Assembly (NCBI GenBank): GCA_050287085.1
Contig: JBNKBE010000020.1
Location: 1 to 64,000, forward strand
Direction: 5' to 3'
Source: Polyangiaceae bacterium
GTDB lineage: Bacteria; Myxococcota_A; Polyangia; Polyangiales; Polyangiaceae
DNA: 64,000 nt
Shown here: positions 1 through 64,000 of the stretch, in pieces
Layout of the letters: each line of letters starts with the position of its first letter
Numbering within the stretch: position 1 is the first letter of the stretch
Position numbers and translations under genes: made by a program
The notes under the pieces: model-generated
Database searches by the model: none
What the model saw: only the letters and a program-made list of their open reading frames with translations
What the model was told of the DNA's origin: nothing

Positions 1-582
1 AAAGCCCCCAAACAAGCGCGTGAAGACCGCACGCGGATCGTATTCGGCGTTGTTGCGCGCATTCGGTCCGTTGTGTGAAACCGTATGCAGCGAATCCTGA
101 GGACCGTTTAGCGTCGCCGGCGTCACCCCCACCTCGAGCGACTTGAACGGCGCCCCTTGCGAGACAATATCAGCCACAATTTGATCGATAGAGGCCGAGC
201 GGACGGCATTGCCGCTCAGAGGAGCCCCCGTCGTAGCCGCGGCGGAGCCGGACGGATGCTCAACGCCGGGCACAACCAACTTACCCTCCAGCCCAGATAT
301 GACCGTGAGGTAGTCCTTGACGGCCGCCAGCGGCGTTAGTTGATGGCTGAGCTCCCAGGAATCCCCCGTGCCCGTCACGCCCGGCTTCCATTGGCCCGGC
401 AGCACGCCGTTGCCAAAGAACCAGGAAACAAAGAGTGGAGAGATGGCGCTGCCATCCTGGGCAAGAGCGCTTCCATTGCTGTTGAGCATCGCCTCCAGCA
501 AGGGCAGCCCAACGGTCGCCGTGGCGCCTGTGGTCAAGAGGCCCCGGAGAACGGTTCGTCGATTCAGTGCTTTCATGGTCAT
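1..582 (-). CDS. DUF1552-type Tat-exported protein, partial (runs off the left edge of the window)
   Basis: Not in the ORF track. Manual minus-strand reading from ATG 582 (or 576) gives MTMKALNRRTVLRGLLTTGATATVGLPLLEAM...SWFFGNGV...VEHPSG...SIDQIVAD...FKSLEVGV...YDPRAVFTRLFG, collinear with the 2569-3924 protein. Confidence 0.85.
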   Translation of the reverse strand, partial: MTMKALNRRTVLRGLLTTGATATVGLPLLEAMLNSNGSALAQDGSAISPLFVSWFFGNGVLPGQWKPGVTGTGDSWELSHQLTPLAAVKDYLTVISGLEGKLVVPGVEHPSGSAAATTGAPLSGNAVRSASIDQIVADIVSQGAPFKSLEVGVTPATLNGPQDSLHTVSHNGPNARNNAEYDPRAVFTRLFGGF

Positions 583-610
583 CAGCTCTTCGTTCGCTAC
601 GGGGGCAGGT

Positions 611-2401
611 TCAGTCGGCTTGAGGCGCAACGGCGGCAAACGCGTCACTCGAGGCAACCTCAACGATCAAGTCTTTGAGACGGTACCCGGACGCTTCAAA
701 CGACGCCTTCAGACCATCAATAACGCTCGCGTCACCGGGTCGAATCTCGTGACCCACCGCGTAGGAGTAGTAGTGCTGCACCAAGCAGCGCGCAACGCGC
801 TCACTACTTGCAACCACTTCACCAAGCTCCACGGAATCAGCCACAGGAACACCGTCAAACGTCCCTGACGGATCGACAGGCAGACCTTCGTCCATCTCGC
901 GGTAGCGCCCCATTGCGTCAAAACTCTCGAGGGGCAGCCCCATCGGGTCAAAGAGTTCATGACACGCCGCACACCGCGGTTCCGTCCGATGCATATCCAA
1001 ACGCTGACGCTTGGTCATCGGCTGCCCCGGGGGTGAGGGCGGAACTATCGGGACCACATCCCCGGGCGCTTTGGGCACTTCGAGACACATGATCGCTTCG
1101 CGAATGAACTTGCCTCGCAGAGTGGGTGACCCCTCTTTTTGGTTGGCGTGTTGGGACAAGAACCCCAGCTTGCTCAAGACCCCGCGTCGCGGACTGTCCG
1201 GCGGCAACGAGCGCAGTTCAAAGGTCTCGTCGGTCAGTCCGCTGTCATCAATGCCGTAGACCCGAGCCAAACTGGCATTCACCACCGCCTTGTCGGTCGT
1301 GAACACATCCATGACGCTAGCCTGGTCATCAAAAGCGTTGGCCTCCCACACGCCGCGCATGTCCCGGACGATGGCTTCCTGAAGCGCCGGGGTATATTCC
1401 GGAAAGAGCTCTGGGTCCTTGAACTGCGTCAGAACGCGATCTGTTCGCAAGTACTGCTCAGCGAATTCCCCCGCGGCTGCCCGTCCCTTGGACGTCGCCA
1501 ACATCCGCTCAACCGTAGCGCGAATACCCTCTTTCGTATCAAGTGTTCCATTCTCTGCGTCAGCAAGCAGCGACTCATCTGGAACTGAGTTCCAGATCAG
1601 GAACGAAAGCCGCGACGCCGTCTCGTAGGGTGTGAAGCGAAACTGACCATCAGCGCCGACCTCGCCAAGTTCTGCGCGATACAAGAAATTCGGGGAGCCG
1701 AGCAGCGCCACCGTTGCCCATTTGACCCCTTCCACTACGTCGCCCAACTCACCTTGGGCAGTCTCGGCCACAGTTATCAGCTGATCCACTTCCTCCGTCG
1801 CAAGGGGGCGCCGCCACGCGCGGCGTCCAGTCCCCTCGAGAAAACCCCGCACGCAAGCCTCCCCCACCATTTGGGGAACACAACCCAACAACGCTTCAGA
1901 CCGCGTTGAGTCGGCAAATGCAGCGCTCACGGCGTCTTCGACCGCGTCGTTGAAAGCCTCAACCCCCGTCTCGGCAATGGTCACGGTGGCAGCTCCGACC
2001 GTCGCAAAGACACCGTCGTAGCTATCCTCGAACGCGTCTCCGACCACGACCTCCGCTCCCAATAGATCGTAGACGGCATTGGAAATCTGCGAGCGTGTCA
2101 AGCGCCGGAGCACCGCCGCCGCAGCTGAAAACGACTCCGGAGCGGCACCACCGGCGGTGGTGGACGGCGATACCCCACCGCCCCCTGCAACTCCGGCCGC
2201 CGCTTGGGCACCCGCATTCTCTGGACCTACGACCGCTGGCGAACCGCCACCGTTGGTCCAAGCATCCTCCGAATCCGGTCCTACGCTGCCATCACAAGCG
2301 ATGGCTCCAGCGGCCAACCCGATGGCCATCAAGCCCACGAGTCCGCTTCCGACCTGTGACCGCTTTCCACCGCGCCGTACTAGAGTCATCACTATAGTCA
2401 T
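611..2401 (-). CDS. DUF1592/DUF1588-type monoheme c-cytochrome-like lipoprotein
   Basis: Lipobox-like AGAIAC, Gly/Ala stalk, LRRLT, RRAWRRPL, SPNFLYRAE, ASRLSFLIW, SPTLRG and heme motif CAACH. Start set at ATG 2401; the ORF track extends to 2542. Confidence 0.85.
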   Translation of the reverse strand: MTIVMTLVRRGGKRSQVGSGLVGLMAIGLAAGAIACDGSVGPDSEDAWTNGGGSPAVVGPENAGAQAAAGVAGGGGVSPSTTAGGAAPESFSAAAAVLRRLTRSQISNAVYDLLGAEVVVGDAFEDSYDGVFATVGAATVTIAETGVEAFNDAVEDAVSAAFADSTRSEALLGCVPQMVGEACVRGFLEGTGRRAWRRPLATEEVDQLITVAETAQGELGDVVEGVKWATVALLGSPNFLYRAELGEVGADGQFRFTPYETASRLSFLIWNSVPDESLLADAENGTLDTKEGIRATVERMLATSKGRAAAGEFAEQYLRTDRVLTQFKDPELFPEYTPALQEAIVRDMRGVWEANAFDDQASVMDVFTTDKAVVNASLARVYGIDDSGLTDETFELRSLPPDSPRRGVLSKLGFLSQHANQKEGSPTLRGKFIREAIMCLEVPKAPGDVVPIVPPSPPGQPMTKRQRLDMHRTEPRCAACHELFDPMGLPLESFDAMGRYREMDEGLPVDPSGTFDGVPVADSVELGEVVASSERVARCLVQHYYSYAVGHEIRPGDASVIDGLKASFEASGYRLKDLIVEVASSDAFAAVAPQAD

Positions 2402-2486
2402 CGTGTTTCCCTGCCCCCATGTAGGCTCGCGCGCGGGCAAATCGACCCGCCAAGAAAGCTCAAATGTCTCGGAGCTCAATACTCCG

Positions 2487-2511
2487 GCTTCCGCCCTCCG
2501 TGGACGGAAGC
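2487..2511 (-). other. Intergenic GC-rich stem-loop between the two DUF1592/DUF1552 pairs
   Basis: Minus strand GCTTCCGTCC-ACGGA-GGGCGGAAGC forms a 10-bp stem with one G-U pair. There is no U-tract. Confidence 0.35.
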
Positions 2512-2568
2512 GCTGGAACGCCAGACGAAGCTCTCGGTCCACACCCAGAAAGCTCCGTCCGGTTCAAC

Positions 2569-3924
2569 TCATACTAGATCTGTCAACGTGCCCGGAAAGT
2601 CTGGCTCACCAAAGCCAGTGGCCTCCACTCCGAACAAGTTCAGGAAGGTCGTGTACAACTTGTTGTGCGGCTCGCCGTCGTACATCAGCGAGCGTCCGGT
2701 CTGTATCTTTCCGCCGGCCTTGCCCGCCAACAGGTACGGCAAGTTATGACGGTCATGAACCTCACCGCGCGACAGCTCGTTGGGCCAGAACATCAGCGTA
2801 TTGTCGAGCAGCGTCCCGTCACCCTCTTGATGCTTCTTCATCTCGCCCAACAAGTACGCGAATTGCTGCGCATACCAAGTGTTGATAGCCGTCAAGTCGG
2901 CACTATTGCCGCGCTCATCGTGGGACATCAGGTGGTGTTCCCCACGAATGCCGAGCTGCTCGTGGACTTTCGTGCTCTCGGCCGTCGACCACTGCAAGGA
3001 GATAACACGCGTCAAGTCGCATTTGAGCGCATAGACCATCAGGTCCATCTGCGCCTTTCCGAGATCGACGAAGCTGGCTACGCACTTTGTCGGTCGACCA
3101 TCACGGTTGCAGTCAACAACATCCGCCGTCACCGTGGGACGGGCAGGTGCTTCGCAAGTCGTAACAGCTGTTAGCTGGTTCTCGAGGTCTCGAACGAACG
3201 AGGCATGCTGCTCCAGGCGCTGACGGTCGTCGTAGCCAAGCGCAGGGCCCATCGCGTTGAACTCACCGATGACGCCATCGATCACCGATTGACGCTTGGC
3301 ATGCAGCGCAGCGATCTCGCCATCGTTGGCATCGCCGTCACTGAAGAAGCGCTCGAATACCTGCTGAGGATCGTCCGCCGGCGTGCGCGGATCATTCGGA
3401 CCGCCGTAGCTCATCCGAATCACCATTGGCTCAAGGTCAGAAATCGTCGACTCCACGCCCAGCTCTACCGAGCGGAACTTCGTTTCCCCGCCGATCCCTT
3501 GGGCCAAGGTCTGATCGATGGACGGGCCACCCGCAGTGCCATCCACTACGTGACCGGCTCGCCCAAAGTTGTTTCCGCGCATCCGCATGCCGGTCAACAT
3601 ATGAGCCATCGCCAGGTCGTGCTCGTTGCCCGACTGCATGTATGACGACGCGGCGTCCAGCCCTTGGAGCACAACCAAGTCTTCCTTGTACTCCTCGAGC
3701 GCCGCCAAAGACGAACCCAGAGTGAAGTCAGTTCCGGTACCGGAGGGCCGCCAGTTGTCGCCAACGACTCCGCAGGAACTGAAGAAGATCCCGAAGCGTT
3801 GAGGATGCTCCGAAGCCTGCGCCCGAGCGCGATCCGACCGAGTCATGGCCTCCAAAAACGGGAGTGCCACTGCTACGCTACCAAGGCCACGCAACATCGT
3901 GCGACGATTCAACGCGCGTCTCAT
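2569..3924 (-). CDS. DUF1552-type Tat-exported protein
   Basis: Twin-arginine signal LNRRTMLRGLG...LPFLEAM, then SIDQTLA, SVELGV, DPQQVFERFF, CDLTRV, HHLMSH and TLLDNT. Overlaps the upstream stop by 4 nt. Confidence 0.9.
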   Translation of the reverse strand: MRRALNRRTMLRGLGSVAVALPFLEAMTRSDRARAQASEHPQRFGIFFSSCGVVGDNWRPSGTGTDFTLGSSLAALEEYKEDLVVLQGLDAASSYMQSGNEHDLAMAHMLTGMRMRGNNFGRAGHVVDGTAGGPSIDQTLAQGIGGETKFRSVELGVESTISDLEPMVIRMSYGGPNDPRTPADDPQQVFERFFSDGDANDGEIAALHAKRQSVIDGVIGEFNAMGPALGYDDRQRLEQHASFVRDLENQLTAVTTCEAPARPTVTADVVDCNRDGRPTKCVASFVDLGKAQMDLMVYALKCDLTRVISLQWSTAESTKVHEQLGIRGEHHLMSHDERGNSADLTAINTWYAQQFAYLLGEMKKHQEGDGTLLDNTLMFWPNELSRGEVHDRHNLPYLLAGKAGGKIQTGRSLMYDGEPHNKLYTTFLNLFGVEATGFGEPDFPGTLTDLV

Positions 3925-5753
3925 TTCATCTCCTCTGCTGCTGATGCATTGGCCGGCAACGCCGATACGTTTGGATCCAATACGAGTTGATAACGGAAGG
4001 AGCGCGACTCCGCGAGAGCGACAAGCAATTCCGAAACCTTGTAGTCGCGGGCGGCAAACTCAGACGCAAGGGCGTCCAAGCTCGCCGTATCGACGACTGT
4101 TGGAGTACGGCCCAGCCCGTACTTGAACCAAGTTTTTGCCATACACGCCATCGCCTGTGCACTCTGTGCTGCTTTCTGTGAAAGCTCGATAGCCCCATCG
4201 AAGTCACCCTCGATGTCGGTGCCAAGGATATTTCCCGTGGCATCCACCATCTCCCCGGCGTCGATATCCCGCCACTGCCCAAGGGCGTCGTAGTGTTCGA
4301 AGCCAAGTCCAATCGGATCCATCAACACATGGCAGCCTGCACAAAACGGATCCTCCTGGTGCTGCGCGAAGCGCTTTCGGGTGCTCACGCCGGGTTCGAT
4401 TTCCGGAGCCTTGACCATGGCCCCAGCCGGTGGCGGCGGTACAGGACTGCAGAGTATCGACTCCCGAATAAACTTGCCTCGATGTACCGGGTCCGTCTGA
4501 TCGGCCTTGGCTTGTCCCGCCAGAAAGCCAACCTGAGTCAAGACACCCGCCCGTCGATTCGGATCGAGGTCCACACGGTGAAAGCCCGGCTCTGTGGGGG
4601 GCGCAACATCGTAAAAAGGTGCGAGTTCCGCGTTTACGAAGGTGAATGGCGCCGTCAGCAGGTCTTTGCCTGTGCCCCCCTCGTCCAAAACGATGGTCTG
4701 AGCAAAGAGACGAACCTGTTCCTGCATCATTGGCCCCAGCGTCAGGTCAAAGTCCGGGTACAGCGTGATGTCTTTCTCGAGTCGATCGTGATTGCGCATA
4801 ACAAGCCACTCGATGAAGAACTCACCCACGCGGTCCCGAGCCCGCTTGGTCTCGAGTAACCGACGGGCCTGAGCAGCAACCGACTCGGGGGTCATCAGAC
4901 CACCGGCAGCGGCTTCGTTTCGAAGCGTCTCATCTGGTGCGCTACCAGTTAGGAAGTACGAAAGCCGCGAAGCCACCTGCCACGCATCGAGCGGTACGAT
5001 ACTACCCGGCGCAGCCCCGCTGGGTGACGGTTCGAGCAAGTACAGGAACTGCGGTGACTGCAGGAAGATCTGCACAAGCACCTGCAGCGACTCATCGAGG
5101 CCCAGCTCGCCGCGAACACTGGCAAAGGTTCCGTTGAGTCGTTGCTCTTCCTCGGTACTCAGCGGACGCCGCCAGGCGCGCAAGCCAAAATCCTTGATAA
5201 ACGCACTGACACAGGCATCTTCACCCTGCGCCGCAACGTCGCATTCGAGCAACGCGGCTGGATCCGCCGCGACCAGTTCGCTGACGCGCTCGGCGGCTTT
5301 CAAATACTCCCCCGCCTGCGTAGGACTTACGGTCAACCCGTGAGCGTTGTTGGTGAAGCCATCAACAGCACCCTGCTCTTCGAAGCGGCTGGTCAAGCCG
5401 TCAAAGGTCATGCCCTCAAAGAGATCCGCGACGCTGTTGGCGTATTCGCCGTGGGTCAGACGGCGAACCATCGCGACCCCCGGTTCTGGCGTTGTGGGAA
5501 TGGCTCCGCCGGCCCCGCCAGAGGCCCCGCCGCCACTGGCGCCCCCTGTTGCAGTGCCCCCAGCCCCTCCACCAGGACTCATTGTCCCCCCCCCGGAACC
5601 CGCGGGACCACCGGCGACGGCGGAGTTATCATCTGGCGCTGGGCCACCAGGCGAATCGACCTGCCCGGAACAAGCGATTACGCTCAATGGACCAAGCGCC
5701 CAGGTCGTCAAGACTCTCAAGGAACGCGACATGTCTGTTATTGTTCGTTGCAC
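3921..5753 (-). CDS. DUF1592/DUF1588-type monoheme c-cytochrome-like lipoprotein
   Basis: Lipobox SVIAC, Gly-rich stalk, VRRLTHGEY, RAWRRPL, SPQFLY, DPVHRG and CAGCH. The true start may be ATG 5732. Confidence 0.88.
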   Translation of the reverse strand: MQRTITDMSRSLRVLTTWALGPLSVIACSGQVDSPGGPAPDDNSAVAGGPAGSGGGTMSPGGGAGGTATGGASGGGASGGAGGAIPTTPEPGVAMVRRLTHGEYANSVADLFEGMTFDGLTSRFEEQGAVDGFTNNAHGLTVSPTQAGEYLKAAERVSELVAADPAALLECDVAAQGEDACVSAFIKDFGLRAWRRPLSTEEEQRLNGTFASVRGELGLDESLQVLVQIFLQSPQFLYLLEPSPSGAAPGSIVPLDAWQVASRLSYFLTGSAPDETLRNEAAAGGLMTPESVAAQARRLLETKRARDRVGEFFIEWLVMRNHDRLEKDITLYPDFDLTLGPMMQEQVRLFAQTIVLDEGGTGKDLLTAPFTFVNAELAPFYDVAPPTEPGFHRVDLDPNRRAGVLTQVGFLAGQAKADQTDPVHRGKFIRESILCSPVPPPPAGAMVKAPEIEPGVSTRKRFAQHQEDPFCAGCHVLMDPIGLGFEHYDALGQWRDIDAGEMVDATGNILGTDIEGDFDGAIELSQKAAQSAQAMACMAKTWFKYGLGRTPTVVDTASLDALASEFAARDYKVSELLVALAESRSFRYQLVLDPNVSALPANASAAEEMK

Positions 5754-5819
5754 GGATTTCTTGTCTCTTTTTCCGATCGAATTCGCAGCCTCACGGCATA
5801 ACGCTCAAATTCGACGTGA

Positions 5820-6986
5820 CTAGGGTCCTAGGTAAGTCGCCGGGTCGGTGAGCAAACGGCGAAATTCCCGCCCGGCCAGATCACCGTCGACGGCTGAGAC
5901 CACCGTTACGGGGCCCAGCGGGTCAGTCTTCAGTGCGGGCACGCCATCCAACTCCTCCGGAATGCGTGTCCGAATCGTCTCCAGCGGGAAATCCGGGAGC
6001 GCTACCGATAGTACGCCAACTTGATCCGCAGCTTCAGGGATCGTCCACACGTCCGGCTGTTTGTTAACCACCCACTCACCGAAAGCGTTGGACGGGACCT
6101 TATCGATGAAGTCCTCCGGCAGATCTTTGAGCTGATCGTAATGTGCGCTGACCTGGATATAGCGAAGACGACTCGCGACAACAACGTCCGCCCAAGGATC
6201 GAACTCGCCGTTGGGAGCCGCCATATCCGCTCCGTCCGAGGTGAGACTTCCAAGCGATGAAATCACGACAACGCGATCGGCGATCGACGGTTCGACGAGA
6301 TAGGCGTTGGCTATGTCGGTCAAGCGAGTGCCGGTAACGACCACCAACGGCAAGTCCGCGGAGCCTCGCGTCGTCGCGAGGTCAACGATCAGTTTGGCGC
6401 CGGCGGTGAACGTAGCTTGGGTCTCATCAATTTCGCCGCTGGCAGGACGAATCAGCGTGGCAGCCTCACTCCCAATCGGATCGGGAAGGCCCGCTATCCC
6501 ACTACCGCGGGCGGCCTCAATCATGGCACGCCAATTGGCCACATTATCGTCCAAGCTCGACCAAATCACACTCGTGGTGACGACGATGCCGGCGAGTTCA
6601 GGCCCCGTTGTCGCCGCAAATAGAATCGCCGCTTCGCCCTGCCAGCTGTCGACATGACCATCGTTGTAGAGCAGCAGCGGGTTGTCCGGCCCCACCGGCA
6701 ACAACGCGTCTGGTGGCGGCGTCGAAGGAACCGCCGCGTCCGAGGCCATTCCGCCGTCACCCGCGTCGTGCACCGGCGTGGCGGCGTCAGGCGGGACCGG
6801 TTCGGAGGCATCTCGGCTCGGAGTCGGCGGAGGCTTAACGGCCGCGTCCGAGACCTCACCGGCGCTCGGCTCCGGCGGCGTCTGCACGACGTCATTCCAC
6901 CCCGCATTCAGCTCGCCCCCGCACGCAAGAAGCAGAGAACCCAGACTCGCCGCAAGAAAGCGGCGCCTGCGCTTCTGCCGCCTCAC
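5820..6986 (-). CDS. Exported lipoprotein with a nucleoside-hydrolase-like fold
   Basis: RRRRFL...LLLAC signal and a Pro/Asp-rich linker. Segments LVVVTGTRLTDIANAYLVEPSIADRVVVISSLG and NGEFDPWA resemble IU-nucleoside hydrolases. Confidence 0.65.
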   Translation of the reverse strand: MRRQKRRRRFLAASLGSLLLACGGELNAGWNDVVQTPPEPSAGEVSDAAVKPPPTPSRDASEPVPPDAATPVHDAGDGGMASDAAVPSTPPPDALLPVGPDNPLLLYNDGHVDSWQGEAAILFAATTGPELAGIVVTTSVIWSSLDDNVANWRAMIEAARGSGIAGLPDPIGSEAATLIRPASGEIDETQATFTAGAKLIVDLATTRGSADLPLVVVTGTRLTDIANAYLVEPSIADRVVVISSLGSLTSDGADMAAPNGEFDPWADVVVASRLRYIQVSAHYDQLKDLPEDFIDKVPSNAFGEWVVNKQPDVWTIPEAADQVGVLSVALPDFPLETIRTRIPEELDGVPALKTDPLGPVTVVSAVDGDLAGREFRRLLTDPATYLGP

Positions 6987-7684
6987 GGGCGCCCTGCGAG
7001 CAGGCGCTCCAATCGCGAGTTCACCGCACTGTGTGGGAACCGCCGCCGGAAAGCCTGAGCCGAAGTGCTCGCTTCCCGCTTGCGTCCAAGCCCTAGTAGG
7101 GCCCGGATGCGCAAAGCTTCTCGCTCCTCCGTGAGGACCCCGCGAGGAAACCTCGAGGCGTGCAGTCGAACAGCCGACAACGCCTGCGCGTACGCCCCGC
7201 GCCCGAGGGCTTGCTGCGCTGGCTGCAGCAAACGTAATTCGGCTGCGTAGGGGTCCAGTTCTGCCCGGCCGCGGCCAGCGCGAAGCTGGGTCTGGTCATC
7301 CACCAAGGTGGGCTCCCCTTCAGCTGAAGCAGTCTCGGCAGACGACGTATCAGCGGACGAGGGCCCCAGCGAAACCTTCACCCAAGCGCCGGGCGCAAGC
7401 GCCGAGGGCGCGGCGACAGGAATCGGCGGTGTTGGGGCGAGTTCCTCCTCACGATGTAGTCCTCGAAATGCCATCGCCCCGGCCGCGACCGTCAGCACCG
7501 GGAGCCCGAGGGCGCGGACCAGGCCTTTCCAGACGGGCCGCGGACTGACCACCGGCAGAGAGCCAAGCCGAGCCGAGGCACGAACGCGACTCATGACTCG
7601 CTCGCGAAGGGCGTCGGACACCGGCAGAATCACTCTTTCTGCGTCCAACAAAGACTGCAACGAGGCCATCGAGGTACCGTCCAT
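6983..7684 (-). CDS. Putative anti-sigma factor (single TM, Pro/Ala linker, C-terminal TPR-like helices)
   Basis: Starts 4 nt after the ECF stop. Has TM ALGLPVLTVAAGAMAF and C-terminal ELRLLQPAQQAL...RFPRGVLTEEREALRIRAL...FRRRFPHS. Confidence 0.7.
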   Translation of the reverse strand: MDGTSMASLQSLLDAERVILPVSDALRERVMSRVRASARLGSLPVVSPRPVWKGLVRALGLPVLTVAAGAMAFRGLHREEELAPTPPIPVAAPSALAPGAWVKVSLGPSSADTSSAETASAEGEPTLVDDQTQLRAGRGRAELDPYAAELRLLQPAQQALGRGAYAQALSAVRLHASRFPRGVLTEEREALRIRALLGLGRKREASTSAQAFRRRFPHSAVNSRLERLLAGRP

Positions 7685-7688
7685 AATC

Positions 7689-8402
7689 TCACCTACCTCC
7701 TTTGGCTCGGACCGCCTTGACAGCGGCGGCTAGCTCCTGCCTGGCCTTGCGCAGCCGGGAGTAGCCAGTGAACCGATAGATTGACAACGCCGAAGCGATC
7801 TCCGTCATCGGCATCTCATCTATGTCATGCATGATGAGTACGGCTCGGCGCGACATCGGGAGCTTTTCTAGCGCCATGAGAAGCAAGTCTCGCGTTTCCT
7901 GAGCCTCAAAGACCCGATCGGGTCCGGGCTCAACATCATCCGGCTCAACCACGGCGTACGTGACCTCACGCTTGTATTTGCGTCTGTGATTCGAGGCAAC
8001 GCGGAACGCAATTCCAAACAGATAGGCTCGCAACGGTCTTTCAGGATCATAACGCTCCCATCCTTGAAACAGCACCAGGAAAACTTCGTGGGCGAGGTCC
8101 TCGACGTCGTTCTCATGGACGCCTAGCCTCCGCAATGTGCGAAGCAGATAGTTGAATTCATTAGCAAAAGCCTGCACGCACGGATGCTCAGCGGACCGCT
8201 CCGACAGGTCCCTCCGTTTAGGCTCAGACACCTTGACCTCAGGCGCCCCCGCCCCGGCATCGAGTGGCTTGGATTCCAACGGAACAGCATTTAGTGGCCC
8301 AGTGCCCGGTTGCCCACCATTGAGTGGTTTGTCGTCAAGTTGCCCATAGCAGGATTGCCGAGCACCCAGTCGCCCGGTCTCCTTGCATGCGAAGCTCTGC
8401 AC
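7689..8402 (-). CDS. ECF-type RNA polymerase sigma-70 factor
   Basis: Region 2 DVEDLAHEVFL...LRAYLFGIAFRV and region 4 ALEKLPMSRRAVLIMHDIDEMPMTEIASAL...SRLRKAR. Confidence 0.92.
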   Translation of the reverse strand: MQSFACKETGRLGARQSCYGQLDDKPLNGGQPGTGPLNAVPLESKPLDAGAGAPEVKVSEPKRRDLSERSAEHPCVQAFANEFNYLLRTLRRLGVHENDVEDLAHEVFLVLFQGWERYDPERPLRAYLFGIAFRVASNHRRKYKREVTYAVVEPDDVEPGPDRVFEAQETRDLLLMALEKLPMSRRAVLIMHDIDEMPMTEIASALSIYRFTGYSRLRKARQELAAAVKAVRAKGGR

Positions 8403-8438
8403 TACTACTTGATATATGTGCCGAGGCGCCGCCGGTTG

Positions 8439-9608
8439 TTATGGAAACAGGCCGAGCAGGTCGATTCCTACAACACCGCCCAGAACAGAGCTGTGCCAAA
8501 TGGCTCCGCCATCCAGCTGCACACGCCAGGGGGACAGCGCCAAACTAGCGCCCACATACCCCGCTAGACTTAGTTTCTCGCTCACCCTCAACCAGTAGGC
8601 CACCCGCGGACCGATTTGGAGGAAGGACCCCGCAGCGGTAGCCGGATGGTCCACTCCACGACCCTGGACTTGAAGCCGTCCCCACCTGCCGAGCCCACAA
8701 AAAGAAGTCGCTTCTGTTGGATGTGCACACAGCGCCAACGTGGCGGCCAGTAGACTGTGCTCAAAACCGCTACCATCGGCGAGTATGAAACGCCCCGGAA
8801 ATGCGGCCTCGAAGGCAGCTTCGAGGGAAAGCGCCCCGAGTTTCGCCCCCCCAAAAACGCGCCCTTGAAGAGCAGGTGTTGGGGCAACGTGAACACTGAA
8901 GAAAGGTCCGGCGCCGGTGAAGACGCGCCATCGAGCAGGATTCTTGGACCGATACAGCGCAAAGTCCGGCAAGGGATCATAGTTGTCGTGCGCCTCGTAG
9001 TCCGGCGGAGACGGCGCGCTGCGAGCCGCGGCGGGCGCACGGACGGGCGCACCGCTTCCGCTCGCACTCGCGGCCCCAGAGGGCGCACCCGAAGCCGTGT
9101 CCGAGGGCCCAACGGAAGACGCGCCCGAGCCGAGCCCGGCACGCCCCTTTCGGGCCGTGGAGCTACGCTCGACCATCAAAGGCAATTGAACGGACACGAT
9201 AAAAGCCAAGGTAGCAGCCAGCTCCGAACACTCTCCGCGAGCGGTCAGCCTGCGCTCGCCCAGCGCCGCCCCGTCCGCTCCCGTCCAGCGCACTCGTCCC
9301 TCGAGCCCATCGGCCCTCCCAACGACGCTGATAGCGACTTTCAAGGGAACCCCGTCGCGTTCCAACTCGTAGCCCACCCGCTCTCGAAGCAGAGCCCGAA
9401 ATTCTTTGTCATTCGGGCAGGATGAGTCAGCGGTCCAAACGGTGTAGTCGAGCTGGGCGTGGTCTTTTCGTCCCGAAAACGAAGCGCCGCCTCGGGCGGA
9501 CGCTGTCTCGTGCCCCCTAGAGTGCTCTGGTGTCGCTGCCGCATGCGCCTGCAGCGTGAGGGTGAGCACCAGAATCCCCCTCAGGAGCAAACATACGAAA
9601 CGCACCAA
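8439..9608 (-). CDS. Secreted protein with a probable C-terminal outer-membrane beta-barrel
   Basis: Signal peptide (AHA), a Cys-containing N-domain, a Ser/Ala/Pro linker, then alternating amphipathic strands ending GIDLLGLFP. Confidence 0.6.
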   Translation of the reverse strand: MVRFVCLLLRGILVLTLTLQAHAAATPEHSRGHETASARGGASFSGRKDHAQLDYTVWTADSSCPNDKEFRALLRERVGYELERDGVPLKVAISVVGRADGLEGRVRWTGADGAALGERRLTARGECSELAATLAFIVSVQLPLMVERSSTARKGRAGLGSGASSVGPSDTASGAPSGAASASGSGAPVRAPAAARSAPSPPDYEAHDNYDPLPDFALYRSKNPARWRVFTGAGPFFSVHVAPTPALQGRVFGGAKLGALSLEAAFEAAFPGRFILADGSGFEHSLLAATLALCAHPTEATSFCGLGRWGRLQVQGRGVDHPATAAGSFLQIGPRVAYWLRVSEKLSLAGYVGASLALSPWRVQLDGGAIWHSSVLGGVVGIDLLGLFP

Positions 9609-9737
9609 CTAGCACGTCCTTCGAACTACGATGGTTCGAGTCTCCGAACACAAAGACGCGGTTCCGCTATCGGCCCGTTGGGGCGTATGCGTCGGCCCGT
9701 CTTCCATCCGCGGAACAAAGGAGGAGCCCGCCACTGC

Positions 9738-9775
9738 GCCCTGCCGCATGAAGCCCTGCCGCATGAGGCCCTGCC
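9738..9775. repeat. 15-bp tandem repeat GCCCTGCCGCATGA(A/G), about 2.5 copies
   Basis: Directly visible in the region between divergent genes. Confidence 0.7.
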
Positions 9776-10218
9776 ACGCAAGCTGCTCGACCTCGTCGTC
9801 TGGTGCATCGGAGTCGCGGTTGGCCAATTGCAGTCAGTCCTGTTGCGAACGATAGCCGAATTGTCGTCCGCAGCCAAGAGAGGACCGCCCCGACGCTCGC
9901 GGAGGCATGGACGCCCCCGCTCACGCCCAAGAGCGCTGCCGGTCACGGGTACATATCGGAACAACTACCCTCCTCTCGGAGCACTCACGACAAGATACGA
10001 AAAAGATCGCCCGCCCTGAACGAACACACGCCAAGACGATGGCCAAGTTCTCACTCTCGCGCAAACTCCTGAGATGGCTGCAAGATGGCGCTACGCCTGG
10101 ATAGCTCGATGGGACTTCAAAGACCGCCGCAATAGCGCTTGTCCGCTTGCCGCCATCGATCAACAAGACTCGAAGTGTGCAAACCAGCGCTTCCTCTATT
10201 TACCCTGCTTCGCGGTAG

Positions 10219-10866
10219 GCTCCCGCTGGTGGCGGGGACAGTGACGCCATTATTCAAACGGTGGACTACGCGCTCGAGAGGCGCCAGGGCAATCGCGACC
10301 GAGTGCACGTCACCGGCGACTCTTCCGGTGGCATGATGACGGAACTGCTGCTGGCGCTCTATCCCGAGGTATTCAAAGCGGGAGCTGCCTTCGCGGGGAT
10401 GCCGGCAGGATGTCGTGGTCCGGGTGAAAACGGCAACGGCGGTGGCTACAGCGGAGCGTGCGCTGGGGGCAACGTTTCCCACAGCGAGCAGGAATGGGGC
10501 GATATCGCCCGCTCCCTCAGCCCTGGCTACGACGGACCTCGTCCGCGGGTGCAGTTGTTGCACGGCGACAATGACACAACCATTCGTTTCCCGAACCACA
10601 CGGAAGCCGTTAAACAGTGGGCCAATCTGCTCGACCTGGACTGTGCCGATGCGCTCGAACGCGAAGCACAACTTGGGCTGCATCCGGGTATTTTACAAAG
10701 CTGGCAAGACACGTGCGGCATAACGGTATTGGACGCCTTCACTCAGTCGACCCCGGCGTCGCTGGTTGCGCCGATGACAACGGCGGAACCGATGCGACTG
10801 CTGGAGAAGGCGCCAGAGCCCCCGCCTCTGCGACTTCACCCTCCGCATACCTCACACCGTTATTGA
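10219..10866 (+). pseudogene. Truncated PHB-depolymerase/LpqC-type (acetylxylan esterase-like) alpha/beta hydrolase fragment
   Basis: GGGDSDAII...RVHVTGDSSGGMMT...YPEVFKAGAAFAGMPAGC...QLLHGDNDTTI. An in-frame TAG at about 10216-10218 removes the signal peptide and N-terminal half. Similarity is lost after LDAFTQ. Confidence 0.65.
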
Positions 10867-10885
10867 CGCCTGTCCCCTATCCGCA

Positions 10886-12073
10886 ATGTCAGATTTCCAG
10901 AACCCACAACCAGACGCACCTCCCATTGAGCCAACCGGCTTTGAGGCGGGATCAGCAGAAGGCACATCGTCCGCACGGCGGGGACGCCTCTGGCTCGGCC
11001 GGCTGTTGTTGAGCGCAACTCTTCCAGCCGTCGCTTGTTCGTCTTCCAACAAGCCCAATGCTTCAGGAGATCCGTTTGCCACGTCCGGTACGGGTGGCGG
11101 AGGAAGCCCAAGTGCCGACCCACAAGATGGCTCAGGGAGCGGCGCTGGAGGACTGCCGAACGCGAGCAACGCACCGGACACTGATTCGCGCCCTCCCGAG
11201 GCGGGTGCCGCCGGGGCCACCGATAGCGCGGCAGGTGCCGCCGGTGACGGGAATGGTGCGACCACCATGGGCGGTGCGGGTGTGGGTGGCGGCAGTGCCG
11301 GCTCCTCCGAACAGGGCGAAGACAACGCCCAAGGCGGCGGAGGAGGCACCCCCGCGGCGCCAGCTGATCCGCGCGAAGCCGCTGACGTCTTGGACGGATT
11401 TGCGATCCACAAGCCGTGCGTCAGCAGCTTCCAACCGAGCGGAAATCCCAACAACGCGGGAGATTGCTGCTGCGAAGAAGAAGCGGCCAATGAAAATCAG
11501 CACCTGACGGTCGCGTTTGGGGGAGATCCGGGAGTAACCTACAACGTCACACTGCGTATCGCTGGGGTGGCAGAACGCTATTGGTACGAAGGCGGCGAAC
11601 TGGATGAGACAAGCCAACGCTTCTACAGCGGTGGACTCCCCACCATTCACGGTGCCGCCCCGAACCAGGGACTGAGCCCGGGACAAGGAGCGTGCAAGAT
11701 CCATCCGCCGGAGACAGATGGTCAATTCGCGCTTCCCTTCGAGGTTCCTCCTGAGATTCGTCCCGCAGACGGCTGCTACAACGGCTTCAACATCTTTGCG
11801 ATGACGGTCTCAGCTCCACAACGGAGCTACTACCTAAACCATACGCTGGATTTCGACGGAGCAGACCGTCAACCCCACAGCGTCTACGAAACGGACTACA
11901 CGGTCACAATCCCAATCCAAGGCCAAGCCCAAGTCGCTTTCTACACCATCGACGGCGATCATCATCAGGTCACGAACAACGGCACGATGATGGTGCCTGA
12001 TGTCGCCACCGAGCAGCCCTACAACGGCAACTTTCTGGAACTACAAGTAGTCGCTGTGACGGTCGCAAAGTAG
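10886..12073 (+). CDS. Hypothetical lipoprotein with Gly-rich stalk and Cys-containing beta-rich domain
   Basis: 395-aa ORF with lipobox PAVAC and coding-like GC3 bias. Confidence 0.75.
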   Translation: MSDFQNPQPDAPPIEPTGFEAGSAEGTSSARRGRLWLGRLLLSATLPAVACSSSNKPNASGDPFATSGTGGGGSPSADPQDGSGSGAGGLPNASNAPDTDSRPPEAGAAGATDSAAGAAGDGNGATTMGGAGVGGGSAGSSEQGEDNAQGGGGGTPAAPADPREAADVLDGFAIHKPCVSSFQPSGNPNNAGDCCCEEEAANENQHLTVAFGGDPGVTYNVTLRIAGVAERYWYEGGELDETSQRFYSGGLPTIHGAAPNQGLSPGQGACKIHPPETDGQFALPFEVPPEIRPADGCYNGFNIFAMTVSAPQRSYYLNHTLDFDGADRQPHSVYETDYTVTIPIQGQAQVAFYTIDGDHHQVTNNGTMMVPDVATEQPYNGNFLELQVVAVTVAK

Positions 12074-12219
12074 ACGCACCAGCGATTGCAAAGGGCCAGC
12101 GCCGGTGTCATACAGGGTCTCCGCTCCAATACTGCCGCCGCAGGTTGGTTTGGCTCGCCACGTGCCCCAGCGCCTCGAGATCAACACGGCTCGTCTCCGC
12201 TCATGACGGAACGCTCATC

Positions 12220-12513
12220 ATGACAGAATGGTTTGGCATCGGGCTCTTGCTCGCTTTTTCCGTCAGTGTCAGCCTCTTCTCTCAGCTTCACAGCGGGCGC
12301 TGGCGCGGGCGCGAGCTTCCCGCGGGTATGGGTCAATGGCGAGTTGATCCACCCACCCCCGACGGTCATGCTCGAGAACAACGGCTCGTGCTCCAGGATG
12401 CCCCTTGGCCGCGCCGCAAACGGCTGGTCGAGCAGACGCGTATCCGCAAACTGTCAACGGGAAAGCTGATCGGCCCTGCCAATGAGCGGGTGGTCGCGCG
12501 CTTCTGGTTCTAG
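12220..12513 (+). CDS. Small hypothetical membrane protein
   Basis: ATG 12220 is followed by an N-terminal hydrophobic helix WFGIGLLLAFSVSVSLF. Confidence 0.45.
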   Translation: MTEWFGIGLLLAFSVSVSLFSQLHSGRWRGRELPAGMGQWRVDPPTPDGHAREQRLVLQDAPWPRRKRLVEQTRIRKLSTGKLIGPANERVVARFWF

Positions 12514-12593
12514 CCGCGCAGGCGCGCGACTGGCAGGGCTCGGCGCACTAGAAGCTTCGCCTACCACCCGCCAAGCAGTGCCCCGCGCAGAGC

Positions 12594-12626
12594 AGCTTTG
12601 ATCGGAGGTGCGGGGAGCGAGCTGGC
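12594..12626 (+). repeat. Dispersed intergenic repeat A, copy 1
   Basis: AGCTTTGATCGGAGGTGCGGGGAGCGAGCTGGC, 31/33 identical to 31011-31043. Confidence 0.85.
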
Positions 12627-12648
12627 CACCGATTTCGACGATCAAGGA

Positions 12649-12690
12649 ATCTCGACTGAGTCGCGACAGACTTTCCCGTTCGCGGGCCCT
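12649..12690 (+). repeat. Dispersed intergenic repeat B, copy 1
   Basis: 34/42 identical, in direct orientation, to 14251-14292. Confidence 0.75.
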
Positions 12691-13750
12691 AACAACTCAC
12701 CAGGCCGTCGACTTCCGCCAGACGCATCCGGGCCAACGCAAGATTGGACGTGGTGCGGTTGCACATTAGGTACAGACAGGTGTGCGGACGGCTCTTCACT
12801 ACTCGAATGATGTGAAACTGACCTCGCAGAGTGATCACGATGTCGTCGAGCGGCTCGCTCAGTCCCATGGCCTCAACCGTCTCGCGTTCTAGACGGATTA
12901 CCTCGGTATTGAGGGCTGATGCCAGCTCGATGTCGTAGCCGTCCGCGCCGACTGAGGCCAGTACCGTTCCCGACTCCGAGTCGACCAGAGCGGCCCCTAG
13001 AAAACCTGCAAGCTCCGCGAGACGATGAAGCGACGAAGCAACGCTCCGTTTCCGCTCTGGACGCGCGACGACAGGAGCTGGAACAGGCAGACTCCACTCG
13101 CGAAGTCCACCGAACGCGATGACCTTGCTGTCGAGCATCCGCGTAAGGCAATGGTAGGTCTCGAAGCGCCCAAGCTCGGACGCCTGCAGAATATCCTCCA
13201 GCGACGCAATTCCATCGACCAAGCGATAGACGCTGGCCTGCAACTCACACTCAGGTGCTGTCTGCAGAACACGCTGCGGCACCTGCTCCAGATTGCCGAC
13301 TCGACGAACGTAATCGAGCAGCAGTCGATCCTTCAGCAGCCGGATGCCTTTGGAAATGGCGGGATCCTCGGGCGTCTGCCGACGCGCCTGAAGGAGCATT
13401 TCGAGCGCTTCCTCGTAGCGTTTGGCTTCCAGAAGCGTCTTCAAGTCGGTCATTCGACGCGCATGTCGGCGCTGCCGTTCCCCCGACGAGGGGGGTGACG
13501 GAAGGACCGAGCGCATTGCGTGCAATTCGATCGAACGAATGCTCTCGACCGGAATGTCGTCCGGGGTGAAGCCCGCGGCGTCCAGATAGTCACGGGCCTC
13601 GGTATTGCTCGAGTCCAGCTCCAGCGCATGGCGCCAACATTTGACTGCCTCTTTCACCTCGCTGCGCCCGTAGCAGTCGAGCCCTAACGCGACTAGACGG
13701 CGCGCGCGACTGAACGACTCCTGCGGTTGTGCCTGTTGTTGTTCGGTCAT
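12689..13750 (-). CDS. TPR-containing protein with a C-terminal Roadblock/LC7-like domain
   Basis: TPR-like EAVKCWRHALELDSSNTEARDYL and YEEALEML. C-terminus GFLGAALVDSESG...LDDIVITLRGQFHIIR...SNLALARMRL. Start set at ATG 13750; the ORF track gives 13831. Confidence 0.7.
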   Translation of the reverse strand: MTEQQQAQPQESFSRARRLVALGLDCYGRSEVKEAVKCWRHALELDSSNTEARDYLDAAGFTPDDIPVESIRSIELHAMRSVLPSPPSSGERQRRHARRMTDLKTLLEAKRYEEALEMLLQARRQTPEDPAISKGIRLLKDRLLLDYVRRVGNLEQVPQRVLQTAPECELQASVYRLVDGIASLEDILQASELGRFETYHCLTRMLDSKVIAFGGLREWSLPVPAPVVARPERKRSVASSLHRLAELAGFLGAALVDSESGTVLASVGADGYDIELASALNTEVIRLERETVEAMGLSEPLDDIVITLRGQFHIIRVVKSRPHTCLYLMCNRTTSNLALARMRLAEVDGLVSC

Positions 13751-14217
13751 CGCCTGTTCCAACGGCACATGCAGCGCTGCCCAAGACTGAGCAAAGATAG
13801 ATGTGGTACCTGCCAAACGCGCACGCGACATCCACCAAGTGTGCCTAGGAAACTATACGCTGGCCGTGATGTTGCTTCAATTCTCTGGTGAGCTCAAAAT
13901 CAAGATTCATCCAACGAGTCGCTGTTCTCGACTCATGTGGGGCGACAATGCAGTCAAAACAGAACAGCGCAACGTATCTGACGGACTCGCGAAGCATCCG
14001 CGCCTCTTTCGACGCTGCTGGCACCCAATACGTAGGGCTCAAGGGAAACATGTCTGGAACCCAGCGCCATCGGCAGCGCAGCACCTACAGTGTCCGATAG
14101 CTGGCTCCAACGATGTACGAACAAACCAGTCTAGAAACTGACCGCGCGATGCCAACGGCAATGCCGTCCAAGATTCGAGACCCGACGAAGTGCCGCCGCG
14201 ACCTCTCCCAAAGACTG

Positions 14218-14292
14218 AGGGCCCGCAGACGGGAAAGCCCTACTGCGGCGGTCTCGACCGGCTAGCGACGGACTTTCCCGTCCGCGGGCCTT
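14218..14292. repeat. About 75-bp element with about 23-bp imperfect terminal inverted repeats (REP/MITE-like); includes repeat B copy 2
   Basis: AGGGCCCGCAGACGGGAAAGCCC ... GGACTTTCCCGTCCGCGGGCCTT; the two arms are reverse-complementary with 3 mismatches. Confidence 0.7.
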
Positions 14293-14366
14293 TGCTCTGG
14301 ACTTCCGGAGCCCCGACAGGGGTGCGCAATTGCAATCGCAAAACCAACCGGGGTAGCGTCTAGGTC

Positions 14367-15209
14367 GTGGACGCAATCAGCATAGAGGCGGCGGTTGAAC
14401 TGGCACTTCGGGAAGACCTTGCATCGGGCGACTTGAGCACCGAGGCCCTGGCCCTCGGCGATCGCCAGGCGGAGGCGGTCGCGTGGGCCAAGGCGCCCCT
14501 TGTAGTGGCCGGTGAACGCGTGTTTTTCGCCACCTTCCGCCGCTTGTATCCGAGCATGACATGCGAGTCGTTTGTCCGAGACGGGCATCAGGTAGCCGCC
14601 GGTAGCCGCGTGTGGGCGGTTCGGGGCCCCGCAGACGCGATTCTGATGGCCGAGCGGAGCGCGTTGAACCTCGTGCAGCGCATGAGCGGCATCGCCACGC
14701 TCACACGACGCTTCGTCGACGCCCTTCCCGCCGGGAGTCGCACCCGCATCACCGACACCCGCAAGACGACTCCGGGCTTGCGCCGTCTGGAGCGCTACGC
14801 CGTTCGGATGGGGGGTGGGTTCAACCATCGCGACAATCTGGGCTCAGCGGTGATGCTCAAAGACAACCACATTGCGGCCTGCGGAGGCATCACCGAAGCT
14901 GTCGAACGGGCACGGCGCTACGCTCCCCACACCGCCACCATCGAGGTTGAAGTGGAGTCTGAAAGCATGCTGGAAGAAGCGCTCAAAGCAGGCGCTGACA
15001 TCATCATGCTGGACAACTTCGACGATGCTCGAGTCGCTGGGGCCGTCGAACGGTGCCGAGGTCGCGCGTGTGTTGAGGTCTCCGGAGGGATTACTCTCGA
15101 GCGGGTAGCGCAACTGGCCGGCGCAGGTGTGGACATCATCAGCATCGGCGCTTTGACTCACTCGGCGCCGGCCGCCGACATCTCCTTGCGTATCACCCAC
15201 CAGGACTAG
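14367..15209 (+). CDS. nadC: Quinolinate phosphoribosyltransferase (decarboxylating)
   Basis: ERSALNLVQRMSGIAT, DTRKTTPGLR, NHRDNL, MLKDNH, EVEVE, IIMLDN, SIGALTHSA. Confidence 0.97.
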   Translation: MDAISIEAAVELALREDLASGDLSTEALALGDRQAEAVAWAKAPLVVAGERVFFATFRRLYPSMTCESFVRDGHQVAAGSRVWAVRGPADAILMAERSALNLVQRMSGIATLTRRFVDALPAGSRTRITDTRKTTPGLRRLERYAVRMGGGFNHRDNLGSAVMLKDNHIAACGGITEAVERARRYAPHTATIEVEVESESMLEEALKAGADIIMLDNFDDARVAGAVERCRGRACVEVSGGITLERVAQLAGAGVDIISIGALTHSAPAADISLRITHQD

Positions 15210-15244
15210 CGTCGCGCCATTCGCCCGGAGCCAGACAGCAAGCG

Positions 15245-16021
15245 ATGTTCCGTCCCGACGTCTTCCATCAGCTGGCGCAGCAGGCCCAGCTGCAACTCGG
15301 TACTCCGTGCCACCACACACTTGTTACGGGTTCGACCAACGACGACGCCCGTCAATCAGCGCGCGCGGGCGCTCCGCACGGTAGCCTCTTCGTCGCAGAC
15401 CAGCAACGCTCGGGGCGAGGGCGTCGTGGCCGAAGCTGGACGTCAGCCGCTGGCGATGGACTGCTCTTCTCTCTTGTGCTGCGTCCAGCCCTGGCGCTGG
15501 AGCAACTGACACCACTCCCTCTGGTAGTCGGGCTCGCAGTAGTAGATGGCTTGGCGACGCATACCAGCGCACCTTTGCGCATCAAGTGGCCAAACGACGT
15601 GTTGTGCGAAGGCAGAAAGCTGGCGGGGGTTCTGGTCGAAGCAGAGCTGGATCCAAGCGCCCCCGGCTCCGATGTGCCGAGTGCCGTGATCACGGGCGTC
15701 GGCATCAATCTCGAAAGTGCCTCGCTCCCGAAGGAGCTGCAAGCCACGTCCGTGCGAGAACTCGTCATCACGCCTCCGGCTCGAGAGTCACTGCTCGTGG
15801 ACACGTTGCGGTCCCTGGAGCACTGGCTGGAGGTCTTTCGACGCGACGGCACCAGGGCCCTCGCAAGCCGACTCAATGAGCTGGACGCGTTGCGCGAACG
15901 GTCGCTGCGCGTCGGCCCATGCGAGGGCCGGGGCGCCGGCATAGACCCGCTCGGTCAGCTCCGCATAGCGACGAAAAGCGGCGTCGTAGCGGTGCGTTCG
16001 GGTACCGTGGAGCTGCTGTAG
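15245..16021 (+). CDS. birA: Biotin-[acetyl-CoA carboxylase] ligase without an N-terminal HTH
   Basis: GSTND, QRSGRGRRGRSW, IKWPNDV, KLAGVLVE, GVGIN. Confidence 0.95.
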   Translation: MFRPDVFHQLAQQAQLQLGTPCHHTLVTGSTNDDARQSARAGAPHGSLFVADQQRSGRGRRGRSWTSAAGDGLLFSLVLRPALALEQLTPLPLVVGLAVVDGLATHTSAPLRIKWPNDVLCEGRKLAGVLVEAELDPSAPGSDVPSAVITGVGINLESASLPKELQATSVRELVITPPARESLLVDTLRSLEHWLEVFRRDGTRALASRLNELDALRERSLRVGPCEGRGAGIDPLGQLRIATKSGVVAVRSGTVELL

Positions 16022-16052
16022 CGCTGGCAGCCCCGGACCTCTCTGGCTCCCG

Positions 16053-16598
16053 TCAGGCGCCCGCATCAGCACCGCCCACAAGCGATGAAGTCAGGCGCTG
16101 CCGCAGCGAGATGCGTGCGCGATGTACACGACTCATCACCGTGCCTACCGGAATCGCCAGCGCTTCCGCCGCCTCCTTATAAGAATGCTCACCCACGTCC
16201 ACCAGCACCACCACGTCACGATAAGCCCTCGGCAGGGCATTGATCTCGTCTGCGAAGGACGGAAGCAGCCATGGCTGCGACGGAGCCGCCGATGCCCCGC
16301 CCTGGGCAGCCTGTGCGCCTGGCAGTTGAGCCGTCACCCGCCTTTCGGCTCGCTGGCGTCGAAAGCGGGTCACAAAAACCGAGTACATGATCTGCTGCAG
16401 CCAAGCGTGAGCGTTGCTGCCGGACACAAAGTGGTGCTCGAAGCGCAGCGCCCGCTCGGTGGTATCACCCACCAAGTCAGCGGCATCTTGCACGTTGCGA
16501 CACAGGCGCAGCGCGCGACGGTGTAGCCTGGGCTGAAGTAGCACCAGCTGACAACGCAGACTGGCTTGCTCTGGACACGGATCTTCGGGCTTAGTCAT
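16053..16598 (-). CDS. ECF-type RNA polymerase sigma-70 factor
   Basis: DAADLVGDT...AWLQQIM and LPRAYRDVVVLVDVGEHSYKEAAEALAIPVGTVMSRVHRAR. Confidence 0.9.
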   Translation of the reverse strand: MTKPEDPCPEQASLRCQLVLLQPRLHRRALRLCRNVQDAADLVGDTTERALRFEHHFVSGSNAHAWLQQIMYSVFVTRFRRQRAERRVTAQLPGAQAAQGGASAAPSQPWLLPSFADEINALPRAYRDVVVLVDVGEHSYKEAAEALAIPVGTVMSRVHRARISLRQRLTSSLVGGADAGA

Positions 16599-16613
16599 GC
16601 TGCCCACCCCCAA

Positions 16614-16629
16614 TTCAAGGTTCGTGCCA
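16614..16629 (-). promoter_or_regulatory. Candidate sigma-54 (-24/-12) promoter
   Basis: Minus strand TGGCACGAACCTTGAA has correct GG-N10 spacing but GA in place of GC at -12. It lies 15 nt upstream of the ECF ATG. Confidence 0.5.
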
Positions 16630-16788
16630 GTCCCTAGCCGGGTGCCGGCGGCCGGAACCCGTCACGCTTGAGCGCAGAACGCGACATTGTGGCAGCACTC
16701 GCCTCGAGACCGATCGCGCGCTGACAAAGTTGCAAAACAGCCTTCACTCCGGGTCCTCAGGGACGGCAAATTGAGGTCCAATAGCCCC

Positions 16789-18321
16789 ATGATCCCGATC
16801 TTGTCTCGCGACCAGGCGCGCGCCTTCGACCAAAACGCGATGGACTCTCAGGGCGTACCCTCCCTCATCCTGATGGAAAACGCGGGTGCCAACGCGTCAC
16901 GCCGCGTGCTCGAGCGCTTTGCACACGCGCGCCGCATCCTCGTGCTCGTGGGGCGCGGAAACAACGGAGGGGATGGCTCCGTGGTCGCTCGTCACTTGCT
17001 GATAGCGGGTCGTAGCGTGACTCTCGCGCTCGCGTGTGAAATGAGTTCACTCACTGGGGACGCCCTTCTGATGCTCACCGCCTTTCGCGGGTTGGGCGGA
17101 GCGGTCATTGCCAATTGCTCCGAGACAGCACTCGCCGCAGCCTTGCAGAGTTCTGAGCTCGTGATCGACGCCTTATACGGTACCGGCTTGACCCGCGAGC
17201 TCGCCGATTCTGACAAGCGAAGAATACAACAGGTCAACGAGGCAGCGCTCCCGGTAGTAGCACTTGACGTCCCGTCGGGAATGGACGCCGACAGCGGAGC
17301 AGTCCGCGGCGCCGCCATCATCGCGACCGAAACGATCACCTTTGCGTTCGCCAAACGCGGATTCTTCACCCCTGGCGGCGCTAGACTCACCGGCAATCTT
17401 TGTACGGTCCCGATCGGAGTGCCCAGCATCTGGGCGAGGGAGACGGCCAGTGCCGAACTCTATACCGCCGACGACGCCCACTCCACCCTGGGCACACCGT
17501 TTGCCCCCAAGCATAAGGGCGAAGCCGGACGCGTTGCCATCTTCGCCGGGGGCCCTGGAACGTTGGGCGCCGCGCGCCTATGCGCCCATGGAGCGCTGCG
17601 TGCCGGCGCTGGGCTCGTGCGCGTAGCCACGTTCGGCGAGGCGGCGCTGCAACTCCAGAGCACGGCGTGGGAGGTCATGACCACCGCCCTCGAACCGAGC
17701 GACGATCCCAAGCAGGTCTTCGAGCTGTTGAACTGGGCGGACTCGGTTGTGCTCGGACCAGGCCTAGGCCTCGGAACCCTGCAGCGGGCCCTGGTGTCCA
17801 ATATCTTGCGCGACCAGAAGTGCCCGGTCGTCGTGGACGCCGACGCCCTCACGGTGCTGAGCGAACACCAGCAGCTATCGGGCCGTGCCATGACCCACTG
17901 TCTGCTGACCCCCCACCCCAAGGAGGCCGCTCGTCTATTGGGATGCACCGCCCCCCAAGTAGAAGACGATCGTTTCGGCGCGGCCACCACGTTGGTCGAA
18001 AAGACCGGAGCCCACGTACTGCTGAAAGGGGAGCATACCATCGTGACTGCCCCAGATAGACCGGCATCGGTCAACACGACTGGCAACAGTCTGCTCGCGG
18101 TCGGGGGCTCGGGCGACGTGCTTTCCGGTGTCCTGGGAGCCATCGCTTGCCGCTTTCCACTGTGGGAGGCCGCCCGGGTCGGAGCGTGGCTTCATGGAGC
18201 AGCTGCCGACGCCGTGTGGCAACAAGGGCATCGACGCGGTGTATTGGCTCGGGAGCTGGCTGACGCCATACCCGGTGTCGTAGCTTCACTTGCCGCTGCG
18301 TCGCCGAGCGAATCGCGCTAA
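16789..18321 (+). CDS. nnr: Bifunctional NAD(P)H-hydrate epimerase/dehydratase
   Basis: LMENAG, GRGNNGGDG, DALYGTG, DVPSG, HKG, GPGLG, VVDADAL, LTPHPKEA, GGSGDVLSG. Confidence 0.95.
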   Translation: MIPILSRDQARAFDQNAMDSQGVPSLILMENAGANASRRVLERFAHARRILVLVGRGNNGGDGSVVARHLLIAGRSVTLALACEMSSLTGDALLMLTAFRGLGGAVIANCSETALAAALQSSELVIDALYGTGLTRELADSDKRRIQQVNEAALPVVALDVPSGMDADSGAVRGAAIIATETITFAFAKRGFFTPGGARLTGNLCTVPIGVPSIWARETASAELYTADDAHSTLGTPFAPKHKGEAGRVAIFAGGPGTLGAARLCAHGALRAGAGLVRVATFGEAALQLQSTAWEVMTTALEPSDDPKQVFELLNWADSVVLGPGLGLGTLQRALVSNILRDQKCPVVVDADALTVLSEHQQLSGRAMTHCLLTPHPKEAARLLGCTAPQVEDDRFGAATTLVEKTGAHVLLKGEHTIVTAPDRPASVNTTGNSLLAVGGSGDVLSGVLGAIACRFPLWEAARVGAWLHGAAADAVWQQGHRRGVLARELADAIPGVVASLAAASPSESR

Positions 18322-18330
18322 GCTCCAGCG

Positions 18331-19023
18331 GTGACCGATACCGCGCTTGGCCGTCTGCTATCCCTAGTCAAGAAGGAGCTAAGCGCTGACGATGCTCGAA
18401 TCGAGCTCGGTGGGCGACCGCCAACATCCGCCTCCGCAGTGTGGTGTCCGATAGCGGATGGTCGCTTGGTAGCACTTTTTGATGCCCCCCCAAGCGACGC
18501 GGCCATGCTGCAGCGGCGCCTGTCGGTGCTGCTCGCTTCATTCGAAGAAACAACCGCTGAAGCCGGTAACCTCGAATTGCACGCGGGAACGCGGAACGTT
18601 CAGGCCCGGCTGGACGAGACTCTTTCGGACCTCGCAGTGCGGGCAGGAGCCACGCTCGCCCTGGTGTGTGACGTCAGCGCGCCCTTGATCTGGGGTTGCT
18701 CGCGAGGGATGCCAGGCTCGCGAGGAGAGGCGGTGGATGTGGTGGACCGAATTGCCCGCGACTTCAGCGGGGAGCTCGCCCCCAAACTTCGCTCCTCTCA
18801 TAACCATGTTCTGCGACTGTCGCAGAACGATGACGGCGAATACCTAGCTCGCCTATTCGGAGGCACCTACGCCGTGGTCCTCTACTTCGAATCGGTCCTC
18901 TCAGAACCTGTTGCCGTGGGGGCGTTGCTGCACGCTGTTCCCGTCATCGAGCGACTCGTGGTTTCGCTGCCACCGGTGGATCCAACGCCGGGAGGTAGGG
19001 TTATTCGCCTATCGCGTGCCTAG
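18331..19023 (+). CDS. Hypothetical protein, possibly with a Roadblock-like C-terminal domain
   Basis: 230-aa ORF 9 nt after nnr, with a helix-strand pattern (LDETLSDLAVRAGATLALVCD...YAVVLYF...IERLVVSLPP). Confidence 0.6.
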   Translation: MTDTALGRLLSLVKKELSADDARIELGGRPPTSASAVWCPIADGRLVALFDAPPSDAAMLQRRLSVLLASFEETTAEAGNLELHAGTRNVQARLDETLSDLAVRAGATLALVCDVSAPLIWGCSRGMPGSRGEAVDVVDRIARDFSGELAPKLRSSHNHVLRLSQNDDGEYLARLFGGTYAVVLYFESVLSEPVAVGALLHAVPVIERLVVSLPPVDPTPGGRVIRLSRA

Positions 19024-19093
19024 CAACCCGACGGGGCGCAAACTCAAGGCGACCTACTCAGGCAACTCGGCAAACGCGGCTATGTCGACCGAC

Positions 19094-20689
19094 CTATTCA
19101 AGCAGGTCAGCAAATAGGGATATGTCAACCGACCTGCCCATGGCCGCGTATCCCTCACGATTCGGATGCAAGTTGTCCTCCTGAAGTGCACTAATCCAAC
19201 CCTCGCCGTTGGACACAGGTGCCGCGAGATCGACTACTGCGTCGAACTCACCACCCGTTCTTATCCACTCGTTGACCTCCAAACGAGCGGCACAAGTGCT
19301 GCAGGGTGTGATCGGTGAACCATAGACGAGAATTCCCTGCGCGTGCGACTTGGCAATGATCTCCTCATAGGCTTCGATCAAGGTCTGCGCCCCCACACCG
19401 TTTGCGTCCATGTCGTTGACGCCTTCCATGACGATTAGCCACTTGATCTTGTCTCGCGTCAGGACGTCGCGTTCGAAGCGTACGAGACCCGCGTCCTGAT
19501 ACTCGTCCGTCACCGTAAGGTTATTGGCCCCCATGCCGAAGTTGAGTACCGAACGTTTGTCCGCCAAACCCGGTTCGCCCTTGAGCTTAGTGGTCATGGC
19601 ATCGGGCCAACGATCAAACGCATTCAACACCCCGTAGCCGTCCGTTATCGAATCCCCCAAGACGGCAATGGCGTATGCCTCCGGCGGGGCCATCACCTCG
19701 ACCGCATTGATGAAGTACCAGCGATCGCGCGTATCCCCCTGGATCTCAGCGCTGCTCACGGCATCCCCATCGGCAATGTAGGACGTGGTCCTTGCCCCCG
19801 GATGCCCCGTCAGCTTCTGGGGCACGGAAGCTCCAAACTGGATCGAGATTGCCGTCAGCGTGAGTTCCTCAAGCGTGAAGTGCGCCGCATCTGACCATAC
19901 GCTTTCCCCGGCGGGAATGGTGACACTTGAACTGCCGTCGAACGTGAACGACACGTCGCTTTCTGACTGAATTCGTCCCATGCTGTTGCCGGGGTCGTTC
20001 ACGGTCGCGGCCAATGCGATGTGGACCTTCTCAACATCGACCGCCTCCGCTCCCTTCTCATTGCTGAGTCGAATCCGAATCTCGTCACCGGAGAACGTGG
20101 GCCATATGAATTGTCGCAACGTCTTTCCGGGCAGTGGAGGAGGCGTCTGCGTTTGCGTCGGCTCCATGATTTGCATGCTGGTCGCCCACGCGGGCAACCA
20201 CTCAGGTCCGGGATCCGTCCCGGGGCCCCCGTCGCCCCCCATGCCCAGCTCACCCCCCATGCCCAGCTCGCCCGCCGCGCCAGACGTGGAAGCTTGTCCG
20301 CCACCACCGCTGCTCGTGTCTCCGCCCCCAACGCCAGCGCCAGATGAACCTGTAGCACCACCGCCGGCATTCGCGGCCCCGCCAGCGTCTGCACCTCCCC
20401 GCATGTCAGAGGGAGGGCCAGCCGCGCCCATGCCTCCACTTCCCGCAGACGTCTCGGGCCCTCCACCCGCCACCGGCGCCCCGCCATTGGCTCCGCCGTC
20501 GGCAGCTGAGGCGACGCCCCCTGTTGTCCCTTCAGGCGCTGGCAATCCCCGGCCTGACGGCGCCTCAGCGTGACAAGCCAAGACCCCAAGCAATACGCAA
20601 GCTATCCCAATTGAGGGGAGCCCCAAGTGCGCTCGAGGCTTCCGCGTCGCCGCCGCCTCGGGCTCGTAACACCACCGCAAAACGTGCAT
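19094..20689 (-). CDS. SGNH/GDSL hydrolase lipoprotein
   Basis: VLAC lipobox, Gly-rich stalk, LGDSITDG, NFGMGAN, EGVND and DNLHPNREGY. Confidence 0.9.
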   Translation of the reverse strand: MHVLRWCYEPEAAATRKPRAHLGLPSIGIACVLLGVLACHAEAPSGRGLPAPEGTTGGVASAADGGANGGAPVAGGGPETSAGSGGMGAAGPPSDMRGGADAGGAANAGGGATGSSGAGVGGGDTSSGGGGQASTSGAAGELGMGGELGMGGDGGPGTDPGPEWLPAWATSMQIMEPTQTQTPPPLPGKTLRQFIWPTFSGDEIRIRLSNEKGAEAVDVEKVHIALAATVNDPGNSMGRIQSESDVSFTFDGSSSVTIPAGESVWSDAAHFTLEELTLTAISIQFGASVPQKLTGHPGARTTSYIADGDAVSSAEIQGDTRDRWYFINAVEVMAPPEAYAIAVLGDSITDGYGVLNAFDRWPDAMTTKLKGEPGLADKRSVLNFGMGANNLTVTDEYQDAGLVRFERDVLTRDKIKWLIVMEGVNDMDANGVGAQTLIEAYEEIIAKSHAQGILVYGSPITPCSTCAARLEVNEWIRTGGEFDAVVDLAAPVSNGEGWISALQEDNLHPNREGYAAMGRSVDISLFADLLE

Positions 20690-22128
20690 GAGCTCAAGAT
20701 CGCTTAACGTCTTGGAGCTTGCGGGTCAAGGCGCGGCAACACCGCATGCCAGGCCTTCCTGCGTCTCGATTGGCTTGCACTTTGCCCTGACCAAACCCGT
20801 TGGACGGGAGCGCTCACACCACCGAGGCAACTGGCCCCCTCGGCTCCGATCCTAACTTCGTGGAGTTCTCCGGCGCCTTCTGGAAAGCCGACGTTTTGCC
20901 GCCACCGACACCACATCCGCGGCGAACGGATCCTCGGGCGCAGTCTGAGACTCAAGCTCAACACAATCAGTGAGCGGACGAGCTGTGTCGCGGTCCCCCA
21001 GGTGACGAAGCCGCACTGGAATGTCAACCGCCAGCCACCCTTGCAACATCGGATCGCTCGGGGCCGCGGATGTCAACACCGCATGCTCGATCGAGCGAGC
21101 AAGACAAAGACCCAATACGTCTCCCGCCTCGAGCTGGGAGCTATTTCTGCGGTAACGTTGGCGGTCGCTTCTGCTCAAACCCATGGTAGCGGCTGAGCTC
21201 TCCTCACCAATGGAGAACGACTCGGTCGCCACGGTGCTGCTCCGCGAAGCATCGGTGTGCAACGCAGACGCCCGTGACGCCGCCGCCCCCGCGCCGCTGG
21301 CGGCAGCTCGCCGGTAGACAAAAGCGTGGCCACACGGCGGCACCTGCGCCGGCTCCGCAAATAACCACAACCCACGCCGGGCGGGGTTGGATCGCGGCTC
21401 ACCGTCGGGCGCCTTCACCCCTTCCAGCGACCGGCCTTCTTGAGCGCCGCGAAGCGCGCCGCCGTCGTCACGCTCCCGGTCGACAGCAGACCGAACCCGA
21501 TCAGAACGCCACACTCCGCCATCGGAAGGGCCGTCTCCCGCAAGCTCCCCGGACCCTCCAATGCTGTCGCTCCTACCTCGGCCCCCGACGGAAGCCACTT
21601 GGCTCCGTCCGAAGGCGACCACCGCCCCTTGCCGAATCAGCGCGTAGGCGTCAGGCGCGTCCGACCCGCTGCCTAGCGCACCCAAGGGCCCGCCGACAGA
21701 ATCCGACGCAGCCACATCCTCATCGATAGAGACAAGCGAATCTGCTGAGACGTCAGGAGCGGCTTCGAGACTCAGCTCAGCCAGCCCCGAAAGCAGCCGC
21801 GGCGATGACGACAAGCGAAGGCATCGCGCTCTAAGTCTCATAGCTTCTACTCGCATCATTCAGGTCTCAGTCGCGCACCCTGATGCAGCGTACAGCAACA
21901 ACAAAAGCAGCTTAGGGCCCTTGCCGAAAGCGTCCAGCATATTCGCTCATGATTGGGGCCGGTGGCCGCACGCGTTCCACGCCGACTCGTCCTGTTTCGG
22001 AGCGTGTTCCCAGCATGGAAACCACGTGATAACGTAGGAAAGTCGTCCGACAATTCTCAACGAGCCCTCGGTTTGCGGCGCGCGCTGTAGATTCTGTGCC
22101 CAGCTGGCTACAGACCCAATATTCGCTC

Positions 22129-22407
22129 ATGGACTGGAAGCTTCTACTCGTCACATTCGGCACCGTCTTCCTGGCTGAATTGGGTGATAAGACCCAGGTG
22201 GCAACGTTTACGTTGGCTAGCGGCGCTTCCGCCAGGTTACCGGTATTTCTAGGCTCAGCTGCGGCATTGGTGGCGACGAGCGCCATCGCGGTGCTTGGAG
22301 CCGACATGCTGACTCGAATAGTATCGCCGCTTTGGCTGAGCCGAGGGGCAGGCACCCTTCTTATCGTCATGGGCGCCTGGATGCTGCTCGGACGAGGCGC
22401 TTCCTAG
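22129..22407 (+). CDS. GDT1/TMEM165 (UPF0016) family half-size cation transporter
   Basis: FLAELGDKTQ signature and three TM helices. Confidence 0.9.
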   Translation: MDWKLLLVTFGTVFLAELGDKTQVATFTLASGASARLPVFLGSAAALVATSAIAVLGADMLTRIVSPLWLSRGAGTLLIVMGAWMLLGRGAS

Positions 22408-22482
22408 CCTGCGTATTGGGCAGAATCGGGGCCTTCAGAGCGCCTTAGAAGCGATCGTCAGACTGTGATACACCATCACGTG

Positions 22483-23433
22483 ATGCGAGTTCGTTCGGTA
22501 CTCTGGTCCTCGACCCTTCTTTCCACTTGGGTGGTTCTGGCGTGCGCCAGCGCCTCGCCCAGGGCGACAAGTCCCGCTCCGCAAGCCACCCCGCCAAACA
22601 GCGCCGCGACCCAAGCACCAACGCCCGACGGTGATGCCGGCCAAGACAGCGGCGCGCGGACGCCCCCCAACACCGCGGCGCGACGGCGGCGGCCTGAACC
22701 GCAGGGTGACGCGCCGGTGCACGCCGCCAACGAGCGCGAGTTTCGACCACAGAAGTCACAGAGCGCACGGGGTGCGCACGGCGTAAGTCCCTCGAGCATC
22801 AAGCCGACTGCAACCGAAGCGGCTCTCAAGTTCTTCGTCCTGGACAAGGACAAGGGACCGATCCCGGGGTTGGTCATCTCATTGACTGGCGCAGACCACC
22901 GCACCTTCTACGCACCAGAGACAGACGCCTTGGGCTACACCGAGGTGCTGGTGCCCGTTGGCCAAGAATACAAGCTCGTCTATCTCAGCCTGGGTCGAGA
23001 AGACATCTCGGCCAAAGTCCCCGTGAGCGACGAACCAAACCAGAACATTAAGCTAACGTTACGCTACAAGCGTCACGACTACGATACGAGCACTTCTACG
23101 CAATTCGTTCTACATGGCGTCCATTTCGACACCGGAAAAGCCACTATCCGTCCCGAGTCTTTTGCTCGTCTCGACCGCGTCGTCGAGTACATGCAACACA
23201 GGCCTTCAGTTCGCATCGAGCTGTCAGGGCACACGGACAACGTCGGCAATCCCAAGGCGAATCAGCTCTTGTCAGAACGACGTGCGAAAGCATGCCGCGA
23301 ATACATCATGTCACGAGGGATCGAAGGCTCTCGCCTGGAAGCCGTCGGTTTTGGTGCCGCACGGCCCATTGCCTCGAACAGTACCGAAGAGGGCCGCCAA
23401 GCCAATCGCCGAATCGAAGCGAGCGTCCTATGA
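22483..23433 (+). CDS. OmpA-family peptidoglycan-binding lipoprotein
   Basis: VLAC lipobox, VHFDTGKA, SGHTDNVG, LSERRA, GFGAARPI and NRRIE. Confidence 0.9.
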   Translation: MRVRSVLWSSTLLSTWVVLACASASPRATSPAPQATPPNSAATQAPTPDGDAGQDSGARTPPNTAARRRRPEPQGDAPVHAANEREFRPQKSQSARGAHGVSPSSIKPTATEAALKFFVLDKDKGPIPGLVISLTGADHRTFYAPETDALGYTEVLVPVGQEYKLVYLSLGREDISAKVPVSDEPNQNIKLTLRYKRHDYDTSTSTQFVLHGVHFDTGKATIRPESFARLDRVVEYMQHRPSVRIELSGHTDNVGNPKANQLLSERRAKACREYIMSRGIEGSRLEAVGFGAARPIASNSTEEGRQANRRIEASVL

Positions 23434-23615
23434 AGTCGCCGGACGGAAAGTCACTCGCGAGCCGCCCAAGACCACCGCGAGGTGGGCGCGTGAAGAGCGA
23501 GCGACCCAGGGCTACGGGGGCAGCTCGAAGACCCCTGCGTCGAGCCCGCCCGCTCCAGCACGAGGCTCGACCGACGTAGTAGGACTCTCCTTTCGCCGGC
23601 CCCACGCAACCTTGA

Positions 23616-23635
23616 TTGATAGTCGGTCCGCAACT
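23616..23635 (+). repeat. Dispersed intergenic repeat C, copy 1
   Basis: TTGATAGTCGGTCCGCAACT, 19/20 identical to the reverse complement of 31086-31105. Confidence 0.7.
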
Positions 23636-23682
23636 CCCCCACCGGGTTGAGGTGCTGCGACAGCGGAGCGATGCTATCGAGC

Positions 23683-24357
23683 TCAGTCGCAATGCACGCT
23701 GCCGGGCTCAGCCAAGAACTCGAAGTGCATCGTGTCGCGCAGTTGCGGGTCCTCCCCCAGCCAGTAGAAACCGTGACGCTTGAAGGCATCCACCCAGCAG
23801 CTCGGAACCTCGTGCCGTCCAAGCGGTGTCTTCCCGGGGCCGAAGTGGGTGGCGCCGTTGGTGCATCTTTCGGCCTTTGCCCAGTCGGCAACGCAGCCGC
23901 AACACGGGTTCTTATCGGGATCGAGATCCACCGCTAGCCCGAAAACGTGATTGGAGTACTCCTGGTGTCGCCAGTCCGCTTGCTGTTTGAAGGTGTTGTG
24001 CGCACGCCAGCCACTGAGCACACGTGGCCTGTAGACGTCGTCGCAGCTTCTGCGAATTTCCTGCTCAACGCAGCGCAGCGGCTCAATCACAGCCTCGTGA
24101 ACGTTGAGCGTAAGACCAAAGAAGCGTGTGGGGCGGATCTGGGTGTAGGTCTGTAGCCGGTACTGAAACGCCTTCTGTATCCCGTCCCGCCCCAAGGCCA
24201 AGTAGTGCTTTCGAACGAGAAATCTCTGTATTGGCACTGCTTCCGAGCCCGCCTGCGCGAGCCCCGCCAGCAGGAATACAACCAAGGGGAGAGCGCGACT
24301 ACCCCACTTCGCGAAGCGGACAAATGTCGCGCCGACGACCAAGCCAACTGTATGCAT
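23683..24357 (-). CDS. M15-family zinc metallopeptidase (peptidoglycan peptidase), secreted
   Basis: SNHVFGLAVD (SxHxxGxAxD) and DTMHFEF, with an N-terminal signal-like segment. Confidence 0.8.
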   Translation of the reverse strand: MHTVGLVVGATFVRFAKWGSRALPLVVFLLAGLAQAGSEAVPIQRFLVRKHYLALGRDGIQKAFQYRLQTYTQIRPTRFFGLTLNVHEAVIEPLRCVEQEIRRSCDDVYRPRVLSGWRAHNTFKQQADWRHQEYSNHVFGLAVDLDPDKNPCCGCVADWAKAERCTNGATHFGPGKTPLGRHEVPSCWVDAFKRHGFYWLGEDPQLRDTMHFEFLAEPGSVHCD

Positions 24358-24480
24358 GACCTAGAACCGATCCTAGAACTGACGCAGCATCGTGTCGACC
24401 CCAAGCAGTGAGACCGCCCCGATGCTGCTACTTTGACGTCAGGGCGGATTCAATCGTCACCACGAGCGACGCGAAGCCAC

Positions 24481-27400
24481 CTAGGGATTGAACGTCCAAT
24501 CTGCACCAAAGGTCTCATTCTTTGGCGACGGGAGATATTCGCCGTTGGGTCCGTCGCGGCGAATAACAAGCGTCTCGGCCGTCACGACATCTTCGTTCTC
24601 CCTTGCGACAACATTGATGACGTTAACCCCTGGCTGAAGTGCCACCTCATGTTCGAATCGCATCTGGTGCTGCTGCGCCGCGTCGCGATTGGAACTGTAG
24701 AATGCCTTCCGCGAGCCCACGTAGATAAACGTGTCGAGCACGCGATCCCCGTCACGAGCTATGCCCCCAACCTTGATGTGGTCACTTCGTGTAGAAAGCG
24801 GAGCCGGGTCCAACTCCAAAGTGGGGGGAGACCGGGTCATGAGTGGGTCAAAGGCTAGCCCCTGTCCGGGTCCTTGGGAGAGCTCAGAGCTCATGACAAA
24901 GCCAAAGCGATCGTCGCCCAAGGACACTTTGGCATAGTCCCCGAAGCGCCCCAGAACACGGACGCCGGAAGCGGCTCCGAGCGAACCGACCACGCGCGCG
25001 TTCGCAAGCGGCTGGGCACGGACGGCTGCCGCCTCGACTGTCCTCTGCTCCACGTTTTCCGGATTTACGAAGAACCCGCCAGATACCAGCGGGATTTCGA
25101 TCTTCTCGGAAGCCCCAACCCGCAAGTCGCGATCTTCCACCGCGACTCGCAGCTTCGCGACGTTTTCTTTGACGTCGTCTCGCACGTCAAAAGTGAAGGC
25201 TACGCGCTTGGTATCGCCGGGTTCCAGATTGGAAAGATCGAAACGCCCTGCCCGCAGCAGCAGGCCGTCACCCGTCAGATTCTGCAGGAGTGCCTGCGTC
25301 TCATAGGACTTGCCCTTGCCGATATTCGTAACGTCAAGGTAGAGGGTCACGTCCTCACCGGGACTCACCTGGCCGTCGCCGTTGCCCTTGCGATTGTCGA
25401 CCACCTGATAGGTGTACGCAAACGTCGGCTGCGGCAAGCTGCGAACCGTCGCCCGGAGCTCGACTTCCGCCGGAGGCTCACTCCCCTCGGCACTGAAGCG
25501 GACCTTGATGACGTCCTCCCGGGTCGTGGCGGACATAGGCAAGGTGCACACGCGAGGTGCATCGTCCGGCAGCGCTCGGGTCGAGCCAAACTCGTGCCCT
25601 TCGACGTCGCAAAAACCCAGGGGCACCTCGGCGACAACCGTCTGCCCGGGCTCGACCCGACCAAAAGCGAGCTCCTTCTCGTCATAGTACCCAGCATCGC
25701 TCTTGGTGATAGCCCGCAAGCGATACACCGGCTTGTCACTGCTATTGGTGACGGCCACCTTCAACGCCATCGACTCCCCCGCGACCACGGTGTTGTCGGG
25801 GCGGTCCGTCGCGACATCGACGGAATAGGTGGCTTCGCTCTTCTGAGCCGAGGCGGGTGGCGCCGTCCAGTCGATGCCCAGCCCCTTGAGTTCGGTCGCC
25901 ACGGCGGCCAACTGGCGTTGCTGTTCCTTCTCCAGATAGTCTTTGGCGCTGGTCAACTGATCGAGGCGCGCTTTGCCGGCGGGCAATTGTTTGGCTAAGT
26001 CTCGCGCGAAACGAATGGGGAAGTCCAAGAAGAACTCATCCCCCATCTGACCGCCACGCTCCCGCCATTGCATTCGTTCGACCTCCGGCAGATTGTAGCG
26101 CAGCGTGGTCCAGGGACGCTCCGCGGTGCGCGCCGTATCATGGGTGAGACTCTGGCTGAGATCGCGCTCGCTGATACTCTTGTCTTGCCGGAAGAGGTCC
26201 ATCTCGAGTCGATCCGCCGTCATGGGGTCGAGTTCAATGTCGGGGGTCACCCCAACACCCTGAATCGAAATATCACCCGGCGTCAGGTACTGGGCTATGG
26301 TGAGCTTGAGAGCGGCGTCGCCCGCCACGTTTGAGAAGACCACCTGAACGCTTCCCTTGCCAAATGTGGTCTGTCCAACGAGCACCGCGCGATCGTGGTT
26401 CTTGAGCGCTCCCGAAACGATCTCGCTCGCACTGGCGGATGAACCATCGACCAGAACGACCAACGGGTAGCGCGGCTCCGTGCCGCTCCGTCGCGCGCTG
26501 GTTCTCTTGGGGGCCTCTCCCGTCTCAACGGTGGATACGATGACTCCGTGATCCAAGAAGCGATCTGTCACCTCTTGAGCCTGGTGCAGCAACCCCCCAG
26601 GGTTGCCGCGCAGATCCAACACCAGCCCCTTCAAGGGTCCCTTCTTGTGAAAGCGCGCCAAGGCTTCCGCCAGCTCTCGCGATGACGTCGCTTGGAACTG
26701 CTTGAGACGCACGTATCCGACGCCATCCCCCAATTCGCGGGCCTCGACGGATTCGATGCGAATCTCCTCCCGAGTCAGATCAAAAGGCCGGGTTCCTTTC
26801 CAGCCACCCTGACCGTCGCGCCGAACCCACACCGTGACCTTAGACCCAGGCTCGCCGCGGAGCCGTTTAACCGCGTCGTCCAAGGGCATGTTGATGGTGG
26901 CTTCGTTGTTGATCTTGAGAATACGGTCGAGGCGTCGGAGTCCAGCGCGCCCTGCCGGAGTATCTGGCATCGGCCGCATTACGGTTAGCATCTGATCACG
27001 AATGGCGATGACGATACCAAGTCCGCCAAAGTGTCCAGACGTGGACAAGTTCATCTCGGCATACGCTTCCGGGCTGAGGAAGACGCTATGCGGATCCAGC
27101 GTCTGCAACATGCCATTGCACGCCGCATACTCAATCTCGGCAAGGTCCATGTCGGTATCGCGCAAGCGAGCCTGCAAGAACTCGAACACTTCGCGCAGTC
27201 TTGCCGACACGTCCCAAGGCCCCTGAACGTTGTCTACGCGAAATTCCCGCTCTTCAGAAAACACGCGTACCTTGACACTGGGAGAGCCTTCGTCGTGCAG
27301 TACGATCACCTGCGCCACCCGGCGCTGGATCTGATTGAGCGCGCTCAGGAACATTTGGCGCGGATTGACGCGCTGCGGATCGACGTACTTGTTGCGAATC

Positions 27401-27597
27401 TTGTCCAGGGTTTCGTTGACGGCGCGCAGCTGCGTCAGATCGTAGGGGGCCGTAACCTGAACATCACCAGTCACTGCGTGGGCCGCCCCAAGGCCATGCC
27501 ACAGGCGACCAGTTCCGAACTTCAAGGCAAAATGCGAAGCGACCAATCCGAGAGTTCCGAAGATCAGAAAGCGCGTCGCACGCTGAAGGAAACGCAT
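24481..27597 (-). CDS. Long deltaproteobacterial S41 C-terminal processing protease (PDZ + S41 + Ig-like tail)
   Basis: LDPHS, FGGLGI, PDZ, LDLRGNPGG, SASASEI, TFGKGSVQ and GVTPDI, with a long C-terminal extension. Confidence 0.92.
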   Translation of the reverse strand: MRFLQRATRFLIFGTLGLVASHFALKFGTGRLWHGLGAAHAVTGDVQVTAPYDLTQLRAVNETLDKIRNKYVDPQRVNPRQMFLSALNQIQRRVAQVIVLHDEGSPSVKVRVFSEEREFRVDNVQGPWDVSARLREVFEFLQARLRDTDMDLAEIEYAACNGMLQTLDPHSVFLSPEAYAEMNLSTSGHFGGLGIVIAIRDQMLTVMRPMPDTPAGRAGLRRLDRILKINNEATINMPLDDAVKRLRGEPGSKVTVWVRRDGQGGWKGTRPFDLTREEIRIESVEARELGDGVGYVRLKQFQATSSRELAEALARFHKKGPLKGLVLDLRGNPGGLLHQAQEVTDRFLDHGVIVSTVETGEAPKRTSARRSGTEPRYPLVVLVDGSSASASEIVSGALKNHDRAVLVGQTTFGKGSVQVVFSNVAGDAALKLTIAQYLTPGDISIQGVGVTPDIELDPMTADRLEMDLFRQDKSISERDLSQSLTHDTARTAERPWTTLRYNLPEVERMQWRERGGQMGDEFFLDFPIRFARDLAKQLPAGKARLDQLTSAKDYLEKEQQRQLAAVATELKGLGIDWTAPPASAQKSEATYSVDVATDRPDNTVVAGESMALKVAVTNSSDKPVYRLRAITKSDAGYYDEKELAFGRVEPGQTVVAEVPLGFCDVEGHEFGSTRALPDDAPRVCTLPMSATTREDVIKVRFSAEGSEPPAEVELRATVRSLPQPTFAYTYQVVDNRKGNGDGQVSPGEDVTLYLDVTNIGKGKSYETQALLQNLTGDGLLLRAGRFDLSNLEPGDTKRVAFTFDVRDDVKENVAKLRVAVEDRDLRVGASEKIEIPLVSGGFFVNPENVEQRTVEAAAVRAQPLANARVVGSLGAASGVRVLGRFGDYAKVSLGDDRFGFVMSSELSQGPGQGLAFDPLMTRSPPTLELDPAPLSTRSDHIKVGGIARDGDRVLDTFIYVGSRKAFYSSNRDAAQQHQMRFEHEVALQPGVNVINVVARENEDVVTAETLVIRRDGPNGEYLPSPKNETFGADWTFNP

Positions 27598-27842
27598 CTG
27601 GGCAGTATAGTGCCCCAGCCCACGCAGCCCAGACGCTTCCTGCCGACGCGGCCGCGTGGCTTGCCGATTCTGCGAACCAAACACCCGTTCAGTTCAGGAC
27701 GCTCTAATTGCGTGGCGCGAGCCAAACGCTCAGACTCCGGGCCTAGCAGCCGAAATCCGCGACAGGCTCGAGGAGCACAGCGACGAGCCCGCCCGCCACG
27801 GCAAGGGGATCGGCCGGCGTAGCAGGCTCTCCCTCGCGGGCC

Positions 27843-28973
27843 CTAAGGCGCCGCCGCGGCCTGGGGCGCCGGATCGGGGTTGCTGACTTGGGGCGTCGCC
27901 TCGTCCTGTTTGATCGAGTAGCGGACGAGCGAACGGAGAGCGGCGTTGCGCTGTACGTTACCGAGCAGGACCTTCAAGTCCTCATAGACAGACGGATCGA
28001 CGAGCAGAGCGCCCAGAGTCCCTTTCCCTTCCCGCACGCCCCGCGTCATCGTCCGAAGATCCGAAGTGATAGCCGCCAGGTCAGCAAGCACACGCTCACT
28101 ACTGTCGGTTCCGGAACCCCCATACAGCAGCTGCCGGGCCAAGCCATTGCCCGCTTTGATGTCCGCCAAGGCCACAGCCACCTGATCGGCCGCGTTGCCA
28201 ATCTTCACAACCGCCTGGGTCCCGTCGCTCCCGTACAACAAGTCGTGCGCCGTGCCTGGCCCTTCAGTGACCTGGTGAACGACGCGCTCCACCCCCCCCA
28301 GGACACGATCGAGACGCGCACTGGCCCGTTCCAGATTCTCAATTGAACGACTGAGGCGCTCAGCTTCCTCTGGGTCGTGCAACAGGCGGGGTACGTAGCC
28401 CTCGCCATCTTCCATAGACTGGAAGAGCTTTCGAGCACCGCTCGCCGTCTCCCGGATGTCTTGTCGAAATGCATCCTCTGCCAACGTCGACGTGGTCTTT
28501 TCCAAGTTGTTCACCACTTCGCCAGCTTGCTCCCCGATCTGCGACAGGCGAGCGAGAATGCTGTCACCCTTTCCAGGGGGGATTGGGCTGCCCTCTTCCA
28601 GTGGCGGTCGCGTGGGATCGCCAACGCTGATGGAGAGCAACTTGTCCCCCAACATACCCTTGGGTTCGATGATTGCGACGCTATCCTCTCGAATGCGAAC
28701 GGCCTCCGACGATACGATGCTGAGCTCCAGAGTGATCTCGTCGGAGTCCGGATTCTCGGAGTAGTAGACGCGCGCCACCCGACCGATCGGCACCCCGCCC
28801 ATGCGTACGCTGGAGCCAGGCGCCAACCCCTCAACGTCCGTGAAGCTCGCATAATAGGTCGCCTTGGTTTCGAACATGCGACTGGTCTCGCCGATCAAAA
28901 AAATGACGACCCCAACCATGCTCAGGCCGATGAGGACGAATATCCCGACGCGAAGCTCGGTACGCTTTGCCAT
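27843..28973 (-). CDS. mlaD: MlaD/MCE-family protein
   Basis: ELRVGIFV TM, GLAPGSSVRMGGVPIGRV, GMLGDK, helical repeats and GTLGALLVDPSVY. Confidence 0.85.
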   Translation of the reverse strand: MAKRTELRVGIFVLIGLSMVGVVIFLIGETSRMFETKATYYASFTDVEGLAPGSSVRMGGVPIGRVARVYYSENPDSDEITLELSIVSSEAVRIREDSVAIIEPKGMLGDKLLSISVGDPTRPPLEEGSPIPPGKGDSILARLSQIGEQAGEVVNNLEKTTSTLAEDAFRQDIRETASGARKLFQSMEDGEGYVPRLLHDPEEAERLSRSIENLERASARLDRVLGGVERVVHQVTEGPGTAHDLLYGSDGTQAVVKIGNAADQVAVALADIKAGNGLARQLLYGGSGTDSSERVLADLAAITSDLRTMTRGVREGKGTLGALLVDPSVYEDLKVLLGNVQRNAALRSLVRYSIKQDEATPQVSNPDPAPQAAAAP

Positions 28974-29138
28974 GCAGGGTTGAACGTACTAAGAAATCGT
29001 ACCCTGCCAACCGGTTTTCGGATTCGGGAGGTCGGTGAAAGCGCAGCCCCACCGCCCCAGAGGCCGTACCAGGCTCTGGAATTCCGCCACGCTGGGCTCG
29101 GACGCCTGCGCCCCGCGCACCTTGCCGGCAGCTCGGGA

Positions 29139-29918
29139 TCAGGAATTGAGCAGCGTTGCTACGTCTTCTTCTCGCGGAGCGTGCCCCTCAATGAAGTTCT
29201 TGACCCGAGGATCGCGCTCACGTCGAATGGCCTCGACGTCCCCCTGGAAGATGATCGTGCCGCTGTGGACCACCGCCACCTGATCGCTGATGGTGAAGGC
29301 GCTTTTCATATCGTGCGTGACAACTACGCTCGTGATTTGAAGGCGCTCCTGCAGGGTGAGAATCAGGTGATTGACCCGGGCGGTATTGATCGGATCGAGA
29401 CCGGTCGTCGGTTCGTCGTACAAGACCACCTCGGGTTGCACCGCGATCGAGCGAGCCAGGCTCACCCGCTTGCGCATACCTCCCGACAAGTCGGCAGGCC
29501 GCATGTCTTCGATGCCCGGAAGACTCACCGAGTCCAGTGCCCAATGAACCCGCTCTGCAATCGCCGCGTCGTTCATTTGGTGATGAAAGTGCTCGCGCAA
29601 ACCGTAGGCCACATTCTCACCGACACTCAGCGAATCAAAGAGCGCCCCGCCCTGGAACAGCATGGCGATCCGCTGCCGGACGCGCGACAGTTGGTCCTCC
29701 CCCATATCGACCACATTTTCGCCGTCGAAGATGATGCGCCCCGCGTCCGGCTTGAGTAGCCCGATGAGCATCTTGAGCATCACGCTCTTGCCCACCCCCG
29801 ACCCCCCTAGAATCGTGAAAACCGACCCCTTGGGGATGCTCAGGTTCAGGTCTCGATAGATGACCTTCGACCCGAATGCCTTCTTGACCCCGTCAAAGTT
29901 GATCAGTGACTCACTCAT
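29139..29918 (-). CDS. mlaF: MlaF-type ABC transporter ATP-binding protein
   Basis: GGSGVGKS, FQGGALFDSL, LSGGMRKRV, YDEPTTGLDP, VTHD. Confidence 0.9.
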   Translation of the reverse strand: MSESLINFDGVKKAFGSKVIYRDLNLSIPKGSVFTILGGSGVGKSVMLKMLIGLLKPDAGRIIFDGENVVDMGEDQLSRVRQRIAMLFQGGALFDSLSVGENVAYGLREHFHHQMNDAAIAERVHWALDSVSLPGIEDMRPADLSGGMRKRVSLARSIAVQPEVVLYDEPTTGLDPINTARVNHLILTLQERLQITSVVVTHDMKSAFTISDQVAVVHSGTIIFQGDVEAIRRERDPRVKNFIEGHAPREEDVATLLNS

Positions 29919-30034
29919 GTGCACGGCACCATATCCCGCTCGAAGCCGCACCGGTAGCACCCTTTGTCCGGGAAGACTCGACCCTAGACGCGAATCCCTC
30001 TGGCGCGCCATGTCTTGATGAGTAAGGTGCGCCC

Positions 30035-31006
30035 ATGAGTCACGGCGCGCGTCACTCGGTATTTGTGGACGGACAGGCTGGCACCACCGGCCTACAGATC
30101 GTTGAACGGCTCGAACGCAGGGATGACATCCAGCTGCTAGCCATTTCGCCGGAACTCCGGAAGGATGCGGCGGAGCGGGCCCGGTGCATCAACGCAGCAG
30201 ATTTCGTCATCTTATGCCTGCCCGACGCGGCGGCGCGTTCAGCGCTTTCGCTGGTCCGGGACGACAATCTGCACACCCGAATCCTGGACGCTTCAACTGC
30301 ACATCGAACGGCCCCCGATTGGGCGTACGGCATTCCCGAACTATCTCCGCAACAGCGCGCGCTAATCGCCAGTGCGCAGCGCGTCGCTGTACCCGGGTGC
30401 CATGCAAGCGGCTTCGCGCTCCTGGTCTATCCCCTGATCCAAGCTGGCCTTCTGAGTCGCGACGCACTGCTGTCGGTTCACTCGATCACGGGCTACTCCG
30501 GCGGTGGCAAACAGATGATCGCCGACTACGAAGCGCCCGAAGCGAGCCCGAGTTTGCGTGGCTCCCGCCCCTACGCACTCGCGCTCGATCACAAACACCT
30601 GCCCGAGATGCAATGCGTCACCGGCCTGGCTAGTCCCCCTGTGTTCCAGCCCATCGTGTGCAACTTCTATCAAGGCATGATTGTAAGCGTGCCGCTGCAC
30701 TGCGGTCAGCTCAGCCCCTCCGCCGCGAACACCCCGGCGCAGGCCCAAGACGTCCATGCTGCGCTGAGCGCTCACTACACAGCTAGCCGCTTCGTTCGCG
30801 TGAATCCCTTCGAAACGTCTCCGAGCGTAGGACCGCTCGATCCACAAGCCAACAACGGTACCAATCAAGTGGATCTCTTCGTCTTTGGGGCACCGGGGCG
30901 AATGATGCTGTGCGCGCGCTACGACAATCTGGGCAAGGGCGCCTCGGGCGCTGCGGTTCAATGTCTGAACCTAATGCTTGGCGTGGACGAAGCGACCAGC
31001 CTCTAG
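30035..31006 (+). CDS. argC: N-acetyl-gamma-glutamyl-phosphate reductase (type 2)
   Basis: VFVDGQAGTTGL, DASTAHR, PGCH, TGYSGGGK, HKHLPEM, DNLGKGASGAAVQ. Confidence 0.95.
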   Translation: MSHGARHSVFVDGQAGTTGLQIVERLERRDDIQLLAISPELRKDAAERARCINAADFVILCLPDAAARSALSLVRDDNLHTRILDASTAHRTAPDWAYGIPELSPQQRALIASAQRVAVPGCHASGFALLVYPLIQAGLLSRDALLSVHSITGYSGGGKQMIADYEAPEASPSLRGSRPYALALDHKHLPEMQCVTGLASPPVFQPIVCNFYQGMIVSVPLHCGQLSPSAANTPAQAQDVHAALSAHYTASRFVRVNPFETSPSVGPLDPQANNGTNQVDLFVFGAPGRMMLCARYDNLGKGASGAAVQCLNLMLGVDEATSL

Positions 31007-31010
31007 GACG

Positions 31011-31105
31011 AGCTTTGATCGGAGGTGCGGGAAGCGAGCTTGCTCGCGCCCTGCGTCGCCGAGGACTTGGCAAAGCCAGTCGGATAGTTCCGGACCGACT
31101 ATCAA
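31011..31105. repeat. Composite intergenic element: repeat A copy 2 (31011-31043) plus repeat C copy 2 inverted (31086-31105)
   Basis: Matches 12594-12626 and 23616-23635. Lies between convergent argC and M15 peptidase genes. Confidence 0.8.
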
Positions 31106-31121
31106 GCAATCAAGCTTGCTT

Positions 31122-31760
31122 CTAGGGCCGCTCCGTCGACCCCGAAGCCGCCGCCGCGGGACCCAAGGGCAGCGGCTTCTCAAAATGATGCCAGTCCTTC
31201 AGCTGCACGAAGTTGCCCCCCCAACGCCAGCCACGCCGACAGAAGGCTTGTACCGCGGGACTCTGCGCGGCAAGCATGCCAGGCTCCAGCGCCGCCCCAC
31301 GCGACCGGTCGATATCAGCAAATGGATAACCGCTCGGCGGCAGCACCTGAGCGCCCCGCACATACGGATTGAGGCGTGGATTGATGTCGATGGCACGCCC
31401 CAATCCGTGGGCGCTGAGCTCCGATGAACCTCCCACCTTCAGGCGGCAATTGAACGCGGAGGTATTGTTGTCGTTCATCGACGCGTTGTCGTCACCGCCA
31501 TACTCACACACCGGTCGCATCCGCTCTATGGGAAAACCGAGCGCATACAAGTCGCGGAAGATCGCCACTACCTCTGAGGCCAAAGGCTGGGCCACTATGA
31601 GGCAGCCCGTACGATCTCCGCCCGCAAAGTCCCGATGGGTAAGCTCCAGCTCACACAGCTCCGAACGCGACGGACAAGGTAAGACGGAATGCCAGCTGCG
31701 ACCGTTCATGCAATGCCAGCGCGCATCACTCACCTCCCGGATCTCAAAGCGAAACATCAT
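31122..31760 (-). CDS. M15-family zinc metallopeptidase (D-Ala-D-Ala carboxypeptidase-like)
   Basis: FPIERM, NNTSAFNCR, SAHGLGRAIDINP, WRWGG, KDWHHFEK. Overlaps the recJ 3' end. Confidence 0.88.
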   Translation of the reverse strand: MMFRFEIREVSDARWHCMNGRSWHSVLPCPSRSELCELELTHRDFAGGDRTGCLIVAQPLASEVVAIFRDLYALGFPIERMRPVCEYGGDDNASMNDNNTSAFNCRLKVGGSSELSAHGLGRAIDINPRLNPYVRGAQVLPPSGYPFADIDRSRGAALEPGMLAAQSPAVQAFCRRGWRWGGNFVQLKDWHHFEKPLPLGPAAAASGSTERP

Positions 31761-33438
31761 CGGACTCCACCGATCTCAAGTACAACTCAAAGGGAGCAGC
31801 ACCGGGATAGTGGTTCTTGCGCAGATCACCCAACACCCGCACGCGACCGATCAGCTCGGAAGCACGTGACCCGAGGCCGGGACCAAAACCGCCCAGACGA
31901 CGACCGTCGTCGAGAGTTAGCTCGAGTTTGAGATGGCCCCCTTTGACCTCGCGTGCGACAGCGACTTGACCCTCAACACTCAATTCGGGTCTGGGATTGC
32001 CTTCGCCGCAGGGCTCAAGTCGATGCAGATCGGCCAAGACCCGCTCGAAAGGCTCAGTCGTCAACACAACCGGCATCGGTTCAGGAGCCTCCGTGTTCGC
32101 GGCCCAGGTGGCCCGCACGGCGGCCGGAAAGCGAGCCCGAAAGGTAGCAAGCCGGTCGTGGGCGAGCGTCAACCCCGCAGCAGCCTGGTGACCGCCAAAG
32201 CGTTCGAGACAATCGGCCACCTGTTGCAAAGCTGAGTAAAGACGAGAGCCGCGCGGCGCCCGCACCGAACCGCGTCCCACCCCGTCTTCGAAACCAATCA
32301 CCGCAACCGCCCGGCCGTAGCGCTCCGCGAGCCGGCCCGCTACGATCCCGACAATACCGTGGTTCCAACCCTCCCGCCCGACGACAATAGCGTCGTCGGA
32401 AGCGTATCCATGGGCCTCTATCTCTTCGATAGCTGCCGCGACCATCGCTTCCTGCTGTTCGCGGCGCGTCGCGCTCGCCTGGAGCACGGCCTGGCATAGC
32501 TGCTGCGCCCGCTCCGGATCTCGCTCTGTGAGCAGGTGCAGCGCCAGATCGGGAGCCCCCAAGCGCCCCGGTGCGTTGAGCTGCGGAGCGATGCGAAATG
32601 CTACGTCGCGTCCCGTGAGATATGTCTCCTGATCGAGCTTCAGCTGCGTCAGCAAAGCACGCAGTCCGGGCCGTGGCGTCGCCGCCAAGACGGCCAGCCC
32701 TGCCCGCACCAACACGCGATTGTCGGACGTGAGTGGCGCAACGTCGGCAATGGTTCCGATCGCCACCAGGTCGAGCCACTTGCGAACGTCGAGCTTGACC
32801 CCCAGCTCTTTGCGGAGCGCCGCCAGGGTCGATAACGCCAGACCGCAGGAAGCCAATCCCTTGTAGGGGAAACCGCATTCTGGGCGATGTGGGTTCAGAA
32901 ACGCAACAGCCGGCAGCGGCTCTGCCGGCACCAGGTGATGATCGATGACAATAACCTCCACCCCCGCGGCTACCGCCCTGCGCAGCGACTCGTGATCCGA
33001 TGAACCACAATCACACGTAACCAGCAACGAGGGACGCTCGACAAGAAGCCGATCCAGCGCCGGCCCAGAGAGCCCGTAGCCCCCCGCAAAGCGGCTCGCC
33101 AAATGGACGGAAACGTCGACTCCCAGCTCCTGCAGCGCCTCGGAAAGGATAGCCGTCGAGGTGATTCCATCGCAGTCGTAGTCGCCAAAAACGGCGACGC
33201 GCTCTCCGCTGCGTACCGCTCGAGCAAGGCGTACGGCCGCAAAGTCACGGTCGGCCATCGCGTCCGGCGGGGTCAAAGCAGTTAGCCTGGGCTCGAAAAA
33301 CTGAGGTAGATCTGCGGAACCCAGATGAGGCTGGCGAGCCAACCAGCGGGCCACCGCGGGCGTCAAACCGTAACGTTCGCTCAGGCGCTGCGCACCAACT
33401 CGAAGTGAGCTATCAATAGAGGAAGTAGCCGCAGTCAT
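31744..33438 (-). CDS. recJ: Single-stranded-DNA exonuclease RecJ
   Basis: GDYDCDG, TCDCG, IDHH, GTIADV, NAPGRL, GIVAGRL, GSVR, GGHQAAAG, EPCGEGNP. Confidence 0.95.
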   Translation of the reverse strand: MTAATSSIDSSLRVGAQRLSERYGLTPAVARWLARQPHLGSADLPQFFEPRLTALTPPDAMADRDFAAVRLARAVRSGERVAVFGDYDCDGITSTAILSEALQELGVDVSVHLASRFAGGYGLSGPALDRLLVERPSLLVTCDCGSSDHESLRRAVAAGVEVIVIDHHLVPAEPLPAVAFLNPHRPECGFPYKGLASCGLALSTLAALRKELGVKLDVRKWLDLVAIGTIADVAPLTSDNRVLVRAGLAVLAATPRPGLRALLTQLKLDQETYLTGRDVAFRIAPQLNAPGRLGAPDLALHLLTERDPERAQQLCQAVLQASATRREQQEAMVAAAIEEIEAHGYASDDAIVVGREGWNHGIVGIVAGRLAERYGRAVAVIGFEDGVGRGSVRAPRGSRLYSALQQVADCLERFGGHQAAAGLTLAHDRLATFRARFPAAVRATWAANTEAPEPMPVVLTTEPFERVLADLHRLEPCGEGNPRPELSVEGQVAVAREVKGGHLKLELTLDDGRRLGGFGPGLGSRASELIGRVRVLGDLRKNHYPGAAPFELYLRSVESDDVSL

Positions 33439-33548
33439 CACGAAGGAATCCACGCTCCCGACAATTTCACGCTCGGACGCGGGCTGCAACGCTCGAGAAG
33501 ACAAAGGACGTCGGAGCACGGCTTTTCCGAGTTCGACGCTTATGGTAA

Positions 33549-34259
33549 ATGAAATTCATGATCATACGCTTCAGTCACACCTTGACCCTTTCAGCCTTAT
33601 TATTCCCCAGCATGTTGGCGGGCTGTGGTGACGATGGGATGACCCCAGCGTCCTCCGCCGGGGCCGGCGCGGCAGGCCTTGGTGGGACCGCTGGAGACCC
33701 GGCTGGCGCCGGAGGAGGACTGGTGGCCGGCATGGCAGGAGTGGCCGGCATGGCGGGCGAGGCTGGCGTGGGCGGCATGGCGGGCGAAGCCGGCGTGGGC
33801 GGCATGGCAGGAGTGGCCGGCATGGGTGGCATGGCGGGCGAAGCTGGCATGGGCGGCATGGCAGGCGAAGCTGGCATGGGCGGCATGGCGGGCGAAGCCG
33901 GCATGGCAGGCGAAGCCGGCATGGGTGGCATGGCGGGCGAAGCCGGTATGGCAGGCATGGGTGGCATGGGCGTCGACGACGGCGCTATCACCTTCGCGGA
34001 CATCCATCCCATAATGACGGCCTACTGTGGCGGTGGAGCGTGCCACGGTGACGGGGCGATTCTCAATCATCCCGAGTTCGCAAGCATGGATGCCACAACG
34101 GCTCAAACGGCAGTCGACGGCTACATCGAGGAGATCCTCATCCGAATCAATGTCGACGACTCCCTGCCGAACCAGCCACGACGCATGCCCCCCCCCGACG
34201 ACGAGCCACTGACCGACGAGGAAAAAGCGCTGGTTCAGGAATACCGTGACTCGCTCTAG
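33549..34259 (+). CDS. Lipoprotein with a Gly-X-Y repeat stalk and a small c-type cytochrome-like C-terminal domain
   Basis: LAGC lipobox and C-terminal TFADIHPIMTAYCGGGACH...RMPP...LTDEEKALV. Confidence 0.75.
   Translation: MKFMIIRFSHTLTLSALLFPSMLAGCGDDGMTPASSAGAGAAGLGGTAGDPAGAGGGLVAGMAGVAGMAGEAGVGGMAGEAGVGGMAGVAGMGGMAGEAGMGGMAGEAGMGGMAGEAGMAGEAGMGGMAGEAGMAGMGGMGVDDGAITFADIHPIMTAYCGGGACHGDGAILNHPEFASMDATTAQTAVDGYIEEILIRINVDDSLPNQPRRMPPPDDEPLTDEEKALVQEYRDSL
33729..33971 (+). repeat. Coding tandem repeat of 27 x 9-bp units (Gly-Met/Glu/Val-Ala/Gly)
   Basis: GGCATGGCG/GGCGAAGCC/GGCATGGGC-type units, read directly. Confidence 0.9.
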
Positions 34260-34483
34260 ATGATTCGGCGGTGCCCTAAGGGTGCACTCCCGCGCTCAGC
34301 TCCGGGCGGGTGACGGCCGAGCTCCAACTGCCTCACCCAACCGCCCCCTCCCCGCGTCGTTCGACGCAGAACCCGCTGGGACGTCTCGCTGGGATCACCC
34401 TCGACGAGAACACCGCCAAGTGATAGCCATGGCTCGTTCCGCCGCGATCTAGTTAGACGATCGCAGGCGCTGCCCATCGCACC

Positions 34484-35458
34484 ATGTTTATCCCCAAGAC
34501 AGTCCCGTTGTTCGTCCGCCCGGAGCTGTTAAACCAAGACCTGAGCGCTAAGACCTACGTCGTCACGGGTGGCAATAGTGGACTTGGCCTGGCGACGGCA
34601 GCCCAGTTGGCGCGCCAGAAGGCGACGGTAGTCCTTGGGTGTCGAAATCTAGAGCGAGGGCACGCCGCACTCAGCCAGCTGAAGCGCGAAACCCATAGCA
34701 CACGGGTCAGCACGCTCGAGCTTGATCTGGCGAGCTTCGTCTCAGTGCGCGACTTTGCAGCTCGCTTCAGCGCACTTCACCGGCGACTGGATGGCTTGGT
34801 CAACAACGCAGGGATCATGAACACCCCGAAGCAGTTGACGGTCGATGGCAACGAGCTTCAGTTTCAAACCAACCACCTCGGCCACTTCCTGCTAACCCAG
34901 CTGTTACTGCCCGCGCTGCTCGACAGCACACCGTCGCGCATCGTTGTCGTATCCAGCTATTTTCACTACCGTGCCTTTGGCCACCGTGGCGAAATCCGCT
35001 GGAATGACCTCAATTTTCAGCGCACGAAGTACAACGGCTGGAAAGCCTATGCCCAGTCCAAACTGGCCAATCTGCTGCACGCCAAAGAGCTTGCCCGTCG
35101 TCTCGCAGGCACGGGTGTTACCGCCGTAAGTGTGAATCCGGGATGGGTCCGCACGCAACTCATCCGCAGCTTCGCGCCCGTCTGGGCTCAAGATCACGCA
35201 GTGCGGCCGCTGCTCCGGCGCCTTGGTATGCTTGAACCCTGGGAGGGTATCCAGCCCACGCTGCACGCGTTGCTAGCCCCCGAAGTCGAAGCTCAATCAG
35301 GAGCGTTCTTCAGCCAGGCGGTGGGCTATGCCCATCCCGCCTTCGCGACTGGTGGTTGGCCCTTGGAATCACCCAGCGCGGCTGCGCACGACTCGCGCAT
35401 GGCCGAACGGCTCTGGGAGGCGAGTGAAAGTCTGGTGCAGGGCTCGACCCATACATGA
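34484..35458 (+). CDS. SDR-family oxidoreductase (retinol dehydrogenase-like)
   Basis: TGGNSGLG, NNAG, TNHLGHF, YAQSK, NPGWV. Confidence 0.92.
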   Translation: MFIPKTVPLFVRPELLNQDLSAKTYVVTGGNSGLGLATAAQLARQKATVVLGCRNLERGHAALSQLKRETHSTRVSTLELDLASFVSVRDFAARFSALHRRLDGLVNNAGIMNTPKQLTVDGNELQFQTNHLGHFLLTQLLLPALLDSTPSRIVVVSSYFHYRAFGHRGEIRWNDLNFQRTKYNGWKAYAQSKLANLLHAKELARRLAGTGVTAVSVNPGWVRTQLIRSFAPVWAQDHAVRPLLRRLGMLEPWEGIQPTLHALLAPEVEAQSGAFFSQAVGYAHPAFATGGWPLESPSAAAHDSRMAERLWEASESLVQGSTHT

Positions 35459-35507
35459 CACCCAGCTCTTGCTCGCCTGGCTCTCCGGGCGGCCTCTGGC
35501 TGGAAAC

Positions 35508-36878
35508 TCAGGCCAGCTTGAGTTCAGCCGCAACCGTCTGAATCGGCAGTTCCATCGATACGGTCTGCCGCTCGGATCTGGGAGCGGCAAATCCTTCGTG
35601 AACCGATGCGGGGATGGGCTCCAGAGGATGAACGAATTGGTTGGGTCCGCCAGCGCTGGCAAGACGCAGAGCCCTGCGCGCCTGATCGAGCAGACCTCTC
35701 GCCGAGTCGCCATTGTTTGGAAATGAGGCTCCACCGATGCAGACCGTGAGCAATAGCTCCGTCCGATCGTAGCTAAACGTCGTTGCAAACGCGTTGAGCA
35801 CGCGCTCCGCGGGACGTTCCAGATTGATCTGGTCGGAAAGTTCCTCGACGACAAGAGCAAACGTATCGTTGCTGAAACGCAGCAATGCGTCGCTCTCTCG
35901 AACCGTGTCAGCAAGCCGACTCGCCGCCATTTCCTGCAATTGACGAGTCCCGTCCTCCCCCAGGACGTCGGCGATTTCCTCGAGCGGCTGCAGCTGTACC
36001 AAGAGCAGTCCGGCGCCCTCTTCATGACGCCGCGCCCGCGAAATGGCCTGACGCAGTCGGTCTTCAACAAGCGCCGGGTTGGGGTGAGCGCAAGCCGCCC
36101 GCTGCAAGACGCGCGCGCCACGTGCAGCCACCAATCCTAGAACACGCTCCACCTCGCGGGCGGATAGGCGCTCCAAATCAATCCAATCTTGAGCGCCTGC
36201 GCGCACCGCTCGTGACGGCCCACTGGAGCTTGACTCGCTACCAACGACGACGACTGCCAGCTCCGAACGCACCTTGACCAACGCGCGAACGCTCCGCTCC
36301 ATCCCCGGATGGTCACTGACCACGACACAAGCCACGCGGCTCTGCTCCTCCAAATACCTGGCCGCCACCTCGGCGTCCGCCACGTTCTTCAGCTGGTATG
36401 CAGCGGGCAGCAAGCTGTTGAGTCGCCGGTGAATATCCTGGGTCGCAGCGACCAACAAGACCTCGGCCGCTTGGTTGGTGGGAGCAGGCTCAGACATCAA
36501 CAGTCGGCGAGAACGGATCCGGTATTGCCCCAAGGCCAGCTCCAGCGCCGCCGCCAACTGCTCCGCTGTCCAGGGCTTCTTGATCACCGAGACGTCGGCC
36601 TGATGTGCGCTTGCGTCGACGTCGCTGGCTCCCGTTACCAACAAGCAGATCGTATCTGGCTGCATCTCGCGGATCTGCTCGATCAACATCATGCCCGTGA
36701 TGCCCGGCATTCGCAGATCGGTCGCGACCACGGCATAGGGGAAATGGCAGGCGAGCTCCCATGCCTCCTCGCCATCGCTAGCCAAGTCGACGATCAGGCC
36801 GCGTTGTCTCATCGCACGGGCGAACGACCGCCTCGCCACGGGGTCATCATCGACAAAGAGAATGCGTTCTGAAGTCAT
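35508..36878 (-). CDS. Response regulator: REC + degenerate REC + degenerate GGDEF
   Basis: ILFVDDD...TDLRMPG...KKPW. C-terminal VRESDALLRFSNDTF...CIGGASFP...LLDQARRAL. Confidence 0.85.
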   Translation of the reverse strand: MTSERILFVDDDPVARRSFARAMRQRGLIVDLASDGEEAWELACHFPYAVVATDLRMPGITGMMLIEQIREMQPDTICLLVTGASDVDASAHQADVSVIKKPWTAEQLAAALELALGQYRIRSRRLLMSEPAPTNQAAEVLLVAATQDIHRRLNSLLPAAYQLKNVADAEVAARYLEEQSRVACVVVSDHPGMERSVRALVKVRSELAVVVVGSESSSSGPSRAVRAGAQDWIDLERLSAREVERVLGLVAARGARVLQRAACAHPNPALVEDRLRQAISRARRHEEGAGLLLVQLQPLEEIADVLGEDGTRQLQEMAASRLADTVRESDALLRFSNDTFALVVEELSDQINLERPAERVLNAFATTFSYDRTELLLTVCIGGASFPNNGDSARGLLDQARRALRLASAGGPNQFVHPLEPIPASVHEGFAAPRSERQTVSMELPIQTVAAELKLA

Positions 36879-37100
36879 GGCGGGGGGCTCGGGTACCGGA
36901 AGGGGCGGTAGCACTGAGAAAAACGGTCCCGTCCGAACGCCCTTGAGTAGATTTCTAGCTTCCCGAAGTTTTTTGCCGGGCTAGCCCGCGAGTCATTCTC
37001 AGTGTAAGCCCCCTCCTGAGTCGACTACCGTCCCAACCACCGCTCCCCCCGCGGAGGCCGTTCGTCACCCGACGCCGCCGCGCAGCCACTGCTACTCGTC

Positions 37101-38261
37101 TTGCGACTTGCGCTGATCACTCAGGACTTTCCGCCCAGCGTCGGAGGAATACAGACCTATTGCTGGGAGCTAGCTCGCCGCTTTGCGCTCTCCGCGAATG
37201 AGTTTGTCGTGGTAGCCCCAACCGTACCAGGCTGTACCGAAACAGACCGCGCCGCCCCTTTCGAGGTCCTTCGCTGTCCAGGAGGTAGCCATCTGCTGCC
37301 TGGCGCCCTCGCGCTCGCCCTGCCTCAACTGGTGCGTAGCCGCCAGCTCGATGCCGTATTCCATGCTCAATGGCAGACGCTGGCCATCTCCACGTGGCTG
37401 AAGCGGCGCAGCGCGCTCCAACGAGTGTTTGTGGCCGCGCACGGACGGGAGTTGTGGCTACGCCCCTTCGGCAAGCTACCGCTCTTGCAGCGCCGCTACG
37501 ACGCGGTGCGGACCGGACTGCTTCGGCATGCTGACGGCGTTTTTGCGGTTAGCGCATTCAGCCGAACCCACGCACTTCGCGAAGGCGCTCTCCCAGAGCG
37601 AACCTTTGTCGTCGGCAATGGCACCGATCCGGAGCGCTTCTTCCCCGTCGATGCCGAACCCCTGCGCCGCCACCTTGGGCTCCACGGCGCCCGCGTGCTG
37701 CTATTTGCGGGACGTCTGGCTCACAACAAAGGTGTGGACACCGCGATCGCCGCCATGCCTCATATCCTGAGGGAAGTGCCCGATGCCGTGTTGCTGATCG
37801 CAGGTCAGGGTCCCGATCGCACGCGGCTTGAGGGTCTCGTCCACCACCACAACGTCGCACGACAAGTCCGCTTCGTAGGCCGGGTGCCGGATGACGCCCT
37901 TCCTACGTATTACTCCCTCGCGGACGTGTTCGTCACTTTGTCGCGAGAGGAGCCACCCGCGGTGGAGGGCTTCGGCATCGTGTTCCTGGAGGCCGGCGCG
38001 TGTGGCACCGCGGTCATAGGCGCCCGAAGCGGCGGAATCCCCGACGCGGTACAGGACGGTACGACAGGACTGCTTGTGGCCCCGGGCGATCCGCTTGGCT
38101 ACGCACAGGCCGCGTGTCGCCTATTGATCGATTCAAACCTGAGACGTCAGCTCGGGGATGCTGGGCGCCAGCATGTGTTGGCCTGTGGCAACTGGGACGC
38201 CGCTCATGCCTGCCTGAACGGTCATTTCAAGCGCATACTCGGCGAAGCGGCCCCGGCGTAA
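37101..38261 (+). CDS. Glycosyltransferase family 4 (GT-B)
   Basis: DFPPSVGGIQTY, HGRE, GRLAHNKG, EGFGIVFLEA. Confidence 0.92.
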   Translation: MRLALITQDFPPSVGGIQTYCWELARRFALSANEFVVVAPTVPGCTETDRAAPFEVLRCPGGSHLLPGALALALPQLVRSRQLDAVFHAQWQTLAISTWLKRRSALQRVFVAAHGRELWLRPFGKLPLLQRRYDAVRTGLLRHADGVFAVSAFSRTHALREGALPERTFVVGNGTDPERFFPVDAEPLRRHLGLHGARVLLFAGRLAHNKGVDTAIAAMPHILREVPDAVLLIAGQGPDRTRLEGLVHHHNVARQVRFVGRVPDDALPTYYSLADVFVTLSREEPPAVEGFGIVFLEAGACGTAVIGARSGGIPDAVQDGTTGLLVAPGDPLGYAQAACRLLIDSNLRRQLGDAGRQHVLACGNWDAAHACLNGHFKRILGEAAPA

Positions 38262-38282
38262 GCCAGGGCCCCGGCAGCCTCG

Positions 38283-39512
38283 CTACACGACCGCCGCGGC
38301 CTTCTTGCCGCGAGTAGGACGCTTCTGCTGGGACGCCGCCATGTGGCTGAAGAAGCGTCGGTCGAGCCAATGAGTCAAGGGTAGCGCGACGTAGATGGAT
38401 GAATAGGTTCCGAGAATCAACCCAACGATGAGTGTGAAAGCGAAGTCTTTCAGCGCGCCGGTTCCCCAATAGAAGAATGCCACCAAGCTGAAGATGGTCG
38501 TTCCGGAAGTCAGGACAGTTCGACTCAGCATCTCTGAAAGGCTGACGTTGATCACCTTGGTGAAGCCAGCCCCTCGCAGTTTGCCAAGGTTCTCACGGAC
38601 GCGGTCGTAGACAACCACGGTGTCGTTCACGGAATAGCCCACGATGGTGAGCAGCGCGGCGACGGTCGTCAGCGACACTTCCATCTGCAACGCTATCAAG
38701 ATGCCAAGCGTCACGAGTGCATCGTGAATGAGGGCGATGACGGCCCCCGGAGCAAAGCGTAAGTCGAATCGAAACGCGATATAGACCATCACGAATACGA
38801 GCGCGATGGCGATGCTCTTGAGGGCCGCGTCGCGAAGCAGGGCGCCCGCTTTGGGACCAACCCACTCCACGCGTAGTGGGTCTGCCGGCACAACCTCGGC
38901 GCCGAGCGCGCTGCGCAGCCCGTCCATGAGCTGATCGCCTTTGCTCTTGAGCTCGATCTCGATCTTGTGCTCGCGCGCATTCTGCACGGAGACGCTCCCA
39001 TCCCCCGAGCGCAGCACAACCCCACCTGGTTTGGCCGCAAACTGGCCGCGGATGGTGTCCAAATCAGGGGCCTGTCGATAGCGAACGCTGATCTTGTCAC
39101 CGCCGGGGCTGAACTTGACCTCGGTGGCTTGTTTCGCCTCGGGGCAGCGCGTCGCATCGAGTTGATCGCCGAAACACAATGCAGTCTCGATCGCTCGTCG
39201 ACCAGCATCGTCAATTGCGGAGACTTCCTGGACGCGGATCAAGAACCGACGTGGCGTTTCAGCCGCGTTGACGCGGATGACGTCGGGGGACAAGAAGCCT
39301 GCCCCCTCCACCGCTCGACGGACGTCGGCGTCGTCGAGATCGCTGAGAAACTCCAGCTCGACCTCAGTACCACCTTTGAAGTCAGTGCCGAGATTGGGAC
39401 CGGGAACAAAGAGTCCAGCGATCGATCCAAGGACCAACAGCAAGCTCATCACGGCGAGGACTCGCCGCTGGCCCATGAAGTTGTAGACCTTACCTATCGG
39501 GAATAGCTGCAT
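38283..39512 (-). CDS. secF: Protein translocase subunit SecF
   Basis: GTDFKGG, VGPKAG, LIHD, GYSVNDTVVVYDRVRE, GTYSSIYVA. Confidence 0.97.
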   Translation of the reverse strand: MQLFPIGKVYNFMGQRRVLAVMSLLLVLGSIAGLFVPGPNLGTDFKGGTEVELEFLSDLDDADVRRAVEGAGFLSPDVIRVNAAETPRRFLIRVQEVSAIDDAGRRAIETALCFGDQLDATRCPEAKQATEVKFSPGGDKISVRYRQAPDLDTIRGQFAAKPGGVVLRSGDGSVSVQNAREHKIEIELKSKGDQLMDGLRSALGAEVVPADPLRVEWVGPKAGALLRDAALKSIAIALVFVMVYIAFRFDLRFAPGAVIALIHDALVTLGILIALQMEVSLTTVAALLTIVGYSVNDTVVVYDRVRENLGKLRGAGFTKVINVSLSEMLSRTVLTSGTTIFSLVAFFYWGTGALKDFAFTLIVGLILGTYSSIYVALPLTHWLDRRFFSHMAASQQKRPTRGKKAAAVV

Positions 39513-39515
39513 TGT

Positions 39516-41615
39516 TCAGCCCATATCCAGTTTGGAGTCACGGCCCATGCCGCGAACCCACAAGTCAAAGAGCAATCGCGTGACGACGATGCCCGTGAAG
39601 ATGCTGGTTGTTACGCCCACCATCAGCGCAACGGCAAACCCCTTGATCGGGCCGGTGCCGAATTGAGCCAGCACCACGGCTGAAATCAGCGTGGTCAACT
39701 GCCCATCCACAATGGCGCTCAGCGCCTTGCTATAGCCGAGCTCGACAGCGGCTCGCGGGCTGCGACCGTCGCGCAGTTCCTCGCGAATGCGCTCATTGAT
39801 AAGCACGTTGGCATCCACGCTCATGCCGACGACCAGCGCTAGCCCCGCAATGCCGGGCAAGGTCATCGCGGCTCCAAGCGTGGCCAAGATAGCCAACTGG
39901 AGCATCAGGTTTGTCGTCACCGCAATGATGGCGATCGTTCCTGCTCGTCGATAGTAGAGCAGCATGAACGCGAAGACCGAAAGGCCGCCGACGATGGCGC
40001 CTCGCAACCCCATGTCGATCGACGCCTCCCCCAAGGAAGCGCCGATCCGCTGCTCGTTTGACGGGGTGATGGGCGCAGGCAGCGCTCCCGAACGCAACAC
40101 CAATTCGAGCTTCCGCGAGTCTTCGAGCTGGCTTTGCGGATCGCTGGCACCCATTGTGATGCTCGCCCGCCCACCGGAGATCCGCGTCTGAATCACAGGG
40201 GCGCTTTCCACGCGGTCGTCCAAGATGATGGCAAAGCGTCGCTTGATACTAGCCGCGGTGATGCGATCGAAGATGCTACCGCCCTGGTCGGTGAACTCCA
40301 GCGCAACATACCACCCGCCCATGGCACTTCGCCCCTGGTCGGGCACCGCCTGGGCGTCCCGAATCAGATCGCCCGTGATCTCAGCCCGGGACCGCAGCAG
40401 GTAGGTGCGCCACCCGATTTCGGTCTCTACCCCACTGTCGTCCGTGCGGTACTCGAGCTGATAACCCAGCTCGCGATCGGGCGGCAGCGAAAGCGTGCTC
40501 GTCCATTCTTTGAAACGAGCGAGGGCTTCGACGCTGGTTTCGCCGTCTCGCTTCTGAATCATCGCGTAGTAGTTGGTGCGCGTCTTGGTGTCGCCCTCTT
40601 CGTCGAGCCCTACCGGCGCGTTCTCACGCAGAAAGTCAACGCCTTCCGGTAGTTGCTGCGTCGAGTCTTTGGCGATTGTGGCGAAGAAGTCAGTGTCGTC
40701 GTCGAGCAGCTTGAACTCGAGCCGTGCTGTCTGACTGATGATCTCGCGAATCTCGTCAAAGCGCTCTTCGGACTCACCCGGTACCTCGACGATGATGTCC
40801 TCGTCCCGAGTGGACACCGCGGCCTCCTTGAGGCCCAACTGATCGACGCGCCGGAGGATGATCTCCTTAGCTTGTCCCACGGCCGTGGCCCGCAGCTCGC
40901 TCTCGGCCTCCTCCTTCATACGAAACGTATAGGTCCGCAGATCCTCTGAGCGAGAGAAACTGAGATCGCCGGAGAACTGATTCAGGAAGCGAGCGTCGAT
41001 CATCTTCGGATCCACACCCTCCCTGAGCTTCAGCGTGATGAGATTGGCTTGCGCTCGTGATGGGGTGAGCTCGACCTTCTCACGTAGCTTCGCCAGGGTG
41101 GCATCGTCCATCGGCTCGTCGCCTTCATGAACGTCAAAGAGCTTTGCGAGTTCCACCCGCATGTCCTCGTAGCGACGGTCGCGCCGATCGCGAATCGCTT
41201 CGCCCACGTCAACCGTGTACACCAATCGAAGACCGCCGCTGAGATCGAGTCCTGCGACCAGTTCGAAATCTACGTTCTTCTGGATGTACTCAGGAAGCGG
41301 AAGCATTCCGCCACTCATGCGAGCTGCCGTAGGCCACAATGCGACCAACGACACGGCGAAGATTCCGAAGACGATACCCGCCCGGACGCGCCAACTGCCG
41401 TCGACCAGCGAGGTCGCGCCGATCAGCCCAGCCACTGCGAGCAGTGCGAGGCAAACGGCGGCCCAGAAAGAATCGTAATAGGCCGCCGTCGCCCCGAATA
41501 CGGCAGCGATGCCGCCGAACCAGAGAGCTAAACGACGGCTTCGATCGGAGTAGCCCCAGAGCAAGAGCAGAACGCCCAAACCGGCGAGGGTGTACGCAAA
41601 GTATTGGTTGACCAC
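39516..41615 (-). CDS. secD: Protein translocase subunit SecD
   Basis: GLDLSGG, RRVDQLG, LRSGALPA, TLPGIAG, VDANVLINERIREE, GPIKGFA, plus extra N-terminal TM helices. Confidence 0.97.
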   Translation of the reverse strand: MVNQYFAYTLAGLGVLLLLWGYSDRSRRLALWFGGIAAVFGATAAYYDSFWAAVCLALLAVAGLIGATSLVDGSWRVRAGIVFGIFAVSLVALWPTAARMSGGMLPLPEYIQKNVDFELVAGLDLSGGLRLVYTVDVGEAIRDRRDRRYEDMRVELAKLFDVHEGDEPMDDATLAKLREKVELTPSRAQANLITLKLREGVDPKMIDARFLNQFSGDLSFSRSEDLRTYTFRMKEEAESELRATAVGQAKEIILRRVDQLGLKEAAVSTRDEDIIVEVPGESEERFDEIREIISQTARLEFKLLDDDTDFFATIAKDSTQQLPEGVDFLRENAPVGLDEEGDTKTRTNYYAMIQKRDGETSVEALARFKEWTSTLSLPPDRELGYQLEYRTDDSGVETEIGWRTYLLRSRAEITGDLIRDAQAVPDQGRSAMGGWYVALEFTDQGGSIFDRITAASIKRRFAIILDDRVESAPVIQTRISGGRASITMGASDPQSQLEDSRKLELVLRSGALPAPITPSNEQRIGASLGEASIDMGLRGAIVGGLSVFAFMLLYYRRAGTIAIIAVTTNLMLQLAILATLGAAMTLPGIAGLALVVGMSVDANVLINERIREELRDGRSPRAAVELGYSKALSAIVDGQLTTLISAVVLAQFGTGPIKGFAVALMVGVTTSIFTGIVVTRLLFDLWVRGMGRDSKLDMG

Positions 41616-41642
41616 GATAGATCCCTGGCTCCCGGCTGGGAG

Positions 41643-42047
41643 CTATTTCTTCTCTTCCGTTTCGGCTTTGACGTCAGCCTTGGCAGTCCCGACCGGATCG
41701 GCGTCTCGGCCGACCAAGCTCGAGCGCAGCACCTGAACTTTCACGCCCGGCGCAAGCTCTAGTTTCACGACGCGGGAGTCGCTCTCCAACAGGCGCCCGA
41801 TGAGGCCGCTCTGAGTCACCACACGGTCACCCTTCTTGAGCGCAGCGATGGCCGCATCTTGCTTTTTTTGCTGGGAACGCGGCAACCAGTACATGAACAC
41901 CAACAAGGGGATGAACATGAGCAGCATGAACGTAGGGGAACCAAGCCCCATCGGCGATTCAGGCGCGGACTCTGCCGGGGGCTGCGCCTCGGAGGCACCG
42001 TGTTCTGCGGGCGGAACCGCTTGCATTGCTATTACAGCTGGACTCAC
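41643..42047 (-). CDS. yajC: Preprotein translocase subunit YajC
   Basis: FMYWLPRSQQKKQ...LKKGDRVVTQSGLIG. The GTG start has GGAGG 6 nt upstream, and the gene precedes secD. Confidence 0.9.
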   Translation of the reverse strand: MSPAVIAMQAVPPAEHGASEAQPPAESAPESPMGLGSPTFMLLMFIPLLVFMYWLPRSQQKKQDAAIAALKKGDRVVTQSGLIGRLLESDSRVVKLELAPGVKVQVLRSSLVGRDADPVGTAKADVKAETEEKK

Positions 42048-42205
42048 TTCATTCCTCCAGGGGGCGGCCTCATACCGGGTTTGTGGGGTGGGCGCAAGCT
42101 GAGCCGCCCGCCCTATGCGGCCAAGCTCGGCACATGCCAATCCCACATGCAACAAACGCATGGCCCGGTTGGCTGTGAAAATCGCCCAGCGGGGCCAGTG
42201 GCGAC

Positions 42206-42234
42206 TTGACAGCCTCCGACACCGATCGTAAGTC
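42206..42234 (+). promoter_or_regulatory. Sigma-70 promoter of tRNA-Val
   Basis: TTGACA, 17-nt spacer, TAAGTC, followed by a GC-rich discriminator. Confidence 0.65.
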
Positions 42235-42257
42235 CCGGCCCCTGTTACGGAAGACTC

Positions 42258-42329
42258 AGGCGCGTAGCTCAGTGGTAGAGCACTACATTGACACTGTAGG
42301 GGTCGGCAGTTCAATCCTGCCCGCGCCTA
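42258..42329 (+). tRNA. tRNA-Val(GAC), CCA not encoded
   Basis: Acceptor AGGCGCG/CGCGCCT, D-arm AGCTCAGTGGTAGAGC, anticodon arm CTACA-TTGACAC-TGTAG, T-loop GTTCAATC. Confidence 0.96.
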
Positions 42330-42809
42330 CTGCCTGGTTGCTCGCGGGGTCCGCCCATAGGGAGACGGTCGACCTGATGGTGAGCGCGGCAGTAGGGCCT
42401 ATTGCTTTGGGAATGGGACGTCAAAGCGTCCGTTCGACAGCGAGAGGCATTGTGGCATTGACGCTGCGGTCGACGTCGCGACGAGTGGCGCTGGATGGCC
42501 ACAAGGTTGCGGCGCGCAAGGCCGGCGCAAGAACGTCTCCGAACCCGCACGCAGCACGCACGGATCCAAAAAGTCGTGTTTGAGTGGCAGACCGACCAAG
42601 GACACGTGCTGGTCTCACTTGCAGCCGACCGCGGGACGGCAGACCCTTCGGGCGCGACGGCCGAGTGGGCGGCGCAGCCTATACACAATTCAGCATGGCC
42701 GAGCGTCAGAGGCTTGGTCGCAGTAACGAGCACTTAGCGCTCGAACATGACCACGGGTCCACGACCCAGGTCATGCAAAGAGAAGCAATCGAGGAGAACA
42801 CCGCAAGTT

Positions 42810-43616
42810 ATGGCAATGGGAAGGCGCCCGCGACGCGAACCGCGTGGACCACAAATTCGGGTCAACCATCGTATCAGAGTTCCAGAGGTGCGGGTCATTG
42901 CTGACGATGGCGAGATGCTCGGCGTTCTCAGTACGCAGGAGGCTCTGCGCAAGGCTCGGGAACGCGGACTGGACTTGGTTGAGGTCAACCCTAAGAGCAA
43001 TCCTCCTGTCTGCAAGATTCTCGACTTCGGCAAGTACAAGTACGACGAGAAGAAACGCGCCAATGAGGCCAAGAAGAAGCAGACGGTCGTCGAGCTGAAA
43101 GAGGTTAAGCTCCGCCCCAAGACCGACGATCACGACCTCAATGTTAAGCTTCGGGCAGCCCGTCGTTTCGTCGAGGCCGGCAACAAGGTCAAGTTTACGG
43201 TGCGCTTCCGGGGGCGTGAAATAACTCATCCGGAACGGGCTCGCATGCAGCTCGATTGGATCCTTGATAACATCATGGATATCGCCAATCTGGAGCAGCG
43301 TCCGCAAATGGAGGGCCGCACGATGAGCGTCATCATCGCCCCCAAGCCGCAGATCATGCAGAAGATTCAGGCAGAAAAGGCCTCTGCGGCGAGCCAAGCG
43401 AAGCGCACGAGGGACGCTGGCGGCGTCCGCGACGCCAACTCGCCGGATGACGATGACGACCAGGACGACGATGACATCCTGGACGACGACGACCGGGACG
43501 ACGACGACGACGACCGGGACGACGACGACGACGACCAGGACGACGACGACGACGACCGGGACGACGACGACCAGGACGACGACGACCAGGACGACGACGG
43601 CAACCGGGACGACTAG
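42810..43616 (+). CDS. infC: Translation initiation factor IF-3 with an acidic C-terminal extension
   Basis: VNHRIRVPEVRVI, LDLVEV, PPVCKILDFGKYKY, KEVKLRPK, GNKVK, FRGREITH. Confidence 0.97.
   Translation: MAMGRRPRREPRGPQIRVNHRIRVPEVRVIADDGEMLGVLSTQEALRKARERGLDLVEVNPKSNPPVCKILDFGKYKYDEKKRANEAKKKQTVVELKEVKLRPKTDDHDLNVKLRAARRFVEAGNKVKFTVRFRGREITHPERARMQLDWILDNIMDIANLEQRPQMEGRTMSVIIAPKPQIMQKIQAEKASAASQAKRTRDAGGVRDANSPDDDDDQDDDDILDDDDRDDDDDDRDDDDDDQDDDDDDRDDDDQDDDDQDDDGNRDD
43446..43613 (+). repeat. (GAC)n-based coding repeat encoding the poly-Asp tail
   Basis: Blocks of 2-6 Asp codons (mostly GAC) separated mainly by CAG/CGG codons. Confidence 0.9.
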
Positions 43617-43638
43617 CCTCTCATCAGGCTTACCTTGG

Positions 43639-43679
43639 CTTCACTCTAGGACACGTGTCGTCGTCTCCCTAGAGTGAAG
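43639..43679. terminator. Inverted repeat between convergent infC and kinase genes
   Basis: Perfect 12-bp arms CTTCACTCTAGG/CCTAGAGTGAAG with a 17-nt spacer and no U-tract. Confidence 0.45.
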
Positions 43680-43770
43680 GCCGGGGGGCTGCTCGCGACC
43701 ACAGCTCAGCTCACACTGGCTAGTATTGCACGCTAGGGGCTCCTAAGGAGCGTCTCGATCGCGGTATGGC

Positions 43771-45249
43771 TCAGAATAGGCCGCTCAGAAACGCCCCCGC
43801 CAACCCCGCGGCCGCGACAGCCACCGCTACCACTGCCAGTACAACTCTTGAGCCGGATTGGGCCCGTGGTGCAGCGGCAACGGCTTGAACCTCCCCCGTC
43901 GGGGAAGCACCGGCCGAGGGAGCGCCAACGGTGGCTGTGGCCTCGATGTTCGAGGAAGCCGCGGCCGAGTCGGGATCGGGGGACGGGCGAGACTCACTCA
44001 CCGTAGCCGCTGACGGAAAGCTGGGCGGGTTTGTCGTAACCACAGCGGGTACCGGTTGATGAGAGGCAGAGGGCTCCTCCAGCGCGGCCAGATTACCGAG
44101 AGAATAGCCCCCCGATGAGCTCTGCGACGGCGCGGAGCCGAAGCGGGCCGACCCCCAATCGGCCCCGCCGCCCAAAGAGTCGAGGGGCTGAGCTGCCAAC
44201 GAGGTCGTCGTCGAGTGGAGCGTCTGAAACTTATTATGCGAGTCCCCGCCCTGGAGAGACGTGAATTCCATCATCGCATCCTCGATCAGGGTGCCGATGA
44301 CCGAAGTCTTGGTTTCCTTCTTCTTCCGAGCGCGCTCTGCCGCGACCTCCGCGACTAGCGCCCCCACATCCCGCGCCGCGACCGGCTTGCCCATCTCAAA
44401 CAACAGATGATTGAGTGCTTTGCCCAACTCTTGGGCGGACTGAAATCGCTGCTCCGGATCCTTTGCCAAGGCCTTGGTCAGAATGCCTTGCAGCTCCTCG
44501 GGAACTTGCGCGTTAAACCGAGTGATTTCTGGAATGTCGGCAGCCTGTACCTGGCGCACGGTCTGCAGATCGGTTTCGCCTAGAAAAAGCCTGCGCCCGG
44601 CGAGCAGCTCCCACAAGATAATACCGACCGCAAACAGATCGGTGCGTAGATCGACCGACTCACCTGACGCGGCCTCCGGCGAAAGATAACCGAACTTGCC
44701 CTTGATGATCCCGGGTTCGCTGTGCTCGAGCTGAGAATTGGCCTTCGCCAAACCAAAGTCGACAACCTTGACCTCGCCGTAGCGAGTGATCAAAATGTTG
44801 GGCGGCGAAATATCTCGATGGACGATACCCAGCAGGCGCCCGCGGTTGTCTCGAGCCTCGTGGGCGTAAGCTAGGCCCTCGCAGATGCGGCAACAAACGT
44901 ACACCGCGACCTCAACCGGGATCTGCTGGCCGCGCTCGTCGAGCGACGCCATCAGCGCCTTTAGGTCGGCGCCGTCGACGTATTCCATCACGATGAAATA
45001 CGTGTTGTCGCCCGCGCCGATGTCGAACACCTGGACACAATTAGAATGGTTCAGGTGCGCTGACAGACGAGCTTCGTCCAGAAACAGACCGATGAACTGC
45101 TTCTTCTCAGACAGGTGTGGCAGGACGCGCTTGATGGCAACGGTCTTCTTGAACCCCTCAAGACCGGCACTCTCGGCACGGTATACCTCTGCCATCCCGC
45201 CGGCCGCGATCCGCTCTAGCACACGGTAGCGCTGTTGTTGCTGGACCAT
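43771..45249 (-). CDS. Hanks-type Ser/Thr protein kinase with a C-terminal TM anchor
   Basis: GGMAEVY, VAIK, HRDISPPN, DFGLAK, YLSPE, DLFAVG. Confidence 0.95.
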   Translation of the reverse strand: MVQQQQRYRVLERIAAGGMAEVYRAESAGLEGFKKTVAIKRVLPHLSEKKQFIGLFLDEARLSAHLNHSNCVQVFDIGAGDNTYFIVMEYVDGADLKALMASLDERGQQIPVEVAVYVCCRICEGLAYAHEARDNRGRLLGIVHRDISPPNILITRYGEVKVVDFGLAKANSQLEHSEPGIIKGKFGYLSPEAASGESVDLRTDLFAVGIILWELLAGRRLFLGETDLQTVRQVQAADIPEITRFNAQVPEELQGILTKALAKDPEQRFQSAQELGKALNHLLFEMGKPVAARDVGALVAEVAAERARKKKETKTSVIGTLIEDAMMEFTSLQGGDSHNKFQTLHSTTTSLAAQPLDSLGGGADWGSARFGSAPSQSSSGGYSLGNLAALEEPSASHQPVPAVVTTNPPSFPSAATVSESRPSPDPDSAAASSNIEATATVGAPSAGASPTGEVQAVAAAPRAQSGSRVVLAVVAVAVAAAGLAGAFLSGLF

Positions 45250-45502
45250 TCGACTCTCTTCACCTACTCAGCGTTTCGCCCGGGCCCTACCCGGCAACAA
45301 GCTGGCTTATGGCTGCTCTGGACCGCTGTCGTCAAGCATGGCCCGGCTTTTGGCATCACTGAACCCCTGACACAGTGCGGCATTGGTACCCTGGTCGGCA
45401 CTGGCCCGGCGTACAGATGTCAACAGGTCCCCTATTTTGAGAGGCCGCACAAAAAGCCTCGCGTTTTGGGGCGACGTTGGCTACACGTCGCCCCCTCACT
45501 CA

Positions 45503-45575
45503 GGGGCCGTAGCTCAGCTGGGAGAGCGCATGACTGGCAGTCATGAGGTCAGGGGTTCGATCCCCCTCGGCTCCA
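45503..45575 (+). tRNA. tRNA-Ala(GGC), CCA not encoded
   Basis: Acceptor GGGGCCG/CGGCTCC with G3-U70, anticodon arm CATGA-CTGGCAG-TCATG, T-loop GTTCGATC. Confidence 0.97.
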
Positions 45576-45580
45576 CAAGC

Positions 45581-45610
45581 AAAGACCAACCCAAATGGGT
45601 TGGTCTTTTT
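45581..45610 (+). terminator. Rho-independent terminator after tRNA-Ala
   Basis: AAAGACCAACCC-AAAT-GGGTTGGTCTTTTT. Confidence 0.85.
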
Positions 45611-45847
45611 GCTTCAACTGGTTTCGTTCGTGTGCGACGGGCTGACGGGCCCTTCACAGCCCTTCACACTCCATGGCGGGCATCGGCGAGAAGGCTAGCC
45701 GTCCGCCCTCGACAATGGAGTCGGCCCCCGCCCTGGCTCTTCACACTCCGTGGTAGGCATCGGCGATGGGGACGAACCCCGCGTGACAAGAGCCAGAGCC
45801 CAGTTTTCCTTTGTCTGCATTGCGAGGACTTTTCTAGACTTCGCGAC

Positions 45848-46939
45848 GTGATAGGAGGTTCAGATCCCGCGTTGGCGCCCGTAGTCGTCCTGGGGCACCA
45901 CGAACCTGACTACCCAAGGAATCAGGCGCTTCAGCGAGCGCTGACGGCTGCCGGCAGGCGGTTAATCGTATGTCACTCCAGGGCTACGTTCCCCTGGTGC
46001 CACCTGGTCTTGGCCACCAAACTGCTAAGGGCACCTCGGTCCGCCAAAGTGGTCCTGGTGACAGAAGGAGGACATCGCCTGGTCCCTTGGGTGAAACTGC
46101 TGTCTTGCTTAACAGGCCGCAGAGTACTATTTGACCCGTTCACCTCACGCTACAATACGCGCGTAGAGGACAGACAGTGGTTTGCCCCGGGCACTCTTCA
46201 AGCCCGAATTGCACACTTTCAAGACTGGTCCTCGACTCGCGCGGCCGATGCCCTGCTATTTGACACCGAAGAGCATAGGGAGTACTTCTTCTCCCGTTAC
46301 GGCCTTCGCTGCTCGAGCGCGATCGTTCCGGTAGGCGTTCCAGAAGACCTCTTCGTGCCAAGTAGCGTCAGTCGCGCGACTTCGAGAGACACCGAAGTGC
46401 TGTTCTACGGAACGTACATTCCCTTGCAGGGCATCGAGACTATCGTCGATGCGGCGGCGCTCGTTCGAGAAGAATCGTTTCGCTTCTCAATCCTAGGTGT
46501 GGGCCAGACCTTTGAAGGCATCAAGCAGCGAGTATCGACGCTGAACTTGGATCCGTCTCGCGTACAGCTGCTTCCCCCGGTACCGTTTTCAACGCTGCCG
46601 CAACGCTTGGAAGCCGCGGATATCGTGCTTGGCATCTTTGGAACGGGGACCAAAGCGTCCCGCGTCGTCCCCAACAAGGTCGTTCAGGCTGCAGCGCTCG
46701 GACGACCGATCATCACGGCTGACACGCCAGCTATTCGTCGATACTTTGCGCACTGCGAAAGCGCCTACCTGGTGCCGCCGGGTGTCCCCCATGAGCTCGC
46801 CCGGGCCCTTAGAGAACTGGCGCGAGACGAATCCTTGCGAGCGCGTATTGGGCTCGGTGCGCGCGCGGCTTTCGTCAAGCACTTCAGCCAATCCGTCGCG
46901 ACGCATACGCTAGCCGGGGTGCTTCAGCAGTTGGAGTGA
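45848..46939 (+). CDS. Glycosyltransferase family 4-like (GT-B)
   Basis: YPRN, VLFYGTYIPLQGIETI, GIFG, VVPNKV, ITADTPA. Start is GTG 45848 or TTG 45872; the upstream ORF extension overlaps the tRNA. Confidence 0.85.
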   Translation: MIGGSDPALAPVVVLGHHEPDYPRNQALQRALTAAGRRLIVCHSRATFPWCHLVLATKLLRAPRSAKVVLVTEGGHRLVPWVKLLSCLTGRRVLFDPFTSRYNTRVEDRQWFAPGTLQARIAHFQDWSSTRAADALLFDTEEHREYFFSRYGLRCSSAIVPVGVPEDLFVPSSVSRATSRDTEVLFYGTYIPLQGIETIVDAAALVREESFRFSILGVGQTFEGIKQRVSTLNLDPSRVQLLPPVPFSTLPQRLEAADIVLGIFGTGTKASRVVPNKVVQAAALGRPIITADTPAIRRYFAHCESAYLVPPGVPHELARALRELARDESLRARIGLGARAAFVKHFSQSVATHTLAGVLQQLE

Positions 46940-47100
46940 GAGGGGGCCCCCTCACCAGTAAGCGAGAGTGCCACCGCGTGAGGCGTCGACTCGATTTGGA
47001 GCTGAGCAGGTGAGACAGAGAGCCCTCGGCGCTGCCTCAAATGTCGATCTGAACCACGTCTTCGAGTGACAGGTGTTTAGCCAGTGCTACCCTGTCGCCA

Positions 47101-47586
47101 ATGGCTGACCAGAAAGCTCCAGTCGCGCTCCGGGCCCTAGAGGCCCCGCCGCGTTCCAAAAACTCCGCCTACCCCGCGCAGTTTGCTGCTGTGGTAAAAG
47201 GTCGGGAGAAGAGAGCCTTGGGTGATATCTTTGCGCTCTCCAACTTCGGGGTCAATCTCACGCGCCTAGCTCCTGGAGCGGCCTCGGCGCTTCGTCATGC
47301 CCACGAAAAGCAGGATGAGTTCGTCTACATCCTGGAGGGGACACCTACCTTGTATACAAATGCGGGGGCAACGTCTCTCGAACCCGGAATGTGCGCTGGT
47401 TTCCGGCACGGTTCGAAGGATGCGCATCGTCTCGTCAACGAATCCGAATGCGACGTACTTTATCTCGAAATCGGGGATCGGACCCCGAATGATAGCGCCT
47501 GCTACCCAGACGATGACATCGCGGTGCGACAGGTCGATGGGAAGTGGGTCTTCTCACGGAAAGACGGTGCCCCCTTTCCGTCGTGA
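47101..47586 (+). CDS. Cupin domain protein
   Basis: FGVNLTRLAPG, RHAHEKQDEFVYILEG, AHRLVN, YPDDD. Confidence 0.9.
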   Translation: MADQKAPVALRALEAPPRSKNSAYPAQFAAVVKGREKRALGDIFALSNFGVNLTRLAPGAASALRHAHEKQDEFVYILEGTPTLYTNAGATSLEPGMCAGFRHGSKDAHRLVNESECDVLYLEIGDRTPNDSACYPDDDIAVRQVDGKWVFSRKDGAPFPS

Positions 47587-47618
47587 CAGGGGCGCCCTGA
47601 ATACGAAGAACACGCCGC

Positions 47619-49013
47619 ATGACCCGGTCAGCGACCTATCTGGCGATCACCGCGCTTTCCGCATTCACAATACACTGCTCTTCCGGCGGTTCCGGAACGG
47701 CTCGCAACCCACGAGCCAAGCCCGAAGCGACCCCAGCAGCGGAAGCCACCCCAGCCGCGGCGCCGACCCCCAACAGCTGCGTCGACGCCGCATGTGCTTT
47801 CCCCGGTGCGGAAGGCTTCGGCACCGGTACACCGGGTGGGCGAGGTGGCCCCGTACTTGTCGTAACAACGCTAGCGTCAAGTGGCCCCGGCTCTCTGCGC
47901 GAGGCTCTATACACGAGCGGTCCACGGATCGTCGTATTTGCTGTCTCGGGGGTCATCGACCTGGATGGCGAGGACCTGGAACTCACGGAAGAACACTCCA
48001 ATCTAACCGTGCTCGGTCAGACCTCCCCTGGTGGGATCACCATCACGGGTTCAGCTACATTGCTGAGCTCCTACCACACAGGTCTGCACGACGTGGTCCT
48101 ACGGCATCTGCGGTTCCGAGGCCCATCAGGAGATACCATCAGCTTCGCCTACGTGCAGAACGTCGTCATCGATCATTGCGACTTCTCGGCGGGCACTGAC
48201 GAAACTCTCGATATCACCTCCTCGGAGAACGTCACCGTTCAGTGGAGCACGGTGACCAACAGTGTGGCTGGCGATGGCTCGCAGAACTACGGCTTTCTGC
48301 TCGCCTATCGCCCCACGACGAATATCACGTTGCATCACAACTTCCACGCGCACCATGGAGGACGTTGCCTTGCGAATGTGCACTGGGAGGGTGATGGGGA
48401 GCTGTCGGGACCCGCGCATATCGATGTTCGAAACAACGTGATCTACAACTGCGCCTTTGACGTCGCACTCTACATGAATGACGCCCCCGCATCCGGAATG
48501 GGGTGGAATTGGGTAGGCAACTATGGAAAGCCGGGCCCGAACTCACCATCATCGCTGGGGTTCGCGAACATCGCCACGGATCTCTACTCAGACGACAACG
48601 TCTACGAGGGCAGCGACCCCGCCGACGTCCCTTTCTTCCACTACGGCGCTTGGGATCCGGTGGGCGAGGCGTTCGACTTTCCCCCGGTGACCACCACGAG
48701 CGCGCCCCAAGCATTTGCCGACGTACTCGCCTACGTCGGCGCCTGGCCCCGCGACGCCATGAATGCCCGTACAGTTCTGGAGGCCCGTGACGGCACTGGA
48801 ACCCTGGGTCGCATTGATGATCCACTGTTCACTGGACCTGGCCCTATGCCACCGGCCGATGCCGACGCTGACGGTCTGCCCGACGGTTGGGAAGAAGCCG
48901 AAGGGCTCGATCCGATGGACAAGAACGACGCACAACAGCTCGATTCCGTCAGTGGCTACGCCCACATCGAGCGCTACGCAAACGAACTCGCGCAATCGCT
49001 CATCGGACTTTGA
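47619..49013 (+). CDS. Pectate-lyase-like (PL1-type) beta-helix lipoprotein
   Basis: AFPGAEGFG, GGRGG, SGPGSLREA, GQTSPGGI, VIDHC, HHN and C-terminal DADADGLPDGWE. Confidence 0.85.
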   Translation: MTRSATYLAITALSAFTIHCSSGGSGTARNPRAKPEATPAAEATPAAAPTPNSCVDAACAFPGAEGFGTGTPGGRGGPVLVVTTLASSGPGSLREALYTSGPRIVVFAVSGVIDLDGEDLELTEEHSNLTVLGQTSPGGITITGSATLLSSYHTGLHDVVLRHLRFRGPSGDTISFAYVQNVVIDHCDFSAGTDETLDITSSENVTVQWSTVTNSVAGDGSQNYGFLLAYRPTTNITLHHNFHAHHGGRCLANVHWEGDGELSGPAHIDVRNNVIYNCAFDVALYMNDAPASGMGWNWVGNYGKPGPNSPSSLGFANIATDLYSDDNVYEGSDPADVPFFHYGAWDPVGEAFDFPPVTTTSAPQAFADVLAYVGAWPRDAMNARTVLEARDGTGTLGRIDDPLFTGPGPMPPADADADGLPDGWEEAEGLDPMDKNDAQQLDSVSGYAHIERYANELAQSLIGL

Positions 49014-49053
49014 GGCCCCACTTTCATCGGCTCTTGCTGAAGACAGGAAAAGC

Positions 49054-50427
49054 ATGGACTTTCACCGCCCTACGCGCGTACTCGCCCTCGCCGCATCCCT
49101 GTTTGGCTCGATGGTGGCGCCTGCTCTCGCAGACGTAGTCGACGAACTTGAGCCGGGCCAGTGGTTGGAACTCCCCGGCACCCAACTCAATTCGGTCGCC
49201 CCGGCACCGCCACCGCCGGGCGTCCAAAGCGCAGCCGAGGGCGTTTTTGCCTACAGTGGAGCAGCGTGGGATGACGCACGTGAGCGCCTGCTGATCTGGG
49301 GCGGAGGCCACAGCGACTACGCCGGAAACGAAGTGTACGCTTTCGATATGGCCACCCTGAGCTGGACCCGCACCTGGGGCCCTACGCCGAACTCCGACAT
49401 CCCAGCTTGCGACAGCGGGTGCGAAAGCTACGACGACAACAATCCCGCGTCGCGACACACGTACGACGCACTCGTATACGTAGGTCTCTCAGCCTCAACC
49501 CCAATCGATGCGCTCTATTCGCTGGGAGGCTCACGCTATCAAAACGGCAATGGTAGTTCACAGGTCTGGCGCTTCGACTTTGGCGCCCTGTCCTGGCACA
49601 ACCTCGGTGAGTATCCCGGCTCGGACATGCTCGGCAACAACGCGGTCTTCGATCCGGTGAGCGGGCAGGTCATCCTGCGCAACAACACGCATATCGTACA
49701 ATACGATCCAGTCGCCGACTCTTGGACGGTGCGCTACACGCAGGACGGGATGTTTTGGGCGGGCGCTACGACAGCCGCACTCGATCCAGAACGCAACCTC
49801 ATCGTCTTTGTCGGCGGCATCGCAGGGGTCTCCACCTTCGATCTTGTAACGGGCGAATACGCGGTACGTCCTACACGTGGCGGCGATTCGTTTGTTCATG
49901 GGGTGGCGCCAGGCTTCGCCTATGACAGCGCCACTCGCAAGATGGTGGCATGGCACGGCGGCAGCGACGTCTACAGTCTCGACCTAGACACCTGGACCTG
50001 GGCCCAGCACTCGGCGAGCAGCGCGACCGTGCCAACAGCTCCAGCAGAACCTGGCACCTTCGGGCGCTTTCGTTACGCACCCTCCCGCAACGTGTTTGTA
50101 CTGGTCAACGCCGCCGATGAGAATGTGTTCGTCTATCGCCTCTCGGCGGGTGAAGGCATCGAAGCGAAACCAGGGTTCTCGCTCGACGGGGGCGTCACCA
50201 ACGTGGGCAAGAGCGGCGACGCGGGCACAACACTCGAAGAGGACACAGACCTCGTCCCCGAACAACACGCGCCCGGCGCGGCCGGCTGCAAATGCCACGT
50301 GAAACGGTCGTCCCCAGGCGCCGCAGAAGCATTCTTAGTTGGGCTCGCCCTCATCCTGGTGCAACGACGCCGCGAACGCTCCGTGAATGCGACACCCCGT
50401 GCGCCGCAGAACGCGCGGCGCACGTAG
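49054..50427 (+). CDS. Secreted Kelch-like beta-propeller protein with a MYXO-CTERM-type sorting signal
   Basis: Signal peptide (ALA-D), WGGGHSDYAGNEVYAFD, repeated (F/Y)D...W blades, and C-terminal GCKC...FLVGLALILVQRRR. Confidence 0.75.
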   Translation: MDFHRPTRVLALAASLFGSMVAPALADVVDELEPGQWLELPGTQLNSVAPAPPPPGVQSAAEGVFAYSGAAWDDARERLLIWGGGHSDYAGNEVYAFDMATLSWTRTWGPTPNSDIPACDSGCESYDDNNPASRHTYDALVYVGLSASTPIDALYSLGGSRYQNGNGSSQVWRFDFGALSWHNLGEYPGSDMLGNNAVFDPVSGQVILRNNTHIVQYDPVADSWTVRYTQDGMFWAGATTAALDPERNLIVFVGGIAGVSTFDLVTGEYAVRPTRGGDSFVHGVAPGFAYDSATRKMVAWHGGSDVYSLDLDTWTWAQHSASSATVPTAPAEPGTFGRFRYAPSRNVFVLVNAADENVFVYRLSAGEGIEAKPGFSLDGGVTNVGKSGDAGTTLEEDTDLVPEQHAPGAAGCKCHVKRSSPGAAEAFLVGLALILVQRRRERSVNATPRAPQNARRT

Positions 50428-50653
50428 CGCTCGCTTCATGCTCGCCCTCAGCAGCTCGCTGCGATAGCCGTCCATAGCTAAACACACCGCCGCAGCGGCC
50501 GCACGTTCCCACATGGTAGCGTGCAGCGTCGGCACACCCGCCCCTCGCCGTTCGACCTGAGCGGCCGAATTCCATTCGCAATCGGTCGCACCGTGCTGGA
50601 AAATCGCGGACGTCGACCTATACTGCTCATCTTCACGAGGGAGCAGGTAAGCA

Positions 50654-51388
50654 ATGAACGAGCTGTTGGCGACCAGTCTGGCATTTCCAACGGTTGTCTA
50701 CAGCGTGGCCCTCGGCGTGTGTCTGCTGTACTGGGCGCTGGTATTCTTGGGCGCGTTGGGTGTCGACTTGACCGGCGACGGGGACGCCGATGTCGACGCC
50801 ACAGATAGCACAGGATCGGCCCCGGCGGTTATGGGGCTCATTGGATTGAGTCACTTGGGCCAAGTCCCCATCACGGTGGCCTTCAGCCTGGTCTCCCTCT
50901 TCGGCTGGTTCGTCAGTGGCTTGCTAAGCCGTAGAGAGGCTCTACTCGGGGCGTTTGTCTCCGAATCCGTCCTACACATCCTTGTACTGTTGGTAGCCTT
51001 GCTCGTAGCCATACGCATTGCGGGGTGGGCCGCCCTTCCACTGGCTCCGCTGTTTGACGCCCACCACGCACCGTCGCGGCATAGCTTGGTTGGGCGTGTG
51101 GTCGAGGTCTCAACGGGCGAGGTCAATCGCCGCTTCGGTCAGGCACGCCTGGAGGACGGCGGCGCTGGACTGGTTCTGCAGGTCCGTTGTGACCCGAGTC
51201 GCGAACTACGGCGCGGTCAACAGGCGCTCATCATCGAACACAACGATGCGCTCGAATTCTACGAGGTCGAACCGATGGACGCACTGCTGCATGCAACCTC
51301 CAATGACCACCACCTCCCGAGTCTTTCAGCCCCCGAATCAACGGGGTTCAAACCAGGAAAGGCTACAACCCCAAATGAAGATACGTAG
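50654..51388 (+). CDS. YqiJ/NfeD-like membrane protein with an OB-fold (flotillin partner)
   Basis: FPTVVYS...YW TM, acidic loop, VPIT, further TMs, then LVGRVVEV...FGQARLEDGGAGLVLQVR. GAGGGAG RBS upstream. Confidence 0.8.
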   Translation: MNELLATSLAFPTVVYSVALGVCLLYWALVFLGALGVDLTGDGDADVDATDSTGSAPAVMGLIGLSHLGQVPITVAFSLVSLFGWFVSGLLSRREALLGAFVSESVLHILVLLVALLVAIRIAGWAALPLAPLFDAHHAPSRHSLVGRVVEVSTGEVNRRFGQARLEDGGAGLVLQVRCDPSRELRRGQQALIIEHNDALEFYEVEPMDALLHATSNDHHLPSLSAPESTGFKPGKATTPNEDT

Positions 51389-51469
51389 CCTGAGACGATA
51401 GGTGACTGAAGCGGAGTTCAAGACCCCGAGGCAGCTGTTGCGTGCAAAGAAGGACACGCAAGACGCGGA

Positions 51470-53722
51470 ATGCCGGTGAGCAATGACCACCGGTCATCGC
51501 AGAAAGTAGTACGGATCATGAGTGAAATAATGCAGGTGGACCTGCTCGGACTGGGAATCGCAGTAGGACTCATCTTCATCATCCTGGTCGGGTTGTTGAC
51601 CCTGGTTGCGCGCTTCTATCGCAAGGTGGACCAAGGGCGAGCCCTCATCGTGAACACGATGCGGCAGGAGCCGATTGTGACCTTCACTGGGCGCACGGTA
51701 TTTCCGATTATTCACCGTGCTGAAGAGATGGATATTTCGGTCAAGACGATCGAGATCGATCGTCGCGGAAAAGATGGCCTTATCTGCAAGGACAACATCC
51801 GAGCTGACATAAAGGTTACCTTCTTTGTCCGCGTCAACAAGACGACGGAAGATGTCATGAAGGTCGCGCAAGCCATTGGGTGCGCACGCGCCTCGGACCA
51901 AGACACATTGGAGACCATTTTCGTTGCGAAGTTCTCCGAAGGCCTGAAGACGGTAGGTAAGCGGCTTGAGTTCGAAGAACTCTATTCTAAGCGCGACGAA
52001 TTTCGCGACGCGATCATTGATGTGATCGGCAAAGACCTCAATGGGTTCATTCTCGACGACGCCGCGATCGACTATCTGGAACAGACGTCTCTTGCCGCGC
52101 TAGACCCGAGCAACATCCTGGACGCCCAGGGTATTCGCAAGATCACCGAGCTGACGGCAGCGCAGAACGTGCGCACCAACGATCTCAAACAGGAAGAGCG
52201 GAAGGCAATCCGCAAGAAGGACGTCGAGGCGGAGGAAGCGATCTTGGAACTGGACCGCCAAGCCGCAGACGCAGCAGCCAAGCAGCAACGAGAGATCGCT
52301 GTCATTGTGGCGCGTGAAGCGGCGGAGACCCTCCGGGTGCAAGCTGAGGAACGCAAGAAGGCCGAGCTCGCGCGCCTCAAACAGGAAGAGGACGTCCAGG
52401 TTCAAGAACAAAGCAAGTTGCGGCAAATCGAAATCGCCCAGAAAGGGAGAGAGAGAGTTGTCGCGGTGGAGAATGAGCGAGTGGAGAAAGACCGCGCGCT
52501 CGAAGCCATTGCTCGGGAACGTGAAGTCGAACTGCAGCGCATCGACAAGGAAAAGGCGCTCGAGGTTGAGCGCAAGGCGATCGCCGAGGTCGTCGCGGGT
52601 CGCGTCAGCGTCGAGAAAGGCGTGGCTGAAGAAGAAGAACGCATCAAGGACGTACGGGTGGTCGCAGACGCCAAACGCAAGAAAGAAGCAAAGGTGATCG
52701 GCGCCGAGGCAGAGGCGCAAGAGAAGCTCGTTGTTCAGATAAAGTCTGCTGAAGCCTCGGAGCAGGTCGCTCGCCACAAGGCCAAAGAGGAGTTGGTCAT
52801 CGCCGAGGCGAAACTTGAGGCATCCGATCGCCTGGCCCGTGCAAAGATCCGTGAAGCAGACGGCGCACAAGCCGAGTATGCAGCTCAAGGACTCGCCGCG
52901 GCCAAGGTCAAGGAGGCCGATGCCCTGGCTGTTGAAAAGCTTGGCTCAGCAGAGGCCCGCATCGCGCTGGAAAAGGCTCAAGCCGAAGCCAAGGGAGAAG
53001 AAGAAACCGGCATGGCGCGCATTCGCGTACGCGAAGCCGAGGCCCATGCGATCGAGCGACAAGGGGCTGCGGAAGCCACCGCCACCAAGGACATGCTGGT
53101 CGCCCAGGCCGCAGGCGAGGAGTCCAAGGGACTGGCCGCGGCCAAGATCAAAGAAGCGGACGCCGCAGCGACAGAAAAGCTCGCCGTTGCCGAGGCAGCA
53201 GGCATCAAGGAGCGTATGAGCGCGGAGGCCTCCGGCCTAAGCGAGAAAGCAAAGGCGCTCCAGGCACTGTCCGGCGAAGCGCGTGCCCACGAGGAATACC
53301 GACTGCAGCTCGAGCAGCAATTGCAGCTGGAAAAGGAGCGCCTCGCTGCGCGACGTGACATTGCATCCGACCAGGCCCAAGTGATGGCCACCGCGATGGG
53401 CCAAGCCAAGATCAATATCGTGGGCGGTGACGGCTCGTTTCTCAATCAATTCTTCAAAGCGGTAAGCCTGGGACAAGCGGTCGATGGTGCCGTCGGCAGT
53501 AGCGAACTGCTGACATCCGCGACGGACGACTACAAGAGCGGCGCAGCTAGCCTCCGGCAGGACGTCAAAGACGTTCTGAGCGGAGCTGCGCTCAACTCGG
53601 AGAGCCTGAAGAACCTATCTATCGTAGCCGCTCTCAACCACGTGATGCAGGCGTCTGGCCCTGAGCAGCAGTCGAAGCTGACTCAGCTTATCGAGCACGC
53701 CCGAAGCTTGGGGCTGAAGTAG
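51470..53722 (+). CDS. SPFH/flotillin (YqiK-like) protein with a long coiled coil
   Basis: N-terminal TM, GLICKDNIRADIKVTFFVRVN, AIDYLEQT, ILDAQGIRKIT and AEA-rich repeats. Alternative start at ATG 51518. Confidence 0.9.
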   Translation: MPVSNDHRSSQKVVRIMSEIMQVDLLGLGIAVGLIFIILVGLLTLVARFYRKVDQGRALIVNTMRQEPIVTFTGRTVFPIIHRAEEMDISVKTIEIDRRGKDGLICKDNIRADIKVTFFVRVNKTTEDVMKVAQAIGCARASDQDTLETIFVAKFSEGLKTVGKRLEFEELYSKRDEFRDAIIDVIGKDLNGFILDDAAIDYLEQTSLAALDPSNILDAQGIRKITELTAAQNVRTNDLKQEERKAIRKKDVEAEEAILELDRQAADAAAKQQREIAVIVAREAAETLRVQAEERKKAELARLKQEEDVQVQEQSKLRQIEIAQKGRERVVAVENERVEKDRALEAIAREREVELQRIDKEKALEVERKAIAEVVAGRVSVEKGVAEEEERIKDVRVVADAKRKKEAKVIGAEAEAQEKLVVQIKSAEASEQVARHKAKEELVIAEAKLEASDRLARAKIREADGAQAEYAAQGLAAAKVKEADALAVEKLGSAEARIALEKAQAEAKGEEETGMARIRVREAEAHAIERQGAAEATATKDMLVAQAAGEESKGLAAAKIKEADAAATEKLAVAEAAGIKERMSAEASGLSEKAKALQALSGEARAHEEYRLQLEQQLQLEKERLAARRDIASDQAQVMATAMGQAKINIVGGDGSFLNQFFKAVSLGQAVDGAVGSSELLTSATDDYKSGAASLRQDVKDVLSGAALNSESLKNLSIVAALNHVMQASGPEQQSKLTQLIEHARSLGLK

Positions 53723-53733
53723 CAGTAGGCCCG

Positions 53734-56700
53734 ATGTCTGCAGAACTAGACGCCTCTGAGCGCAGCGGTGGCAGCTACGAGGTCATCCGTGCCCGTTTGC
53801 TCAAGCACGCCGCTGTGCTCCGCGAACGCGCACAGAAGCTCAACACGGAGCGCAGTGAACGGTTCGGCGGTCAGGAGCTACGCGCGGTAAAAAACCTGCG
53901 CGTGCGCACCGAGAACAACTGCATTCCGTGCGACATCGCCCAAGTCCAAGGGCATCTGCTCTTTGGCTTCAATGTGTTCATGGGACTTAAGCCGGAAACG
54001 ACAGTGCCGGACGTCCTCACCCTGCACCATCTGGCAACAAGTGCCGAAGAAGTCGAACTTTCGCGCCTTTCCTCCGACTCCCCGAGCGCCGCGTTTTTGT
54101 CGGAGGGCGCGTTCGTCAATGAGTTCACGGAGCTGTATCGCTTCTACAAGGAAACGCGGCTCGCGCAGCTGGTACGACAAGAGAACAAGCTGCTAGCCAT
54201 CTTCCGAATTGGACAGCGAGCTGAGGACAAGCGCGTCTTTCGCTGGGCCCTAGGTAGCGACGGCGCAGCTACATACATCGACAATCGCGGTGAACGCGAC
54301 CATCTGCCCCCGCCCCAGCACGACTTCGAATGGACCCTGGCCACTCGCAACGACCAGGTTTCCGGACGACATCCCCATGTGTCGATTCTAGGTGAAGTCT
54401 TCGTGGAGACGGTGGGGGGAGATCTCACCATCAAGGTAGAAAACAACACGGAAAGCGGCGAAGGCATCCTTTCGGAGCCCGTGGCGGAGCCGCGTCAAAC
54501 CCTGGACGACGCAGAATACTCCTACGCCCGGCTGGGCGCTCTCATATTGCTGCGGATCCTTCCGTACAACGAGCAAAACCACCGCTACTTCGTCTTCGAC
54601 ATCCGTACGCGCAGGGTCGCTCGCATCGATGCTATCGGGCTGTCCTGTGTCCAACTACCGGAAGACCACGGCATCATCTTCCCTGGTGGCCATTTCCTTC
54701 CGGGCGGCGAAAGCAAAGTTTTCGACGGCGACTTTTCTGGGTTCACGTTCGAGCGCACGGTGCGTTCACCGAATGGCGAAGATGTACTCTACGTCTTTCA
54801 TCGAGTTGTGGACGGCGCGTACCGGCTTCTGTCTTACAATCTGATCCGAAAAGAACTGCAGACCCCGCTCTTGTGCCACGGCTACTCCCTCTTTGAGGAC
54901 GGCGCTATGGTCGTATTCAAGGCTGGTGACGAGCCCACCCGGGTGCATGTGTTGCAGCTCTGGAGCACCCCATTCGTGTCTGCCGAGCATGCGGCAAAGC
55001 AGCCCGAGGACCACAGCCCTCTCGGCCGCATCGGCAACGCGGAGCTCGTGCGTGGCATCTCCGACGTGCTGACGATAGTGCGGGATTCGGAGGCAGCGAG
55101 CACGCGCCAAGGCTTCGAAGATCTCGTCGCCGGCTGCGTGCGAGCCCTGGACGGCTACTATTGGCTGGGGCAGGAAGAGGTCTTCAATCTTGCAGCCGAA
55201 GTCAAGGCCGTTCGCGAAAGCGCTGAACGGGTCTTGGACGAGTTTGACAAGGTGGTCGAAGCGCGTCGCATAGCGAGCGAAGCCCTGGCACAAGCAAAGT
55301 CAGCTCAGGAAGCGTTGATAGCGTCACTTCGCTTGGACAGCTTCACAGGGGTGGCGCAGTTTATGAGTGCCCTTGCGGACCTTCGCCGCCAGCGTGGTCA
55401 CCTCATCTCCCTCAAGGAAACGCGCTACATCGACCTCGAAGCGCTCTCGAAGCTCGAGCGACAGGTAGTCCATGCCTTCGAAGCGACCGGTAGCGCGACG
55501 GCTCAGTTTCTGCTCCGTCCGGACGCTCTAGCACCCGTCGTGTCGAACTTGGAGGATATTCTCCAGCAGATCGAAACGGCGCAGAAGACACCCGTGCTGG
55601 TGCAGCAGTCCACACGACTCGAACGCGTCAGCGAGGGACTCAATGTGCTTTCCGACGTGGTTGCCAGCCTCCAAACGGATGACCCAACGGACCGTACACG
55701 GATCCTGCAGCATGTAAGCGAGGTGTTTGCTCATCTCAACCGGGTGCGTGCCACCGAGACAGCCCGCCGCAAAGAACTCATCACCGTGGAGGGCCAGGCC
55801 GAGTTCGGAGCCCAGTTCGCCCTGTTCGCACAAACGCTTGCAAGTGCACTGACTGCCGCCACCACCGTGTCCAGCTGCGACGACCAGCTGTCGCGATTGC
55901 TTGTGCAATTGGAAGAGCTCGAGGCCCGATTCTCCGAGTTTGACGACTTCGTGGTGCAACTGGCCGTGAAACGCGACGAGGTCTATGAGACCTTCACCCA
56001 GCGCCGCCAGTCGCTGCTCGACCGACAGCAGGCGCGCGGGCGGAGCCTCGAACAAGCCGCCGCTCGCATCGTCCAGAGCATCGCGAGACGCGCCGATTCG
56101 TTCAAGAATGCCAGTGACCTCAATGCCTATTTCGCCAGCGACGCGATGGTGCTCAAAGTTCACCAAATCGCGGAGCAACTCAAGGAGCTGGGCGACGCCA
56201 CGCGCAGCGACGAGGTGGAATCCAAACTGAAAACAGCGCGTCAGAACGCGCTCCGGGCCCTGCGCGACAAGAGCGAGCTGTTCGCCGCCGGTGAGAATGT
56301 TATTCAGCTGGGAGACCATCTATTCAACATCAACACTCAGGCTCTTGAGTTGACGCTCTTGCCTGAGGAGAAGCAGCTCGTGTTCTCACTCACGGGTACA
56401 GACTTCAGAGAGCCCGTCACGGACGCACGACTGACGGGTAGCGAGACGTTTTGGACGCAAAGCCTCGCGTCCGAGAATGCCACCGTTTATCGCGCCGAAT
56501 ACCTGGCCGCGAGCCTGCTATTTGCCGCCGAAGACGGAGCCCAGAAGCTCTCGCTTCAGGCGCTGCGCGATGCTCTGCGCGAAGAGCGGCTACTAACTCT
56601 GGTGCAGGCGTTCGCTGCAGACCGCTACTCCGAGGGCTACGAGCGGGGAGTGCACGACACTGACGCTGCCCGGATCCTAGAGCAATTGCTTCCCTTATAC

Positions 56701-58962
56701 GAGGCCTCACCCGCACTCCGCTTCACGTCTGTAGACCGGGCCCTGGCAGGTGCCTGGTGGTGGCTTCACGGGCAGACCGACTTCGGTCAACGACTGCTGC
56801 GGCAAGCGCGAAGTTTCAAGCGCATGCATGAACACTTGGGAGGCCACTGGGCGGGCACAGAGTTGGAAGCGGAACTGACTTGCGTGCTGCAGAACGACCT
56901 CAAGCAGGCGGGGTTCACTTTGCAGGGCGGACTGCAGGGCAACTTGAGCGACGCCGCCCGCTTCTTGATTGGGCAGCTGGGCAAGGAACGCTTCGAGCTG
57001 GACACCGCGCGCGCCGCTGCGGAGCTCGCAACCGGGCTACGACAAGAACTGGAACGCCGGAGCGCCCGCCGCGAACTGGAGCAGGAGCTAGCGGCCTTGG
57101 AAAAGGCACCAGCCCAGGCGCTCGAGCTCGCGACACATTGGTGCGCGCAGTTTGCAACGGCACACGCCCCAAGCCAGCGCGAGTTTGCTAGCGAAGCCGG
57201 GCTACTCCTCCTTTCTGAACGACAGGTGCCACGCTCCGTGACCAGCGCGCGCGTGGATACGACGGTCGCCGACCTGCTCGGCTCTCACCCGCGGATCATC
57301 GACCGCCAGCTAAACCTCCGATTGGACGAATTTCTAGCACGGCTGGGGCGCTTCGCGAAGGAGACGGTGCCGGCCTACAACACCTACCGCGCGCTGCGAC
57401 AAGTGCTGATTGAGGAGAAGCGACACCAGCTGCGCCTGGAAGAGTTCAAGCCGCGAGTGCTTTCGTCCTTCGTGCGCAACCGGCTGGTGAGCGAGGTCTA
57501 TCTCCCGCTCATTGGCGCAAACTTCGCCAAACAGCTCGGTGCTGCGGGCGCCAAGAAGCGCACCGATCTGATGGGGCTACTCCTACTCATCTCGCCCCCC
57601 GGCTACGGAAAAACCACTTTGATGGAATACGTGGCAAATAGACTTGGCCTCGTTTTCGTCAAGGTCAACGGCCCGGCCCTGGGCCATTCGGTCTTGTCGC
57701 TGGACCCATCAGAGGCGCCCAACAAGACTGCCCAGCAAGAAGTCGAAAAGCTGAACTTCGCGCTCGAGCTTGGCAACAATGTAATGCTGTATCTTGACGA
57801 CATTCAGCACACCAACCCTGAGTTTCTGCAGAAGTTCATTTCGCTATGCGACGCTCAGCGCCGGATCGAAGGCGTTTGGAAGGGTCGGACGCGCACGTAC
57901 GACCTGCGTGGCAAGAAGTTCTGCGTCGTCATGGCAGGAAACCCATACACCGAGTCCGGAGAGAAGTTCCAAATCCCCGACATGCTCTCAAACCGCGCAG
58001 ACACCTACAACTTGGGCGACGTACTGGCAGGAAGGGACGATGTGTTTGCGCTGAGCTACCTGGAAAATGCCCTCACCTCCAACCCGGTACTCGCACCACT
58101 CTCGCTTCGGTCACCGCGCGACGTACACACCTTTCTGCGCATGGCTAGCGATCCGGTCGGACAAGAGCTCCCCGCTTTGGAACATGCCTATTCGGCAGCA
58201 GAGTCAGATGACATCACCCGGACGTTTCGTCTGCTCATGGCCGTGCAGCGTATCGTATTGCGAATAAACATGGAGTATATCGCCTCCGCGTCCATGGACG
58301 ATTCGTTCCGAACGGAGCCGGCTTTCAAGCTGCAAGGAAGCTACCGTAACATGGCCAAGCTGGCCGAAAAGGTGGCTCCAGCCATGAACGACGCAGAACT
58401 GCAGGCGCTGCTCGACGACCACTATACGTCAGAAGCACAAACGCTCACAACGGGCGCAGAGCACAACCTGCTGAAGCTGGCGGAGCTACGGGGGCGTCTC
58501 ACACCGGAGCAGACGCAGCGTTGGGAGGACATCAAGAGAAGCTATCAACGCGAGCGTGCACTAGGAGGGCAAGGAGCGGACTCAGCGACGCGTCTGATAG
58601 GGCAGTTGGGACAGGTCGGCGAACAGATCGCAGGGATTCGCGAGGTGATTGCACTCAGTGGCAAGCGTGAGCAGCCACCCTGGGTGGCCGCGCATATGCA
58701 GCGGCTAGAGTCCGCCATCGAGCAGCTGAGGGGCGCGCGCTTCGATATCTTGGTCAAGAACGAGCCGCCGCCGGGGATCGGTGAGCTATTAACCCAGCAG
58801 GTTGATATCCTCGAGAAGACACTGGTACCCTTTCTGCGCGTCGCAACGGAGCGACTCGACGATAGTCTCGAGTTGCGCAAGCGTCTGGACACGTTCATCG
58901 CGGAGCTGAGAACGGTGGACGGGCTACTGCGCAGGCAATCGGATCTCGGGCCCAAGACGTGA
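53734..58962 (+). CDS. 1742-aa AAA+ ATPase (DUF3686/'DNA repair ATPase'-type)
   Basis: N-terminal beta-rich domain (GRHPHVSI, VETVGGDLTIKVENNT, LPEDHGIIFPGG), coiled coil, Walker A SPPGYGKTT, Walker B MLYLDD, VMAGNPY, NRAD, FKLQGSYRNM. Confidence 0.9.
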   Translation: MSAELDASERSGGSYEVIRARLLKHAAVLRERAQKLNTERSERFGGQELRAVKNLRVRTENNCIPCDIAQVQGHLLFGFNVFMGLKPETTVPDVLTLHHLATSAEEVELSRLSSDSPSAAFLSEGAFVNEFTELYRFYKETRLAQLVRQENKLLAIFRIGQRAEDKRVFRWALGSDGAATYIDNRGERDHLPPPQHDFEWTLATRNDQVSGRHPHVSILGEVFVETVGGDLTIKVENNTESGEGILSEPVAEPRQTLDDAEYSYARLGALILLRILPYNEQNHRYFVFDIRTRRVARIDAIGLSCVQLPEDHGIIFPGGHFLPGGESKVFDGDFSGFTFERTVRSPNGEDVLYVFHRVVDGAYRLLSYNLIRKELQTPLLCHGYSLFEDGAMVVFKAGDEPTRVHVLQLWSTPFVSAEHAAKQPEDHSPLGRIGNAELVRGISDVLTIVRDSEAASTRQGFEDLVAGCVRALDGYYWLGQEEVFNLAAEVKAVRESAERVLDEFDKVVEARRIASEALAQAKSAQEALIASLRLDSFTGVAQFMSALADLRRQRGHLISLKETRYIDLEALSKLERQVVHAFEATGSATAQFLLRPDALAPVVSNLEDILQQIETAQKTPVLVQQSTRLERVSEGLNVLSDVVASLQTDDPTDRTRILQHVSEVFAHLNRVRATETARRKELITVEGQAEFGAQFALFAQTLASALTAATTVSSCDDQLSRLLVQLEELEARFSEFDDFVVQLAVKRDEVYETFTQRRQSLLDRQQARGRSLEQAAARIVQSIARRADSFKNASDLNAYFASDAMVLKVHQIAEQLKELGDATRSDEVESKLKTARQNALRALRDKSELFAAGENVIQLGDHLFNINTQALELTLLPEEKQLVFSLTGTDFREPVTDARLTGSETFWTQSLASENATVYRAEYLAASLLFAAEDGAQKLSLQALRDALREERLLTLVQAFAADRYSEGYERGVHDTDAARILEQLLPLYEASPALRFTSVDRALAGAWWWLHGQTDFGQRLLRQARSFKRMHEHLGGHWAGTELEAELTCVLQNDLKQAGFTLQGGLQGNLSDAARFLIGQLGKERFELDTARAAAELATGLRQELERRSARRELEQELAALEKAPAQALELATHWCAQFATAHAPSQREFASEAGLLLLSERQVPRSVTSARVDTTVADLLGSHPRIIDRQLNLRLDEFLARLGRFAKETVPAYNTYRALRQVLIEEKRHQLRLEEFKPRVLSSFVRNRLVSEVYLPLIGANFAKQLGAAGAKKRTDLMGLLLLISPPGYGKTTLMEYVANRLGLVFVKVNGPALGHSVLSLDPSEAPNKTAQQEVEKLNFALELGNNVMLYLDDIQHTNPEFLQKFISLCDAQRRIEGVWKGRTRTYDLRGKKFCVVMAGNPYTESGEKFQIPDMLSNRADTYNLGDVLAGRDDVFALSYLENALTSNPVLAPLSLRSPRDVHTFLRMASDPVGQELPALEHAYSAAESDDITRTFRLLMAVQRIVLRINMEYIASASMDDSFRTEPAFKLQGSYRNMAKLAEKVAPAMNDAELQALLDDHYTSEAQTLTTGAEHNLLKLAELRGRLTPEQTQRWEDIKRSYQRERALGGQGADSATRLIGQLGQVGEQIAGIREVIALSGKREQPPWVAAHMQRLESAIEQLRGARFDILVKNEPPPGIGELLTQQVDILEKTLVPFLRVATERLDDSLELRKRLDTFIAELRTVDGLLRRQSDLGPKT

Positions 58963-59171
58963 CCCACCTCGAGACGCGCACAGACATAACCTGTCCGGCC
59001 TGCGGTCATTCCGAGACCGAAGATATGCCCCTTGAGTATTGCCTGGTGCGCTACACCTGCGCGCACTGTGGGGAGCTGCTGCGCCCGCTCGCGGGCGACT
59101 GCTGTGTCTTCTGCTCCTACGCCAACAGGCCGTGTCCACCGATACAACTATCAGGCAAGACCTGCTGCTGA
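58959..59171 (+). CDS. GDCCVxC-domain small Cys-rich protein
   Basis: ITCPACG...MP...C...CAHCG...GDCCVFCSY...CPPIQ...CC. GTGA overlap with the ATPase stop. Confidence 0.85.
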   Translation: MTHLETRTDITCPACGHSETEDMPLEYCLVRYTCAHCGELLRPLAGDCCVFCSYANRPCPPIQLSGKTCC

Positions 59172-59205
59172 ACCATATGATGCCCGTTGGCTCTTGGCGA
59201 ATTTC

Positions 59206-60768
59206 CTAGACGCCGCCCCAAACTCCGTCGACGGGAGCGGCGCCGTTCTTGTTGAACACCTCGTCCTGCAACTTGGACAGCGGATCCGCCCCCAGGAAGG
59301 GCTGCGCCGCCGTCAGCCAAATACTGTTGTGATGCCCATCGACTCGCTGGAAACCGCCGGGCTTCATCCCCAGCTTGGAGCCGCCAATGATGAGGGCCGA
59401 AGCGCCGTTGCGGTCGTGAGAGGGGTTGCCCACCTCGCTGACCATCGTGATGACGGTGCGATCCAACAAGCTCGCGCCGTCAGTCGCTAGCGGATCGGGC
59501 GTGGAGAGGAAGTCGTTAACGAACTTCGCCGTGTTTTCGAAGTACCAACGCTGAACGCTGACCATCGCATCCCAGATGTAGGCATTGTTGCCAGGACGCG
59601 CACCCTGATAGAAAGACGAGTCCAGGTTGCGGTGGCTGAGTGGGTGATGCATCCAGATGCGGTTCGGATCGTTCGGATCTGCACCCTTGAACGATACGTG
59701 ATTGGTACCGGGTGACCATTCGAAAGTGCCGACGCGGATGATGTCACACGCCATCGCCGAACGGATGATGCTCGCGTGAGCGGCGCCCACCTCCGCGTGC
59801 AGCGGAGCGTCGTCGGCACGAGCCTCAGGGTTACGGTAGTCACTGTTCGCATCCGAGTTGGCGCCCGTCAGGTTCGACTGCGGCAGCAAGGGCGCTTCAC
59901 ATACCGCGGCTTCCGGCGGGTTGTTGATCTGCTCCGAAAGCTGCATCTCCAACTTGCGAATTACGTCCGCATGAGCGTCGATCTTGGAGCGCTCGTTGGC
60001 CGGAGCCAGCGCCGACAGACGAGCCAGTTCACGCTGCGAATGGTCCAGCACGCTCTTGCGTTGCTTGAGCAAGCGCAACGCGTCCACGTCCGTCATCGCC
60101 CCTCCCGCCTGGAAGTCGCTGAACAAGTCGTTGTAAGCCGTTACGGGACTCAACGTCGGGCGCAGCGGCTCGTTCTCCATGATCTGCCCACCGGGCACCG
60201 CCGCCTGAATCGACTGCTTGCGGTAGCCGTAGGATAGGCAACGCGTGGACGTCTCGTAGGAGTCGACGCGCGAGTCGCAGATGACGTTGTAGTAGTCACG
60301 ACCGCCGCTCTTGAGATCCTCGACGTGGTTGAGGAGGATCTGATCCCAAGAGGGGCCACCCGCGCAGCCATCGTCGGTTTCACCACCGTTGGCACGCGTT
60401 CCAGGACCGTTGGCGCCGGTCGTCGAAAACGGGGTTCCGGCTTCGTGAGCGCCGCCACCAGGACATTGCATGCCATTCATGTTGAAGCCCAACATGATGT
60501 GGGTGTGGGGCTTCAGCTCCGGCGTAGCAAAAGGAGCAATGATGTAGCCCGCGCCGCCGTGGGTATCCGATACGGTGTAGTCAGCCCCGGTACCGGTTGG
60601 AACGAAGGCTTGTTGGATCGACCCACAGGGCCAACTGACCATCAGAAAACGCGGCGGCGAACCCGCGCCCTGGGCGGAGGCCTCCATATTGCGAAGGATA
60701 GCACCGTAACCAACGGCTCCGCCGACGGCGGCGAGAAATGAGCGTCGCGCAACTCGATAAGACTTCAT
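59206..60768 (-). CDS. DUF1552-type Tat-exported protein
   Basis: VARRSFLAAVGG signal, GAHEAG, SWDQIL, KSVLD, CDIIRV, HHPLSH, SLLDRT. Confidence 0.85.
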   Translation of the reverse strand: MKSYRVARRSFLAAVGGAVGYGAILRNMEASAQGAGSPPRFLMVSWPCGSIQQAFVPTGTGADYTVSDTHGGAGYIIAPFATPELKPHTHIMLGFNMNGMQCPGGGAHEAGTPFSTTGANGPGTRANGGETDDGCAGGPSWDQILLNHVEDLKSGGRDYYNVICDSRVDSYETSTRCLSYGYRKQSIQAAVPGGQIMENEPLRPTLSPVTAYNDLFSDFQAGGAMTDVDALRLLKQRKSVLDHSQRELARLSALAPANERSKIDAHADVIRKLEMQLSEQINNPPEAAVCEAPLLPQSNLTGANSDANSDYRNPEARADDAPLHAEVGAAHASIIRSAMACDIIRVGTFEWSPGTNHVSFKGADPNDPNRIWMHHPLSHRNLDSSFYQGARPGNNAYIWDAMVSVQRWYFENTAKFVNDFLSTPDPLATDGASLLDRTVITMVSEVGNPSHDRNGASALIIGGSKLGMKPGGFQRVDGHHNSIWLTAAQPFLGADPLSKLQDEVFNKNGAAPVDGVWGGV

Positions 60769-60773
60769 GGTTT

Positions 60774-62651
60774 TCAATTTCCTGGCGTGCGGATGGAAAG
60801 GGTATCCGAGGCAACAATCTCGGCAACAAGAGCACTGAAGCTCTTTTCCGGGAGCGCCTCGAAGGCGTTGGTGACCGCGCGAACCGCGCAGCTATTGGTG
60901 GGATGGTCCGGTTGTTCGGCGCGGGCGCTGCCTTGGCCTTCGTCAGCTAGCGCGTAGTTGATGAAGTTCATCGTCATGCACCGGGTGAGCGCGTTCGTCC
61001 CCCACGTGGGCTCCATCCGCAGCAACGCTTCGGCAAACTGCTCGGGTGTGCTCACCGTCGCGCGATCGGGAACCTGATCCCCATCCTGGTCGTAGCTGAA
61101 GGCCGTTGGCAACTTGGCCACCGTCCAGTTGGCGTCGATGGGATTGCCGTCCTTATCCGCGGTGCGATAACGTCCCACCGCATCGTAGTTCTCCAACACC
61201 ATGCCCATCGCGTCGAACTGCCCATGGCAGCCAGCACAGACCGTGCCTCGCATCGGATCCGCACGGAAGTCCGCCTTCTCCTTCTCGGTCCAGCCTTCTT
61301 GATCCGCAATCACACCCAGAATGGCAGGGTCGGTGGGCGGCGGCGGATTTTGGGAGCAAACCAGAGCTGCGTTTAGCGCAAGCCCGCGTCCCACAACCGA
61401 CGTACCGTTGGGACGAGACTTTGACGTGAGGAACGCCGCCAGGGTGAGCAAGCCGGAACGCCCTTCGGGCAGCTCCACCTCGGTAAACGTATTCTGGTCG
61501 TCCGTGGGTGCGTCGATGCCATACACGTCGTTGGCCAGCATGTTGTTTACCCAGCCCCGCCGCGTGGTGATGAGATCCCCGAGCGACCCTTCCCACAACA
61601 CGTGGGAGAGGAACTCCTGAGCTTCTCGATACATCGAGTTCTTCAGGCCGGAAGTCACCTCAAAGCCAGGGGTGGCATCCTCGTCCAGAACGATGCCCGG
61701 AACGGTGGTCAACTGGAAGTAGCCCGTCATAGCCGCTTCTAGATTGGCCTTGGCCTCGGGGGTCGCTAGCAAGCGCATCGCATGAGCTCGCAGTGTGTTC
61801 TTGTCAGACAGCTGCCCCGCGTCCGCCGCAGCTCGAAGCTCAGCATCCGGCGGGCCGTCGGTGAGGAAGTACGAAACCTCGCTAGCGATTTCGTGTTGGC
61901 TCAAGCTGCCCTGAATTTCGAAGCCATCACCGATTTCCGTACGGTACAAGAACCCCGGCGAAAGCAAGACCGCGTCGTAGCCGAATTGAACGGCCTCCGC
62001 GACGCTGCCCCCGTTGGTCTCCGTGAGCTCCGTCCACAGGGTCTGATATGAAGTCTTCTCCTCCTCAGACAAGGGACGTCGGTAAGCCTCCGTGGCAAAC
62101 GACAAGACCTTCTCTAGACCACAACCTGCGTCACACGCAGCTTCACCTTCAAACTCGCTCGCGACCAGCGTCATGGCACCGCGCGCGGCGCGATCCCGCA
62201 GGTCAAACTCGCTTTGGCCGAGGGTGGTACCCAACGTGGCCAGCGGCGGGAATGCGCGCAACGTCGCATCTACAACGTCCTCGCCTGCAAACAACTCGGC
62301 CGCTGCCTCGCCGAAGAGGGCCATGTAGGTATTGACCAACTGGTTGTCGGTCAACTTCACGACACGCTTTTGGGTCGTGACCTGATTGCCCACACACTCC
62401 CCCTCGGGAGGAGGAGGCAACACCATGCCACCACCGTTGCTCGTCCCGGCCGAATTCCCGGCGGCGCCACCGGCTCCGGCCATATCCCCACCGCCACCGG
62501 CTGTTGCGCTTCCAGCGCTGCCCGCCTGCGAACCGGCCATATCGGGGGGGTTGGCGTCGCCAGAACAGGCCGCCAAGGAGCTTGCCCCGAGCACCACGAG
62601 CGCAGCGCTCAGGGGTGTCATGAATCTAAATTTTAGCTGTCGCTTCGTCAT
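60774..62651 (-). CDS. DUF1592/DUF1588-type monoheme c-cytochrome-like lipoprotein
   Basis: SLAAC lipobox, Gly stalk, AYRRPL, SPGFLYRTE, SYFLTDGPPD, SVVGRG, CAGCH. The start could be 62666, 62651 or 62621. Confidence 0.85.
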   Translation of the reverse strand: MTKRQLKFRFMTPLSAALVVLGASSLAACSGDANPPDMAGSQAGSAGSATAGGGGDMAGAGGAAGNSAGTSNGGGMVLPPPPEGECVGNQVTTQKRVVKLTDNQLVNTYMALFGEAAAELFAGEDVVDATLRAFPPLATLGTTLGQSEFDLRDRAARGAMTLVASEFEGEAACDAGCGLEKVLSFATEAYRRPLSEEEKTSYQTLWTELTETNGGSVAEAVQFGYDAVLLSPGFLYRTEIGDGFEIQGSLSQHEIASEVSYFLTDGPPDAELRAAADAGQLSDKNTLRAHAMRLLATPEAKANLEAAMTGYFQLTTVPGIVLDEDATPGFEVTSGLKNSMYREAQEFLSHVLWEGSLGDLITTRRGWVNNMLANDVYGIDAPTDDQNTFTEVELPEGRSGLLTLAAFLTSKSRPNGTSVVGRGLALNAALVCSQNPPPPTDPAILGVIADQEGWTEKEKADFRADPMRGTVCAGCHGQFDAMGMVLENYDAVGRYRTADKDGNPIDANWTVAKLPTAFSYDQDGDQVPDRATVSTPEQFAEALLRMEPTWGTNALTRCMTMNFINYALADEGQGSARAEQPDHPTNSCAVRAVTNAFEALPEKSFSALVAEIVASDTLSIRTPGN

Positions 62652-63049
62652 CGACTTCCTCGCCAAGGAGTTTAGAGCGAGAGCTCGGTTGTCGAGCGCT
62701 CTGGATGGTGCGCAGCGCGTTGGATGCGCCGAACATGCTTCTCAATCGTGATAACTACCCCTTCCGAAGGCAGAAATTCACTGAGTTCTCCACTGACAAG
62801 AGGGCGCTGCTAGCCATGGTGACATTATCCGTCATAGCGACAATTTGAAGAGGGCGATTGTGCGCTATCGTCCAGGAAGGAACCCCCGGACAACGATTTG
62901 AGGACACCACGAGAAACCAGCGTCTGGACTCCGGGCGGCAAAGAACAGGGTCCGCGCGCGCAGCTCGTCCGCGGTATCCACCCGGGCTGGGCAATTTCGA
63001 CGGGGCAGGTTCGCGGGTACACAGCTCGTCCGCCCAATGCCCGTCGCCC

Positions 63050-64000
63050 TCAGACGTTCCCGGAAATTCCTGCGCGGTGGACGCCACCCGCGATCGCCTC
63101 GGCGAGGGCGTGGGTCACAGATAGGCTCCCAAGGTCCAACTCTAGCAGCAGGTGACCTATCGGCTCGCCGCACCACGTCAACGCCTGCACCGTGTAGGAG
63201 CGGCCGTCATGGCCCCCTGCGGTGGCCAGCTCTTTGGGAAGCAACTCGCGGCGTGAGAAGGTCTTGCCGTGAAATGCACTCAGATCCGCCTCCGCGTCGA
63301 ACGCGCAGAGTAGCCGTGCCGCTTCGTCCTCCGCCGCCGCGTAGAGCGCGACGAAGGCGCCTTTGATACCCAAGACCGGCAGGTGCTCACGAAAAGCGCC
63401 TTGAAGCTCGCCAAGGTCCGTCGCACAGGAAAAGCGATTGCAGATGGTGGCCACGCTCCGATTCCAGCGCAGCAGGTCGATGCGATCGTTCTGGAGCGCC
63501 CGCTGTGACATCTCGAACAACATCGTACGCGCCACGTGCATCAACGCTTCCAGACGATCCCGCTCCGTCCGACTGTCCTCTCCGAATAGCGGTACGAGCT
63601 GGTGGCGGAGAACCCGAACGACCTCGTCCAGCCGTTTGAGCTCAGTGGTACCCGGCAGTACTCGCTCCGCAATGGCCTGAACGGTCTGCAAGAAGGCGCC
63701 GCCATCGCTCTGCTGCAAAGCGTCTACGACCGCGGCAAAGAGCCGCTGCTCCCAACCGCGCCCAGCCGCCCCCAGTGTGCCTTGCGAGCGCCGTGTTAAC
63801 TCCAACTGAATGCGCTCGCGATTGATCAGCAACCCCCCGCCGAGACGGCCGAAGCTGGGCGCGCGAATCGAGTGCTGGTCCGCCGTGAAGCCGCTGCATC
63901 CGCAGGAGCGACGAACCACCAGCTCGACCTCCAGCACCTGGTTTTGTGGCTGGCTGCGGTGTTGAACCTGGGCGAGAACCAGTCGCATGGCTTCCTGCCC
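63050..64000 (-). CDS. C-terminal part of a LacI-type sugar-binding-domain signalling protein, partial
   Basis: The frame is open to the right edge. GQEAMRLVL...ELVVRRSCGC matches the end of a LacI/periplasmic-binding-type domain and is followed by helical and GAF-like segments. Confidence 0.65.
   Translation of the reverse strand, partial: GQEAMRLVLAQVQHRSQPQNQVLEVELVVRRSCGCSGFTADQHSIRAPSFGRLGGGLLINRERIQLELTRRSQGTLGAAGRGWEQRLFAAVVDALQQSDGGAFLQTVQAIAERVLPGTTELKRLDEVVRVLRHQLVPLFGEDSRTERDRLEALMHVARTMLFEMSQRALQNDRIDLLRWNRSVATICNRFSCATDLGELQGAFREHLPVLGIKGAFVALYAAAEDEAARLLCAFDAEADLSAFHGKTFSRRELLPKELATAGGHDGRSYTVQALTWCGEPIGHLLLELDLGSLSVTHALAEAIAGGVHRAGISGNV

Follow-up and report, generated by a model that had tools for sequence, protein, structure and literature searches.

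Here we have analysed a 64,000-nt stretch of DNA (the window) from a Polyangiaceae bacterium and find that three genes within it, for a giant ATP-driven motor, a protein of membrane cages and a small membrane protein, are a widespread bacterial unit that has already been published; the locus is not special in itself, being one copy of a described operon. We consider it likely that the trio forms an envelope module whose ATPase attaches to the flotillin cage and consumes ATP in opening or remodelling it, or in extracting clients, under envelope stress. The features are:

50654..51388, + strand: gene 1, YqiJ/YuaF (short NfeD)-type membrane protein, 244 aa, counterpart of BacC
51470..53722, + strand: gene 2, flotillin-type SPFH protein, 750 aa ORF, counterpart of BacD/PaFlo3
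52154..52888, + strand: proximal helical segment of the flotillin, 245 residues, length-invariant (alignments)
52889..53248, + strand: repeat segment of the flotillin, length-variable (alignments)
53734..58962, + strand: gene 3, DUF3686 giant AAA+ ATPase, 1742 aa, counterpart of BacE/PA3728
53881..54966, + strand: predicted beta-propeller of the ATPase, residues about 50-411 (AF2 model, Foldseek)
55252..56283, + strand: predicted arm of about four spectrin-like three-helix repeats, residues ~507-850, length-fixed
57427..58497, + strand: single AAA+ module, residues ~1232-1588
58959..59171, + strand: gene 4, GDCCVxC-domain Cys-rich protein, 70 aa, GTG start (NF041374)

ORF calls reproduce the arrangement described in the first-pass annotation, with four genes on the + strand (50654-51388, 51470-53722, 53734-58962 and 58959-59171), 226 nt upstream of gene 1, 11 nt between flotillin and ATPase and a GTGA overlap between ATPase and gene 4. 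Its reading of all four as one system fails at gene 4, which matches NF041374 (90.5 bits, cut-off 40) and was ruled out as a member of the unit: a counterpart occurs in 0 of 80 ATPase loci, and the family appears in 1 of 36 ATPase-bearing genomes, where it is unlinked to the ATPase and fused to MerC. Gene 4 is thus a local passenger outside the conserved three-gene unit. The operon's GC content is similar to that of its surroundings in the window. The 226-nt upstream gap holds no sigma-54-like motif (window-wide, 63 matches against 72 expected), and the sigma-70-like site at 50597-50624, a 9/12 match, is near chance.

Gene content and order are those of the 'abbreviated' operon of Ravi et al. 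(2024; PMC11237479, section 19; supplement row ANH61663.1), YqiJ/YuaF - band-7/flotillin - beta-propeller+coiled-coil+AAA+, with no CesT/Tir-PspA dyad; the pspA-less form is not new, having been described there. Those passages leave the ATPase unassigned to the MoxR clade, describe its arm as a coiled coil and contain no analysis of co-occurrence or lengths. The trio also corresponds to the bacCDE core of the Pseudomonas aeruginosa bac operon, bacABCDEF (PA3732-PA3727; PA14_16140-16200; PMC2587700, PMC10948618, PMC13086221). An alignment of 1744 columns gives 48% identity between the window ATPase and P. aeruginosa protein P0273 (1746 aa), whose locus (DUF2170 - PspA - 213 aa - 688 aa flotillin - ATPase - PLD) follows the six-gene bac order, a match made by synteny. 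Compared with bac, the window has no linked bacA, bacB or bacF, its flotillin is longer, and the sigma-54-like site is missing from the upstream gap. The P. aeruginosa ATPase counterpart shares a transcript with bacA-F, and its level, like theirs, goes up in a bacA mutant (PMC10948618). Phenotypes in this best-studied system are weak: deletion of the flotillin lowers biofilm by only ~20%, with no growth, motility or peroxide phenotypes (PMC13086221).

The assignment of gene 1 rests on three hydrophobic segments (about 4-41, 71-92 and 95-134), an OB-like C-terminal part and its family: a Pfam search with the protein itself gave no match, YqiJ_N is matched by 20 of 56 aligned homologues (E<=0.01), and the family profile matches B. 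subtilis YuaF (2k14, E 0.009). This family precedes the flotillin in 53 of the 54 loci with upstream DNA. The flotillin, which by homologue comparison likely starts near 51518-51530, has one N-terminal transmembrane segment (19-53), a Band_7 domain, a long Ala/Glu/Lys-rich helical region and a conserved C-terminal cap. Band_7 (51623-52126) was missed by hmmscan and found by genome hmmsearch at 44.4 bits, above cut-off; 11 of 69 aligned homologues match it, and neither these 69 nor the protein itself match Pfam Flot (PF15975). Its Atlas neighbours are annotated flotillin/Band 7 (score 0.98); a search of the profile against PDB sequences gave only QmcA (E 0.007), a low-complexity helix match that we do not count as evidence. 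The proximal segment measures 245 aa in 69/69 rows and in 131/132 rows of a second alignment. The repeat segment, 119 aa here, spans 39-159 aa in homologues, with differences that are sums of 7 and 11.

The ATPase, single-copy in this genome, matches DUF3686 (E 1e-192), DUF7902 and AAA/AAA_5 in HMM searches, and has no predicted transmembrane segment; a comparison of its profile with PDB sequences yields nothing beyond Walker A stretches. In the AF2 model (pLDDT 90) the propeller is inserted in a four-helix bundle, to which residues 14-44 contribute one helix and residues 435-508 the others and for which structural matches cover 3..508, and it resembles WD40 propellers such as DCAF1 (Foldseek, TM-target ~0.4). 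The region previously taken for a long coiled coil is modelled instead as tandem three-helix bundles. The motifs listed at first are present (SPPGYGKTT at 1287, MLYLDD at 1351, MAGN at 1400 and NRAD at 1420). The Asp-for-Glu substitution in Walker B is real and is no peculiarity of this copy: among 74 diverse full-length homologues, D1355 is kept in 73 and D1356 in 74, and the Lys of Walker A, the Asn of sensor 1 and the Arg finger show equal conservation. The DD Walker B may indicate slow or regulated hydrolysis; it is also found in active AAA+ enzymes, e.g., DnaA. The AAA+ module further carries a pre-sensor-1 hairpin and an interrupted helix 2; the interruption is a conserved loop (model 467-480) without a hairpin assignment by DSSP. 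Its best structural matches are CbbQ, NorQ, midasin (Mdn1) and dynein rather than Vps4 or spastin; by modelled fold and pre-sensor-1 hairpin the protein groups with the MoxR/midasin clade, and 'Vps4-like' does not hold as a statement of family. With the remodellers of this clade (CbbQ, NorQ, RavA, midasin/Rea1, dynein) its model shares the AAA fold, hairpin, interrupted helix 2 and Arg finger before strand 5; it differs in its single module, DD Walker B, fused 1200-residue propeller-and-arm N-terminus and lack of a VWA domain (none by Pfam or in models) or linked VWA gene, the loci L001-L142 containing one VWA ORF besides the search's own seed (single-seed phmmer, of limited reach).

The tie between ATPase and SPFH gene claimed in the first-pass annotation is borne out across genomes. 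Of 67 ATPase loci whose upstream DNA is available, 64 have the flotillin next to the ATPase, the other 13 of the 80 ATPase loci having been dropped for truncation or threshold (flotillin is present in 3 of them). Among 201 own-phylum genomes, 37 carry DUF3686, 36 the flotillin subtype and 35 both, although these genome and locus samples overlap (e.g., L013 = G043, L042 = G168) and kin are not independent; where the ATPase is unlinked, the subtype was kept elsewhere in the genome in 4/4 tested. In thirteen further genomes of the organism's own phylum the ATPase is missing, and the flotillins are more distant ones (25-32% identity). E. coli yqiJ-yqiK and B. subtilis yuaF-floT share the order of short NfeD-type gene then flotillin; the window flotillin is of a distinct subtype, and both controls lack DUF3686. 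Cages of these other flotillins therefore do not require the ATPase motor. Covariation between ATPase and flotillin did not exceed a mis-paired control (top z 7.5 vs 7.3; mutual information, 132 pairs, Neff 78, under-powered). Across 68 pairs, the length of the flotillin's variable segment did not covary with ATPase arm or tail length, and its correlation with small propeller-loop differences (rho 0.47-0.49) is read as a lineage effect. Flanking genes were scored by profile searches, since flank clustering was dominated by shadow ORFs, and coverage of Actinomycetota and Gammaproteobacteria consists of plasmid-collection records and metagenome loci.

In the mechanism that we favour, the flotillin, held by its single anchor and accompanied by the YqiJ/YuaF-type protein, would build a tall, cytoplasm-facing SPFH cage. 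The ATPase would be a soluble MoxR/midasin-clade AAA+ ring, presumably a hexamer, carrying its own adaptor, a propeller borne by a spectrin-like arm of fixed length, where others of the clade usually have a separate VWA partner. Most probably bound to the cage, it would spend ATP on opening or remodelling it or on pulling out clients, serving membrane and protein upkeep during envelope stress. The fold matches to the protein remodellers CbbQ, NorQ and Mdn1 count in favour of this. The analysis itself establishes the genes present, their families, the folds as predicted, the co-occurrence and the constraints on length. That this subtype forms cages we infer from solved SPFH structures; the oligomeric state, hydrolysis of ATP, contact between the proteins and the type of stress are likewise inferred, as is the docking on or disassembly of the cage that was proposed at first. 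An AAA+ enzyme working with an SPFH cage has a precedent in HflK/C-FtsH; that complex and the human flotillin-1/2 cage (PMC11260169) likewise pair a long helical wall with a C-terminal cap. The window ATPase differs from FtsH in being soluble and without a protease domain, and the helical region of the window flotillin (about 420-430 aa) is far longer than the 22-nm-high human cage would need. The literature searched, which omits most subscription papers, contained no experimental test of the ATPase.

The absence of pspA from the window is confirmed: the linked CesT/DUF2170 and PspA genes are missing at the locus (226-nt gap), and the genome's only two PspA matches lie on other contigs (C9 and C15), as suggested in PMC11237479. 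Linkage is optional, being found in 0/36 own-phylum loci, 1 clear case among 20 in a Planctomycetota sample, 7/8 in a Bacteroidota sample and 47/52 Pseudomonas-like loci. Independence from PspA thus stands for linkage and no further, PspA being encoded elsewhere in 35 of 36 own-phylum ATPase genomes and in this one; it is commoner in ATPase genomes (36/37) than in the remainder (117/164), a difference confounded by kinship and genome size. It is rather unlikely, in our view, that the ATPase fills the functional role of Vps4 and disassembles ESCRT-III-like PspA polymers with the flotillin cage as its dock, the window genome using the CesT-PspA pair on contig C9. Bacteria are reviewed as lacking a Vps4-like regulator of PspA (PMC7619361), full operons place CesT/DUF2170-PspA upstream, and the window genome carries the CesT_Tir_1 and PspA pair predicted by Ravi et al. 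(section 19). However, its PspA shares only 23-30% identity with the operon-linked PspAs and lies outside the group that they form (SH-aLRT 97 for the separating branch under LG+G4, with a long-branch warning; a mixture model does not resolve it), linked-PspA profiles score it at 49 and 76 bits only, PspA is unmatched in 4 of 20 Planctomycetota ATPase genomes and in G103 (incomplete genomes), and PspAs encoded downstream, where these occur, belong to another clade that comes with a separate AAA gene. Most likely, PspA is a frequent, exchangeable associate rather than a constant partner.

Other readings fare worse. That the ATPase serves mainly as a scaffold or coat element switched by nucleotide, a propeller plus helical rod that shapes or tethers the cage with little hydrolysis and no mechanical work, seems improbable: the DD Walker B is invariant and for the N-half Foldseek ranks coat proteins with a propeller and helices (IFT-A, nucleoporins; TM-scores 0.06-0.17) at the top, yet the Lys, Asn and Arg finger are just as conserved, and the coat matches only reflect a propeller followed by helices. 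An anti-phage membrane sensor or defence system is more doubtful still. MoxR-clade ATPases drive predicted conflict systems of multicellular bacteria (PMC7159879), the distribution is patchy (37/201, 8/201 and 20/121 genomes), and the ATPase occurs in 13 plasmid-collection records, several of them chromosome-sized; PADLOC, however, returns only P-loop or zinc-ribbon noise for the four genes (E>=0.0036) and generic folds (MotB, AAA, UvrD, mad2, PLD) for 5 of 76 flanking ORFs, scored with no background set. There is no effector domain or VWA, gene content is fixed, GC resembles the surroundings, each genome has one copy, the ATPase cluster in P. aeruginosa has 3,222 members, and no viral copy appeared in 50,697 phage records or in IMG/VR, which gave only a 19-residue P-loop match. 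Least credible is the DNA-repair ATPase of database naming: beyond the Pfam and NCBI names, the high Foldseek rank of MCM and RuvB for the C-half and weak RuvB HMM matches, nothing was found in its favour, in keeping with the earlier view of the DUF3686 label as unsupported.

Returning to cage remodelling, a narrower proposal is possible but tentative: a VWA-free MoxR/midasin motor dedicated to the SPFH cage, whose six propeller-tipped, fixed-length arms would grip the invariant 245-residue wall of an exceptionally tall (up to ~60 nm if straight), telescoping cage and drive its opening, recycling or unloading by ATP without PspA. We know of no other soluble machine that remodels an SPFH cage; if true, this one would give a direct handle on cage opening. 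In several phyla this flotillin subtype retains one specific soluble ATPase, also where the genes lie apart, and it offers a simple system for testing ATP-driven remodelling of closed SPFH cages, including their opening, loading and recycling; such work would also remove a 'DNA repair ATPase' name that thousands of proteins now carry.

All four genes of the operon are ORFs at the positions assigned to them in the first-pass annotation, and with the layout described there, namely 11 nt between the flotillin and ATPase genes, a GTGA overlap with the last gene and a 226-nt gap upstream of the first:

50654-51388, + strand: gene 1, ORF with three hydrophobic segments
51470-53722, + strand: gene 2, flotillin; ORF with one N-terminal TM segment and a Band_7 match above cut-off
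53734-58962, + strand: gene 3, ATPase; ORF with DUF3686, DUF7902 and AAA
58959-59171, + strand: gene 4, GDCCVxC protein; ORF overlapping the ATPase end

The ATPase, single-copy in the genome, carries its previously named motifs at residues 1287, 1351, 1400 and 1420, and the proposed HMM searches returned Band_7 on gene 2 and DUF3686 plus AAA on gene 3. Gene 1 itself gave no match in Pfam; YqiJ_N was matched instead by 20 of its 56 aligned homologues, and its profile found B. subtilis YuaF (E 0.009). Operon GC (~0.60) equals that of the remaining window, and the closest named relatives are Myxococcota (identity up to 56%), the phylum to which the genome probably belongs. Elsewhere in the window lie two distinct DUF1592-family (PSD/PSCyt) plus DUF1552 (HXXSHH) gene sets (611-5753 and 59206-62666), a tRNA-Val (42258-42330) and a 518-aa ORF (45383-46939); because the latter reads across tRNA-Ala (45503-45576), the true glycosyltransferase start lies further down. 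Upstream of the operon (47619-50427), two genes encode a secreted beta-helix protein resembling pectate lyase and a protein with a Kelch propeller and, at its C-terminus, a Cys/TM sorting-like tail; neither is conserved beside the operon.

The linkage of the ATPase to an SPFH gene across genomes, on which the first-pass reading had been staked, is borne out. Among 80 genome loci, 67 have at least 400 nt ahead of an intact ATPase start, and flotillin adjoins the ATPase in 64 of these, as well as in 3 of the 13 dropped rows; gene 1 is also present in 53/54 loci with enough upstream room. An even own-phylum sample of 201 genomes contains DUF3686 in 37, the flotillin subtype (at least 50% identity within the SPFH part) in 36 and both in 35, the exceptions being two genomes whose assemblies are fragmented and one, G099, whose flotillin has an internal stop and which has no ATPase match. 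Where the ATPase stands alone, the flotillin subtype is retained elsewhere in the genome (4/4). The ATPase ORF is split in the assemblies of loci L010 and L047 (frameshift or sequencing error).

Gene 4, which had been counted as an operon member, has no homologue in the 80 related loci. Its family occurs in one of the 36 genomes that carry the ATPase, where it is MerC-fused and lies on other contigs; gene 4 is a passenger, perhaps with a metal-related role. One such fusion (locus L221, 1483-2067) lies in repetitive DNA, with two copies in genome G064.

The statement that pspA is frequent in similar loci holds for Bacteroidota, with PspA linked upstream of the ATPase operon in 7/8, and for loci retrieved with the P. 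aeruginosa counterpart as query (47/52, many of them close kin), but not for the own phylum, where PspA occurs in 35/36 ATPase genomes (background 153/201) and near the ATPase in none. Planctomycetota (n=20) show one clear linkage and one weak downstream case, and four of the 20 show no PspA. The first 80 loci have PspA upstream in none, a divergent PspA directly downstream in seven and, in one (L051), a CesT_Tir_1-PspA pair on the opposite strand, ~4 kb away from the triad. That pair is orthologous to one in the genome under study, whose two PspA genes both lie away from the operon. On contig C9 (L084, 6047-7305) a CesT_Tir_1 gene precedes a classical PspA, with an apparent tRNA gene beside them in the ORF listing; on contig C15 (L085, 5998-11225) a short divergent PspA-like gene sits in a co-directional set with a two-component pair, a signal-peptide VWA-domain protein and a membrane protein. 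The C9 PspA shares 23-30% identity with the operon-linked PspAs and clusters separately. Under LG+G4, in a tree omitting long rows, this split received SH-aLRT 97, though with a long-branch warning; a mixture model leaves it open. In Acidobacteriota-type genomes (L037, 12411-14984; also L038, L039, L044, L047 and L048) two genes directly follow that of the giant ATPase, one for a divergent PspA-like protein and one for another AAA ATPase (570-620 aa); L036 also has a divergent PspA, and contig C89 of G484 (L107, L117) has two tandem PspA genes upstream of the triad and a third downstream. PspA is thus optional in linkage and rarely missing from ATPase genomes, and flotillin is the constant partner.

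The ATPase family occurs in 8/201 Bacteroidota-sample and 20/121 Planctomycetota-sample genomes, in records from Streptomyces, Deinococcus, Vibrio, Proteus and Pseudomonas, and in 0 of 14 model genomes searched. The Pseudomonas megaplasmid pQBR103 (L086, 1-11714) carries the triad behind rhomboid, DUF2491, DUF350, DUF1190 and glutathionylspermidine-synthase genes, combining two of the PspA-type neighbourhoods that Ravi et al. describe; a pspA, if there is one, would fall outside this stretch. Ravi et al. (2024; PMC11237479) describe both the full operon and abbreviated PspA-less forms, which they suggest rely on PspA encoded elsewhere. A 1746-aa P. aeruginosa protein, encoded in a locus that follows the six-gene order of bac, shares 48% identity with our ATPase; bacA-F are co-transcribed, and BacE rises 8.9-fold in a bacA mutant (Wallart 2024; PMC10948618). 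The PspA-like gene has been linked to biofilm defects (Mace 2008; PMC2587700), a 2026 study, the accessible text of which leaves the ATPase unmentioned, reports ~20% biofilm loss without flotillin (PMC13086221), and PA3728 appears as 'ATPase' in one table row (PMC8190622).

Flotillin lengths, numbered from 51497, are nearly fixed at 220-465 (245 residues in 131/132 sequences) and 584-663 (79 residues in 130/132), with 21 different lengths, 39 to 159 residues, at 465-584. Measured against the shortest form, all 12 length differences below 60 can be written as sums of 7 and 11, a property that 50% of integers up to 60 share. The variable segment fits one continuous putative helix lengthening in register; with ~420 residues, the helical region could extend as far as ~60 nm (human cage, 22 nm; PMC11260169). 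The ATPase arm is invariant in length at 593-761 and 761-845 (132/132) and does not covary in length with the variable segment. If it measures anything, the arm would measure the fixed part of the wall, and rigid folds also resist indels.

The most likely reading, and one we consider fairly probable, is that the ATPase would assemble as a ring, bind the flotillin cage through its propeller arms and spend ATP on opening or remodelling the cage, or on extracting clients, under envelope stress; covariation across 132 ATPase-flotillin pairs gave no signal. Disassembly of PspA by the ATPase is unlikely, and that the ATPase serves as a low-activity scaffold is somewhat less probable again. Phage defence by the operon seems improbable, and the phage records searched held no family member; a role of the ATPase in DNA repair we regard as very improbable. 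A search of the open-access literature found no experimental test of the ATPase.

The locus is a real, ordinary copy of an already described three-gene unit, plus a passenger gene, and its interest rests on a testable open question, not on the locus itself. The analysis contributes the co-retention of ATPase and flotillin after the operon has split, the apparent absence of an operon-type PspA from the genome under study, and the length rules of the two proteins.
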